A DNA stretch of 64,000 nucleotides, taken from contig BCKZ01000004.1 of NCBI GenBank assembly GCA_001600815.1, positions 806,001 to 870,000 on the forward strand, read 5' to 3'. This document shows, piece by piece, positions 1 through 64,000 of this stretch. Under the pieces are notes generated by a model. The model was given only the letters and a program-made list of their open reading frames with translations, was not told the origin of the DNA and ran no database searches. The number at the start of each line of letters is the position of its first letter. Within the stretch, counting starts at the first letter, position 1. The position numbers and the translations under genes were made by a program. The DNA is from Alloascoidea hylecoeti (taxonomy: Eukaryota).

Positions 1-132
1 CATTATCACTTGGAGAATAGCTAAATGAGTTGGTTCTAGAATCAAATTCCTCCATTCGATATTTGCCTTTATTCAATAATGTTAGTTGAGCATTCAAACT
101 CCAATACAATAAACATCTAACATACCAACCAT
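1..132 (-). CDS. 5' end of an unidentified intron-containing gene running off the window; exons 126..132 and <1..66 (MVGKYRMEEFDSRTNSFSYSPSDN...)
   Basis: ATG GTT G|GTATGT donor at 125, AACTAAC branch, AAG acceptor ending at 67 (59-nt intron). The frame stays open to the window edge. Confidence 0.55.
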
Positions 133-720
133 GAAGGTTCCCTGATTTAATTCATGATAGAAACATTTGCTTTGACCAGGTTCAATATAAAAGAAAAACG
201 ATTCGACAGGTGTAATTTGGTATATCAATGCCGACAAAACAACTGTTAAAACAGAAAAAATCTTCATTTCGACAAAACCTATAAAAATTTCTCAAAATAA
301 TATCGAGAAGTAGAAAAGAGAGTGTTTGAAGATTCGAAGGTCTGAAGATGAGAACCGGTACTGCGTTGTGAGTTTAAAGACAAGTGGCAGAATAGGCGTA
401 CGGATGTTTGTGCCTTACAAAAAATAATGATGGCTAAAAATATTATATCATCGTTATTTATATTAATAGATATTTTACACTTTAGAAATTATGATAGCCA
501 TACAATATTAATATTTATTTATAACATGAGAAACCTACTAGGTGGATAAAGAATAATGTATTAACAATATAAACAAAACTTCACAAATCTGGCTATAGCT
601 TGATGAGTACCCATCTAAAGGAATTAAGATCAAACCAATACAATATAACAATGCAAAACTTGATTATACAGGGGGACATTAATACTGCCAATGAAGTTCA
701 TTTTTAATATTATATACTGT

Positions 721-1216
721 TTAAGCGTTGAGGTCGTTGATGGTTAAGTTTGGTGGTAAACTTTGGACCAATTTGGAAGCCTTGTCACTGTCATTGACAA
801 CTAAAGTATACAAATATCTGGTACCACGGATTTTAAATTTTGTTTGCTTAAAAACTTTACCATTAGCACCAATTTTGTTGTTACCTTTGATGGTGGCAGA
901 CTTGACGTCCTTTCTGCGGGCTAATTCAACGAATTTTTTGATGTCTTTGATTTCTCTCTGAAAAATTAGGGTAATTAGCATTAAATTCTTTCGATTAATA
1001 AACTCTGAGTAAACGGCAGATAATTGTTTCAATTATCAAACAATAAAAAGTCGTTCAAATTATAGTAGGTGAAATTTATTAATTTATATGGCATTTGGCT
1101 CTCCATCCAAACCATTCTCAACAAGTTTTTAATGAATTTCTAGTCTCATGTTGAATTTAAACAATTATCTGTCATCTAGATTAAAAATTTCAAAAGTTGA
1201 TTAAACTTACGGCCAT
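721..1216 (-). CDS. RPL38: 60S ribosomal protein L38 (eL38); exons 1211..1216 and 721..957, 80 aa
   Basis: Spliced product is [26 protein letters not shown]...[15 protein letters not shown]. Intron 958..1210 has a GTAAGT donor, TGCTAAT branch and CAG acceptor. Confidence 0.96.
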
Positions 1217-1349
1217 TGTGGATATATTGTGCTGATTTATTGATAGTCAACAAGCAGTATTGTCAGATTGATTATACCTTCAAATTGCAAGTATCAGATA
1301 TTTTCACCTTCTAAGTATATCTGAGCACTCACTCTAGAAATAGAAATCG

Positions 1350-1396
1350 CAGTCACATGCTGTGTGGGTGTTATTAATATATTAGGGTTAAACCCT
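1350..1396. promoter_or_regulatory. RPL38 upstream elements: Homol-D (CAGTCACA 1350-1357), Rap1-like (ACACCCACACA on minus strand, 1361-1371), TTAGGG / AGGGTT-A-AACCCT Tbf1- or Homol-E-like (1382-1396)
   Basis: Motif matches clustered 135-180 bp upstream of a ribosomal protein ATG. Confidence 0.6.
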
Positions 1397-1447
1397 CTAA
1401 ATGTAGATCTAAATGTAAAGTTTAAATCTTAAACTATGCAATATTTT

Positions 1448-1618
1448 GTTAATATCGACCACTTGTGAGCCTATATGGTCGCCCACGAATGAGCAATTAT
1501 TCGTCTATATTTCAAGCTAATAATTCGACCACACGATGTAATATTAATATTATTCGATCAGTCAACTCATTTACTTGAAATATGGGCGAAAATATTGCTC
1601 AACAAGTGGCTGTTATTA
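1448..1618. mobile_element. Short MITE-like element with ~35-bp imperfect terminal inverted repeats; relative of the element at 62924-63344
   Basis: Left arm TAATATCGACCACTTGTGAGCCTATATGGTCGCCCA versus reverse complement of right arm TAATAACAGCCACTTGTTGAGCAATATTTTCGCCCA. The left arm closely matches the right arm of the 63-kb element. Confidence 0.6.
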
Positions 1619-1859
1619 TATTATATGTTATCTGGTATTCTTTTTCTATTGAAATGTATAATTATAACTATATTGGCTAGTTCTAGTAGTAGCAAAATGG
1701 TATTTATGAAAATATTAATAAAAATTTATCATGATTAATTGGTTGAAAATAATTATAATATACAATGAACATGGTATTGAATACAATTACAAGAATGTAA
1801 TTAAGAAAAATAAAAAAAACATTTTAAGATGTAAAAAAAAGCATTAATTAATGAAGCAT

Positions 1860-3895
1860 TTAACTTCTAGTTCGAGAACTAATTTTATCCTCAATTTTAT
1901 GATCTAGGAATGGTGAGATTGATGAATCAACTGAATGGGCATTTTTATGACCTCTTGTTCGTGAAGCAGCAGATTTAACTTTAGATGATTTAATACTCTT
2001 TATCTTTTCATTAGGGGGTGATGTAATCACTGTTGTTGTAGTTGTTGTAGTGGTAGTTCTTGTTTGTTTAACATTAATTTTTTGGCCATTTCTTGAAATG
2101 ATTCGAATAGGTGAAGTAGCAGCTCTACCAACTCTTTTCTTTGGAACAAGTTTTATGTCATCTTCTTCATTAGAAATATTTTTGGTTTTTAAATTTGCTT
2201 TCCGTCTTTGTGATGTTGGAATTGCATTTTTACGGCCTGTTGTAGAAATTCTAGTTTCATGATATTTTGGACTTGGTGTACCATCAAGATTTTCTTTTTC
2301 ATTAATATCTTGAGCATAAGGTGAAATTTTCCTTCTTGACACAGAAGGTGATTTATTATTCTTATCAATGATCCCAAAGTCTTCATCATCGCTTCTATCA
2401 TAATCAGAATTGTTATAAGTATATACATTATTATGTTTTGTTGGAGAATGGACATCTTCAATACCAGTATTACCATTATTGCTGATAATTCTTGATACTT
2501 TTCTCGATCTCACAGGGGATTTTCGTGGTTGACCAGGAGATTCTAAGGGGACAGCGGATCTTGCAATTTCAATATCATCAATTATTTTATGAGTCGGTGT
2601 TTTAAGAGGAGGTGTTGTGAGTCTAGTAATTTTTCCATTGTCTGAAGATTCATCATCAGAAAGTGACGTTGAGGAAGAAGATCTTGATGCAAGTTTAGAG
2701 TTTGAGTCAAGTTTAACAAGACTTGAGAATCCAGCCAGATTTTCATTTGGAATTTGACTCACAACCATTGTTCTTTTCCAATCTCTAAATTCATTACAAT
2801 GTAGGTATAACCAATGTTGCTGTGGACCAACGACCATTCCAGGTCTTATAATTCTCATATAAGCGATGCATTCATTAGCAGTAAAACCATGAGTATAAAT
2901 AAGATGCGCACCAATTAAACAGCCTGTTCTGCCTAAACCAGCTTTACAATGAACAGCGATTTTACCACCATTTGCAATAACAGCTTCAGAAACACCGATG
3001 AAATTTTGAACAATTTCCATAGTTGGACAAGTACCATCTTCAAAAATCATATCGATATGTTTAATTCCTCTTTTTTCAAATTCAGATGAATCATATAAAT
3101 GAGAATTTAATCGAACAACCAATTGAACATTATTTTTTTTAAAATAATCTAAAACATGTTTGAAAGTTGAAGATAAACCATTTTCATCTTCAATAATAAC
3201 TTCAGAATTTGAATATTTTAATTGTTTTGGAGAAGCAAAAGCAATAAAATCTTTTGAAATTACATTAAAATCACCTTTTTCAACTCTTTCATAAAGTTCA
3301 TATTCTTCAAGGTTAAAAGAAGTTAAATCGATCATTCCTCTTTCTTTTGCACGCCAAACACTATATACAACATCCTGAATACTAATTGTAAAATCGGCAG
3401 TAGAATATCCAGCATCACGGAATGGCATGAAAGGAGGATCTACTTGACTAATTGGAGCCAACACTTGATGTGGCGCCCAACCTTGTACTAAAACCATATA
3501 GCAAGAAAGTAAACAAGCTGTGTTTGCACGATCTCTAGAATTTGTTGCAGAGTATAATACAACTGATTTACCTTGATTTTTATCATTATTGAGAATATTA
3601 TGAAGAGTAACAGCGAATCGATATAAGTGACCGATATGCAATGGACCAAAGTCTAAATGGAAAGGGTTGTAAGGTAAGGAATCATCAATGGTGAAAAACA
3701 CAGCATCATTTGTATTTGGAGGATGAAAATCGTAGGCACCAAGATATATGCGATCTATTAAGATAGTGTTAATGTTAGAGTTGGGAGAAGCGTACATTTG
3801 TAAAACCAATGCCATCACAAAAGGTATAAGAACTTATATATACCTTTTAGGAACTCAATGAGAGGAACCTTTATTTTTCTCGAAACTTTTGACAT
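1860..3895 (-). CDS. CDC14: Cdc14 dual-specificity phosphatase; exons 3844..3895 and 1860..3754
   Basis: DFGPLHIGHLYRF and the HCKAGLGRTG catalytic motif. Spliced N-terminus MSKVSRKIKVPLIEFLK|DRIYLG; intron 3755..3843 (GTATAT...CTAAC...TAG). Confidence 0.96.
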
Positions 3896-4306
3896 GATGA
3901 TGTTATCAGATGAGTTGGATGAAGTAGAACAGTGGGGTGGTAAGTGAGAAGTAAGAGTATAACAATTGGAATTTCGGAGAGATTGTTTAGATTGAAATGT
4001 TCAGATTGAAATGTTCAAGAGTATAGATTCAGATGGAAGCATACAAGAGCCCTCTACTGTTCTGGGTGAAGAAGCAAAAAGGGAGTTGTAGGTAGGAGTG
4101 GAGATGGAAAGTTTCAAAGTGGAAACTGGAAATCGGGAGGTTTTATATACCAGTGTTTGTTTATTATTATTAAGATTCTGCTGTATGTGTTTATGTTTTT
4201 ATGTTTTTGTGTTGGCTGCGTCTGAGCACCTGCCAGGTTGTCCGTCTCCACGGCAACTGCGCAAACCTTTTTCGCTTATATAATTTATGATTTATAGTTT
4301 AGCAGT

Positions 4307-6319
4307 ATGCACATGCTATCCCTTGGTACGAATATAGTTGCATCCCTCTTTTTCTACTTCATGAGTTTAGATCTCGCTCTTCCAGCTGCTGCTCTGCTCG
4401 GGGCCGCTTACATCGATGCCAAAATACAACTGAAAAGCGACGTTTTCGTTATCGCAGGCTTCATAAAATGGACACTTTACTATAGGATGAGCGTTTTTAA
4501 GCATAAAGTCAGCTTCTGGTTTCTTTTTGAGTCTGTCGTTAGGTCAAATCCTGATAAGATTGCTTTGGCCTTTCCGAAGCCACGGTCTCCAGAGGAATTA
4601 CAGTCATTAGGGGTCTTTGATGAACAGGACCAAAGGAAATTATTTGAGCTGGAAACTTTTACTTTTAAAGAACTATACAATCAAATATTAAGGCTTTCCC
4701 ATATCTTGAAAACAAAGTATGGAGTTGCCAAAAACGATACGGTAATCATAGATTTTTCAAACAAATCTTTGTATATCATTATTTGGTTTGCTTTATGGAA
4801 TCTTGGTGCAACTCCAGTATTTTTAAACTACAATTTGGTATCAATTCCTTTGATTCACTCAGTGAAGGTCTCAGATGCTACACATTGCTTCATTGATTGG
4901 GATACGGATATAGCAGCCAACATGACAGCTGTAGAAAAGGAATTAAAAGTAGAAGCTCCAAATTGTCAACTTCATTACATGGAGGAGGATAAAATCACTA
5001 TTGCCATCTCAAAAGCTAATAAATATAGGACTCCTGACAATGAGCGCCCAGATCTAAAACCATGGGATCCGGCAATGTATATTTATACTTCAGGAACTAG
5101 CGGATTACCTAAATTGGCGATCATGAGTTGGGAGAAAGCTGTTTATGGATCTGTTCTATTTGGCCATGTCATGAGAATGACAAATAAAGAATTAATTTAC
5201 TCAGCTATGCCGTTATATCATTCAACTGCTGCTGTTCTTGGAGTTTTGCCAGCTTTTGGATGTAGTGCTGGATATGCTATTGGTCAGAAATTTTCCGCAA
5301 AAACTTTTTGGACTCAAGTTAAGCTAACTCATGCAACTTACATTCAATATGTTGGGGAAGTCTGTAGATATTTAATAAACAGTCCTCCTCATAAATATGA
5401 AAAAACTCATGGTGCAAAGGTTGCATTTGGTAATGGCTTAAGAAAAGATATCTGGCTAGAATTTAAAGAGCGCTTTAATATTCCTACTATCGGTGAATTC
5501 TATGCAGCAACAGAGGCACCCATGGCAACAACAAACTATCAAACTGGCGATTTTGCAATTGGTGCTGTTCGTAACTATGGTCTTATTGTCAGGACAATCT
5601 TATCATTAGAACAAACAATAATTGCCGTTGATCCTGATGATGACGGAGAAGTTTGGAGAGACCCAACAACGGGATTTTGTCGGGTTGCCAACCCTGATGA
5701 ACCCGGTGAATTTCTTTTCAGAATTTTCACACCAAGAGATACAGGTAAACATTTTCAAGGTTATAAAGGAAATGAACATGATACAAATAAGAAAATTTTA
5801 AGAGATGTATTTCATCATGGTGATGCTTATTTTAGATCTGGCGATTTATTAAAAGCAGATAAAGATGGTCTATATTATTTTGTTGATCGTTTAGGTGATA
5901 CTTTTAGATGGAAAAGTGAAAATGTCTCTACTAATGAAGTTGAAGGTATGATTTGTAAATATGATCAAGTTGAAGAATGTGTTGTTGTTGGTGTTAAAGT
6001 TCCAAATCATGAAGGAAGAGCAGGATTAGCTGTAATTACAACAAGAAATGGAATGGGTATTAAAAATTTTAATCTTGATCGTTTTGCAAAACATTTAAAA
6101 GAAAATTTACCAAAATTTGCAATTCCTTTATTTGTTAAATTTGTTAATAAATTAGAATATACTGGAAATCATAAAGTTGTTAAAAGAGTTTATCAAAATG
6201 ATCGTTTCCCAGCTGGTAGCAATGGCAATGAAACAATATATTGGTTTCATAGGAGCAAATATACACCATTATCAAGTGGAGATTGGTCTATGATATCTGC
6301 TGGACAAGTTAAGCTATAG
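4307..6319 (+). CDS. FAT1: Very-long-chain fatty acyl-CoA synthetase / fatty acid transport protein (start may be the ATG at 4361)
   Basis: YIYTSGTSGLPK AMP-binding motif, FATP motif YFVDRLGDTFRWKSENVST, C-terminal VKL. Syntenic with CST26/QDR3/FIG1. Confidence 0.93.
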   Translation: MHMLSLGTNIVASLFFYFMSLDLALPAAALLGAAYIDAKIQLKSDVFVIAGFIKWTLYYRMSVFKHKVSFWFLFESVVRSNPDKIALAFPKPRSPEELQSLGVFDEQDQRKLFELETFTFKELYNQILRLSHILKTKYGVAKNDTVIIDFSNKSLYIIIWFALWNLGATPVFLNYNLVSIPLIHSVKVSDATHCFIDWDTDIAANMTAVEKELKVEAPNCQLHYMEEDKITIAISKANKYRTPDNERPDLKPWDPAMYIYTSGTSGLPKLAIMSWEKAVYGSVLFGHVMRMTNKELIYSAMPLYHSTAAVLGVLPAFGCSAGYAIGQKFSAKTFWTQVKLTHATYIQYVGEVCRYLINSPPHKYEKTHGAKVAFGNGLRKDIWLEFKERFNIPTIGEFYAATEAPMATTNYQTGDFAIGAVRNYGLIVRTILSLEQTIIAVDPDDDGEVWRDPTTGFCRVANPDEPGEFLFRIFTPRDTGKHFQGYKGNEHDTNKKILRDVFHHGDAYFRSGDLLKADKDGLYYFVDRLGDTFRWKSENVSTNEVEGMICKYDQVEECVVVGVKVPNHEGRAGLAVITTRNGMGIKNFNLDRFAKHLKENLPKFAIPLFVKFVNKLEYTGNHKVVKRVYQNDRFPAGSNGNETIYWFHRSKYTPLSSGDWSMISAGQVKL

Positions 6320-7298
6320 ATCGGTAATAAAATGTAATAATGATATTATGAATAATTTTATTTAACTTTAACTAAATGAGAAGGAATCTTTAAATTATAC
6401 GTAAGCGCTGACTATCAGGAGCGGGATCTAGATGTATCGCGATCATGCTGTGATATTGATGGGTTTAAATTTATAGTAATTATAAATTATACATATACTA
6501 GTAAAATTATAGATATAGAATGATATATTTTCATGATTATTATAAACTCCACTTCTACTTAAAATTAAAGATTTTACAGTGTTTTCGTTTATTTTGGCGA
6601 TTGGATCAAAATATTTCCTTAAAATGGAGAAATTTATTAATAAAAAGTAAATAATTACTCGGCCAATACAAATACATATAGTTCCGTGAAAATCTACAAT
6701 ATTATTGTAATTGACCTTAAAGTAAATAGTGGACAACATTGCAGGGATAAACTTAGTAGTGCACCTTCTCCATCGTAGAAAGTAAATAACATATCTCTTG
6801 CTTTATTGATAATTTGGTGCAATAATTAATATAGTGGTAATCACTGCGATACCTGGGACAGAGAATTTCCATTTAGCGTGTTGAGAGCTATAGATGTATG
6901 TAACTTATAGTTATCTTTCATGCTCTTTCACTTGTATCTTCAGAATTTCTAAAATTAGCTATGGAAATGACCGATAACTAGTGATGAATGACCGAAATTA
7001 AGTAAAATGATCTGAAAGCATCTAACACAAACTAAAAGAATCGTACGTGTACGTGAACATTTATCATGAATAGTTATAAATAAATTTATTATATATTAAA
7101 AGCTGATACATAAAGCAAGAAATAATAGAGTCAACAAGATATCGATATTATATTTAAATTGTAAAATTATAAAAATAAAATAAATAAGTTAATCATTATA
7201 ATTAGGTTTAATTTCAATTATAAGTTGTTTAATAAACCAAGAAATAGTGTATGAATATTAACATTTACATTCATTTTCACATTTACAACTATCACCCA

Positions 7299-7700
7299 CA
7301 CAAGAACGATTTTTTGAATTTGAGCATTTGCAGGTTTTTTTGCATGAAGATGATGCACAAGAGCATGATTTTGAAGTCATTTGAGAGCATTGACAGGTTT
7401 TTTCACAAACACAAGAGCAGGCCATTTTTGTAATATTTTTTATTTGAGAGTAATGTAATATTTTGTTTAATAACGATTAATTACCTATAAAAAAGAGGAG
7501 ATTTAGCACCTTTTATATAATAAAAGGAGGAAGCACAAATTTCTCGAATTTAAGTTTATATGCAGTAAAAAATGAAGAGCATAATGCACGCCGTTTATTA
7601 TTAACGTTTCCGATAGAGCACAAACTTCTCAATTGAAAGTACAACATAAACAGTGAAAGTTGAGAGCAAAATGCACGCTGCTGATTAATCGCTAACATTA
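7299..7700 (+). repeat. Degenerate direct-repeat tract (~55-bp and ~86-bp periods, AGAGCA core)
   Basis: CACAAGA(A/G)C at 7299, 7356 and 7410; GAGCATT..CAGGTTTTT at 7322 and 7385; AGCACAAA(T/C)TTCTC at 7532 and 7617; AGAGCA(T/A)AATGCACGC at 7576 and 7663. Confidence 0.55.
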
Positions 7701-9674
7701 ACATTTTTAGGTAGAGTATGCACATGAACTTATATAATGATATATTAGCAGATCATGAAGAGTGATGTTGGCATCGATCCCTTTCTGTTCAATCATACTG
7801 ACCTAAACAAATAGCGAGTATAGAGGAATAAGTGTGCAGTGTTTGTTTTAAATTATCCTACTTATCCATATGTATTTCTTTAATTTTCATAAGTTTATTA
7901 GCATGTGCACATTTGGGTCTTTGAGTTTGTATATTAATTAGATTCTTTCTGGTCAATGGCCATACCATCTTAAAGACTAATATTAGTGAATCATATAGTG
8001 AACCTAATCGATAAGCAAGAGTCATACAGTCAGTCCAATCTCCTCGTTATCGGCTGAATTTTTATGTCTTGTTTCTTCTGAAACAGATTTTTGGGGTTAG
8101 CTCATAAGATCAACCATTTTATAAATAAATAATGCAGTAACGTTATTGATCATAACTTCATAAGTAACTGAAAAAATAATAAAAAATAGTAAAATAAAAA
8201 AGAAGGCATATCCCTTATCCCTGAAAACATCTACATCATCCATTGATCCCCCAGAGGAATTATATGATAGCAATGTGGGATAATGAAAAGTAGCGTTTTA
8301 TGAGTGAATCTACTGAGCGCTAAATTTTAGAAAACTTCTCACCCTCAAAAAAAAAAATTGCAAAGAAAAAATGTTGAAGAAAAAAAATTATCAGAATAAT
8401 GAGATTAATTAGATAGATTTTAGTGATGGTATTTAAAATAATCTGTCTTTATTGTTGTATCTGTGTACAGTCACAGTGTCACCCTCAACACCGCAACAAT
8501 AAAGCTTATAGTAAAGAATACAAAACTACTTACAAATATAAACCACGGAAATTCTAGAAGTATGTTTAAATCATGATCATCAGGTATTCATTTCAACGCT
8601 ATAATGTATTGGGAATTTGGGAAGCAAAAAGAAAAAAGTAACATACATGACGTGGGTTTACATCAGATGGCCCAAATTAAGTGGAATAAATAAAAAGATT
8701 TATCATCACGTGCACCATCTTCAAAATTTAATTTTGAAGTTTCAATTTTCCATAAGATAAGGAAAGGGTAAAATAAACATATGAATCTAAAGCTGATTGA
8801 TGTGATTATATCAAAACTAACATCGAGCTCCAATATTAATTGCGATGGTATGTTAACAATCTCTATCCGATCTATTTATATGTAAGGTACGTTATAAATT
8901 TTAAACTTATAATTGTCAATAGTTTTCATTAATATTACGATTCCTGTCCCCACGATTATCATAATGATGACTTGACAATTTCTCCCACTATATATACTCT
9001 CTATAAATTTATCATCTTCCACATGTCTCCAGGGTCTTTCAAGAAACTTGCACCTTGAGCTCAATTATCTGTTTCTAATAATACAAATATTAATGCAGCA
9101 TATCCAATTAACATTTTTCTTTACCAGATGTGATTTCTGGAAGGAAACTGATGTGGTACTGTAATCAAACCATCGCGGTTCCCTCAGCAATTAAATAAAT
9201 AATAGAGCCCGAACAAGTGATAGACTTGCATGTGATATTGCCAACAAAATATAAAGCTTTACGGTATCAAAGACGAAAGGCCTAATCGGCCTCTGCCGGA
9301 ACCTCGACTATGTATGTTTGGATAGAATTACACAATTCAGCCTAAGAAGTCTCAGTGTCAACAAACTTACTTACCTTACTTACTTAAAGGCCGAACACAA
9401 TTGGAAATAACAAATCAGACCAAGTTCAAGCATAATTTGTTGAACAAAACAACTTGTAAACAACATCTGATCATCCAAGACAAATAGTAATACACAAACA
9501 GTAGTCACAGGATGTAATTTAATAAAAGGTATATTGTATGATGACCCCAACAATACAAAATTATAATTAGAGAAATCTTTGGAGACTCATCTAACTTATA
9601 AACCATATTCATTTCCAAATTTTCCGTTTCTTCTCTTTTCTTTTCCAGTGTCTTCACTTGACCATTAAAAGAAA

Positions 9675-10973
9675 ATGAGAGTCCATTATCTTGCTGGTAT
9701 CAATTATGATGGATCAATATTCCAATCTAAGATCCCTATCATTAGGAGTATATCTGTGATTGTATACTTTTTTCTAGCAGTCCTATCCATTTGGTTCACA
9801 CAATTACTTGGTTATCCTCTTAGTTCCATATCTCTCACGAGCCGATTTTTCTCTCGATGGATGAATTATACAAAGCAACTGTTCGCCCTTCTTATTATAT
9901 CAATAACACAATGGATGTCGCCCGCATCAGTAAGGATATTCACTGACAAATCAATGGGCGGCGATGTCTTCTCCCTTGATGCTAGAGGTTGCTTATCTTC
10001 TACATTACAACAGAACGAACGCAACTCAATCATCATTTCAAATCATCAATTATATACAGACTGGATATATCTATGGTGGATTGCGTATAGCGCCAGGTTA
10101 CATGGTGCCATTCATATTTTCATGAAAGGTTCGCTTCGATCTATTCCTCTTTTAGGCAGGGGAATGGCAAATTTTAACTTCATATTTTTGAATAGAAAGT
10201 GGCAAAAGGATAGAAAATTGATGGATAAACAGCTAGATGACATTTTATCTTCAAACAAAATAGATCCAACCACAAACACAAAAAGTCAAGTAGATTTAAG
10301 AGATGTTTACAATAAATCGGATGATGATAAGCATACATTTATTTTTTTCCCTGAAGGTACGAATTTAGCTGAATGTACACGAGTGGTGTCGGATATATAT
10401 GCTAAAAAGATTGCACAACCACCAATGAATAATGTGTTATTACCACGTTCTACTGGCTTACGTTTCCTATTGGAGAAGTTAGATGCTGCTTCAAATGGAA
10501 AGGATCAATATCTTTATGATTGTACTATTTGGTATTCAGGATTTGATAAGACTGAATATGGACAAGACTTATACACCTTAAAATCAGTCTATTTATATGG
10601 AACGCGCTACCCTTCTACGATATCCATGTACTGGCGGCGATTTAACATTAAAGATATTCCTTATCAAGACCCACAAATTTTTGATCAATGGCTCCGAGAT
10701 ATTTATTATGAAAAGGATAGGTTATTAGATACATGTTATGAAACCAATGGCTCTTTTGTTGATCCGTCAGTTTCAAATAGCAATGATAATCAAGTCAAGG
10801 AGATTAAAACTTGTATTCAACTTTCTTCTAACTCACAGACTCTTCGTATCTTTGCGGCGCCATTGTTATTGATTGCAATGTATAAACTAAGAGTAATTGA
10901 TACTTTGTGGTCAATCATGGATAACTCCCTAATGTTAAGTGCTTATAAATTCCTGGGGCAGATTGGTTTGTAA
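9675..10973 (+). CDS. CST26: Lysophospholipid acyltransferase (PlsC family), Cst26/Psi1-like
   Basis: NHQLYTDW (HxxxxD), FIFLNRKW and FPEGTN motifs. Lies between FAT1 and QDR3 as in S. cerevisiae. Confidence 0.85.
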   Translation: MRVHYLAGINYDGSIFQSKIPIIRSISVIVYFFLAVLSIWFTQLLGYPLSSISLTSRFFSRWMNYTKQLFALLIISITQWMSPASVRIFTDKSMGGDVFSLDARGCLSSTLQQNERNSIIISNHQLYTDWIYLWWIAYSARLHGAIHIFMKGSLRSIPLLGRGMANFNFIFLNRKWQKDRKLMDKQLDDILSSNKIDPTTNTKSQVDLRDVYNKSDDDKHTFIFFPEGTNLAECTRVVSDIYAKKIAQPPMNNVLLPRSTGLRFLLEKLDAASNGKDQYLYDCTIWYSGFDKTEYGQDLYTLKSVYLYGTRYPSTISMYWRRFNIKDIPYQDPQIFDQWLRDIYYEKDRLLDTCYETNGSFVDPSVSNSNDNQVKEIKTCIQLSSNSQTLRIFAAPLLLIAMYKLRVIDTLWSIMDNSLMLSAYKFLGQIGL

Positions 10974-11337
10974 AAATGATGTGATTTATTTATGATGGGA
11001 TATTTACTGTGACTTTTAGTGGATATAAGCTATTTTGATATAGTTTTCCAGTTACTTAAGCTTGGTTCGCTAATATAAATTATATACATTTATGAAAATA
11101 ATATTCACAATTATATATTAATTTTTTATCATTGAAATAAGCATTAATTACGCGGTGACCGTTAAATCTTAAATGTGTCATACTGTACGATTAAGCCGCA
11201 CCGTTACGGGTACCAACATGCATCTACGTAAACTTTTAACTATAAATTTTATTTGTATTTCCTCCTCCTTCTCCTCCTCCTGAAATAATTAATATCTCTG
11301 TCATGAGTCAGGATTTTATTGAATTTTACTACTAAAA

Positions 11338-13518
11338 ATGTCGATTAAAGATAACCACAATCCGGTTCCAAATCCACAAAGGTTTGATGATAACGATAGT
11401 CTAAATAACTCAAACTTCGATATGGAGAACGATGACGTTAGTCATCACGGTTATGATGATCTTCATCAACCAGTTGCTCTAACCGAGGCCCATTTGAAGG
11501 CTCCCAAAGAAGTTGAATCATCGTTACATGAGCAAATATTAAGACATTCAAGTACCAGACTTTCGGCTCAGGGATCCTTCTCAAATAATGAATTGACAAG
11601 AACAAGGTCTATCTATAAGCCTGAATGCATTGTACCTCATGGCCAAAGAAGGGGTCTTTTCTCTTTTCTATCTCTTGTGCCAGAATACAAAGAACCAAGA
11701 GACTACCCACCTGTCATTAAAAACTTCATTGTGGTTGCTATTGCTGCAGCATCTATGATTGGTCCCATGGGAACTTCCATATTACTTCCCGCAATGACTC
11801 AGATAGCCGGAGACTTACACACCACAACAACACTCGTAAATGTTTCATTTGGGGTATTTTTACTATCCCTTGGAATCTTTCCAATGTGGTGGTCATCAAT
11901 ATCCGAACGTCAAGGTAGAAGAACAGTGTATATAATTTCATTTGCTCTATTTACAGCCTTAACAGTAGGCTGCGCTCTATCTAATTCTATAGGCATGTTC
12001 CTAGCCTTTCGGATATTATCCGGCGGATGTGTGGCATCGGTTCAAGCCGTTGGGGCAGGTACTATCGCAGATCTTTATATTACAACCGAAAGAGGCCAGG
12101 CAATGGGTCTTTATTACCTAGGCCCACTTTTAGGTCCCCTCTTATCTCCGATATTCGGCGGTGCTTTGGCTGGAAGATGGGGGTGGAGATCTACACAGTG
12201 GTTCCTATTGGTAATGGGTGGAGTAATTTTATTATTTCTAGTATTTGCTTTACCCGAAACATTAAGAGTGGAATCTCTTCCGTCAGATCCAATCCGCAGT
12301 GACAAAACAGCGAAATTGGATGATTATGATGAGGATGATGTTGATGATGATATTTTAGAAAAGAAGATAGTTAATAATGAAAATAAGTTAACATCATCTT
12401 CTGCCCTAGAACAAACCTCGAAAAAATCAGAGGACATACCAAACGTTAACAATTCTCGTACAGAACTACCAAAAAATCAATATAATGGAGAAGAGAACAA
12501 ACAGTTACATAATAAATCATTAGATTTATCTCGAACTACTACTAAATCCAAAATTTTGAGATCTCGATCAAGAAGATCGATCAATTCAACAAGAGATGAA
12601 GTTATTGTGGATGTATTATACCCATCAATGACATATGATTCTCAAATGAGGAATAAAAGTCGTTTCAAAGATACAGAAGGGGGTGATGAGATGAGTGTAT
12701 ATGACGCCATTGAATTAATGCGACAACCAACTCAACAACAAAAAGTTGAAAGAGAGTTAAATGATTTGAAAGAAGAAGAGATAGAGGAAGAACTTGGAAA
12801 AACTTCCAAGATTTTACAAACAATGTACATTTATCTTTTTGTACCAATGAAGTCGCTGAAATTTTTAATGTATCCTCCTGTTTTGTTATCTATTATTTAT
12901 ACTAGTATTTGCTTCTTTTGTCTTTATTACATCAACTTAACAGTTGAATACGCATATTCAAGGCCACCTTATAACTTTTCGACTACGATTGTTGGATTAC
13001 TTTATATACCAAACTCTGTGGCTTATATGATTGCTTCAATTGCAGGTGGTAAATGGTCAGATCATATAGTTAAAAGACAACAACGTAAAAACAATGGAGT
13101 TTTGATTCCTGAAGAAAGAATTGCTGAGAATTCATTTGCTGCTTCAATTATTTATCCACTTTCTATTTTGATTTTTTCATGGCCTTTACATTATGGAAAA
13201 CATTGGGTTATTCCTTTGGTTGGGACATTTCTTTTTGGATTTGGATCAATGCTTGTATTCGGAACCACGGTTACTTATCTTATTGATGCTTTACCTGGAA
13301 GAGGTGCTAGTGGTGTTGCTGTGAATAATCTCTTTAGATTAACATTAGGTGCAGTGGCAACATTCGCTAATCATTCGGAGATAGAATCTATGGGAGTTGG
13401 CTGGACAGGAACAATGTGCTGTCTTCTTGGGCTTATATCTTCCTTGTGTTTGCTTTCTATTAAGATTTTTGGACCAAAATGGAGGAAATCTGTAAACTTG
13501 GAGAGGCTATATTCTTAA
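11338..13518 (+). CDS. QDR3: MFS drug:H+ antiporter (DHA1 family), Qdr3-like
   Basis: Two TM bundles separated by a long loop; WWSSISERQGRR, GAGTIADLY, WGWRSTQWFL and LPETLR motifs; N-terminal EPRDYPP...GPMGTSILLPA. Neighbours CST26. Confidence 0.8.
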   Translation: MSIKDNHNPVPNPQRFDDNDSLNNSNFDMENDDVSHHGYDDLHQPVALTEAHLKAPKEVESSLHEQILRHSSTRLSAQGSFSNNELTRTRSIYKPECIVPHGQRRGLFSFLSLVPEYKEPRDYPPVIKNFIVVAIAAASMIGPMGTSILLPAMTQIAGDLHTTTTLVNVSFGVFLLSLGIFPMWWSSISERQGRRTVYIISFALFTALTVGCALSNSIGMFLAFRILSGGCVASVQAVGAGTIADLYITTERGQAMGLYYLGPLLGPLLSPIFGGALAGRWGWRSTQWFLLVMGGVILLFLVFALPETLRVESLPSDPIRSDKTAKLDDYDEDDVDDDILEKKIVNNENKLTSSSALEQTSKKSEDIPNVNNSRTELPKNQYNGEENKQLHNKSLDLSRTTTKSKILRSRSRRSINSTRDEVIVDVLYPSMTYDSQMRNKSRFKDTEGGDEMSVYDAIELMRQPTQQQKVERELNDLKEEEIEEELGKTSKILQTMYIYLFVPMKSLKFLMYPPVLLSIIYTSICFFCLYYINLTVEYAYSRPPYNFSTTIVGLLYIPNSVAYMIASIAGGKWSDHIVKRQQRKNNGVLIPEERIAENSFAASIIYPLSILIFSWPLHYGKHWVIPLVGTFLFGFGSMLVFGTTVTYLIDALPGRGASGVAVNNLFRLTLGAVATFANHSEIESMGVGWTGTMCCLLGLISSLCLLSIKIFGPKWRKSVNLERLYS

Positions 13519-13838
13519 AGTGTATAACCTTATAGCTAGAGACAATTTGAATTATGGTTGGCCTTGTATTGAGATAAAAATATTGTTATATCATCGTTTT
13601 ATCATTGCTATTTCATTTTCCAATTGTTTTACTTATAATCTTATACACATAATGTTTTTGTTAAATCAGTTTTATATGGACGTTTCATGGTACTATAAAT
13701 GCAAACGTTATTATTAATATTATACATAATTACTGTTTTGGGTAACTAATAGGAATTTCCTTAGTTAACCCGATGTGTAAGATAGTTTCTGCATATATAA
13801 AGTTTTATGTATAGTAAGATTTCCAAACGTTTCTCCAT

Positions 13839-13845
13839 TGTTTCA
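13839..13845. promoter_or_regulatory. Pheromone response element (Ste12 site TGTTTCA) upstream of FIG1
   Basis: Exact reverse complement of TGAAACA, ~200 bp upstream of FIG1. A near-match CGTTTCA lies at 13681. Confidence 0.4.
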
Positions 13846-14039
13846 ACACTACCACTGCTTAATAAATACAATATATAGCTTAAGATACACGGGAATAAAT
13901 GATGTTAAAATAAATATTCTAGGATTCTGTTTAGATCTTGTAAGATATGTGTATCATTTTGATACACATTGAAGTATATAGATTTCGATAATCCTTCAAA
14001 CAATTACAATATTAATTCTAAACATATCAATATAATATC

Positions 14040-14870
14040 ATGTTAACATTACTTCTCATCAAGAAACTTTATCCAGTGTTGATTCCTTTAACGTTGCTAA
14101 TCAATGTTATCCTATTGATTTTTCTTTTATTTGGATCAACATCAACATCTGGTATTTATTCTGATACCTATCTTGTTAAATACTCATTCAACACATCATC
14201 GCCCATCTTTGAACAAATTAAACATGCTTACGCTTCTTCTAATACCACCATAGATGTGAGCAAACTTGAGGTCACAGCCAGCTACTTGGGAATTTGTGCT
14301 TCTTCTGGTAAACACGATAAGACCTGTGTTTCTAGAACAAAAACAAGCAATCTAAGCGCATTTCAAGGTTTACAAATCTACAGTGATAATTCCACTTCTT
14401 TAACGGCATCTCTTGATCTTGTTGCTATGGCCTCTAAATTCTCTAATAAAATTGTTCATCCATATGTTTTGATGGTAACAATTGTGTTTTCCTTCATCTT
14501 GTTTCTCTCGACAATCATTCTCTTATTATTGTCATTCTTTTCAGCAAAATTAAAATTGGTGTTAACAAAATTATCACTTGTTTTGTCATTTGTTTTAGTA
14601 TTATTATGGGGTATTGGAGCGTTTTGGTCCCACGTTGCAATCGACACATCAAATAATTTAATGAGTCTTTCTAGTTTAAGCGTTATTAATAGTTATAAAG
14701 GGACACAATCACAGGCAATGTCATGGTCTGCATTTACCTTTTTCCTTATCGATTTTTTAGGAATAATGGTTTTATTTATTAAGAATATTAAGGAAAAAAC
14801 TAAAATGGAAGAAGATGACTCTTTTGAAAAGAGCTTTGATAAACAAACTCCTCAATTTTACAGCAACTGA
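14040..14870 (+). CDS. FIG1: Fig1-family four-TM membrane protein (mating / low-affinity Ca2+ influx)
   Basis: N-terminal TM, extracellular loop with SYLGIC...C claudin-like motif, HPY, three further TMs. Syntenic with FAT1/CST26/QDR3. Confidence 0.75.
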   Translation: MLTLLLIKKLYPVLIPLTLLINVILLIFLLFGSTSTSGIYSDTYLVKYSFNTSSPIFEQIKHAYASSNTTIDVSKLEVTASYLGICASSGKHDKTCVSRTKTSNLSAFQGLQIYSDNSTSLTASLDLVAMASKFSNKIVHPYVLMVTIVFSFILFLSTIILLLLSFFSAKLKLVLTKLSLVLSFVLVLLWGIGAFWSHVAIDTSNNLMSLSSLSVINSYKGTQSQAMSWSAFTFFLIDFLGIMVLFIKNIKEKTKMEEDDSFEKSFDKQTPQFYSN

Positions 14871-15056
14871 TTTTTTAATATACATTAATGAACAACATGG
14901 CGATGACCATAAGTATAGGCATTAATTTGATTTTGGATTTATAAGTAATAGCCATAAATTATAATATATTACATAACTATAAATAATCATACTATACATA
15001 TCCTGTATGCAGAAATATTAATTTATATATATTATGATCTAGCTATATGGATTTGC

Positions 15057-16748
15057 TTATAATCTTTTCCTAATCCAAGAAGTAACCAATTTTGTGCAAG
15101 TATCAGGTAAATCGCCAACTACAGCTTTTGGATAATCACCAGGAACTGCAAATCCATTCGGTAGACGCTTTTCTTTATTTTTAAACATAACATATTGAAA
15201 TAGATCAAGATTCTTGGTTCTTTTTGCCGCAATACTATTTGGAGATTGGGTAGTAATATCAGAAGTATTATTATCCGAAAGATTTTCTGAAAGATCATCT
15301 TCATCATCACTAATGATACTTTCTCTTCTCTCTGGAATTGCCTTAAATTTATGTGACATATAAATGATAGATTTTTCAATATCTTCTTGTTTACTTAATG
15401 AAGTTTCGTTGGCAGTTATGAATAATAATGATTTTTGGTATTGTTGAGATTCAGGTGAATTGAAAAAAGTACTTGCAGGAATTTTTAAATATGATTCTGA
15501 TAATATACCAGTAGGATGTAGCATCACAATGAAATTAATAGCGGAGATAAATTTATCTTCATCTTTAATTTCAATTGCATTCTGTTCTGTTAAATTAACT
15601 TCAAGACTTGACATACTACCACTTATCAAATTATCAAATTTTGGTATATTTAATAATTGTAATGCATAACCACATCCAATTGAATAACTGATGATACCCA
15701 TTTTTTTAATATTATAGGTCATAATTATTTCTTTAATTGATTCTTTGATTTTGATAAAATTATTAAGTTCAAATGGTGAATGTTTTTTTAACCATATATC
15801 TTCATAAACAGATTCAAAAATACTAGATGTGAAGAGTTTCACTTTTTCTAACCAAACTCCTGAAGTTGGATTTTCATTAATGTTAACGTTATTTATATTA
15901 TTATTTTGAGATGATGGTCCACTAACCTGGGAACTTTTAATAGGGTCATTATCAAATAAATCGGGAACAACGACAACACAATTTAATTTGGACGCGTACC
16001 TATCAGCCAAAATAAGGTTGTTATCACTTTCTATCCCAAGCGAATTTGTCAGTAAAACAACCATTGTATTTGGTAATGTTGTACCAGTACCAGTGGCAGC
16101 ATCCTCACCGGGTGTGGATGCTTTTGATTCCGTTGAAGAACGATCACAAATAATAGAGTCAATTCCCTCGAAAGTTCCAGATACATCAATATTAAAATGT
16201 ATATCAGAAGCAGTGGAGTCATAATCGGCATTTGAATCTGGATATGTAATATAAACTTGAACTTTCGTTTCTTTCAAGTGAAACATACATCCCTTGGGGC
16301 TTAATATTTCTTTTCCAGAAACATGAGGGAGATTGGATTCTTTCTGATGAAAACTTGTAGCATCAAATGATTTAAATAAACCGGAATTACCCCTTTTATG
16401 CCTATCAGAATTTGAAGAAGCATCGAAACTTTTCCATGATAGATGTTTGGGAGACCAAGTAGATGTGGGATCTAAAGATTTTGTACTAACATCATTTAAA
16501 TTCCTTCTACCAAAGGATGACGGTGTATCCAAATTTAAAGATAGATTCAAATCGTTTGACATGTCAGCAACTGTTATATCCGCAGAGATATCTAAATCAT
16601 TAACATCATCGAACGCGAGTACTCTACTAGCAATCTTATCAGTTTCTTCGTGATATGCATTTTTCGCTTCTATGGCAGAATTGTCGATACTTTTGTCGAT
16701 TTTATTCATTGGAACTTTTTCATTATCATCATCCCTGAGATTAGACAT
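15057..16748 (-). CDS. Dienelactone hydrolase-like alpha/beta hydrolase with long insertions; catalytic motifs degenerate
   Basis: VVLLTNSLG...NNLILADRYA...VVVPDLFDNDP and WLKKH resemble the DLH/Aim2 family. The nucleophile elbow reads SYSIG and the HGF motif reads NGF. Confidence 0.7.
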   Translation of the reverse strand: MSNLRDDDNEKVPMNKIDKSIDNSAIEAKNAYHEETDKIASRVLAFDDVNDLDISADITVADMSNDLNLSLNLDTPSSFGRRNLNDVSTKSLDPTSTWSPKHLSWKSFDASSNSDRHKRGNSGLFKSFDATSFHQKESNLPHVSGKEILSPKGCMFHLKETKVQVYITYPDSNADYDSTASDIHFNIDVSGTFEGIDSIICDRSSTESKASTPGEDAATGTGTTLPNTMVVLLTNSLGIESDNNLILADRYASKLNCVVVVPDLFDNDPIKSSQVSGPSSQNNNINNVNINENPTSGVWLEKVKLFTSSIFESVYEDIWLKKHSPFELNNFIKIKESIKEIIMTYNIKKMGIISYSIGCGYALQLLNIPKFDNLISGSMSSLEVNLTEQNAIEIKDEDKFISAINFIVMLHPTGILSESYLKIPASTFFNSPESQQYQKSLLFITANETSLSKQEDIEKSIIYMSHKFKAIPERRESIISDDEDDLSENLSDNNTSDITTQSPNSIAAKRTKNLDLFQYVMFKNKEKRLPNGFAVPGDYPKAVVGDLPDTCTKLVTSWIRKRL

Positions 16749-16809
16749 TGAATAATTGCAAGAGGAATAATGATAGTATGGTTGTTAAATATAAAGTGTG
16801 AATTAATTG

Positions 16810-17065
16810 AAGAACAAATCGACAATTATCAAAAAACAATTCGCTGCGTTATTTGTTTAAGCCTACTTTCAAAGACATTCTAATGATTATAACATTATGA
16901 TTATATAAAACCCATTTCTTTCTCTTAACAAACTTCTAAGCCCTAGATTATTTTTAATGTGGTCAAAGTAAACATTTAATATGGTAAGCATATTGATTGC
17001 TAATTATAGCTACAGTAAACGAATTACACAGCGAATTATTATGTGATAATTGTCGATTTGTTCTT
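16810..17065. mobile_element. 256-bp MITE-like element bounded by 50-bp inverted repeats
   Basis: 16810-16859 versus reverse complement of 17016-17065: 44/50 identical, with the outer 22 bp (AAGAACAAATCGACAATTATCA) perfect. No ORF inside; no clear TSD. Confidence 0.65.
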
Positions 17066-17271
17066 GTACTACGTGACTTTTTTGTGCTGCTTGCAGTTAG
17101 CTAATTAAAATACTTCAGTAACAAAATATTATTTCTAGTCATAGGTAACAATTTAATGTTGTACTTGCTAATACTCTCTACGAATATGAATTTGAATGTA
17201 TCAACTAAATAATTTTACTATATCCCATATAACTTATGAAAATAATATACAACCAATTGATATGCCTCGAT

Positions 17272-18462
17272 TTAAATCATATCACCGACATTCATGGGCA
17301 TTTCATCAATTTGTGTCGAATAATATTGTTCAATATCATGAAGAACTTGAATATCTTCTTTCGTAACAAAGTTAATAGCAACACCTTTTCTTCCAAACCT
17401 TCCTGATCTACCGATTCTATGTATATAGTTTTCTCTATCTGTAGGAAGATCATAATTAATGACTAATGAAACTTGTTGAACATCGATACCCCGTGCCCAA
17501 ACATCCGTTGATATTAGAACTCTAGAATTACCTGTTCTAAAATCATTCATTACTTTATCTCTTTCCTTTTGAGACATATCGCCATGCATCGAAATAACAG
17601 TAAAGTTTGATTCTTTCAATTTAGCGGCTAACCAATCGACCTTTCTTTTCGTATTGCAAAAAATAACAGCCTGTGTAATTGTTAAGGTATCATATAAATC
17701 ACATAACGTATCAAATTTCCAATCTTCTTTCTCAACAGCGATGAAATACTGTTTAAGACCTTCTAGTGTTAGTTCATCTCTTTTGACCAAAATTTTAACA
17801 GGATCAGTCATGAATTTCGTAGTCATTTCAAGAACATCTCTTGGTAAAGTGGCACTAACTACAACAACTTGAGTATCAGGTTTCAAGTAACGATAAACAT
17901 CATAAATCTGTTGTTGAAATCCTTTACTAAGCAATTCATCAGCTTCATCTAAAATTAGCATCTTAATATTACGAGGCCGTAAGTGACGACGTTTAATCAT
18001 ATCTGCAACCCGACCGGGAGTACCGGAAACGACGTGCTGGCCATAGTCCAGTTTCCGTATATCATCACCAACATTTGTTCCACCAATACAAGCATGACAT
18101 TGAACATTCATATATTGGCCTAAAGCCATGAAGACAGATTGAATTTGAATAGCCAATTCTCTCGTTGGAGATAATACTAAAGCTTGAGTTTCTCTTATTT
18201 GTGTGTCAATAACTTCCAAGGCACCTATACTGAACGTTGCAGTTTTACCTGTACCAGATTGGGCCTGTGCAATAGTATCTCTACCGGAGATGATCTGAGT
18301 TATGGCACGGGACTGAATAGCAGAAGGACTTTCAAATCCATAAGCGTAGACACCCCTTAATAACTGGTCCTTTAGGTCCATAGCTTCGAATGAGGGAACA
18401 ACATCGACATTTTTTGACGCTTTGAACTCCAAAGCATCATCGTTTTCTCTATCAAAGGACAT
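17272..18462 (-). CDS. FAL1: DEAD-box RNA helicase eIF4A-III/Fal1
   Basis: [21 protein letters not shown] and [13 protein letters not shown] motifs; eIF4AIII-type STDVWARG and [17 protein letters not shown]. Confidence 0.95.
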
Positions 18463-18594
18463 TTTTTATATTTTTCTTAATGGAGGTTGAATTTTTTCCC
18501 ATCCATTAGATGTTGGGGTGTTGGGATAACTCCACCTGCAAATAAATTTCCAGAAATCACCATAATGGCTTTTACTCACTCTAAGGATTAAGGA

Positions 18595-21500
18595 ATGGCA
18601 AAACGAGCCCGTAAAGCATATGCCTGTGGCCCCTGCCGTGCTCACAAAGTGAAATGCGACCACGGAATTCCATGCTCGGCCTGTACGAGGTACTCGCGGG
18701 TTGACCGGTGTCTTGCGGACCCATCTCCTTCTCCTTCACGGAACAAGATCAAGACGATCGGAAGTGGGGCCCTAAGCCAGACTGCGAATATCAATAGTTT
18801 TCGTGGTGAAATTCTACCAAAACCGAAGCTCCAGGCTCCCTTGGATGCAGTTAGCCGGGACGAAAAAGAACTTTCTCAACTGAAGACGCAAATAACGACG
18901 CTGGAAGACTTCATTACTTCTCTTAAATCTCGGGCAGCCAAATTATCCACAAAGCTCAAGAAACCACCTTCTTCCTCTGAAGTGGCTATTGTCAGAAAGA
19001 CTGTCTATGAGCTGGCTCATATAATTAACACTCCAGAGCTGTATCTGCAACACAATGAATTGGGTCTTGGATATGCTCCCTTATACGATGTATTTAACAT
19101 AACTTCTTCGGCACAGCATTGGCAGCACATCACAGCGAACCTTATTCCTACACGAGAACAATGCGACAAACTAGTTTCTGTTTATTTTCAAAATGTTCAC
19201 TGGTGTTTGAACCCTTTCCATATACCAACTTTCAATAAGCATTTAGAATATTTTTGGAAAATAGATGGAACTGAACTGGATTTAACCTGGATGTCAATCC
19301 TATTAATGGTCTTATCATTAGGCCTAATGTACTTTCCTAAGGATCAAATAAATTCGTTGGGGATCTCATCAATAGTGAAAAAATCTCAAAAATCTGATTC
19401 CAAAGAAACTACAACTACCAAAGATAATGGTACTGTCGATGATGAGGCACTTACTAAACTCTGTAGCATTTGGTTTGAATGTGCAAAATCGGCCTTATTA
19501 GCTGATGATTTCACAGAAAAGCCGAAATTAGGACAGGTCATTACTTTTGCTTTAGTTGAGCTTTACTGTCATTTGAATAATAAATTGGCGATTTTGTATA
19601 ATTTTTTATCTGGGATTATCGTGAATGCATATACTTTAAATCTACATAAAGAAACCTCCTCGTCTGATCCTAGTAAAATTAATTATTTGGAAATTCAGGG
19701 AAGAAGAAAAGCATGGTGGACTATAGTTACATGCGATTGTTTCTTTGCTTTACATTTCAATAGACCTCCATTAATCAAAGTAAGATCTGTTGATGTTGTA
19801 CCTCTACCAGCAAATATCAATGATGAGGATGTTGGAATTGATTTCATCAATGAAAAACCCGTGGATATCCCCACATCGAATTCTTTTAATATTTGGTGGT
19901 TTAAACTACATCTGATAATGGCAGAATTATATGATGAAGTTCCACCTTCCCCAGACATGACCGAAGAAGAATTATCTTATTCGAAATATGTGAAGATGTT
20001 AAAGGTTGACAAGAAGTTATCTGATTATTATAAAGCTAAACCATGGTATTATCAACTAAATGCTCAATCACATTTACAATTAACTCATCCCAACCCCACA
20101 TCTCCTTTTAATCGTTATCCATTTCAAAAGCGTCATGAATTAATGAAACAGATTCACTTTCAACATCATACTTTACATTTAATCATATGTATTCATAAAT
20201 TTAGAATGCATAGACTCTTTTTAATGCCTGGAAATTCATATTCTTGGAATTGTTGTTTTACTGTTGCAAAAGTAATAACTTCCGTTTATAAAGAATTAAG
20301 AGCAAATTATAGCGTTGATGATGCATTTTTTATGATGCAGTTATGTCCAATATTTACAACTTCAATAATCCAAGCAATGGTTATATTATCAGCCGAAAGA
20401 ATCATTGATATTGTAATTGATTCCCAAAAGAGCAGGGGTACACAAAATCAACTAACTAAATTTAAAACTGAAATGTCATTTGAAGTAATTAAATATCTCT
20501 TCAATGATATAAAAGATATTCTAGATGATTTGTTTTTAATTTCAAAATATTATACTGTTCAAATACCAAGTTTAAAAAATGGTATTAATTTATTAAATTA
20601 TATTAATTCACTTGAAAAAAATGTTGATGACCAGAATAAATCAAAAATCAATGAAAATAATGAAGCTAAAGAGGTTATTATTGCTGAATTCAAGACCTTA
20701 AATGAGGAAAATGACAATTGTTCACGTTTGCCTAGTTTTTTCTTAAAAGTTTATGAAGCATTTTTGCAAAAATCAGAAGTTTCAGTATCAATAAATGGAG
20801 AAACTAATCTTAAAAATCGGAATAAATTAAATGATAAATCTTCTGGTCGAAACACAATCATTTCTTCCTCTATTGAAACCCAACCCATATCCTCTAGTTT
20901 TCCCAGGGTATCGACACCACCAACGACAAAAGCATCATACAACATGTCAACTGATTGCAAAGATGCTAGAAATATAGGGAGATGTGCGATTGAATTCTTG
21001 GTGAATGAATTAGATGGTGATAAACAAGATCCGAAAGCTGAAACCAAAAAATCGCTTCTAGATTCCTTTTCACCACAGGACAATGGGTCATTTACATCAG
21101 CCAAAAAAATATCAAATAATGATAACACTGATACAGATGATCATGACGATAAGAATAAACAATATTTTAACTTGATTTTAAAGCACACTTTTAGAGGATC
21201 AGGGTTTAAAAAGGATTTTGAACATAGTTTGGATGATCCCGAAGAACATCATAATATGGAAAGTGAACATATGGAAGACTTCTGGAAGGATTTCACATCG
21301 TTTAAATCTGTGTTAGATTCACCTCCTAATGATGAAGTCATTGAAAAGTCAAAAAAGGCCGTGAAGCGATATTTGAAGTATAAAGCAAAAAATAGAATTG
21401 AAAGAATTCTAAAAATGAAAAGGAAATGGGAATCAAGGAAGAAAAATATTGTTAATAACCAAACAGCTATGGAAGGAAACAAGAAAAGGAAAACCGACAA

Positions 21501-22380
21501 GAATGTTAATTCAGATATTGTTTTACACCCGCAAACTGCACCAATAAATCCAAACTTAACAGCAGCTGTACATGATCATGTTATACAGCGGTCGCCATCA
21601 TTTTTATCTGCCCCAATTCCCGAACATGTATCTACGGATACCACTCAACCCGATTATCATCAATCCAATCAAATGGGCCCAATTGACTATAATGAAGCAA
21701 TTAATTCTTACAAACACAACGGATCGATAATGATGGGCTCTCATATAAACCCTGTTCCCCAATATTCATCACAAGGGAATCGACATAATAATTGCAATCC
21801 ACTTTCAGCAACTTATAGCAACAGTCAAATTGTTAAGCAAAATTCTTTCAACAATCCCAAGTTTGATTGTGACTGGTCTTATTACAACTCGCAGTCTTCT
21901 TTATTAACAGCGGAATCTCAGACTGACTTTTATTTGGGAATCGGTCCTGGGAATACAAATAGTCTAAACGGTAGTAATCACAATTATACAAATGAACAAG
22001 AACATAGAAATGGTCATATGCTAAATAACAGTGTTAGTGTTAATGAATATAATCTGAAACAAAAGGCATCTCATCAACGTATACCAGACCAATTAAATGT
22101 TAATTCTCAGTGGCAATATCCTCAACCACAGCAATCTACAGACCTTCATCAACAGCAATCATCTTCTAATTCTTTCATCAATACCACTGAAGTCCAACAA
22201 CAAAATATCAATTCAATTGCGATGACATCCAACGACGTTAGCACATCGGTTAACTCAGATTCAACCTCACCAGATCCTATGTCAATAAATTTAGATCAAA
22301 TACTTTCCATATTTCCAGAGGATATTTCAGGACTTCCAACATTGTCTTTTAATAGTTGGGTATCTGGTTATGATTTTTAA
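18595..22380 (+). CDS. Zn(II)2Cys6 binuclear-cluster transcription factor with fungal-specific TF domain
   Basis: CGPCRAHKVKCDHGIPCSACTRYSRVDRC cluster, coiled coil, middle homology region (YFQNVHW..., LNLHKE...GRRKAWW), N/Q-rich acidic C-terminus. Confidence 0.9.
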   Translation: MAKRARKAYACGPCRAHKVKCDHGIPCSACTRYSRVDRCLADPSPSPSRNKIKTIGSGALSQTANINSFRGEILPKPKLQAPLDAVSRDEKELSQLKTQITTLEDFITSLKSRAAKLSTKLKKPPSSSEVAIVRKTVYELAHIINTPELYLQHNELGLGYAPLYDVFNITSSAQHWQHITANLIPTREQCDKLVSVYFQNVHWCLNPFHIPTFNKHLEYFWKIDGTELDLTWMSILLMVLSLGLMYFPKDQINSLGISSIVKKSQKSDSKETTTTKDNGTVDDEALTKLCSIWFECAKSALLADDFTEKPKLGQVITFALVELYCHLNNKLAILYNFLSGIIVNAYTLNLHKETSSSDPSKINYLEIQGRRKAWWTIVTCDCFFALHFNRPPLIKVRSVDVVPLPANINDEDVGIDFINEKPVDIPTSNSFNIWWFKLHLIMAELYDEVPPSPDMTEEELSYSKYVKMLKVDKKLSDYYKAKPWYYQLNAQSHLQLTHPNPTSPFNRYPFQKRHELMKQIHFQHHTLHLIICIHKFRMHRLFLMPGNSYSWNCCFTVAKVITSVYKELRANYSVDDAFFMMQLCPIFTTSIIQAMVILSAERIIDIVIDSQKSRGTQNQLTKFKTEMSFEVIKYLFNDIKDILDDLFLISKYYTVQIPSLKNGINLLNYINSLEKNVDDQNKSKINENNEAKEVIIAEFKTLNEENDNCSRLPSFFLKVYEAFLQKSEVSVSINGETNLKNRNKLNDKSSGRNTIISSSIETQPISSSFPRVSTPPTTKASYNMSTDCKDARNIGRCAIEFLVNELDGDKQDPKAETKKSLLDSFSPQDNGSFTSAKKISNNDNTDTDDHDDKNKQYFNLILKHTFRGSGFKKDFEHSLDDPEEHHNMESEHMEDFWKDFTSFKSVLDSPPNDEVIEKSKKAVKRYLKYKAKNRIERILKMKRKWESRKKNIVNNQTAMEGNKKRKTDKNVNSDIVLHPQTAPINPNLTAAVHDHVIQRSPSFLSAPIPEHVSTDTTQPDYHQSNQMGPIDYNEAINSYKHNGSIMMGSHINPVPQYSSQGNRHNNCNPLSATYSNSQIVKQNSFNNPKFDCDWSYYNSQSSLLTAESQTDFYLGIGPGNTNSLNGSNHNYTNEQEHRNGHMLNNSVSVNEYNLKQKASHQRIPDQLNVNSQWQYPQPQQSTDLHQQQSSSNSFINTTEVQQQNINSIAMTSNDVSTSVNSDSTSPDPMSINLDQILSIFPEDISGLPTLSFNSWVSGYDF

Positions 22381-22840
22381 AAAGTTAATCTTTATTCATA
22401 GCTATAATTATGGCTATGATGATATATATATGTATACTATAGTTATTCATAGATCTAGATCAATTCTTCATTTTTAAACTCATAATTACAATTAATTATG
22501 AGGTTGTAACATCGCACGTACGACAGGTGGCTTTGGTAACGCCCATTTGCCAAATTTCTGCAGCTTCTGCCAATTATTGATCTAGCATTTTTACCGAATA
22601 TTAAAAAGTGCAGATGCTCATTACTTTAAAAATAAAACCCAAGGCCTGACTTCCACTTATTCCGATTGAATTCAGATGGAAAACTGATCATCGTGTTAAT
22701 AATTATGAATCACTAATATAACACAATTAAATATAAGTTTGAGATACAGAATTTCACTTAAGTCACAAGATAATCATTCTAATTAACTAAATTTAAATAA
22801 CAAATTGCTTCAGATGCCTCTACTGTATATTTCTAAAACC

Positions 22841-24308
22841 TTATTTCTTACTAGCTTTCTTTGAAGTTGAATCTTTAGGTAATTCTTTTGTGAATGGCAA
22901 GAAATCCGGTTCACCTGGAATATATTTACGTAAAACCTCTGGAACAACAATTCCATCTGGAGTTTGGTAATTCTCTAAAATACAACACAATGCTCTCTCA
23001 GTAGCCGTAAGAGTTGAGTTTAGACAGTGAACATATTTCTTCTCCCTCTCATTGGGTTGTTTAACACCACATCGAATTTCAAGATTTCTGGATTGATAGT
23101 CAGTACAGTTAGAACAACTAACTAATTCTTTATACTCAGATTGGAATGGGAACCAAGCTTCCAAATCGTATTTCTTAGCGGCAGCATTGTTTAATTCACC
23201 AGAAACAATACCGACAACTCTGTATGGTAATTTCAATGATTTGTAGAAATCTTCAGAAATGCCAAACATACGATCAAATTCTTGCCATGATTTATCTGGT
23301 TCAGTTAAAACAAATTGTTCGATTTTTTCAAAAGCGTGAACTCTAAAAATACCCCAAGCATCTTTACCATGAGAACCAGCTTCTCTTCTAAAACAAGAAG
23401 AATAACCAGCATATCTCCTAGGCAATTGTTCAGATGGTCTCTGGAACCATTCACCAGAATGATAAGCAGAAATTGGTTGTTCTGAGGTAGCGATTAGATA
23501 TTTCTCATCACTGCCATCAATAACTTTATATAATTCTTCATCAAATTGTGATAATTGAGCAGTTTTGGCCATAACATCTTTATTTAACATAACTGGAGCT
23601 TGTAATGGAATATAGCCTCTCTTTTTATCGGCTAAGAAAGATAATCCATAGTTGATTAACGCCTGGTTAAGAAAGACACCATAATTTCTTAAGAAATAAC
23701 CACGATGTCCAGACATCTTAGCACCTCTTTCTGGGTCATAACCATCTAATCTAGTTAAAACTTCATGGTGTGATAATACAGCAGGCGAACCTGTACCAGC
23801 TGCAATCTTACCGATTTCAATACCTTCAGGGGCCCAAGTTCGAACGAGTTCATTATTTTCTTCATCATTACTGACAACAACTGATGGATGAACAATGTTA
23901 CCAACAAGATTAACCTTGGTACGAAGCAGATTGTCGATATATTCTTCGTGTTTCTGTAATGCGGCTTTTTCTTCGACGATAAGATTCTTTTCTTTAATGA
24001 GATCAGATGCATCTTCTTTAGCCTTAAATCTTTTACCAATTTCTTTTTGGACTTTGTTTTGCTTCTTGTTTAGTTCATCGAGATCAAAACGAGCTAAGTA
24101 AAGAATGGTTAGAATAAATAAACGAACTGAATTGAGAAATATCTCAATTTAAATCTCCTTATTATTTCGGCATACTTTTGCTCCAGTCCTTATACTCCGC
24201 GATAATTTCATCAACCAACTCCACAGGATCTCCACGAGCTTTCTGGGATACTCTGATTGCTTCTGGATTTCCTCCTTTTTCCTCGATGAATTGCAAAATA
24301 TCTAACAT
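22841..24308 (-). CDS. SES1: Cytosolic seryl-tRNA synthetase; exons 24176..24308 and 22841..24093, 461 aa
   Basis: MLDILQFIEEKGGNPE..., LIATSEQP, FRREAGSHG, ELVSCSNCTDYQSR. Intron 24094..24175 (GTATGC...TTCTAAC...TAG) restores one frame. Confidence 0.96.
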
Positions 24309-24486
24309 TCTTGAGATCAGTGGTGAGAATGAAAAATGAGTAACAAATGAAGGAAGACTCAAATTTTATATATGCCAACACCGTGGCACTTGTGCAACTC
24401 TACACCCATCCATCTCCATCTCCAGACTTCACTTAAATTTAAGTACATCTAAATTGTTAATTTATGGATCACGAGCACCATTTCAA

Positions 24487-25185
24487 ATGTCTACTTTGCC
24501 TTCGAGTTTCATCCCTTTTTCAGTCGTAGTCAAGGATCATTCCACCATTTCCCAAGATACGAAGAGTTCCATAAAAGAGCCAACATCCGATAGAAATGAG
24601 CTTGAAACAACTCAACAGCAGATCTCATCTTTAGATAACGTGAACTCCTCCACATTATCTGTTTCAACCATAACCTCTGTAATGTACCCTCCAAGAGAAA
24701 TAATTCCTGAAATTCGTTATGTGTTCTCGGATGATCAGACAATAATAGATGGAGGAGAAAATTCGTCTACAGATCCTGTGATAATAATTGATTTTGCAGA
24801 AGATTGTGAGACTATTACTGATGCAAAATGCTTATCTGAGGCATGGCAAATAACATCTGTATTGAAATCAAAAAGGGAATCTAATAACAATAATACGGCG
24901 GGCTCATCATTTCCATCCCACCCAAGCTCAGAAATGGGATCCGAATCGGAATCCAGATTTTCTGGGACATCACTAAATAACCCCAATAAACCGATTTATT
25001 TGGTTATTAATGGAACAAGTTCCGAGCTGATTTCAAAATCCAAAACCAAAATAAATAGTGATAAGAAACATGCACATTTGCCTACAGATCAGAAGACACT
25101 CAATGAAATTAATAGGCTCACAGAATTGTTCCAAATAAGAAATGAGCAGCTTCAAGATGTTTTGCATCCTATAATTGATAATTAA
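24487..25185 (+). CDS. ATG31: Atg31-like autophagy protein
   Basis: VVVKD...MYP..EIRYVFSDD...VIIIDF...LSEAWQI pattern resembles Atg31. Head-to-head with SES1 and near FAL1, as YDR021W-YDR022C-YDR023W are in S. cerevisiae. Confidence 0.7.
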   Translation: MSTLPSSFIPFSVVVKDHSTISQDTKSSIKEPTSDRNELETTQQQISSLDNVNSSTLSVSTITSVMYPPREIIPEIRYVFSDDQTIIDGGENSSTDPVIIIDFAEDCETITDAKCLSEAWQITSVLKSKRESNNNNTAGSSFPSHPSSEMGSESESRFSGTSLNNPNKPIYLVINGTSSELISKSKTKINSDKKHAHLPTDQKTLNEINRLTELFQIRNEQLQDVLHPIIDN

Positions 25186-25314
25186 ATATTAATATTGATA
25201 TTAATTTGGTACTCGATAATTATATAAACAGAGTTTTCATTATTTTAAATTTAAATGTTTATTGTACAATCATGCATAATTATATTCTTTTTTTCAAATT
25301 TACTTAATCAGCAC

Positions 25315-25321
25315 CACAAAT
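25315..25321 (+). promoter_or_regulatory. Candidate middle sporulation element (CACAAAT, Ndt80 site)
   Basis: CRCAAAW match ~120 bp upstream of the GIP1-like ATG. Confidence 0.35.
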
Positions 25322-25438
25322 ATAACACAACAACACAATTAATAGAAGAAAATTTACCTACATTCTGATTGCTTAACTTTCAATACTGGCTTTTATCTCG
25401 TCAAATTAAAATATAATAAAGTTGCGTTAACTGCTATA

Positions 25439-27009
25439 ATGAATAATAAATACTTGGGGAATAACTCTTATTCCAAACCGTCAATTGTATCTACCAATTC
25501 TCTTCGTGGTTCACAATGGAAATCTACTTCTAAAGCAGCTAAATCTTCAGTTCAAAGTTCTCTCTTGGCTCCTAAAACCCTTAACAGAATAGACAAGCCC
25601 TTTTCGATTCTTGGTATTCGCGATGCTGTTAAGCGCCGACTAAAAGCGAAACAAGAGTTGGTATCAACAAACGACTCATCTTCTGCTTCGAATGGATCAA
25701 TTTCCAATTTTAGATTAGAGCCATGGAAGACAAAGGTGAAGGTCATTAGAAGAGACTCTGATATGGACCGTGCTAGTTTTATGGATCATGATGGGGATAA
25801 TCTATTAACTATCAAAACTAGCGATTTAAAGTCCGCTTTACCACATAATTCGAGGAGAAGAAATCTTACACCACAAACACAAAATTCAAGATTTGGCTTT
25901 AAAAATCCTTTAGCGTTTAAAAATAAAAAGAGTATAAATAAATATAATTCTGGAAAAAGTCAATACCAATCTCAAATTTCAAAGAACGTTGAAGAATTAA
26001 CATTTGGTGTTACAAATTCAGAACCAACTACACTGTCATCGAATAAAAGGGTATTTTCCAATGAGTTGCCGATTTATAACTATTTTAAATCTAAATCTAC
26101 TACGACAATGGATATAACTCCTGTTCTGGCTGCTAGTTCGAAGAGATCAAGAGACGATGAATCGGATTATTACCAACCTTTATCTAAGATAAGAAGAGGG
26201 AACTCTTTCAATTGCAAAACGTCGGAGAATTCATCATCACCAACTGATGATCATTCATCTACTACGACTACAAATTCGAGTCCAGTGGAAGAATCAACTC
26301 CTGATACAGATAGTTTTAACGATGTTGATCAATATAAAATAGCAACTGGTAATTTTTTCCCCCTTTCAATTTTTTTTTTTAATTTTTTTTTAACATTTCT
26401 TTTTCAGATTATGATAATTCAAATGGATCAAGGTTCATCTCAAAATACCTTCCAACAGTTAATTCAACTAGTAAAATTAGATCAATACCTTTCAATAGAA
26501 CTCGGCCATATGTCTCTAGATCAGTGGAGAATTTTTCGCACAGCTCAAACGATGCCAATTATAACCCTCGTCACAGAGCTCAATCGATAACTATTGGGGA
26601 AAATCCTATAAAACAAGTTCCGGTAAAATTTAAATCAGATGAAAGAGATAGTCTAGGATTACCAACAGTTAGGTTCAAAGATAAAGCACAGGTTTTGCTT
26701 TATAATAAAGAATTTGAATTAAGACCTACAAAGTCGAGCTTTAATCCTTTTAGATCTAGTCCAGGAAGTGATGTTAAATACTCACAATCGGAAAATACTT
26801 CTACTAATTCTATTTTAAAGAAAACTGTTAATAGAAACTCTATTACGGAAAGTTTATTGGCACAAGAAGCAGAGTTAATTGATTTAAATGAATTTTTATA
26901 CAAATTTGAATCTGCAGAGGCATTGAGAGGAAGAACTGAGCCTTATTCACACATTATGAGAGGACACCAGATTCAGTTGTATAACGACTATATTAAGCAA
27001 AAATACTAA
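25439..27009 (+). CDS. GIP1: Low-complexity protein with C-terminal PP1-docking-like motifs, Gip1-like; exons 25439..26348 and 26408..27009
   Basis: Intron 26349..26407 (GTAATT...TTTTAAC...CAG) fuses two ORF-track ORFs in frame. TVRF..xxLLY and SILKK motifs; position matches the YBR045C neighbourhood. Confidence 0.55.
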
Positions 27010-27249
27010 TTATATATGAATACTAATAATAATATAAATTTGAACATATGGATGCGCTTTCGTATCTTTATATGAATTTTTTAAATATTTTAGTTTTGTG
27101 TTACGCAAATAATATTGTATGAAATGTTGCAGAGCCAACGCTAAAAAACAATAAATTTACTTCCAAATAAAAGTTAAGCTTCTTACATAACTTCTAGGAC
27201 GAAATCTTTTTAAGGACAAATTTTACAAAACACGCGTACACTCTTCGAG

Positions 27250-30200
27250 ATGATTAAGCTTCAGGTGGTTTTGGTGCCGATATCTCTCTCCCACCCCAAT
27301 GGAAGATTTACACTCCCAAGCACACCAAATCGACCTTCTCCCTACTTTCCAAAGCATTTGAAGTTTCTTCATATAACAGATGGCTCACAAACCATGTTGG
27401 ACGTTTGTAGCGAGATATCCATTAGATTTTGCAGGTTATATCCAACTTTGGGGTAAGTTTTGACATGAATAAATTGTTACCCTTTAATCTGTCTGATACC
27501 CAACCTAACTAACAAAACACATTAGTCTTTTGGAAATTGAAACTCTACAGGATGAAAATGGTTGTGATTTAGATCCTGATTATAGGGTCGAAAGTATTTT
27601 TTCTTATGAGAGTTCTGGTAATATTCTACAAGTCATGCTACGAAATGATTTAAATGAAGACTTAAATAAATTTCAGAAAAGGAAGAGGAGCATGCCTAGC
27701 ACACCAAGAGAAAATAAAAAGAGAAGGCATTTATTATATGAACAAAATCAAGAGTCTCCTCTTGGCAGTGATAATGATGAAGGAGAGAATAGCATACCAA
27801 ATATGAATTGGGGGTCTATATCTTCTTATAGAAACATCACCCATGATCCTGAAGAATTGAGAAAAGTATCTCTATCTAGTTCCCTACAAACAGACTATAC
27901 CGGTACATTTACTAGGTCCATCATTGGTAATGAACCTATAATCGAACACAATATTCAATCGATCAATGAGATCCCTTCAACGAATGAAGAAATGGCTGAG
28001 CCAAAGGTTCTAAAAAATGTCCAAATATTAGGTTTGAACCAGAAAGCTCTTTCAACTCAAGCTATTCCAACCTCAGAAACACAAATCCAGACTATAGATA
28101 TCCAATCCCCTGTTGAAAAGATAGAGGCAGTTAAACAAACATCTAATAATGAAACCACTATAGTTTTTACTAAAGAGACTGCTGTGCAAACCACAGACAT
28201 AGAATTTAAAGAACCTCTTAAGATGGTAGAAGAAAGTATACAAAGATCTGATAATGAAACCCCTATAGTTTTTACCAAAGAGGCTGCTGTGCAAACCACA
28301 GACATAGAATTTAAAGAACATCTTAAGATAGCAGAAGAAGGTATACAAACGATTGATAATAAGGAACCTATGGTAAAAACGGTCATTCAAACCACAGATA
28401 CAGAAATTGAAATACCTGCCGAGACGACAGATGTAGTTATAGAAATATCGGATAATAAAAAGCCTATAACTTCTACTATTGAAACGGTCACACAAATGTC
28501 TAATAGTGAAGAACCTACGGCTCCTACAATAGAAACTACCATCGAAACTACAAATACAAAAGTTAAAGAGCCTGTTAGACAAACCTTAGACAATAAAATA
28601 CATATAGTCCCTACTATAAAAACTGATGTTCAAGCTATAAATATAGGTATTGAACCCCCTGTTGAATTCCAAAAAGAGCAAATCTTTGATAAAACTAAAA
28701 CTGCTCAAACTGTTATTCGAACTTCTGAAAATAATATATCTGAAATTCAAGCTAACTCTAGTACTGAAGATAATATACCTATAGCTAACTTCCAGAATGA
28801 AAATGAAATCAGGAAGTTGGACGGCGAACTTCAAACAAAAGATTTGAACATCGGCTCTCAGGAAACTCAGGTCGCAGCTAAAACTGATGCTTTGGTCGAT
28901 TATTGTTTTGATTTAACTAAAATGGCTTATACTAAATTTGTAAATGAAAAAGAGGAGAAAAGCATACCATTACTAAATGAACCAGTTACTGCACCGCAAA
29001 GAAATGAAAATTCGAATGATACAAATAATAACGAAAGCCCAATTAATACTTCAGTGATACCAGCTCAACAAGAAGAATCCATGAGTGATACAACTTTTAA
29101 GTCTAAAGGAACCAAAATGATTATATCTAAAACCAATCCGCCGTCAAATGGTTCATCATTCTTATCAATTAATAAACAATCGCAACAGAATAATCCGTTA
29201 AGTCCACTTCTACCTCCTATCCTTACTATAAAATCGCGATTTGGCGATGATATTTTCCCAAATTATAGTGACACTTCTAGTATTTCTAGAGGAACACGAT
29301 ACTCTAAAAGAACACGACATTCAAGATCACCAATTACAACCAAAAACGATTCCCTCAAAATTTCAATAAATGACGTACAATCAGTAGATAAAGATAATTT
29401 GAAAATGAAAAGTACAGATACAGAGAAGGTTGATGTTCCTAAGATAAGTCAAGATCATCAGCAAGACACTGTGCAATCAGTTGAAAAACATAACTCGGAA
29501 ATGAAAAGTACAGTTGTGGAAAAGGTTAATGTTCCTAAGGTAATTAATCAAAAAGATGTTGAGAAATTTGCCGAATCTCCGAGAAAAAAGGCTGAATATA
29601 AATATCAACAATTCAAAAAATCTGTTGTTTCAAGAAAAAAGGAGAAAGAGAAAAATATGATTGAAGAAAAAGTGGTATCAAATACTCAAGATAAAATAAA
29701 GGTACAGAAAGTTGAAGAATCAAGAGGAACAATAGATAGTAAATCCAACCCCCACAAGATAGGCTCAATATCTTCTACCAATTCAACATCTGAGTCTAAT
29801 GACAAATTTAAGGTCATTGCTTCTGAAATAAAGAAGCAACTACCAGTGAAATATCCAAGGAAATCTATAACTTATGATATAGAGCATAAAAAAATAGGCT
29901 CGAATGGGGTAGAAACTCTTGTGGAAGGAAGAAATGGACAAGAATCAGATAAAAATAATATAGAAAAGGAAACCGAAGAGAATCAATTATGTTTGAAAAA
30001 AGATAATACAGACACTAGAATGAATGATAATACCAACCATAACGAATCGAATAAGCGGTTATTAGACACTTCTATTGGGGCTCCTTTATCCAATTCTATT
30101 AAAGATGAGATTAAACCAGTCAAAAAGAAGAGAAAACGGCTGTCTAAAAGCAATTTTCTTAAGAGTTTACAAATAGATATGCTTGATAAAGTTATCAAGC

Positions 30201-31228
30201 CTATAGATGGAAATTCTAGACTACGACGATCCTTATCAAACCCCATTTATGATGAAGATGTTTTGGAATCATTATTCGTTGATGATTCTGAAAATGACGC
30301 TGATAATAAGCGTGAAAGCCCAAATGCTAAGACTAATGAGAAACGAAAACGAAAGCGAAAACGAAAACAAGACTTAAATGGTGAGGCAATTGAGGAAAAG
30401 GAACAAGAACAAGACTTAAATGTGATAAAAGAGAAACAAAATAAAGAACAAGACTTAAATGTTAAGACGATTGAGAAAAAAGAAGAACAGGAGCAGGAAT
30501 TAAATGCTGAGATAAATGAGAAACAAAAACAAGAGCAAGAACAGGAAGACTTAAATGCTAAGACAATTACTAAGAAAGAAGAACGGGAGCAGGAGCAGGA
30601 ACAAGCAATTGAAAAACAAGAACAAGCGCAAGAAGATATAGTAGGAAGCTCAAGCGGATCAATCAAAAATAAGTCAATTGCAATTTCCGAAACAGAAGTG
30701 GAAGGAGATCTGGATGGAGATGGTAGGGATAAAGTAGAAGAGACGGAAATTAGCAAGGATGAGTCCAGACTGTACCACGAAGATCTGCTGCAGGATCACG
30801 AGGAAAAACACGGAACAAGAGACTCTAACACCGATTACGAATCGGAATCACACAGATCTGAATCTCCAATATCGGAGTACAAATCCACCAAGGAAGCAAT
30901 TGATGAAGCAATTGGCTCCCACCTGGACGAACAAGCAGACGATGGCAGCAGTGATGAGAAGGGACAAGTGGAGGACAGCTCCGACGGAAAGGAAGAGTTG
31001 GAAAAATCGCCTACGTGTGAGTCCGATAACGTGTTAAACGCAGCCGAAACATCACCCAACAATATCAATATTATTAATCCTCACACTCCCTCGGAGGCCG
31101 GCGAGTCTGGGGAAACCGGGGGAGCGCAGGACGACGATAGTGACGGCAAAGAACCAGACGGGCAGGCTGAACTATCAGTCGGCTTCAGGAGCCTGTTACG
31201 GGGTGCCACCACCATCTTATTTGGCTAA
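27250..31228 (+). CDS. NET1: Net1/Tof2/Dnt1-family nucleolar Cdc14-binding protein; exons 27250..27452 and 27526..31228
   Basis: MIKLQVVLVP...KFLHIT...LYP|...LEIETLQDENGCDLDPDY matches the Net1 N-terminal domain. C-terminal VGFRSLL resembles Net1 GGFASL. Intron 27453..27525 (GTAAGT...ACTAAC...TAG). Confidence 0.8.
28146..28355 (+). repeat. 105-bp (35-codon) tandem duplication inside the NET1-like CDS
   Basis: ATAATGAAACC at 28146 and 28251; units NETTIVFTKETAVQTTDIEFKEPLKMVEESIQ and NETPIVFTKEAAVQTTDIEFKEHLKIAEEGIQ. Confidence 0.85.
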
Positions 31229-31392
31229 TATATAATGTGGATGCACTTTTTTTTGGTATGATATTATAATAACAATGGGGAGCGCATATTGCTGACCGCA
31301 CTCTTACGTAATCGTTGATAATCCTCCGTGTATAAGAAATTTGGGTTCCCAACACTTTTCTCTTTTCCTTTACCTCTCCCAGAAACAATTCA

Positions 31393-32895
31393 ATGTCAGC
31401 AAAATCAATTCACGAAGCAGACGGAAAAGCCTTGTTGGCCTTCTTCTTGTCAAAATCCCCAGTTTACGCAGAAGCAGAGCCGGCGTTGTCGTTCGATCTT
31501 GGCCCCCCAAAGGTCGTCCCACTTTATTTCAAGGATGAAGCTTCTTTCGACGCTGTCATTGCCAAAGCGGAAAGGGCCAACCCATGGTTATTGGAAGAAG
31601 GCGCAAAGTTCGTCGTTAAGCCTGATCAGCTCATTAAGCGAAGAGGTAAATCTGGTCTACTTGGCCTAAACAAATCTTGGGAAGATGGAAAAGATTGGAT
31701 CAAGCAAAGGGCTGCAAAACCTGTTGTTGTTGAAGGAATCACTGGTACTTTACGCCATTTCTTAGTCGAACCATTTGTCCCACATGATCAGAAGAATGAA
31801 TATTATGTCAATATTAATTCTGCTAGAGAAGGTGATTGGATCTTATTTTATCATGAAGGTGGTGTGGATGTTGGTGATGTTGACTCAAAAGCCTCAAAAC
31901 TGTTGATCCCTGTTGATATCGAAGAGGAATACCCTTCCAATGAATCAATTAAAAAAGCTTTATTTTCAAAAGTTCCTGAGGATCAACATGCAACTTTGTT
32001 GGATTTCATTAATCGTTTATATGCCGTTTACGTTGATTTACAATTTACATATTTGGAAATTAATCCATTGGTCGTTATTCCAAATCCTACTGGTGTTGAA
32101 GTTTATTACTTGGATCTCGCTGCTAAATTAGATCAAACCGCTGAATTTGAATGTGGCTTCAAATGGGCTGAGGCAAGATCCTCAAAGGCTTTAGGAACTG
32201 TTGAGGATGAGTCAGAAGGTAAAACTATTAATGTTGACGCAGGTCCTCCAATGACATTCCCTGCACCATTTGGCCGTGAATTATCAAAGGAAGAGAAATA
32301 CATTGCTGATTTGGATGCAAAGACTGGTGCTTCTTTGAAATTAACTGTTTTGAATTCTCACGGTAGAATCTGGACTTTAGTCGCTGGTGGTGGTGCTTCG
32401 GTTGTTTATGCTGATGCAATTGCCTCTGCAGGTTATGCTGAAGAATTGGCAAATTATGGTGAATACTCTGGTGCTCCTTCTGAAGTTCAAACCTTTGAAT
32501 ACGCAAAAACTGTTTTGGACTTAATGACTCGTGGTCCTCCAAATCCAAAGGGTAAAATCCTCTTTATTGGTGGAGGCATTGCTAACTTCACTTCTGTTGG
32601 TGCCACTTTTAAAGGTATCATTAGAGCTTTCCGTGAATACAGTCCTAAACTTCATAGTCATGATGTTAAGATCTTTGTTAGAAGGGGTGGTCCAAACTGG
32701 CAAGAAGGTTTACAACTTTTAAAGAACGCTGGTGAAGAATTAGAATTAGATATGGAAATTTATGGTCCTGACATGCATGTTAGTGGAATTGTTCCATTAG
32801 CTTTAAAGGGTAAAAAATTCAATATTGCCCCATTCGGTATTAGTACTACTGCTACAAGTGCTTTACCTTCTGGTGCTGTTACTCCAAGTTTCTAA
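31393..32895 (+). CDS. ACL2: ATP-citrate lyase subunit (ATP-grasp / citrate-binding subunit)
   Basis: MSAKSIHEADGK, KPDQLIKRRGKSGL, LDAKTGASLKLT, AGGGASVVYAD, NYGEYSGAP, GGGIANFT. Confidence 0.95.
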   Translation: MSAKSIHEADGKALLAFFLSKSPVYAEAEPALSFDLGPPKVVPLYFKDEASFDAVIAKAERANPWLLEEGAKFVVKPDQLIKRRGKSGLLGLNKSWEDGKDWIKQRAAKPVVVEGITGTLRHFLVEPFVPHDQKNEYYVNINSAREGDWILFYHEGGVDVGDVDSKASKLLIPVDIEEEYPSNESIKKALFSKVPEDQHATLLDFINRLYAVYVDLQFTYLEINPLVVIPNPTGVEVYYLDLAAKLDQTAEFECGFKWAEARSSKALGTVEDESEGKTINVDAGPPMTFPAPFGRELSKEEKYIADLDAKTGASLKLTVLNSHGRIWTLVAGGGASVVYADAIASAGYAEELANYGEYSGAPSEVQTFEYAKTVLDLMTRGPPNPKGKILFIGGGIANFTSVGATFKGIIRAFREYSPKLHSHDVKIFVRRGGPNWQEGLQLLKNAGEELELDMEIYGPDMHVSGIVPLALKGKKFNIAPFGISTTATSALPSGAVTPSF

Positions 32896-33267
32896 AGTAT
32901 ATAATAGAATGTTCGGAAATTTATTCATGCTGGAGTTTGAATAATTAATCTAAACTCAAATGTTTATAATTACTATTAAATACCTAGTGCATATAGCAAT
33001 AAGATAAATATAATGATAGATTATAGATTTATAATAATATAAATATAAATAATAATAATTAGTTTGATATATTAGTATTATAACTTTAATTCACGTATAC
33101 ATAAAGAAAATATCTAACTTATTTAATTCCAAATCAAAATTTATAGAGATAAAAAAATATATGAGTATAAAAGGAGAAATAGCAAAATGGAAAAATAGCA
33201 AAGATAACAAAAAATAAAAACACAGATCAAAATATCAATTGTAAAACAATATTAATTTTCAACAATT

Positions 33268-36200
33268 TTAATCAGACTTTGGTTTTTCACGATAAAAAAG
33301 TGATCGAAAACGTCTAAAGATTCCTCTTAAAAGAAAATTATAAAACCAAGAAAATACAAATAATTTCCTTGGACTAACAGATTCTGAAATTGAGTCTGTA
33401 TCTGAATCTCTTTCAGCAACAGCTTTAGACTTACCTTTATCTTTCTTTATTAGTGGTTCGGAGGTTTCTGTAGTAGAAGGATTAGTTACAACAGCTGCTG
33501 AAGTAGTTGCTTCAACAATAGTTTCAGTAGGTTCCAAAGCAGATTGTACATCAGCTTCTTTTGATACTTTATCAGAATCAACTGCCAAAGTTCTTGTACT
33601 AGTCTCCGTTTCTTGTGGTTCGATATTTGGCCTTTGTTTTGCTTCTTCAGCTTTTAAAGCAGCTTCTTTCTCTAACTTTTCTTTTTCAAGTCTTTCTGTT
33701 TCTGCTTTTTCTGCAGCAACTCTTTCAGCTTCAGCTTTAGCAGCGACTTCCTTTTCTAGTTTTTCTTTTTCAATTCGTTCAGCTTCAGCTTTCTCGGCGG
33801 CAATTCTTTCTGCTTCGACCTTTTCAGCTGCTTCCTTCTCTAATCTTTCAGCTTCTGCTTTCTCGGCTGCAATTCTCTCTACCTCAGCTTTAGCAGCAGC
33901 TTCAGCAGCTGATCTTTCCTTTTCGATTCGTTCAGCTTCTGCCTTTTCAGCAGCTAGTCTTTCCTTTTCAAGTCTTTCAGCTTCTGCCTTTTCAGCAGCA
34001 ATTCTCTCAGCTTCTGCCTTAGCAGCGGCTTCAGCAGCTAATCTTTCTTTTTCCAGTCTTTCAGCCTCAGCTTTTTCGGCGGCGATTCTCTCAGCTTCTG
34101 CTTTCTCAGCAGCTAGTCTTTCCTTCTCAAGTCTTTCAGCTTCNNNNNNNNNNNNNNNNNNNNNNNNNNNNNNNNNNNNNNNNNNNNNNNNNNNNNNNNN
34201 NNNNNNNNNNNNNNNNNNNNNNNNNNNNNNNNNNNNNNNNNNNNNNNNNNNNNNNNNNNNNNNNNNNNNNNNNNNNNNNNNNNNNNNNNNNNNNNNNNNN
34301 NNNNNNNNNNNNNNNNNNNNNNNNNNNNNNNNNNNNNNNNNNNNNNNNNNNNNNNNNNNNNNNNNNNNNNNNNNNNNNNNNNNNNNNNNNNNNNNNNNNN
34401 NNNNNNNNNNNNNNNNNNNNNNNNNNNNNNNNNNNNNNNNNNNNNNNNNNNNNNNNNNNNNNNNNNNNNNNNNNNNNNNNNNNNNNNNNNNNNNNNNNNN
34501 NNNNNNNNNNNNNNNNNNNNNNNNNNNNNNNNNNNNNNNNNNNNNNNNNNNNNNNNNNNNNNNNNNNNNNNNNNNNNNNNNNNNNNNNNNNNNNNNNNNN
34601 NNNNNNNNNNNNNNNNNNNNNNNNNNNNNNNNNNNNNNNNNNNNNNNNNNNNNNNNNNNNNNNNNNNNNNNNNNNNNNNNNNNNNNNNNNNNNNNNTTTC
34701 TAACCTCTCAGCTTCTGCTTTCTCGGCTGCAATTCTCTCAGCTTCTGCCTTTTCTGCAGCAATTCTTTCCTTTTCCAGTCTTTCAGCTTCTGCCTTTTCA
34801 GCAGCAACTCTCTCGGCTTCAGCTTTAGCGGCCTCAGCAGCTAGTCTTTCCTTTTCTACTCTTTCAGCTTCTGCTTTCTCTGCAGCAATTCTCTCAGCTT
34901 CTGCTTTGGCAGCAGCTAGTCTTTCTTTTTCTAACCTCTCAGCTTCAGCTTTCTCTGCAGCTAGTCTTGCCTTTTCAGCAGCAATTCTCTCGGCTTCAGC
35001 TTTAGCGGCGGCTTCAGCAGCTAGCCTTTCCTTCTCTAATCTTTCTTTTTCTTTCCTTTCAGCTTCAGCTTTTTCAGCAGCGATTCTCTCAGCTTCAGCT
35101 TTAGCGGCAATCCGTTCTGCCTCTGCCTTTTCAGCAGCAATTCTCTCTGCCTCGGCTATAGCAGCTAGACGTTCCTTTTCTAATCGTTCTGCCTCGGCTT
35201 TCTCTGCAGCAATTCTTTCTTGTTCTTTCTTTTCAGCTGCTAGTCGCTCTTTTTCTAATCTTTCAGCTTCAGCTTTAGCAGCTGCTTCGGCTTCTAGTCG
35301 TTGCTTTTCTAGTCGTTCTGCTTCAAGACGCTCTTTTTCAAGTCGTTCCAATCTTTCCTTCTCTAATTTTTCAGCTTCTATTCGTTCTTGTTCTTTTTTA
35401 GCTTCCTCTTCAGCAAGTTGTTTAACCTTTGCTTCTGCAACACGTTTTGCTATTTCAGCTCTTTTTGCAGCTAATTTTTCTTTTTCTTCTTCTTGTGATT
35501 TCTAGTATAACGGTCAGTTAGTATTGATTTAGATCGGACTTAGCTTTATTTGGCAAATCATTTTTGGTTTCGTAATTATAATATCATGCATTAAAACACA
35601 AAAACAATTCAATAGATTCGAATTCAAGATTTGAATATTTTTCGATTCAACTGAAAAATTGGAAACAAAATAATTTTAATGTATGATCCATCGAAATTAA
35701 CCAATCCAACATCTTTAATATTGAATTATAGATGTGCTATTGCATAATATTTATGTAAAAATGGGGTGTATAAATATAAAAAACATACCACAGCAACAAC
35801 GGGAGTAGAATCTTGCAATTTTTTTTCAATAATTGGAGCATTGAGAGATTCCTATAAATAAAGGAAAAATTTATTTATTTTCATATGGTCAATATATGCT
35901 TAAATTTAAAATATAAACTTGATTCTTTTCTTTTTTGGGGGAGGTGCGAGGGTTAGAACAGAAGGGCCGCATATATAATAATGATGGTTGAAATTTAAAA
36001 AAAAATAACGTCATAAATAAAAAATAAATAACAAAAAAATTATGCATTTTTAAAAAAGGGGGTGATAAACTTTGATTTTTGATCTGAATCATATCCGAAT
36101 CAGAAACCCAAAACAAACTTAATGAAAATTTTCAGACATTTTTTTAGTCAAAAAAAAGTAAAAAAAGTGGAACAAAAATCAAATGAAAAGTAGAAAAAAT

Positions 36201-37386
36201 AGCACCTTCTGTTACCAATAACCTATAGCTATAGCTAAAGCTACCCTTCAATTAAAAAGATGTTTCAATCTACTTACAGCTGACAATCTTCTTGGAGCTC
36301 CATTAGATTCGGTAGTAGCAGGAGTAATCTTTGGCAATTGAGTCAGAATTTCATTCCCATTGATATAACTTGCATCTCGACTTCTTATTGGGCTTAAAGG
36401 TACCTCAAATACCTTACGAAAACTTACAGTTCCATCGTCTTCATTTTCATTTAACTTTGCAACGTCTTCAAAATCGTCAGAAACGTGTGGAAGAGTCGAT
36501 TTTGGCTCCTCGGCTAATAATAAAAGGGGTTAGTTAAAGATCTAACATATATAATAGTAAATAATTTCTTAAAACTATAATGTAACAGAACCAATTGGTT
36601 TTAACTGTTGCACCTGACAATAAGATGAGCAAAGAATTGTTCAAGACAATATGGATCATAACGCCATGATCGGGAATGGTGGAATCAACAGAAAAGTGAG
36701 ACCTTGCAGAAAACATACCTTTTACAGAGACCAGAGTAGGAGCAATAGTAGTAGATTGAGGCATCGGTACAGTAATTGAGTGGTTTTGGAGTCCGTTATT
36801 ATCAGTAACTAGGGAGTTAAAAAAAAAAGTTAGGGATTTTGGGAATAGAATAGAAAAAAAAGGGAGGAAGCTAAAAAAACTAGAGAATGTATATTTTATG
36901 TGTGTGCGTTACCAGGGGCACGTCATCCATTTTTTTTTCTGATTAATCACAGGAAGATCGACCAGTCAGCACCGACCCAGCAAAGAACCAAGATTAATGC
37001 TCGGCACACACTGGTCAGATATTAAAATGCCAGCAAATCAATCCAACCTTCTTGTGGTTACAACTATGGCCATGGCATACCAAATCTCTTGTTTGAGGAT
37101 GAGGTTTTGTTAAATAATGTAAAGTAAACTTACCAATAGGATGTTCACCGTCATCAGAGGAAAGGACCCATTTTCCATTGACAATGAACTTGTAGCTATA
37201 TGTTTTTCCACCAGATAGCTTGACTGAGCCTGAGAAAAGGCCTCTCTCTGAGGCATCTTCTTTCAATTGAATAGGAGTCCAGTTGGAAAAGTCGCCTGCA
37301 AGCTGGACCAAATAGTCAGAGTTTGAGTCATCGGGGGTTCTATAGCTAAAAGGGGTGTCAACCAAAACGGGAGTATTTGCAGACAT
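33268..37386 (-). CDS. Six-exon gene: N-terminal CBM48/AMPK-beta-type glycogen-binding domain, long E/K/R/A helical repeat, hydrophobic/amphipathic C-terminus. Exons 37134..37386, 36719..36808, 36428..36513, 36278..36328, 35789..35851, 33268..35501 (contains N gap)
   Basis: [10 protein letters not shown]...[11 protein letters not shown]...|[10 protein letters not shown]. All five introns have GTAAGT or GTATGT donors and TAG/AAG acceptors with matching phases. Both sides of the gap translate to the same repeat. Confidence 0.75.
33640..35460 (-). repeat. Coding tandem repeat (AAEKAEAER(L/I), EKERLAA units)
   Basis: Dozens of near-identical ~10-aa units on both sides of the gap. Confidence 0.9.
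34144..34695. other. Assembly gap (552 N) within the coding repeat
   Basis: Run of N. The flanking frames are offset, so the gap length is an estimate. Confidence 0.99.
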
Positions 37387-37458
37387 GGCTGGGGCAATTG
37401 AGGAAGAAGAAAAAAAGAGTAACAAATTTGAAGAAACAAAGAGAGATCATAGTTTATC

Positions 37459-38943
37459 ATGCATGTAACCGGATCTGGAAAGATGCTGATACACCCGTGC
37501 ACTCTTTTGGGATCTAGTCGAACGCGTCTCCCCAATTCTAAATTTATAATATTAATAAACCCCCCAAACCACCCAAATCTTCTAATGCTGCCCGAATCAC
37601 GACCCGAAACTCGACCTCGGCTAAGACTCCGGCCCAGGCGACGTGTTCCGAAATCTGATACTCCCGATAAAGAAGAGGCGCCAATTGGCACATCCACACC
37701 AATTCATCGCTTCAAATACTCCAAGTCACTCAATCCAAACTTACCAAACGATTTATCTTCCATTGCCGAATCTTCTGTCCGCGATTTGACTCCTCAGTTG
37801 CATAAACTGGTCGAGTCAGAACATAAATACGAACCTGCAAACATTAATTCCGATGATTCAGTGGGCGATTTCTCACGAAACGAATACATGGTCGTTGATA
37901 TCCCATCAGACGTAAATATTGATGATGAATCTGAGCCTGTTTCTTCTGCTGCCGCAAGAAAAACACATCAAAGTTTGCTTCAAATAAATGAGAGTTTTCC
38001 TTTGAAATCTTTAAATGTTAATAACAATGACAATAAAAACAGTATTGATAATAATAACAATGACGATAGCATCAGTAACAACAACAAGGATAATGAATTA
38101 TCATCGAATTCTGATGATGATCCCTTTGGCTTTTCAAAATTAAAAACTACAAAAACAACAACTCTCGGAATTAAAAAATTTACCAGAAAAACTCAAAAAC
38201 TTCGAAATTTAAATATAAAGAGATCTGAAACAACCCAACAAAAATATGAAGAAATGTTGAAATCAACTCAGTTAATCGGAAATGCCAGTAATAATAATAG
38301 TAATAATAATAATGATGATGATGACAGCGATTCAAGTTTATATCAAGTTAGTCTACAACAAAACAAACTAACCCCAGATAAATTTACTTTTGAGATAAAT
38401 GAAATTGAAACACAAGCACAAGCGCCTACTCCTGAAAAAACTCCAAATGATGAACCATTACGTTCAATAGATGGTAATAAATTAAATGTGACTAATAATA
38501 TAAGAAGATCTACTCGTATAAAAGATAGAATGAAAATTGATAAATCTAAACCTGTTAAAATAGTAAAAGAAACAAAACAGAAGAAAAGAATAAACTCCAA
38601 AAAGAACTATAATCTCAATCATATTCATAATAATAACGATCAAAAATTAGATATATTTGATTTGGACATATCTAGTAATTCAGATTCATTACCTCAGCCG
38701 AAATCAAAATCAAAATTAAAATCGTCTAAATCAAAAAAATTAAAGACTACAAAAAGAAAATCAAAGTCAAATACAAATGCAAATAAAATAAAGATATACA
38801 ACGATGGAAATGATATAAATAATATAAAACAAATAAAAATTGATAATAGGCAGATAGATTCAACGCTCTTAAAGTCTGGTTTGGATTTGCAAGCAATTGA
38901 TGGTTGGAAATTAGATGAAGAAGTTGTTACTACTAGTGATTGA
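37459..38943 (+). CDS. Low-complexity basic protein with an FGF motif and Sororin-like C-terminus (start may be the ATG at 37585)
   Basis: DDDPFGF at 38113-38133, Lys-rich tract, terminal LQAIDGWKLDEEVV. Confidence 0.6.
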   Translation: MHVTGSGKMLIHPCTLLGSSRTRLPNSKFIILINPPNHPNLLMLPESRPETRPRLRLRPRRRVPKSDTPDKEEAPIGTSTPIHRFKYSKSLNPNLPNDLSSIAESSVRDLTPQLHKLVESEHKYEPANINSDDSVGDFSRNEYMVVDIPSDVNIDDESEPVSSAAARKTHQSLLQINESFPLKSLNVNNNDNKNSIDNNNNDDSISNNNKDNELSSNSDDDPFGFSKLKTTKTTTLGIKKFTRKTQKLRNLNIKRSETTQQKYEEMLKSTQLIGNASNNNSNNNNDDDDSDSSLYQVSLQQNKLTPDKFTFEINEIETQAQAPTPEKTPNDEPLRSIDGNKLNVTNNIRRSTRIKDRMKIDKSKPVKIVKETKQKKRINSKKNYNLNHIHNNNDQKLDIFDLDISSNSDSLPQPKSKSKLKSSKSKKLKTTKRKSKSNTNANKIKIYNDGNDINNIKQIKIDNRQIDSTLLKSGLDLQAIDGWKLDEEVVTTSD

Positions 38944-40024
38944 TTTATTATTTTTTATCTTTTATTTATCATATTTATCATTTTTATTTTACTTCTTCTA
39001 CGTACCCTTTTTTTTGATATATTTGGGTCTAGATATAACTTATATTATTATTGAAATTATTATTTTATATTGGGTGTATAACTGATTTTAAATTTAAAAT
39101 ATATTTAATTATTATTTCAATAAATCAATTGTAAAACCTTAATTATGGAATTGGGTAACATTGTTGTCGTATGTATAATAATACATATGCTTGGTCATCG
39201 CGATGGATGGTATGAGTTGCCCTTGGTTCATCTGTCCAAATGATAACAAGAATATTTGATCCACCTCTCTCCATCGGTAACATCTGTTATCATAAATAAG
39301 AATTGTAACGATCATTTCCTTCACTTCATTTGTGGGACCTGAAGCTTCGTCAATTAATGTTATACCATATTACGAAATCCCTATAACCCTGCTTGTTTCG
39401 GTGATATGTGTGCAAATTTTACTATGGTTTAGAAGCCGTACATACTAGTATACTACTCTTCCTTTCGTCTATAAAGTTGTGGCCAGCTTACTTATTGTTT
39501 CGTTACTAGTACTATAATATCTGCTGTGAGTCTTGTGACCAAGGAGGACTGTGATATAGCTCTATCAGAGTATAGTATCAGACTAGTTCATAGCTATACA
39601 ACCAAAGCTTAAAGGTAACTATAAGATTAATACCATCTGATTCTAGATTTAATTCAGACTCTAATTGTGTATCTTTTCTAAAATGGATATAATTAGGTAT
39701 GTTAGGATATTGAACAGTTTTCCTGCTCTTTTATTGGAAGAAGTATTCGGTGCATTGCACACTAGCACAATGTGAGATTAGTACTCCGGCCTAGAGATGG
39801 GAATGTGTGGGATTTCCTTTAGGTTAACTACGCCAGTTGTTTGAGCCACCATTTGTTTGATACTTTTAAGACAGAAATACGCATTAATTTTATGCACCTA
39901 TGTTTCCGGGCCAACATTTGGACATTCAATTTCACCTCGTGCCAAAAAATACTAGACATCCGCCGAATAGTTCCTCTAATAGACACCCAATTCGGAATAC
40001 TATTGCTGCTTCAAAAGAGGAGAG

Positions 40025-40032
40025 TTACCCGG
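40025..40032 (+). promoter_or_regulatory. Reb1-type site TTACCCGG upstream of KEX2
   Basis: Exact consensus ~400 bp upstream of the ATG. Confidence 0.45.
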
Positions 40033-40428
40033 CTACTGTACTGTAGTAAGCAACAATCCTGTAAATTATCGCCAACACTAAAAGCACAGCTCACCTGCTA
40101 CTCTCCCTCCCACAGTATAAACAGGTCTAAATACTGTCCAGGTAGTTCTTAATTTCTCTACCTTACTGCCGAGGGCCTATAACTATTCACTCTCTAAATT
40201 TCCTATATTCTGGTTTTCTACTATATTTTCATAGTTCTCCGATATTTCCAACAAACATAAAAATAGAACCGTTAATTAAGGACACTTTTGAATTATTTTC
40301 ACTCCCATCTTTATCGCAGTTTCAACTTGTTTAAACCCTTTAAATATTTATATTAAAGGAGATATATGTATATGCGTTAAAACCTGCTAAATTTTTTTTC
40401 ATTGTTATTATTATCCATTATTTGAAAA

Positions 40429-43039
40429 ATGAAATTCAATTGCTCATTATCATCTCTTTATCTACTACTAATATCAGCATTTTTATCTTCATCATTTGCT
40501 TTATTAAATGAACCACAAATAGATCCTTCACAATATGGTTATAATGTTCCAGTACGAGATTACGCCTCAAGAACTTATTTCAGCATTGAATTAGATGATA
40601 CTATAACATCATTAGAAACGTTTTCAAATTTATACCCAGATTGGAGATATGAACATCCAGTAGGTAGTTTAAAACATCATTATTTGTTTTCTACTGAAGC
40701 TTCACATTTTGCTAAAAGAGGATTAAATGATAAATCATCCAGAACAATGTATCTGTTACGCAGAAGAACTAATATACAAAACGATGGATTAATATCACTT
40801 CGTATTCATGAACCAAAAAGGTTAATAAAACGAAAACCTGTTCCTATCTCCTTGGAAGATTTATCTTCAAGGGCAGATAGACCTATTGATTCATCCTTGG
40901 TACCAGTCTATGATGCCAAAAAGAAATTCGGTATTGATGACCCATTATTTGAAAAACAATGGCATTTGATTAATCCATCATTTCCAGGTAATGATATTAA
41001 TGTCACCTGGGCTTGGAGTCAGGGTTTCACAGGTCAAAACACCACTACAGCAATTGTTGATGATGGTTTAGACATGCACAATAATGATTTAAAGGATAAT
41101 TATGTATGTTTGTTTGTCTTTTTGCTGAAATTTATATTGTTACTAACCATCTTTATTTTAGTGCAAAGAAGGTTCTTGGGACTTTAATGATAATAATCCA
41201 GAACCTAGTCCTAAACTTTCAGATGACCATCATGGAACTCGTTGTGCTGGTGAGGTTGCTGCTGTCAAAAACGAACAGTGTGGTGTTGGTGTCGCTTTCG
41301 ACTCAAAAGTATCAGGTATCAGAATTTTATCTGGTGAAATAACTGATGTTGATGAAGCTGCTTCTCTCAATTATGCCATGGATGTCAATGATATTTATTC
41401 ATGTTCTTGGGGTCCTCCAGATGATGGTAAATCCATGGAAGCTCCCGATCTAGTTGTTGAAAAAGCACTTGTTAACGGTGTTTTAAATGGTAGAAATGGT
41501 AAAGGAAGTATATTTGTCTTTGCAAGTGGAAATGGTGCAGCGTATGGAGATAGTTGTAATTTTGATGGTTATACAAATTCAATTTATTCAGTTACAGTAT
41601 CAGCATTGGATCATAAAGGTTTACATCCAGTTTATGCAGAAGCTTGTAGTGCCGTCATGATTTCAACTTTTTCAAGTGGTAGTGGGAAATGGGTTTATTC
41701 AACTGATGCTGGAAAAGATAAATGTACAGATCATCATGGAGGAACTTCTGCTGCTGCTCCGATTGTTGCTGGTATTTATTCTTTAGTACTCGGTGCTCGT
41801 CCTGATCTAACATGGAGAGATATTCAATATTTGACTATAGCTACTGCTGTCGAAGTTAATTCTGAAGATGGTAGTTGGCAAGACACAAAAATGAAGAGGC
41901 GTTATTCACCCAGATATGGGTTTGGTAAGATTGATGCAAGCGCTATTGTAGAAGCTGCTTTAAGTTGGGAGAAAGTTAAACCACAAGGATGGTACTTTAC
42001 AGATGTATTAAAGGAAGAACTAAAAATTGGAAAAGATACATCCGTTGAAAGTACAATTTCAGTTTCTAAGAAAGATTTGGAAGCAAACAATCTCGAAAAA
42101 GTTGAACATATAACGGTAACAGTTAATATAAACACACCACTTAGAGGTGACATATCAGTAGAAATAAAAAGTCCGTCTGGTATTAAGTCCTCTCTAGCAG
42201 TATATAGAGACTCCGATAAGAATACAGATGGATTTCAAAACTGGAGATTCATGAGTATCGCATTTTGGGGAGAAGAAGGTGATGGAGATTGGGTCTTGAC
42301 TGTTAGTAATAGGAACAAGAACCATGAAGCCGAATTGGTTGATTGGAGATTAAATATATTCGGAGTTGTTGAAGATGCATCGAAAGCGAAAATCTTTTCT
42401 CTCGATTCAAACAACTCAACTACCTCTGCTGAATCTGATTCCAGTTCTACTATTGATTCAAGCACACAATCAAGTATTCCATCTGTGACATCAATTAATA
42501 ATAATTCAACACTGGCTTCACCGACTTCAACAACTGGTTCATACGATTCAGATAAAGGTACTTCAGAAGATTCAAATTCAGATTCAAATTCAAATTCTAG
42601 TACAGGCCAAGGTTTATTTCATTTACAGATGTCATATGGAACAATTTTATTTATTGTAATAATAGTTGGGTTTTTCGGCATGATGATGTATTTTTGTGGT
42701 GTTGATAGAGCCGCGAAGCGCCGTCGGGCTGCGAGACCAAGAGAATCATATGAATTTGAAATCATACGCCCAGACGATGAATCCTCTTCCGATTCAGAAT
42801 ACTCTATTTCAGACGATGAACAAGGATATGCAACAGGTGAACACCAAGGTATATTACATCAAGAATCTGGCACATATCAACAAGTTGGCCAAAATACTGG
42901 TGATTACGATTTAGAAGCTCAAGATGCTTCTATTACAAAACCTCAAGCTCCAGATTCCACAAAACCAAAACGATCGGAGACTAATAAACCTGAAGAACAA
43001 AGAGAATTGTTTCATGTAGGAAGTGATGATGAAGATTAA
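40429..43039 (+). CDS. KEX2: Kexin subtilisin-like proprotein convertase; exons 40429..41103 and 41162..43039
   Basis: Signal peptide and prodomain ending KR; AIVDDGLD, HGTRCAGE and HGGTSAAAP triad; P-domain, S/T-rich stalk, TM, YEF tail. Intron 41104..41161 (GTATGT...TACTAAC...TAG). Confidence 0.96.
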
Positions 43040-43212
43040 AGGATCAAAAGACTAGAAATATTTTTTCCAATAAAATTGTGTATTACCTAGAAGAATTTAA
43101 ATGTTTTTGCAGTTGGATTTAATTATTGATATTTTTATTGAATATTTACAAAGAAGATTTTATAGGTTATTATAGATACATAAATTTAAACCTATGTGGG
43201 AACCACTGATAC

Positions 43213-44652
43213 CTAGTTGGTTGCCAGTGCTCCACAAGGGTCCCAAGGAGGTAATACAATTGGCTCCCCTTCCAAATATTGTTTTAATCCGAATTTCTCC
43301 AATTCACTTTTTTCAACAACAACTTGGTAAACATATTCTTTGAAGAAGTCATGTGTCATTGTAAAGTAACCTTTCTTACCAACATCTTTTCCCCAAGAAT
43401 TTTCAACTCTCCATTTGATAGGTTTACCATCTTCTAAGTGAACTCCTGTAAAGAGCATAGCATGTGTCATTAATGACTGACGATAGCGAAGTCTATCTGC
43501 TTTTGATTGAGAAGTATGATAATTAATCAGATCATACTGCCAAAGTTTGTTATCAATTATACCAGTTTTTTTATCGTGAAATATTGGGGTATGGGTTCCA
43601 AAGAAAACAGGTTTGTTATTTAAGATTCTATCAATTGCCATGTTTGTCAAGGTATCACATTCAACATTTAAATATTCTACTGGGGCTCCGCCAACAACAT
43701 TACCAAGTTTATCGATATTTATTTTCCTATTGTAATCATTTCTTGGATCATTAAGAAGTGAAACTGTCTCTGAACAATTGAAATTAACAACATCCTTATA
43801 GAATTTTGTTGGTGTTGTAAGTAATGAATGATATTTTTTATCTTTATCCTTATATTCCCATTTAAACTCATCGTTTGGACCGGGAGGTGTACCCATAAAT
43901 AAGATCAATAATCTATGAATTTCTTGTTGTTGTTCAATCTTTGCTTTTGCAACTTCATCCCATTGTTCTTTTGAAACTAAATCTCGTAGAATCATAGCAT
44001 ATTCTCTCAATTTAGTTGTTACCATCTCATTCATTTGTCTTGATGCTGTTGTATTATAGCTATCTGGAAAAATTGTATCCGGAACAATACCATATTTTTC
44101 AACAAGATTCGAAAACATGGCGAATTGACCACCATCACCAATAGGATCTAACAATAAATGCTGGACCAATCTAGAGTCTACAGATTCAGATTCCGAAGCT
44201 ATTATTTGTTCCAAAAACCAGTTAGATTTTTCCAATTTATCGTAAAAGAACAGAAAAGATGGTGATAGTTGGAAATGCTTAATCTTATATTTTTCCATGA
44301 TTGCCGGTCTCATAAGATTTGTTCCGGCAAATAACCAACATCTACCACTTGCTTTTTGGTTAGTGATTGGTGATCCCTCGGTGGATATTACGTTTGAAAA
44401 TATATCTAAATTGTCATTAATATAACGATCCCGGTTGATAAGTACATCATGAGCATTATGAGTTCGAAGAGCAGCAGCAGCTAATTGAGTGACGGGATCC
44501 GACTTCAAGGCCGTCTGCCACTGGGAAATCTTGGATGGTGATATAGAAGCTACCGAGACAAGAGATGAAGGTGCCTTTGAGTGTTTAAACCTGAGATTTA
44601 CAGTTTTGAGTCTTGGCCAAAGGGCCTGTTTAACTGGGTTAGTTCTAAGCAT
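43213..44652 (-). CDS. LAP3: Bleomycin hydrolase / cysteine aminopeptidase (C1B) with N-terminal presequence
   Basis: NQKASGRCWLFA, MTHAM, WRVENSWG, PWDPCGALA. First ATG is at 44652 (the ORF-track start is a TTG). Confidence 0.94.
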   Translation of the reverse strand: MLRTNPVKQALWPRLKTVNLRFKHSKAPSSLVSVASISPSKISQWQTALKSDPVTQLAAAALRTHNAHDVLINRDRYINDNLDIFSNVISTEGSPITNQKASGRCWLFAGTNLMRPAIMEKYKIKHFQLSPSFLFFYDKLEKSNWFLEQIIASESESVDSRLVQHLLLDPIGDGGQFAMFSNLVEKYGIVPDTIFPDSYNTTASRQMNEMVTTKLREYAMILRDLVSKEQWDEVAKAKIEQQQEIHRLLILFMGTPPGPNDEFKWEYKDKDKKYHSLLTTPTKFYKDVVNFNCSETVSLLNDPRNDYNRKINIDKLGNVVGGAPVEYLNVECDTLTNMAIDRILNNKPVFFGTHTPIFHDKKTGIIDNKLWQYDLINYHTSQSKADRLRYRQSLMTHAMLFTGVHLEDGKPIKWRVENSWGKDVGKKGYFTMTHDFFKEYVYQVVVEKSELEKFGLKQYLEGEPIVLPPWDPCGALATN

Positions 44653-44802
44653 AAAGGACACGAATTTCTGACACACACAGTTTAGAATTTTGGAGGTTAA
44701 AAATATAAATTTAAACAAAAATAAATTTCATTTATTTGCACATTGTAAGCTAATTTTTAGTAGACATTAATTAGCTGTAGACTATTTTGAAACATATTCA
44801 TT

Positions 44803-45981
44803 TTAGGCAAAGTCTTCAATTTTCAAAACAATTTTTCCCTTCGCTCGAGCTGTTAAAAGCTTATCAATTGCCTTCTGGAAATCAAGCCAGTCATATTCCG
44901 AATCAATAACCACTTTTATTGTACCATCCTTAATTAGTTTCGCTCCAAGATCAAGCCAATCTCCCGATGTAACGTCGTGAACAATATATCTCATACCCCA
45001 TAAACCACCGAACAATTTTCGCCCAAGCATATTGGGTTGATAAAGATATGCAGATGTTCCTCCAATGGCATCTGGTGTACTCTTAGAATCACCCACCAGG
45101 GTGACGAACGCCGAACCGTTCTTACTTGGTTCAAGTATTTTGTCACAAATACTGAATATTGAACTGCCTCCAATACAATCCAAGATTAAATCAAACTTTT
45201 TATGGTTTATCACTTCTTTCTCGACATAATTAACCAATTGTGGATTTTGTCCTTCGATTAGACGATAATTGATGCATTTATCGGCACCAAGACTTGTACA
45301 AAGTTTTTCACCTTTATTGGAACAGGTGACGACAACATTATCAGCTTTCCAATGCTTCTTCGCCAGTTGAATAGCCATAAGTCCAACCGAAGTAGCACCT
45401 CCGAGAATTAGTACGTTAGAATAAATAAGTTTTTTGAAATCCAAATAGGAGAGTGATTGATACGCAGCACCAAATGTTAAAGGCCAGGCAGCTGCTTCCA
45501 TATAACTGACGTTTTCCGGCTGTGAAGTGAACTTATCAACTTTTGGGTTGACGATGATATGTGATCGAATGGTTCCTGAGCCTAGCTTCATATAAATCCC
45601 GCAAACATGTTCACCGGTTCGATATTTTCCTTTTAAGTTGCTTCCAACTTCAATGATTTCACCACAATAATCCCTTCCAATACCCTTTTCTCCGGCGTAG
45701 GTCCACATAGATTGGGAACTTTTTATCTTGATGTCGAGTGGATTGAGCGCAGCGGCCTTGACTCGTATGACTAGATGATCAGGATCAACAGGAAGTTCGA
45801 TTCTACCGTAGACAAATTGAAGTTTTGAATCGGGACCAGGCACATCGTAGATCAATTCTTTTGTGGGAATGTAGTTGATAGGCCTCAACGGACGAAGAAC
45901 CCTTTTGAGAGTCTTTGGAGCCTCTTCAGAGGGTTTTGGATGTTGGTGAAAAGGCTGTTTTGTCGGATCAGTTGTAGGCAT
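44803..45981 (-). CDS. AST1: Ast1/Ast2-like medium-chain reductase (quinone oxidoreductase fold)
   Basis: LKRVLRPLR...IP N-terminus typical of Ast1/2; ALNPLDIK, GRDYCG, ILGGATSVG, RAKGKIV. Confidence 0.7.
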   Translation of the reverse strand: MPTTDPTKQPFHQHPKPSEEAPKTLKRVLRPLRPINYIPTKELIYDVPGPDSKLQFVYGRIELPVDPDHLVIRVKAAALNPLDIKIKSSQSMWTYAGEKGIGRDYCGEIIEVGSNLKGKYRTGEHVCGIYMKLGSGTIRSHIIVNPKVDKFTSQPENVSYMEAAAWPLTFGAAYQSLSYLDFKKLIYSNVLILGGATSVGLMAIQLAKKHWKADNVVVTCSNKGEKLCTSLGADKCINYRLIEGQNPQLVNYVEKEVINHKKFDLILDCIGGSSIFSICDKILEPSKNGSAFVTLVGDSKSTPDAIGGTSAYLYQPNMLGRKLFGGLWGMRYIVHDVTSGDWLDLGAKLIKDGTIKVVIDSEYDWLDFQKAIDKLLTARAKGKIVLKIEDFA

Positions 45982-46324
45982 GTCTAGTTGCTATAAAATT
46001 ACACTAGAGAGAATAGGTGTAGTTATACCAAAAATTAAAACATAATATTTCCATATACTTAGGTATAAAAATACAAACATCGAAACATAATTAAACAAAA
46101 CACAAAACAATCAATCAATCTATTATATACACCTGTGGCGATCTAATCCAAGATTTGCATTGCTTTTCCTTTTTCCTGAGATTAAAATATTCAACGAAAA
46201 CTAACATTTAAGTTGACGTAGCTATAGGCCTATATATAAAATTCCGGGCCTATTACTTTGACATCTTACAACACGATAGCATCATAATTTACAATATCAT
46301 TTCTAATTGAATTATGTGCTGTGT

Positions 46325-48379
46325 TTAAGGGGCAATTGTCCGGTAACGGCTCCATCTCCAAATTCTTGCCTTGCAATCACCACTACCAGTTGCAAACAAC
46401 CCACTACCAGCTTCGCTGCCATTTGCAGCTACACTGACACTGATGACACTATTTCTATGTCCTTGTAACATCAAGAGAGGATTTCCTGATGATTGCTCCC
46501 AGAATATTACACCCCTGTCTTTAGAACCAGATAAAATAAATTCATCATCAGGTGTAGCACATACTGAAAGAACAAAGTCTTTGTGCCCGACATATGACAC
46601 CTCACATCGAGATGGACGTCCAGTGCCTGCTGATTTCAGAGACCATAATTTAACTGTTTTATCCAAAGATCCTGATGCAATCTCTTTACCACTTGGAGTA
46701 AAAGCAACACTGTAGACACTATCCGCATGTCCATCACCAACACCATTCTCACTCTCTAATCTTTCAACCAAGAATCCATTGGAAGCATCCCAAACACGTA
46801 CAATGCGGTCCAAAGAACCAGCAGCAATGAACTTACCATCGGGACTAACGGCAACTGTCGTAACACCATCTTCAATACTCAGAGTTAAGCTGCATTGTCC
46901 GGTTTCTAAATCCCAAATACGAACAGTTTTATCACCAGAGCCGGAAACTAACCTTTTTCCATCAGGGAAAAAATCTAACGAGTAAATATCTTGCTCATGT
47001 CCTTTCAAGTACTGGGTGATTCTTTTGGTTGTTAAATCCCAAATTCGAATTAATCGATCTTCTGCACCAGTGGCCAAATATTTTCCATCAGGTGAAAAAC
47101 AAATAGAACGAATATATAAATCACCATTCGCATTAGGTGTCATATCCGAAGGTTGATTGTTTCCTGGGTTAATATTATCATCAACCAATCTACAAGCAAA
47201 TTTACCAGTTTCAACATCAAAAACTTGAGTGATTTTATTGCAACCAGTAGCCAAAAATCTTCCATCTCTGCTGAAACGAACACAACATACAACAGATGAA
47301 TGATCTAATGAATGAACTAAATCAACATCCACTCTTTTGGGAAGCTCGGGATTAAAAATAACGTAATACTCAGGTGTTTGCTTTTTCATATCGGCAGGAA
47401 TATTTGCTGCGTCCAAATCATTTAAAAATGGTGGAATTTGGCGAGGAGTCACCTGCATGTTACTATCATTCAAAATTTGCTGCTGAGGTGGTTGTATTAG
47501 TTGTTGCCGAATATGCTGAGGTGGTTGGGTTAACTGAGTTGAGGGGATCCCTGGAGTTGATATACCATGAGATCTGGGTGATTGTTGAGGAAGCTGATAC
47601 ACTGGATGCAGTTGACCCTGTGGTCCTAGTTGACCAGGAAAAGGAGTAGACTGGTGATGCTCAGCTTTCACCTGTTGTTGATGAGCTTGTTGCTGAGCCT
47701 GAACCTGAGCTTGTTGCTGAGCCTGGGCCTGGGCCTGCTGTTGAGCTTGAGCATGGGCTTGCTGCTGTTGGGCTTGGGCCTGAGCTTGAGCTTGAGCCTG
47801 GGCCTGAGCTTGCTGCTGCTGCTGTTGAGCTTGAGCCTGGGCTTGAGCTTGAGCCTGAGCCTGTTGAGCTTGAGCCTGTTGCTGGGCTTGTTGCTGGGCC
47901 TGTTGCTGGGCCTGTTGCTGGGCTTGTTGTTGTGCTTGCTGCTGAGCTTGCTGCTGGGCTTGCTGCTGGGCTTGCTGCTGTTCATGAGGTGGTAAAATCG
48001 GACCTCCAGGTCCATTGTTCCCGGTCATAAGATTAGAGGATCTCTGAAGATTAGGTGGAGGATCTTGATTGACCACCTGTAGTTTTTGGGTATGTTGGAT
48101 ATTTCGATCCCTAGCTTCTAATTCTTGCTTCAATTTCAAGATTTCTTCCTCATATTGTTCTTTAATTTTTTTGTGGGCCGCTTCAAGTTCATAGACTGCG
48201 TGTCGAATCTGCTGCATTTCTGCTGTTTGTTGAGAAAATTTGTGGTCAAACTGATCCTTATGTATGCGATAGGATGATGCTTCATTGGTGACATTTTCAA
48301 ATTCTTGCTTCACTGCATCTAACAATTCACCAAGTCGATTACTTGGGTGGATGGCTGGTTGTTGTTGCCTGTAAGACAT
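46325..48379 (-). CDS. TUP1: Tup1 general transcriptional corepressor
   Basis: Tup_N helix ([13 protein letters not shown]...[13 protein letters not shown]) and WD40 repeats ([34 protein letters not shown]). First ATG is at 48379. Confidence 0.97.
47672..47980 (-). repeat. Gln-Ala coding repeat (QQQA and QA units, ~100 aa) in TUP1
   Basis: Directly visible CAG/CAA/GCC/GCT tandem units. Confidence 0.92.
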
Positions 48380-48557
48380 GTTGAAAAAAAAATAAGATGA
48401 GCTCAAGATCTAAAAAAGAGGATGGGAAGATGTTGGAGGAGCAATATTAAATACACCTCAGCCTGTGCTGTATATTACGCTTTCGTTCCCTACACTACAC
48501 ATGTTTGTTTATATGTATGAAACCTTAACCATATAATAATAATAGTAATTTCTCAAA

Positions 48558-49591
48558 ATGCCCCCAAAGCGAGCAACTACTGCCAAAACAGCGGAGAGCA
48601 GTAAATCCAAGAAAGTAAAACAGGTTAAAACCACTGGAAGAGGGCACAAGGCAACGGATATTGAAAACGAAAAAGATGACATAAATAAGGTCGCAAATCT
48701 AAGTTCCAAATCTAAGAAGAAGGGAGTTGAAGATCATGAGCTAGAATATTTGAATATGACAGTTTTAGATAAGCTCTTAACAAAATCAAAAGAATCAGAA
48801 CCTGAAAGATTGCTTCGAGAATATAAAGTAGCCTCAGAGAAAAAAAATCAGGATTCAGATATCTTAATTGCATCCCTATTATCAAAGGTGGAGGAGTTAG
48901 AAAAATTGAATAACGACCTTTCAGAACAACTAAAACAAAGAAATGTGTCAAATGGGGAAGTAGCTAAAAAGCAATCTGGAAAAAGAGTAAATGGGAAAAT
49001 ACAATCTAATGATAGGAACGATGTAGAAGCGTTAAGAAAACAAAATATACTATATAAAGATTTAATCAAGGAAAAGGATGAAACAATTGACGAATTGAAA
49101 GTAAAGTTGGAAGAATCGAATGCCTCAAAAGAAGAACTAGAAGAATCGTGTATATTTAAAGACGACTTTTCGTTTCTGATATGTGGATTGCAAATTCATG
49201 AAACAACAACAACAGACACATATGTTATATTTGATTGCACCCAGACGAGTCCTAGTGGTGGTATGTTTGTAACTTATAATTTTTATTGAAAGTTTATAAT
49301 CCCTTTACTAACATTACATAAAAAGCGTTTGATTATAAATTGCATATTCCAAGAGCAATCGATGAAGATGATGAACAGGGTGACTTACTATACGAGCCTC
49401 AACTCAAAGAGGATGAGATTGAATATTGGGAAAAGAAATTACCAGACTACTTATTAGATACCATTGAATTTCCACCGAGTTTTGTAAGTCAATTTTCAGG
49501 TTTATAATAGGTCTATATCTTCTAACACTGATTTCACTAGGCACGACAGTTTTATTTAAAAATGACTCGTTCTTTACAAGCAAAAAACTGA
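48558..49591 (+). CDS. CSM1: Monopolin subunit Csm1/Pcs1; exons 48558..49260, 49326..49483, 49541..49591 (303 aa)
   Basis: Coiled coil, then GLQI...FDCTQT|...DYKL...YEP...LPDYLLDTIEFP|..QFYLKMTRSL. Two canonical introns; divergent from TUP1 as YCR084C/YCR086W. Confidence 0.85.
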
Positions 49592-50394
49592 ACATGACTC
49601 CTCTGTTTTTACCAGTGCCACGGCTAGTATCATGGTATTTTATGAAATGATTTGTGCTCGTACAAGTGTGTACTTTATTAATATTTAACCTTTGTAATAT
49701 AAGTTATATATATTTATGTGTTTTCTTTAAATTTATGAATTTAAACGATTGAGATATATTGGAATATTCCTGGAGTCAATATTAAAATATCTGAACCGAT
49801 ATCAGGATAAAATTAACGCTGTCGATAGTATGCCAAAGAGGCACGGAGTCTATACAGTGAAGCACGACCTTCTTCTAAATCCCATAACATAAAATAGCAT
49901 AAGATATAGGGCCCCAGACGTCCTTGTATTATGTATAAGAATTTTGAAGTTCAAAGTCCTGGCCTGATTGTCGTCGAGCAAATATACCTTTCCGGATCCT
50001 GTAGAAGACCCGAGGATATGCAACACCATCCCAAATGTCCTCAGACTACTCCGACCTATTTGTTGTTCCTCTGATTCTTCTCGTTCAAAGTAAGCCTTTT
50101 ATGTGCCGAGAATATATATATCTAGATCTATATTTTTAGGAATATCTTGGGGGTGGTGTCGGAAATAAAAGCGCAACTTTCAACTTGACCCGGCTGCAAC
50201 GGATAAAAAGCCGACAATGACAAATTAAAAGAATCAGATATCCATGTATTTTGAATTAATTTCGATTAAAACCAAATAAATACAAAATTAAAATCCCGAA
50301 TTCTTCTAAATCTCGGCAACCGGAAAAAAAAGCTCTTTATAATTGTAAAATACGCTCATCTAGATCACAAAATTCGGGAACCTTTTCTAATATT

Positions 50395-51906
50395 ATGTCC
50401 CAAAAGGTTTGTTTTTATTTGCTGCTCGCAAGCACACTTTTGCTATCAGTGAAAGCACTTCCTCATGGTGATGATGATGATGATGGAAGTTCCCATGAGG
50501 ATAATTACGGTAACAACGAAGATGGAGGAAAAGAGCACGGAAATCATCTTGGCCTTTTGATTTTTCATTATTTGACAACGGTTATTTTAGAAGTTTTAAT
50601 ACTTCAGTTATCAGCACCATTCGCTTTATGCAGAAGACGGAAAATCGCAATTCCAATGCAAATCGTGGTGACAATATATATGGTGTTGGACTTTATTTTT
50701 TTGAGGTACCCCGATTCTAACAATATAGAGGAAAGAGCCAGTCGCTTTACAGGATTCTTACTGATGATTTTGGCCCCTACAATGGTGGTGCTTGGTCTAT
50801 TATCAAATGTTCCTGGAGCGGGCACAACATATTCCGGAATTGGTAGCAATTTACATGTTAATAAAGGAAAACTAAGGGTAATTGAACATTCTTATTTCTT
50901 CCTGGCCATTGTAGTTCCTCTTATTGCCTACGTGAGAGTGGGAATGGCTATTGTTTCTATGCTTGGGTTTTGTCGTGGTTCACATTTAGGTCAATGCTTA
51001 GCTCACGGTATTATGGGTTCATCCTTTATATTATATGGTGGTTATTTATTAATGATGCTTGTTGCTGGTCAAGAACTCTTGAAGAGAGCAGGTCACTCCC
51101 AAGAATTTTATGATTCAATAGCAATCACAGCATGGGGCATTGTTAACACATTCACCGAACATAGATGGGGACAAGAGTGGAACCACGGAGATTATCAGCA
51201 TACAGCTATGGGTATTATATGGTGGGCAGCTGGACTCTTTGGTATATTTTTATCAAGAAATAACAGGAGAAATTGGGTCCCGGCCGCTGTTCTTATCTTT
51301 ACTGGATATGCCATGTCCCAACATGCTCAACACTTGGAAATAAGTACGAAGGTGCATTTTGTTTTTGGTCTGGCTTTAATGGCAGCCGGGGCTTTTAGAA
51401 TTATTGAGATTTCATTCTTGTTGGATGATAAAGGTCAAGCTCCAGATAATAAAGTTAGATCCTTTCAGTATCTACCACCTTTTTGTTTAGTTGAAAGTGG
51501 AATGATGTTTCAATCTGCCAATGAAGAACAACTGATGCTATTGCACGGTGCTAATATTGATCATTCTTCTTATGTTTTGGTTATTACCAGCTTTGCATTC
51601 TTGATTTTTCTATGGTTCTCCACTTTAATCACAATATATTTGAAATTGAAAGACCACTATGTCACAGGTGTTTCTGCATCTACGCAAGATGAGTATTCTC
51701 ATGAGGAAAATAATGGATTCAGAGGCATTGAAGATGAGGGATTTGAGATCGAGAGTGTTGCCCAGCCATTAAGCCATGGAGGTTCATTTGAAATGGATTC
51801 ATTGCGTGAAGATGTTACTTTCGCTGAGTCTGCTTATAACAGTCCTGACCGCGTACTCTTAAATAATGGTGATTCTCAATTCTCGGACTATGCAATTAAT
51901 AAATAA
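50395..51906 (+). CDS. YTP1: Ytp1-family integral membrane protein
   Basis: GFCRGSHLGQCLAHGIMG, SQEFYDS, NTFTEHRWG, DYQHTAMG. Near KEX2 and LAP3 as in S. cerevisiae. Confidence 0.88.
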   Translation: MSQKVCFYLLLASTLLLSVKALPHGDDDDDGSSHEDNYGNNEDGGKEHGNHLGLLIFHYLTTVILEVLILQLSAPFALCRRRKIAIPMQIVVTIYMVLDFIFLRYPDSNNIEERASRFTGFLLMILAPTMVVLGLLSNVPGAGTTYSGIGSNLHVNKGKLRVIEHSYFFLAIVVPLIAYVRVGMAIVSMLGFCRGSHLGQCLAHGIMGSSFILYGGYLLMMLVAGQELLKRAGHSQEFYDSIAITAWGIVNTFTEHRWGQEWNHGDYQHTAMGIIWWAAGLFGIFLSRNNRRNWVPAAVLIFTGYAMSQHAQHLEISTKVHFVFGLALMAAGAFRIIEISFLLDDKGQAPDNKVRSFQYLPPFCLVESGMMFQSANEEQLMLLHGANIDHSSYVLVITSFAFLIFLWFSTLITIYLKLKDHYVTGVSASTQDEYSHEENNGFRGIEDEGFEIESVAQPLSHGGSFEMDSLREDVTFAESAYNSPDRVLLNNGDSQFSDYAINK

Positions 51907-52231
51907 TAGCCATAATTATAGGTTAATTTTATTAGTTGTTTGCATGAGGATGTTCCTGGATCTGGTAACTACTGTATAGTGTAATATCTGATAATTTGTA
52001 TATCAAATATGAAATTGATAATAAGATCTGAATTTATAGAGATAGCAGCATAGTACTGATAAAGCATACTATTTATTAGAATGCCCTGGAAAACTAGATC
52101 GGGGAGTAGACAAAGTCTTGTAAACAGATAATTTTGAATTTAACTTCAACATCCGAACAACTGCCATTGAAATGCTAAATTGCAACTATGATTTTAATGT
52201 AATCTTATAATAGTATTGAATTCTACCCAAC

Positions 52232-53536
52232 ATGTTACGGGCAGCATTGACAAGACCGGCCATCATCCCACAGCAAAGAGCTACGATATGTGCATTAAGT
52301 TTTTATAATTTTTTTCATTCAACGAGGATTGCTTCAAATCAACGTGGCGGACAAAAAACACCGATCCAAGTGTTTATTGACACTTTCAGATCTGAAATAA
52401 AAAAGTCTGAAGACCTGCAACATAATATCAAAGCTTTACAGGATGAGACCGGAAAGATGTCAGAGAGTGACGCATATAAGAAGGCAAAGGAAGCATATGA
52501 AGCCGCTAAAAAGGGAACTTCAGCTACTGGTGAAGTTGTTAAGAAAGCCGGAAAAATAGTTGGAGAAGCAGCTGTCCAAGCTTGGGATTCGCCTGTTGGA
52601 AAGACCACTCGGCATGTTGTTAATGCTACATCTGAATCTGTTTCGAAAGCTACGGAACCCATTAGAAAAACGCAGGCTTACCAGGATATCAAAGAGGTCA
52701 TCGATGATGGTGATAGTTCAATGTACGGTGGATTTGATGCTAAAGATGTGAGACACAAAAAGAGAGAAGCTTGGGAAAGAAAAAAGCTAGAGGAAGACCT
52801 TAAAAGGGGTATCAGAAGCAGGCCTGTTAAGGAAAATTTAGAGGCAGGTCAGAGTGTTATTACTCACGGGACTGCTAAGCCAAGTAAACCTACTTTTAGT
52901 GAGAAGTGGGAGCATTTCAAAGTAACTACAAGCGTAGGTAGATTCATTGGTGATATGAGGTTAAAATATGAAGAATCCGAAAATGGTTTAGTTTCGGGAT
53001 TTAGAACAGTTAGTGGGAAGATAGTTGGATTTTTTTCAGAGACTGAAAGTGGCAGAGTTATTCGAAAATTTAAGCAAATGGATCCTAGCTTTAATATGGA
53101 TGATTTTCAAAGAGAGGTGCGACAATTCATTTTACCAGAAATTTTGGATGCTTATATTAAGGGAGATAAGGTGGTTTTAAAAGCCTGGCTTTCAGAAGCG
53201 CCATATAATGTATGGGAAGCTTCTGCTAAACAATATGTGGAACAAGGGCTTGTTTTTGCCGGCAGAATTCTAGATATCAGAGGTGTTGATATACTAAGTT
53301 CTAAAATGCTTCCTCCAAATGAAATTCCAGTTTTTGTCATTGGTTGTAGGGCCCAAGAAATTCAATTATACAAGAAAGCAAAAACAAATGAGATTGTGGC
53401 TGGTGCTGAAGATCACGTTCAAATGAGTTCATATGCAATGGTACTTACCAGACTCCCTGAAGAAATAGATAATGAAGAAACAAAAGGATGGAGGGTATTA
53501 GAACTTGTTAGAGGTCAAAGTCGAGAGTGGAATTGA
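52232..53536 (+). CDS. TIM44: Mitochondrial import motor subunit Tim44
   Basis: Presequence; TPIQVFIDTFRSE, FSETE, ILPEILDAYIKGD, GRILDIRGVDI, CRAQEI. Confidence 0.95.
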   Translation: MLRAALTRPAIIPQQRATICALSFYNFFHSTRIASNQRGGQKTPIQVFIDTFRSEIKKSEDLQHNIKALQDETGKMSESDAYKKAKEAYEAAKKGTSATGEVVKKAGKIVGEAAVQAWDSPVGKTTRHVVNATSESVSKATEPIRKTQAYQDIKEVIDDGDSSMYGGFDAKDVRHKKREAWERKKLEEDLKRGIRSRPVKENLEAGQSVITHGTAKPSKPTFSEKWEHFKVTTSVGRFIGDMRLKYEESENGLVSGFRTVSGKIVGFFSETESGRVIRKFKQMDPSFNMDDFQREVRQFILPEILDAYIKGDKVVLKAWLSEAPYNVWEASAKQYVEQGLVFAGRILDIRGVDILSSKMLPPNEIPVFVIGCRAQEIQLYKKAKTNEIVAGAEDHVQMSSYAMVLTRLPEEIDNEETKGWRVLELVRGQSREWN

Positions 53537-53706
53537 AGAGAAATGAATTAATATTATTATACCAAAATTCATGATAAATAATAACTTGAAGTCCTTTTGT
53601 AAATATCAAGCGAATTGTGTTAAGTTGCATAATCATAAATGTATAGATATACATGTAAGGTCTTATACTTATATTACAATTGATTGTGTGACAAAACTAA
53701 TAAAAG

Positions 53707-54546
53707 TTATCTCTTTCTAACTAGTCCACTTTTTATAATTTTGCGCTTCTTAAATTGAGGAGCTTTTGTGATTGATTCCTGCTTAGTATCACCTTTGATA
53801 TTTATTGCCAGCGGAGGAAGTTCATCTAGATCTAGATTGTCGTTTGAAATCGTTTTCTCATGAAAGTCCCATGATTCTATTTCTAAATCGGTAATAGTCT
53901 TAGTGCGAGTCCCACTTTTTCGAGCCGCTGAGTTTTCCTCGTATTTTTGAATTATAGATTCTTTCTTGTTAGGACTATCATCATACCGATTGTCTGTATC
54001 TTCTGACAGACTTCCCTCTTTTCGTTTTATAGAAACTGTTTCCCACTGACCTGCCACTGCATTTTCGGCATCAACTACTTTTTTCATGTGGGGTAGATTC
54101 ACCCCTAGTTCTAGCAGCGATCGTTCTTGATCTTCCAGCTCCCTTTTTGACAATATGGTTGGTTTATCTTGGATCCTTTTCGGAACCGATTCTGCTTCCT
54201 TTGTGGAATTATCATAACTCAAGACCTCTTTCTTTATCGCTTTTTGGTCTTTACTTTCTTTTGCATCATTTATTATCCCACGCTTGACAAGATCCTTATC
54301 GATCTTCTTGAGAAGTGAATCTATCTTCTGTTTCTGATTTGCTTCCTGTTCATTCTTTTTTCGTAATCCAGAAAGGTAATTACTATAATTGCGTTGATGT
54401 TTTGATGTTGCATCATGTTGGGAGCGACTTAGCTTGGAGTCAGTTACATACTAGGGTGGAGAAAGGTTAGCATTGAAGATTAAAATGGAATATCAAAAAT
54501 GGTATATTCATACCGTTTTGCAAAAGTCACACCAGTAGTTTGCCAT
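53707..54546 (-). CDS. U1/matrin-type C2H2 zinc-finger protein (WBP4/FBP21-like splicing factor); exons 54514..54546 and 53707..54450, 258 aa
   Basis: Spliced MANYWCDFCKT|YVTDSKLSRSQHDATSKHQ (CxxC...HxxxxxH), GQWETV, C-terminal FKKRK. Intron 54451..54513 (GTATGA...TGCTAAC...TAG). Confidence 0.75.
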
Positions 54547-54615
54547 GCTTATATAAATGGAGATAATTATATCTGAAATAATCAAATACTTGTGCAAACA
54601 ATACTCATGAAAAGT

Positions 54616-54623
54616 CCGGGTAA
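54616..54623 (-). promoter_or_regulatory. Reb1-type site in the divergent zinc-finger/CWF19 promoter
   Basis: CCGGGTAA exact match. Confidence 0.45.
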
Positions 54624-54874
54624 GTCATTGACAAAACCATCTTCAAAAATAGAGGATTAATTAGCTTCCTACACGCTATATGAAGGTTCTGTAACTATGT
54701 TTGTCATTTTATCAGATCTTTCAATGATTTAGACGAACTGTTAGAGAGTTCAAATGAAATAAAAGTTATTTTATTGTGGCTTTAGGTTATTATTCTATCC
54801 CACAATTGAAATGTATGGGTGTTTGTTACAAGAAAATTAAAAGCATAATATAAAGCATTTAATATATTATCACC

Positions 54875-56860
54875 ATGAGTGAACATTCAACTAGGCATCG
54901 GGCCTCTGACCATTCAAGAAAGGAAGATAATGATGGTGTTAAAGATGAAGGTAAGCTAAAGGATAGGACTCATAGATCGTCATACAGAAGTCATCGTCAT
55001 CACCATCACCATTTAGATAGAGACAGCGATAGAAAAAGAAGGCACGACAGTCATAGAAACAGAAGTAATGATGAAAGGTCGTATAGCGAGAGAAAAGGTA
55101 AACGAAGGAGAAGCAGAAGTCGGAGTAACGATCGATCTTCTTCAAAGAGCAATAATACTAACAACACATTACAAAATGATGATACGAGCATAACGGTTGA
55201 AGCTAAAAAGGTAACTGAAGAAAAAAGTACAGTCTCCCAATCAAATTCTCGACCTATTTGGATGAGTGTAGATTCAGAATTCTCCTTCTCCCAATTTGCT
55301 GGTAAAAAAGAAATTAAAAGAACAAGAAAAGAAATTGAAAGGGAACAGTTACAAGCAAAAGTAGCACCTAGAAAAATTAAACTAGACACACAGCAGAATG
55401 ACCAAAAGGAAGTACCAAAAAACAATTTAGATATTAGCTATTCATTTGGAGATAGTGGATCAGATTGGCGGATGATGAAACTGAACCGGATTTATGAAAT
55501 GGCAAATGAGAATAATCAAAGAATTGAAGATGTTGCTATCGAAAGGTATGGCTCTCTTATTGAGTTTGACATTGCCAGAGAAGAAAAACAAGAATTGGAA
55601 CGACGAAAGAGATTTGGCGACGATTATAAAGGATTCAAGAGTAAACCTACTGGTGAATTATTTAAATCGAGAAACTTACCAAAAATTCTAGAAGAACCAA
55701 AACAACAGATACAAAAAGCAATTTCAAATAATGTTTCTATCCGACCACTATCAACTTCAGAATTAAACGATTTAAAATCCAAGATTTTAAAAATGAAATT
55801 ACAGAATAACTCTAAATGGAAAGATCTTCAAGCTCAATATGATTCCGTAACACAACTACAGATCAACAATCCTGTTACTCAAAACTCTAATGTGAAGGTA
55901 ATCTCCTCTATGGATAGCCATGTTATGGATATGGCTTCTATGAAATCGGAAGAAGAAATGACAATCCAGGAATTGGCTGCACGTCAGCGCGTTTTAGATG
56001 GGAAATCTCAAAATTTGGCTGATGGAATCATTGGTAATAAATCATATTCTACCGATTTAGATGATATGTTTGAAAATGCTGATGTTTTGGCGAAACCTAA
56101 AGATAGAAGCACAAAGGATTTGCGTAACATGACTATAAATAAGGTGAAACGTGTTGATGCTATAATTGACAAATGTCCACTTTGTACTGAGAATGGAAAG
56201 AGTCCCAATGCCACTGTCGTATCCGTTGGAACTAGGGTATATTTAGCATTGACACCTACGCCAGAATTAGAACGATTGTCGGTTTCTATCGTCCCTATAA
56301 TACATCACACAAACACACTGCATTGTGATGAGGATGAATGGGATGAAATACGCAATTACATGAAATGTCTTGCGAGAATGTACTATAAACAAAAGAAGGG
56401 CATTTTGTTTTATGAAAACGCCGCTTTCCCTCAGTATTATCGTCATGCTGTCATAACAGCTGTGCCTGTTCCTTTATCATTATTGAAGGAAGCACCTGCT
56501 TTTTTTAAAGAAGCGATAATCAGCTCTGATGATGAATGGTTACAACATAAGAGAATTATTGATACAGGCGCTAATGCTAAAAAATATGGTATGAATAGTT
56601 TCAAAATTTCAATTGCTAAAGAAGCTCCATATTTTCATGTTTGGTTTACTTTGGATGGAGGTCTTGGTCATATTATTGAAAATCCTACTCTTTGGCCGAA
56701 AGGTGATCAATTTGCAAGAGAAGTCATTGGAGGGTTATTAGACGTTGAACCTCATGTTTATAAAAAGGAAGGTAAATGGAGGAGAGGTGACATTGAGCGA
56801 AAAGAAGGTTTCGAGAAGTACTGGAAAGAATGGGATTGGACTATAGTACCAGAGAAATAG
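54875..56860 (+). CDS. CWF19: Cwf19 (CWF19L2-type) spliceosome-associated protein with CwfJ C-terminal domains
   Basis: R/S/H-rich N-terminus, GDSGSDWRMMKL, CPLC, CDEDEWDEIRNYMKCL, EWLQHKRIIDT, PYFHVWF, GGLGHIIE, WDWT. Confidence 0.88.
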   Translation: MSEHSTRHRASDHSRKEDNDGVKDEGKLKDRTHRSSYRSHRHHHHHLDRDSDRKRRHDSHRNRSNDERSYSERKGKRRRSRSRSNDRSSSKSNNTNNTLQNDDTSITVEAKKVTEEKSTVSQSNSRPIWMSVDSEFSFSQFAGKKEIKRTRKEIEREQLQAKVAPRKIKLDTQQNDQKEVPKNNLDISYSFGDSGSDWRMMKLNRIYEMANENNQRIEDVAIERYGSLIEFDIAREEKQELERRKRFGDDYKGFKSKPTGELFKSRNLPKILEEPKQQIQKAISNNVSIRPLSTSELNDLKSKILKMKLQNNSKWKDLQAQYDSVTQLQINNPVTQNSNVKVISSMDSHVMDMASMKSEEEMTIQELAARQRVLDGKSQNLADGIIGNKSYSTDLDDMFENADVLAKPKDRSTKDLRNMTINKVKRVDAIIDKCPLCTENGKSPNATVVSVGTRVYLALTPTPELERLSVSIVPIIHHTNTLHCDEDEWDEIRNYMKCLARMYYKQKKGILFYENAAFPQYYRHAVITAVPVPLSLLKEAPAFFKEAIISSDDEWLQHKRIIDTGANAKKYGMNSFKISIAKEAPYFHVWFTLDGGLGHIIENPTLWPKGDQFAREVIGGLLDVEPHVYKKEGKWRRGDIERKEGFEKYWKEWDWTIVPEK

Positions 56861-57170
56861 ACTATGGCAAGTATCATGATCGGTACTATGCATAGTAAGG
56901 TTTGGGCTCGTTGTATTATAAATTATAATTAGGCTATGTTCATTAATATAAACAGGGCAAAAGTTGTGGTTAATATACTATAAAAATATATTAAATAATG
57001 TCGGGGAACGATAAAAAATCATTTCATGATCAATATAACCTATACGAAAAAAAAAAAAAAAACTTTTGACACTGTATGACAAAATTGACAAATAAGGGTA
57101 ACTATAAACAAATCTGGAGTCTCTCCGTAACACATATATAATTCAATTTTTATTGTCTAATTTTATACAT

Positions 57171-58745
57171 TTAGTTCTTGACATTCTCGGTAGGTGTTGA
57201 AGTTGTTGATTCTTTTGCTTTTTTAATATCTTCAACCTTTTCTGGGGGTATATCATCAGCAGATGGACCTTCCTTATCAGCATCCTCTAGATTTAATCTA
57301 TCCTTAACAGGAATGACATGACCACTTTCCTTCTCTTCTTTCTGTTCATCCTTAATAAGTTGTTCCTGTTCTTTAATAAGAGCAATACGCTGCTTGTTTG
57401 TAGCTTCTTCAGAGGCGACCTCCATTTCAGCTTCATGATATAACTCTTCTGGTAACGCACTTAGAACAGATTCCAGAGCACCAAAAATCGAGTCTTTATT
57501 GAAATCACCGTAAGTGAATGCACTGCTCAAGACTAATAAGGTAGCTGGAACCTTCTCTTTCAGTCGTAGATCTAACCAAAGAGTTAAGTCATCTCTCAAT
57601 TTTGCGGTGGAAACCCCACCATAGGTCTTTATACTTCTCGATGCACAAGCACTTTGTAGTTCCTTTGTAGTTAAAGAACTAACCCCTTCCCAAATAATGA
57701 CTCGATCATCACTTTTAATTTGTAATAACTTATGACGGATTAAATATCGCAAAATCATATTTGTACCAAAAGGTTGAATATTCATATACTTTGACATGGC
57801 AACAAGTTGTGGGCGAGACAAATTATCCAAGACAACATCATCTTTAAACAATTTTGCAACACTGAGAATTAATTCCGGTTCGGGTGATATTCCAGATTTA
57901 ACATGATTGAAAAATTCTTCGAAATCTTGTCTCTGTTCGGCAGTAACTGATTCGGGTAGCTTCAACCCAGTTTCTTGAATAGTTTTTCTTAACATATCAC
58001 CAACAACCTTTCTAGTTTTACGAAGTTTTTCTTTCTTCTTTTCTTTATCTGTTGTAGATTCATACGTTGAAGGAAGGAGATTTGGAAATAATTTTAAAGC
58101 AACAGGAAGTAATAATTCGGCAAATGGGACAATAACGAAAACAGAAAATGGAACTAAACGAGTTAAATCCGTAATAGTTCTTTCTAACTGTCTATTTTCA
58201 CGGCGAGTTAGTTCATAGCCAGACAACATTTTGAATAGAAGTTTAGTTGAAATTTTAATTTCCAAACCAAGCAATTTTGTACCATCCCAATAGTGTTGAG
58301 CTTCGTGTTTAACTTTTTCCCATGTAGTCAACTTTTTCTCTTCTGGTTTAACGGGAAGATTTGTTTTTTCATTTAGCTTTACTTCCACCGATTGTATTGG
58401 TTTTGATTTGGTACCGGATGCAGAATCCGAGGGAGAATTCGATGGAGAATTCGTACTGCTAAAACGAGATCCAACAATTCCTATAGGTCTTGCCATCAGA
58501 CTTCGACCAAGTCTTGATTTCCGCACCATATTCAGGTTAGATAGGTGGCTTTCCATGGGTTTTCCCAAATTACTGTATAATCTAGCAAAAGGACCACCAA
58601 CGGTGACGACTAATGTAATCAGAAAGGGTTAACTATATATATTCTATCTCAACCCCCAAAAGGGTACCTTCTCTAAGCCATCCAAACCCATTAATAAGTA
58701 CATACCACTTTTAGAGCCATACTTCCGTCCCAAAGATCCCAACAT
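57171..58745 (-). CDS. MDM38: LETM1-family mitochondrial inner-membrane protein; exons 58706..58745 and 57171..58609, 492 aa
   Basis: HYWDGTKLLG, GYELTRRE, VPFAELLLPVALKLFPNLLPSTYES, LDNLSRPQL. Intron 58610..58705 supplies the ATG and presequence. Confidence 0.9.
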
Positions 58746-58937
58746 GTTTTTTAGTTGGATATCACAACTTTTAACTTTTTCGATGGTTTGCAAGTTGCAA
58801 TTGAGAACCCCCAATTTTGTCACCTCCTACAACCCGATTACGTCAGCTGCATATGTCGCCGAACATGCATGAACTTTATGTATTTTGTCCCATACGTTCC
58901 CACATTTACTCAACCGTGCTCCTGTTTGCTATAATGG

Positions 58938-58945
58938 CCGGGTAA
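58938..58945 (-). promoter_or_regulatory. Reb1-type site in the divergent MDM38/UTP22 promoter, followed by an RRPE-like AAAAATTT
   Basis: CCGGGTAA exact match; TAAAAATTTC at ~58960. Confidence 0.45.
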
Positions 58946-59093
58946 TAATTCAGAGAATCTAAAAATTTCGATATAATAAGCAGAATTTCTTCATCCAATA
59001 ATTAGAAACCTCAGATCACTTCCTCAGGGTTTTAGGTAATATTAGGCTTCACTTTTACTCTCCTGCTTTATTGGCTGATTTAGTTAGTTCGAA

Positions 59094-62000
59094 ATGTATG
59101 CCGCTACGGGAAAAAGAAAAAGAAGTGTCAGCTTTCATAGTGCTAAGAAGCATCGTGATGAGACTAGTATCATGAAAAAATCTACTCGAGAAAATGGAAA
59201 ACTTCGTAATAAATCTCTTCTCGTGAAAGATGAAGCATCTGAAAGCGAGGGTGAGTCTTCTGACAATACGGTGGAATCGAAGACATTCGAGGATGCTGAT
59301 GAGACAGGTAGTAATGAGGAAGATAATGAAGAAGAAGATAATCATAATGATATTAAAAAAAATGATATCAACGGTAAAACTTTATCCAAAAAAGCGAGGA
59401 AACAATTAACTGCCCAGGAAATTCAAAAAGCAATATATACTTCTGAATTCTTCAAATCAAATATTTTCAAGATGCAAATCGATGAATTAATTAAGGAAAT
59501 TACTATTAAGGATTCCAATATTGAGACAATCAAGAAAGTTCTCCTCAAACTTCATAATATAATCAAAGATATTCCGAAAAGGAATGAAGTCACTTTAGAA
59601 GAGGCAGAACGAAGTTTTTCCAGAGATATCACTATACCTTTCTGTGATCCAAAACCATCTGATCCCAAGTACCTTTTTGGCTACTCACCACCAGAAGATG
59701 TTAATCTTGTTGGTAGCTTCGGGTTGAAAACAATTACTCGGCAACTAGAAGAGACGATTGTTGATATCAGTATTTCAATTCCAAAAGATCTTTTCAAACC
59801 AAAAGATTATTTGAATTTTAGAGCATTTCATAAGCGATCTTATTACTTGGCTTGTTTAGCTGAGGGTATTAAAAAGGGTTGTAAAAAGGAAGCATTAGAA
59901 GTTGATATCAATTATGAGTACTTTCATGACGACCCTCTTCGACCTATTATTCGTGTTTCTGGTATTAAAGGAAAGAAAAATGAATTAACAAAATCAAAGT
60001 TCTCTGTCCGTATTATACCTTCATTACCTAATAGTTTCTTCGATACTAAAAAGTTGATGCCCGATAAGAATTGTGTCCGATTTCAAACCAACCAAAATCA
60101 AAACGAATTGAATGAAGAAAATCAAGGAAAGGTGATTCCTACACCATTATACAATTCCTCTTTATTAACAGATACAAGCTATTCCCATTATTTCACATTT
60201 CTTTATATGGCTCATAAATCATGTCCCTCATTTAGAGAAACATGCAAATTGGGAAGACTCTGGCTACGACAACGAGGGTTTGATTCAAATGTGAATGGAG
60301 GAGGATTTGGTCACTTTGAATGGGCTGTCTTAACTGCATCTCTTTTACAAGGTGGTGGACATCAAGGGAATGATATCTTAAGTACTGGTATGACTAGTTA
60401 TCAATTGTTTAAAGGTGTAATACAGTACCTGAAAAACCAAGACCTGCGAAAGGACTACTTGGAATTCTCAAGTCAGCCAGGTAATCGATATTCAAGATTG
60501 GCAAACTCAACTTCAGAAATCCCGATTTTATTCGATAAATTTACAAAAGTCAACATTCTATGGAAAATGAGAGCTTGGAGCTACGATTTATTGAAACATG
60601 AAGCTGAGTTGACTTTGGAAATGTTAAATGACGATGTAAGAGACCGTTTTGATAGTCTCTTCTTAAAGAAGGTATCAATTCCTCAGCTGAAATACGATAT
60701 TAGTATTTCATTGCCATCTGTTCCTGCTAAAAATTCCAAGTTCACAGCTGCTGAAAAAGTCTTATACATAACCTTTGACAATTATATCATTTCGCACATT
60801 TATCAAATGTTCCAGAGAGCATTGATTCCAAGAGTGAAACAAATTGTCATCAAACCTAGAAATCAGACTTCTCTTTTCAATCTTAATAAAACAAAACCGT
60901 ACACATATTCAAATACCTCATCGGAATTGGACGTCGGATTTATTCTAAATCCAAGAGAAAGTGAGAAACAAATAACTCTAGGTCCATCCCCCGATAACAC
61001 TTCTGATGTGCTTGAGTTTAAAAAACTTTGGGCCGGAAAAGAGGAATTAAGAAATTTCAAAACACATGGAGGGTTGCGATTATGTGTTAACTGGGATCCT
61101 GATGTAAATAAGTCCCCTGTATTAAGAATAATTGAATATCTACTGGATAAACATGTCAAGCCTGATATTAGTAGAGATATCAAATGCTTTCATTCATCTT
61201 TCAGAAAGTTGTTACCTATTCCAAATCTTCCCAAAGCTGACAAGGAACCGATAACATCAACAAGATATTTCCAACTCAAACGCTCAGCATTTGAAAAATT
61301 GATACAAGTAATTCGTGATTTGCCTGATCTTCCTCTGAGAATACATGCTATTTCGTCGGCATCATCACCTTCTATTCGGTATTCCTCTCCTCATCAACCT
61401 ACACCTTTCGACATTAAAGATGAAGATTTTATTGTGAATGCGATTATTGAATTTGAGACTTCGAGTAAATGGCCAGATGATCTTGTTGCGGTTGAAAAGA
61501 CCAAAACTGCATTCCTACTCAAAATTGCACAACTTATGAGACTACATTCCGAATATAGCAATGTCGATGTAGGCCTGGATACATGCATTCCACATTTGGA
61601 TTGTGTCAGCTTTTTACAAGTGCTTACACCTAATGGATATGGATTTCGTTTTAAAATCCACACAGAACGTGATGACCTTCTCTACTCGAGAGCAGTTCAA
61701 AATGCGAGAAAAATCTCAGAAACTAAATATCAGCTGGCTAATGAATCATATATTGCTTATAAACAACAGTATATCAACTCAGTAAAACATACAAGAAAAA
61801 TTCAATCTCTAAGCCCAGTTCATCCATTTTATCATCCCACAGTAAGACTATTCAAAATATGGCTTGATTCTCATTTTTTATTAAGTCATTTTACTCACGA
61901 GGCGGTGGAACTAATTGTATTAAACTCTTTTATTAATTTCGCTCCTTGGGATGAACCATCGTCTATTTCAGCCGGTTTCCTAAGATCTCTGTATTTCATA

Positions 62001-62792
62001 TCGCAATGGAACTGGAAAGAAGATCCTCTGATTTTAGATACAACACAACCTAATGATAACCTCCTCAATCCAACTTCTGAATTATCATTGAATAAAAATG
62101 TATACCAGGCTGCAGTGGGAAAATTTGAAAATTTACGCAAGGAAGATCCGGAGTGTAATAACTTTCCACTCTTTATCGCAACTAATAGTGATACTTCAGG
62201 GGTGTTGTGGACTAGTGGTGGTAATCCAAGTGCTGTATTAGCAGCCAGATTAACTGCATTATCACGAATGGCCATTCAACTTATTTTAAATACCTCTCTT
62301 GAAGATTTTGATGAAAATTTGATTCAAAGACTTTTTACTGCATCCACATCCGATTTTGACTTTATAATTAATTTGAACGGAAATAAGTCTTCACGAAAAG
62401 AAGATAATGTACAATATAAGAACCTCTCGTTACGTGTTCAGCAATTCCATAAACAAGTTATCGAAGAAATGTGTAATTATGGTGACCTGTTTTATCGTGA
62501 TATTAAATCCAAATATAATGCTACAATACTATTTTCAAATCGACAATATCCATCAGTCGTCCCAGTGGTTCCTTGTAAGGAGGATAATGGTGATATGATT
62601 TGTGGACTATGGCTACCAAGAGTTGATCAACCAAAGAACTTTAGAGTTAACCTTGCTGGTTCAACTATGCCAGTTGCTGATAATGAAAAGAGTAACAAAA
62701 ATAAGAATCAGGTAGTGCTGAATAAGACAGCTATTCTTAGTGAGATTTCAAGAAAAGGAGGAGATATCATCAAGACGCTTAATGTAACTTAG
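59094..62792 (+). CDS. UTP22: Utp22/Nrap U3 snoRNP (UTP-C) component
   Basis: FKSNIFKMQIDEL, KDYLNFRAFHKRSYYLA, LGRLWLRQRGF, GGFGHFEW, FETSSKWPDDL, WNWKEDPL. Confidence 0.93.
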   Translation: MYAATGKRKRSVSFHSAKKHRDETSIMKKSTRENGKLRNKSLLVKDEASESEGESSDNTVESKTFEDADETGSNEEDNEEEDNHNDIKKNDINGKTLSKKARKQLTAQEIQKAIYTSEFFKSNIFKMQIDELIKEITIKDSNIETIKKVLLKLHNIIKDIPKRNEVTLEEAERSFSRDITIPFCDPKPSDPKYLFGYSPPEDVNLVGSFGLKTITRQLEETIVDISISIPKDLFKPKDYLNFRAFHKRSYYLACLAEGIKKGCKKEALEVDINYEYFHDDPLRPIIRVSGIKGKKNELTKSKFSVRIIPSLPNSFFDTKKLMPDKNCVRFQTNQNQNELNEENQGKVIPTPLYNSSLLTDTSYSHYFTFLYMAHKSCPSFRETCKLGRLWLRQRGFDSNVNGGGFGHFEWAVLTASLLQGGGHQGNDILSTGMTSYQLFKGVIQYLKNQDLRKDYLEFSSQPGNRYSRLANSTSEIPILFDKFTKVNILWKMRAWSYDLLKHEAELTLEMLNDDVRDRFDSLFLKKVSIPQLKYDISISLPSVPAKNSKFTAAEKVLYITFDNYIISHIYQMFQRALIPRVKQIVIKPRNQTSLFNLNKTKPYTYSNTSSELDVGFILNPRESEKQITLGPSPDNTSDVLEFKKLWAGKEELRNFKTHGGLRLCVNWDPDVNKSPVLRIIEYLLDKHVKPDISRDIKCFHSSFRKLLPIPNLPKADKEPITSTRYFQLKRSAFEKLIQVIRDLPDLPLRIHAISSASSPSIRYSSPHQPTPFDIKDEDFIVNAIIEFETSSKWPDDLVAVEKTKTAFLLKIAQLMRLHSEYSNVDVGLDTCIPHLDCVSFLQVLTPNGYGFRFKIHTERDDLLYSRAVQNARKISETKYQLANESYIAYKQQYINSVKHTRKIQSLSPVHPFYHPTVRLFKIWLDSHFLLSHFTHEAVELIVLNSFINFAPWDEPSSISAGFLRSLYFISQWNWKEDPLILDTTQPNDNLLNPTSELSLNKNVYQAAVGKFENLRKEDPECNNFPLFIATNSDTSGVLWTSGGNPSAVLAARLTALSRMAIQLILNTSLEDFDENLIQRLFTASTSDFDFIINLNGNKSSRKEDNVQYKNLSLRVQQFHKQVIEEMCNYGDLFYRDIKSKYNATILFSNRQYPSVVPVVPCKEDNGDMICGLWLPRVDQPKNFRVNLAGSTMPVADNEKSNKNKNQVVLNKTAILSEISRKGGDIIKTLNVT

Positions 62793-62923
62793 ATAAAATT
62801 AAAATTTATATAACATGATAGTGAAGTTAAATAAACCATAAATTTTAATTTTTAGAATAATGTTAATTAATATTTCGTTTCTTGAATTTAAATATTTAGA
62901 ATCAATACAAAATTTTTTTATAG

Positions 62924-63344
62924 TATTTTGGGTTAATCGACCACTCGTTAATCTTTATGTTCGCCCACATCTGTGTAAAACTTCGCTCACAGTTTAAATT
63001 AATAATTCGTGGTCATTGTGATGTAATAATATTCGACGAGTCATCGCACTTAAGTTCGGCCACCATGCATTAAATATTCGGCCACATTTATGTTCAGCAA
63101 AACATGATCGATGCAGGTCTTTCAAAAGCTTTGAAATTTCCAATGGGGAAGCAGCTTTTATCTATCACCTCTCAAGGTTTTGAGAAATCGGTCTTGTTCA
63201 TGTTTTGTTGATGGCCAAATGTATAGCATCGTGGGCGAGCTTAAGTGTGATGACCGGCGATCGAATATCATATGGTCGAATTAATTATTTAAGTTGTAGG
63301 CGAATATATAGGTCAACTAGTGGTCGATATTAACGCAAACGTAT
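62924..63344. mobile_element. ~420-bp foldback/MITE-like element: long imperfect inverted arms with a short spacer
   Basis: Arms pair along ~200 bp, e.g. GTCATCGCACTTAAGTTCGGCCACCATGC (63040-63068) versus reverse complement GTCATCACACTTAAGCTCGCCCACGATGC; both ends read GTTAAT(AT)CGACCACT. A related copy lies at 1448-1618. Confidence 0.72.
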
Positions 63345-63848
63345 TAATTATAGACTTTTTATAAACATGGTGTGCGTATGCATAATTAAAAAATCTTTTT
63401 GGGAAAATCAAAACGTTTTCAACACCGCGGGAAAAGTAACCACACCATCAAATTCACTTCTATTAGGACTAAAGGTAGACAAAAGGCAAATCTAAACCAT
63501 GTCGTTGCAAATTTTGTTTTTGGACTATTCAACCCTATTTCTTCGCAGGCACATAATTAAGATAGGTTCACCGTAGACAGTAATAAAACTTACTTTATTT
63601 AGATGAGTGCATGCATATGTATACTACTCATTTTTGTGATCAGGTAGTATGAATAGTTGCATGCATATTTACTGAAGACCAAAAAACTTCCAAGTTTTCT
63701 AAGTGACATGCACATAGTTAAATTTAGTTTTTCCACTTTATTTCCAATCAGGAACACTTTTTTTTAATTGAAATTAATTAAATTAACTACAGCTAAAATG
63801 CGTTTTAATCGTTTACATAAATTCAAATATTAACATAATACATCATCA

Positions 63849-64000
63849 TTATAAATAAGCCATCCAAAGGGTTTCAGAAGCTGCCAAATTCCTAGGATTT
63901 ACAGCTTGAGATATTAAATCCAAAACTGTTTGGGTTGCAACACTGTTCTGTGAAACATGCGCTAAGGTTGTACTTCTTTTGATCAATATTTCAACATTTC
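63849..64000 (-). CDS. TRA1: C-terminal FATC end of Tra1 (PIKK pseudokinase of SAGA/NuA4), partial
   Basis: ...VATQTVLDLISQAVNPRNLAASETLWMAYL* matches the Tra1/TRRAP C-terminus. Not in the ORF track. Confidence 0.85.
   Translation of the reverse strand, partial: NVEILIKRSTTLAHVSQNSVATQTVLDLISQAVNPRNLAASETLWMAYL

Follow-up and report, generated by a model that had tools for sequence, protein, structure and literature searches.

What is encoded at this locus depends on whether a row of separate open reading frames is read as several genes or as one. The window, the whole stretch of 64,000 nucleotides from Alloascoidea hylecoeti that was analysed, carries on its minus strand a short glycogen-binding-like frame followed by long frames of charged repeat. 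The first-pass annotation had joined these pieces into a hidden gene of six exons. In our reconstruction the pieces do splice in phase through consensus introns, but five exons and four introns suffice and the sixth exon was not reproduced. The questions addressed here are how firmly this single gene stands and what a protein of such a plan might do with glycogen.

The gene runs on the minus strand from an ATG at 37386-37384 to a TAA stop at 33270-33268. All four introns begin with GTAAGT or GTATGT and end with TAG, preceded by a CTAAC branch motif at a distance of 16-101 nt. Stops are present in all three frames of each intron, and the phases are compatible at all four junctions. Exon 1 (37386-37134) encodes residues 1-84 and the first base of codon 85. 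Intron 1 (36809-37133, 325 nt) combines GTAAGT with CCCTAAC 21 nt before its 3' splice site and leads to exon 2 (36808-36719, 90 nt), which encodes the last beta-strand of the carbohydrate-binding module (CBM), a 13-residue stretch, and the start of a linker. Intron 2 (36514-36718, 205 nt; GTATGT, AACTAAC at 16 nt) is followed by exon 3 (36513-36278, 236 nt), a linker rich in P, S, T and E, whose length of 3n+2 leads from the phase 1 of exon 2 back to the phase 0 of exons 4 and 5. Intron 3 (35852-36277, 426 nt; GTAAGT, TTCTAAC at 101 nt) precedes exon 4 (35851-35789, 63 nt, 21 codons), which has a consensus acceptor and a GTATGT donor. The inclusion of exon 4 is the least certain part of the model, since skipping it also keeps the frame. 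The TACTAAC of intron 4 (35502-35788, 287 nt; GTATGT, branch motif at 16 nt) is a heptamer found only twice on the window's minus strand. Exon 5 (35501-33268) contains the repeat and the tail, and is interrupted by an assembly gap.

Codon usage is in agreement with this model. The log-odds were positive in the model frame and negative in both other frames for every exon: +26.5 for exon 1, +12.6 for exon 2, +40.8 for exon 3, +17.0 for exon 4 (-10.6 and -14.0 out of frame), and +238.7 and +246.8 for the parts of exon 5 before and after the gap. The antisense frames of the repeat are open and likewise lack methionine, with lower scores (+173/+174 vs +239/+247). Two further introns were considered and dismissed as constitutive because their sequence scores as coding. 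Splicing of an in-frame GTAAGT at 36427 to exon 4 would keep the frame and remove 50 codons that score +18.7; none of 66 intron windows exceeds 10.6, and the halves of exon 3 reach +22.1 and +18.7. A 51-nt in-frame intron at 33434-33384 lacks a CTAAC motif and scores +15.6 bits in 16 codons. Of three metatranscriptome runs, related through a shared study only and each with a word share of 0.00, two yielded no contig and the third a single one (170 nt, 90-95% alike), which lies on the repeat only. A search of 33000-38000 against Rfam found no snoRNA in the introns; its two matches, at E 0.16 and 0.99, were sub-threshold.

It is conceivable that the model wrongly joins neighbours, a short gene for a CBM48 protein and a repeat frame unrelated to it, or that the locus is a decaying pseudogene. 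A public gene call of 123 residues (P0002), 100% identical over exon 1, reads through from exon 1 into intron 1, and the assembly gap falls within the gene model. Four introns are unusual for a budding yeast gene, and at 205-426 nt they are longer than the other three likely introns of the window (57-73 nt). However, exons 3 and 4 and the repeat frames contain no methionine and begin exactly at TAG acceptors; neither piece of the repeat exon (268 and 291 residues) has one, and these long frames therefore depend on upstream exons. A search for an alternative ATG mini-exon with a consensus donor feeding exon 4 or 5 found none. Phase compatibility at the four junctions, taken alone, would arise by chance in about 1 in 81 cases. 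All exons score as coding, and the read-through truncates the CBM fold that the spliced version completes. We consider wrongly joined genes or a pseudogene very improbable, and from these sequence features the predicted spliced gene is well supported.

The N-terminal domain is a CBM48 of the AMPK-beta type. Exon 1 alone matched Pfam PF16561 (AMPK1_CBM) with an E value of 4.7e-8 and 33.6 bits, above the gathering cutoff of 26.8, and stayed under the cutoffs for CBM_48 PF02922 (17.4 against 22.4 bits) and CBM_20 (14.5 against 23.3 bits). For the splice comparison a separate CBM48 HMM was built in this analysis. With this model exons 1 and 2 together scored 71.3 bits, compared with 63.6 for exon 1 alone, 62.7 for the read-through and 62.4 for a control joining exon 1 to exon 3. 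The splice (...HPI|VTDNNG...) carries the alignment through the last strand and adds 7.7 bits over exon 1, which bears out the first-pass view that the domain is completed only by splicing. The AlphaFold2 (AF2) model of exon 1 had a pLDDT of 78, and the last strand, encoded by exon 2, is absent from that model. Its top Foldseek matches in the PDB were all AMPK beta CBMs (6c9g_B, 5iso_D, 1z0m_C and 2qlv_B, the last from Sip2; E 7e-5 to 1e-4, TMq 0.60-0.69), and a profile search of the PDB with the CBM matched those of LSF1, AMPK beta1/beta2 and Sip2. In an alignment to 4yef_A, W36, K66 and W73 correspond to W100, K126 and W133 of AMPK beta1, mutation of which is described as abolishing or weakening glycogen binding (PMC6274970). 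Glycogen binding by this domain is thus predicted. A Pfam scan of exons 2, 3 and 5 was empty up to an E value of 1, and hence showed nothing resembling the C-terminal alpha/gamma-binding domain of AMPK/Snf1 beta subunits (Sip1/Sip2/Gal83).

Relatives of the domain are numerous. A phmmer search with exon 1 returned 566 proteins at E up to 0.001. Most of the best 150 match in several places and are thus tandem arrays of CBM48, and single-domain fungal proteins would score under these best 150 of 566. Among seven proteins inspected from the best 150, only one, P0138 (72 aa, 51-53% identical, on a 1.9-Mb contig), resembles an orthologous first exon. No fungal full-length relative was returned by the protein searches with exon 1 against longer proteins (57 candidates, 0 scored), with the last 130 residues (1887 candidates, 0 scored) or with an alignment of exon 1 and P0138 (47 matches among 618 candidates, the few names present being bacterial or generic). 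In that last search P0186 (533 aa) is an unrelated two-CBM protein. A metagenome scan reduced 463 matched stretches to two loci, L001 and L002, the latter of which is bacterial as judged by its high GC content and NADH-dehydrogenase-like frames. In a protein atlas exon 1 matched CBM48 clusters only, and the tail gave no usable match.

Gene order offers little further guidance. The first-pass annotation had cited TIM44, which we take to lie near YIL024C in S. cerevisiae, as positional support. A Tim44-domain frame is indeed present 14.8 kb away (52220-53536), but the synteny argument is weak: at least seven other frames lie between, and none of the other genes typical of the YIL024C neighbourhood was found among the annotated frames of the window. 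As a separate observation, this yeast carries ATP-citrate lyase; to our knowledge, S. cerevisiae has none.

Beyond the CBM, a proline- and serine-rich linker carries a candidate Atg8-interacting motif (AIM). The first-pass annotation had placed DDFEDV at 36461-36478, and our reading of the sequence agrees. Its core, F129-E-D-V132, is preceded by S-D-D and lies about 30 residues past the CBM. The pattern [WFY]xx[LIV] is a weak motif, since the 116-residue linker contains two instances against 0.87 expected from its composition. From its sequence, FEDV might serve as a link to Atg8.

The charged repeat had been described as several hundred residues forming either a single alpha-helix or a coiled coil. 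We found at least 437 residues: 268 before the gap (34697-35501), rich in A, E, K, R and L, and 169 more of the same repeat after it (33637-34143). The gap (34144-34696, 553 N) lies inside the repeat; its size is nominal, because 553 is not divisible by 3 and the reading frame changes from one side to the other, so that the 773 residues sequenced are a lower bound on the full length of the protein. The repeat consists of E (30%), A (30%), K (14%) and R (10-12%), and DNA tandem repeats of 30-153 nt occur in the part before the gap. With E, K and R making up only about 55%, it is less charged than classical ER/K single helices. Opposite-charge pairs at i+3/i+4 occur at 0.39 per residue. In the AF2 model of the part after the gap, residues 2-169 form a single helix, and pLDDT exceeds 90 for most of it. 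The rod is accordingly predicted to be an uninterrupted helix.

Annotation as a coiled coil is common for long charged helices, and CBM48 together with a coiled coil is a combination described for PTST (PROTEIN TARGETING TO STARCH). The protein might then be a dimeric scaffold that brings partner enzymes or regulators to glycogen and tethers no membrane. However, no heptad, hendecad or pentadecad periodicity of hydrophobic residues was detected in the rod (z for 3.5 residues at most 0.7), and the occupancy of heptad a/d positions averaged 0.26 with a peak of 0.375. Leucine, isoleucine and valine are spaced 5 or 10 residues apart, and a continuous seam is therefore lacking. Such a scaffold would also leave the terminal hydrophobic and basic helix without explanation. 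We consider a dimeric scaffold improbable; a rigid spacer, probably monomeric, fits the rod better.

The rod is joined to the tail by a segment rich in S, T and E (33373-33636), which by its composition and an AF2 pLDDT below 50-60 (residues 170-257 of the post-gap part) is predicted to be disordered. A C-terminal helix of 26 residues follows (33295-33372; residues 258-283 of the post-gap part, pLDDT about 85). It is hydrophobic and aromatic throughout its first half (hydrophobicity 0.9, moment 0.2), and basic and amphipathic in the second (moment 0.4-0.5, net charge +4/+5). The tail noticed at first pass is present, hydrophobic and basic, but the protein does not end at ...RSLF: the helix stops eight residues short of the C-terminus, and the last eight codons and the TAA stop occupy 33268-33294. 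In the modelled helix this terminal segment has membrane-binding character and may bind a membrane. The non-amphipathic first half could also serve some other organelle as a short membrane anchor.

The tail and the motif together bear on an explanation in which Atg8 is not involved. The protein could resemble Crp1/Mdg1 and anchor glycogen outside autophagy, with its C-terminal helix fixing the bound glycogen to an organelle or the cell cortex; FEDV would then be a chance match. The number of motifs expected by chance in the linker (about 0.87) agrees with this, and the hydrophobic half with the basic stretch behind it would be in keeping with a short tail anchor as well. Crp1 likewise carries PF16561, and is described as peripheral in the cell, where it co-localizes with glycogen synthase; its loss is reported to lower glycophagy only slightly (PMC11145338). 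On the other hand, FEDV has a full acidic context, with S-D-D before it and E-D inside, which argues against chance; its distance from the CBM is almost equal to that of the proven AIM of Atg45; and a helix at the extreme C-terminus is a part of Atg45 that was tested and described as needed for function (PMC11145338). We regard a non-autophagic anchor as possible, though on the unlikely side.

Our best explanation, to which we give roughly even credence, is a single spliced gene for a tether-like cytosolic protein of at least 773 residues that holds glycogen to a membrane, with a local counterpart of Atg45 as its leading form. The N-terminal CBM48 would bind glycogen, and the linker would present the acidic F-type candidate AIM about 30 residues behind it. 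The A/E/K/R helix would act as a rigid spacer of about 65 nm for the sequenced part. After the disordered stretch, the hydrophobic and basic-amphipathic helix would insert into or lie on a membrane, so that glycogen particles are held there. If that membrane is the phagophore, the candidate motif and the tail may cooperate as in Atg45. Of the first-pass proposal of a rod-like glycogen-to-membrane tether or glycophagy receptor, the single gene, the CBM48, the helix and the character of the tail stand, but the Atg8 motif is weak (2 against 0.87). A glycogen-to-membrane tether is plausible; the role in glycophagy is unproven. More tentatively, and in our judgment rather unlikely, the protein may be a true receptor of the Atg45 type in a lineage without a prior report, whose Atg8 motif and membrane helix have been set apart by the insertion of a single alpha-helix 65-95 nm long. 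The glycogen-binding head would then resemble a fishing line thrown out from the phagophore or some other membrane to catch granules of glycogen, and selective-autophagy receptors would have a component, the spacer, whose length can be tuned. The very long rod would also allow testing whether such a receptor depends on how far its cargo is held from the membrane. Whichever function applies, ORF finding alone breaks the gene into pieces; intron-blind calling leaves a 123-residue fragment, so that such proteins are easily missed. This is a practical warning for yeast genomes.

Several known systems share parts of this plan. Tail-anchored golgins combine a capture module, a long rod and a C-terminal membrane anchor; they are dimeric coiled coils that catch vesicles, and the likeness to the present protein lies in the order of capture end, rod and anchor, whereas their cargo is not a polysaccharide and there is no homology. 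PTST proteins of plants, with a CBM48 and a long helical region, similarly position things on a storage glucan. They reside in plastids and have a C-terminal CBM48, and differ further in having a canonical coiled coil and neither a membrane tail nor an AIM. Crp1 and Mdg1, the S. cerevisiae paralogues with PF16561, also begin with a CBM48 and continue with a long region that has no globular domain; we know of no long regular helical repeat in either. The ER/K single alpha-helices of myosins, INCENP and CAF-1 are described as long charged spacers (PMC5347031, PMC4183817, PMC10335832). Like them, the rod is predicted to be a long charged helix without a hydrophobic seam between functional ends, but it is far longer (at least 437 residues), contains 30% alanine and has leucine or isoleucine every 5-10 residues. 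The mammalian glycophagy receptor STBD1 is described as a single chain that binds glycogen through one module, Atg8-family proteins through an interacting motif and a membrane through an anchor (PMC11145338), the same three functions that are predicted here. The order is the mirror image, with the CBM20 C-terminal and the transmembrane segment N-terminal in STBD1; the two are not homologous, and the CBM of the present protein falls short of CBM20.

The closest comparison, and one that fits better than the first-pass annotation had reason to think, is with Atg45 (YIL024C), described only in 2024 (PMC11145338). This protein of 189 residues is reported to consist of a glycogen-binding domain (GBD, 1-96), an AIM (YVNL, 127-130) and an amphipathic membrane helix (172-187), and by BLAST its authors are reported to have found homologues in Saccharomycetaceae and Candida albicans alone (PMC11145338). 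PMC11546884 leaves it open if a structural or functional counterpart exists in other yeasts, and a gene with the same three-part plan is a concrete candidate for one. The present gene differs from that of Atg45 in its four introns, in the motif (FEDV instead of YVNL) and in about 600 or more extra residues, the rod and the disordered stretch, between motif and tail. The likeness, a shared CBM and short motifs, is set by the domain plan and not by sequence alignment beyond the CBM: the CBM (about 1-98) comes first, as the GBD does in Atg45, the candidate motif follows at 129-132, and the predicted helix lies at the extreme C-terminus.

The minus-strand gene at 37386-33268 encodes a CBM48 domain, a linker with a candidate Atg8-interacting motif (AIM), a long helical rod and a C-terminal tail. 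The gene model was obtained by reading the minus strand directly from 37700 to 35400 and joining the exons by script. The first-pass annotation had counted six exons, but the spliced model has five: E1 (37386-37134), which begins with the first ATG of its ORF, E2 (36808-36719), E3 (36513-36278), E4 (35851-35789) and E5 (35501-33268), the last of which contains 553 N (34144-34696). All four introns start with GTAAGT or GTATGT, end with TAG, contain stops in all three frames and carry a CTAAC-type branch motif 16, 16, 21 or 101 nt before the 3' splice site. In one intron this motif is a perfect TACTAAC, a sequence with two copies in total on the minus strand of the window. The exon phases are 1, 1, 0 and 0, and E3 (3n+2 nt) is required because it brings E2 into frame with E4 and E5; skipping of E4 is an in-frame option. 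The assembly gap must be of nominal size, since 553 is not divisible by three and the reading frame changes from one side to the other. The sequenced protein amounts to 773 residues; a fully coding gap of the nominal size would bring it to about 957.

Four introns per gene are unusual for budding yeast. Those of this gene measure 205-426 nt (within 35502-37133, minus strand), and three likely introns elsewhere in the window (27453-27525, 41104-41161 and 49484-49540, plus strand) measure 57-73 nt. The splice-donor hexamers GTAAGT and GTATGT (GTAWGT) are depleted window-wide: the plus strand has 17 and the minus strand 32, vs 43 +/- 6.5 in mononucleotide shuffles, and 6 of the 32 minus-strand copies fall inside the gene. 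No snoRNA or other Rfam family was found in its introns by an Rfam scan.

Several lines of evidence support the joining of these exons into a single coding gene. Methionine is absent from E3, E4 and both parts of E5 (268 and 291 residues), and the ORFs of E4 and E5 open exactly at the acceptor TAG. When an ATG-started mini-exon with a perfect donor feeding E4 or E5 was sought, only out-of-frame candidates and one in-frame methionine internal to E2 were obtained. A codon-usage log-odds score trained on 12 Pfam-supported ORFs of the window gave every exon a positive value in the model frame and negative values in the two others, and the four introns were negative in 11 of 12 frames. Two additional in-frame introns, one from GTAAGT at 36427 to the E4 acceptor and one of 51 nt at 33434-33384, appear less likely, as the sequence that each would remove scores as coding (+18.7 and +15.6, respectively, vs at most 10.6 across 66 windows of intron).

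The proposal that the CBM domain is completed only by splicing was borne out by a CBM48 HMM. This model comprised 229 domain segments, with no protein contributing more than two, drawn from 287 domain matches in 149 proteins among the matches listed; P0002, the 123-residue public gene call of the locus, was left out. Spliced E1+E2 scored 71.3 bits, with an alignment that takes in the domain's last strand, vs 63.6 bits for E1 alone, 62.7 for intron read-through and 62.4 for E1+E3. P0002 itself (37015-37386, minus strand) runs from exon 1 straight on into intron 1, so that intron-blind calling cuts the gene short inside its CBM fold.

Exon 1 matches AMPK1_CBM (PF16561) with an E-value of 4.7e-8, over the gathering score, and a two-sequence profile searched against PDB matched the CBM48 domains of LSF1 and a pullulanase, the CBMs of AMPK beta1 and beta2, and yeast Sip2. 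When exon 1 was modelled with AF2 (22-row alignment, pLDDT 78), all top Foldseek matches were AMPK beta CBMs. W36, K66 and W73 of the protein align with W100, K126 and W133 of AMPK beta1, in which, according to PMC6274970, glycogen binding is lost with W100G or K126Q and reduced with W133L. The alpha/gamma-binding domain that follows the CBM in Snf1 beta-subunits was not found by Pfam in exons 2, 3 and 5, and the protein is therefore not a kinase subunit. Among the matches listed, the only likely relative by sequence is P0138; this 72-residue gene call shares 51-53% identity with exon 1 and ends near the same point.

The linker (residues 99-214) is rich in P, S, T, V and E. The acidic DDFEDV was located at 36478-36461 on the minus strand, as first reported, and places a candidate AIM core at F129-E-D-V132 of the spliced protein, immediately preceded by S-D-D. 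The motif by itself proves little, because the linker contains two matches to [WFY]xx[LIV] (FEDV and a basic FRKV) vs 0.87 expected from composition. The main rival to a receptor resembling Atg45 (YIL024C), the S. cerevisiae glycophagy receptor, is a candidate Crp1/Mdg1-like anchor without an autophagy role; PMC11145338 places Crp1 at the cell periphery, together with glycogen synthase. The same paper describes an experimentally verified AIM in Atg45, Y127-V-N-L130, close behind a glycogen-binding domain (GBD) at residues 1-96. By analogy, the similar position of FEDV adds weight to the candidate motif.

The rod consists of E (30%), A (30%), K (14%), R (10-12%) and L+I (about 11%), arranged in imperfect units of 5, 10 and 15 residues. 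The DNA encoding them repeats at 30 to 153 nt, which explains the assembly gap. L, I and V are mostly spaced by 5 or 10 residues. Power at periods 3.5, 3.6, 3.67 and 3.75 does not rise above shuffles (z <=1.4; <=0.7 at 3.5) and hydrophobic residues occupy heptad a/d positions at a mean of only 0.26, so that a canonical coiled coil appears unlikely from the sequence. In the AF2 prediction a single helix covers residues 2-169 of the part after the gap, mostly at pLDDT >90, and the rod is read as a putative single alpha-helix-like spacer, whose 437 sequenced residues would extend about 65 nm at 0.15 nm each if helical. Compared with classical ER/K helices, it is richer in alanine and less charged.

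Two of the four CTG codons of the gene sit after AEAER in the repeat (34697-35501 and 33637-34143, minus strand), and this position is I, L or V in 21 of 22 repeat units; the pattern fits a reading of CTG as Leu, which would mean the standard code in Alloascoidea hylecoeti. The antisense strand of the repeat (33344-35505, plus strand) is also open: counting the gap, it has two frames rich in S, A and F, 494 and 462 codons long. These frames lack methionine, score +173/+174 in codon usage, below the sense frame, and are a mirror effect of the codon make-up of the repeat.

Between rod and tail, 88 residues are predicted to be disordered by AF2. The predicted tail helix follows (26 residues, pLDDT about 85), leaving eight residues between it and the stop. 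The first half of this helix is hydrophobic and aromatic throughout, with a mean hydrophobicity of 0.9 and a moment of 0.2. The second half has a basic, amphipathic character, with a moment of 0.4-0.5 and a net charge of +4 to +5. According to PMC11145338, Atg45 (189 residues) has an amphipathic helix at residues 172-187, which binds membranes and cooperates with the AIM.

The window comes from a budding yeast and has a GC content of about 33%; its genes are mostly long uninterrupted ORFs. Pfam identified ATG31, a Zn2Cys6 factor, Tup1, Kex2, Tim44, seryl-tRNA synthetase and both halves of ATP-citrate lyase. TIM44, which had been cited as weak positional support for kinship with Atg45, lies 14.8 kb away, and this support is weak; Kex2, a bleomycin-hydrolase-like peptidase, a dehydrogenase, Tup1, Ytp1 and others intervene. 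The adjoining seryl-tRNA synthetase and ATG31 (22841-25185), and Kex2 next to the bleomycin-hydrolase-like peptidase with Ytp1 nearby (41162-51906), form blocks that we take to recall S. cerevisiae gene order. The Kex2-like subtilase (40426-43039, plus strand) has an apparent 58-nt intron at 41104-41161 (GTATGT...TTACTAAC...TAG) that would join ORF 40426-41187 to ORF 41162-43039; the Peptidase_S8 match in the second ORF begins only at profile position 32. A divergently oriented, N/D/S/K-rich open frame of 496 codons (37453-38943, plus strand, stop-to-stop) without a Pfam match begins only 67 nt from the ATG of the CBM gene.

The CBM48 domain and the three-part logic are already known. What is unusual is a gene with four introns in a yeast that has few, together with the very long helical spacer. 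We met no description of a rod-bearing CBM48 yeast protein in the Atg45/glycogen and Mdg1/Crp1 glycogen-binding literature; one may exist in print. In PMC11145338, the Atg45 homologues detected by BLAST were confined to Saccharomycetaceae and Candida albicans; PMC11546884 states counterparts in other yeasts as an open question. The protein shares with Atg45 the order of its parts, namely a GBD, then some 30 residues on an acidic motif with an aromatic residue (a candidate here) and last a membrane helix (predicted here), and the rod and the disordered stretch ahead of the tail are an insertion relative to it. Mammalian STBD1, as outlined in PMC11145338, has the same functional triad, but in the reverse order and with another type of CBM. 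Because of these two likenesses the protein is read as a putative glycogen-to-membrane tether, and the most attractive form of this reading, by analogy, would be a glycophagy receptor of the Atg45 type.
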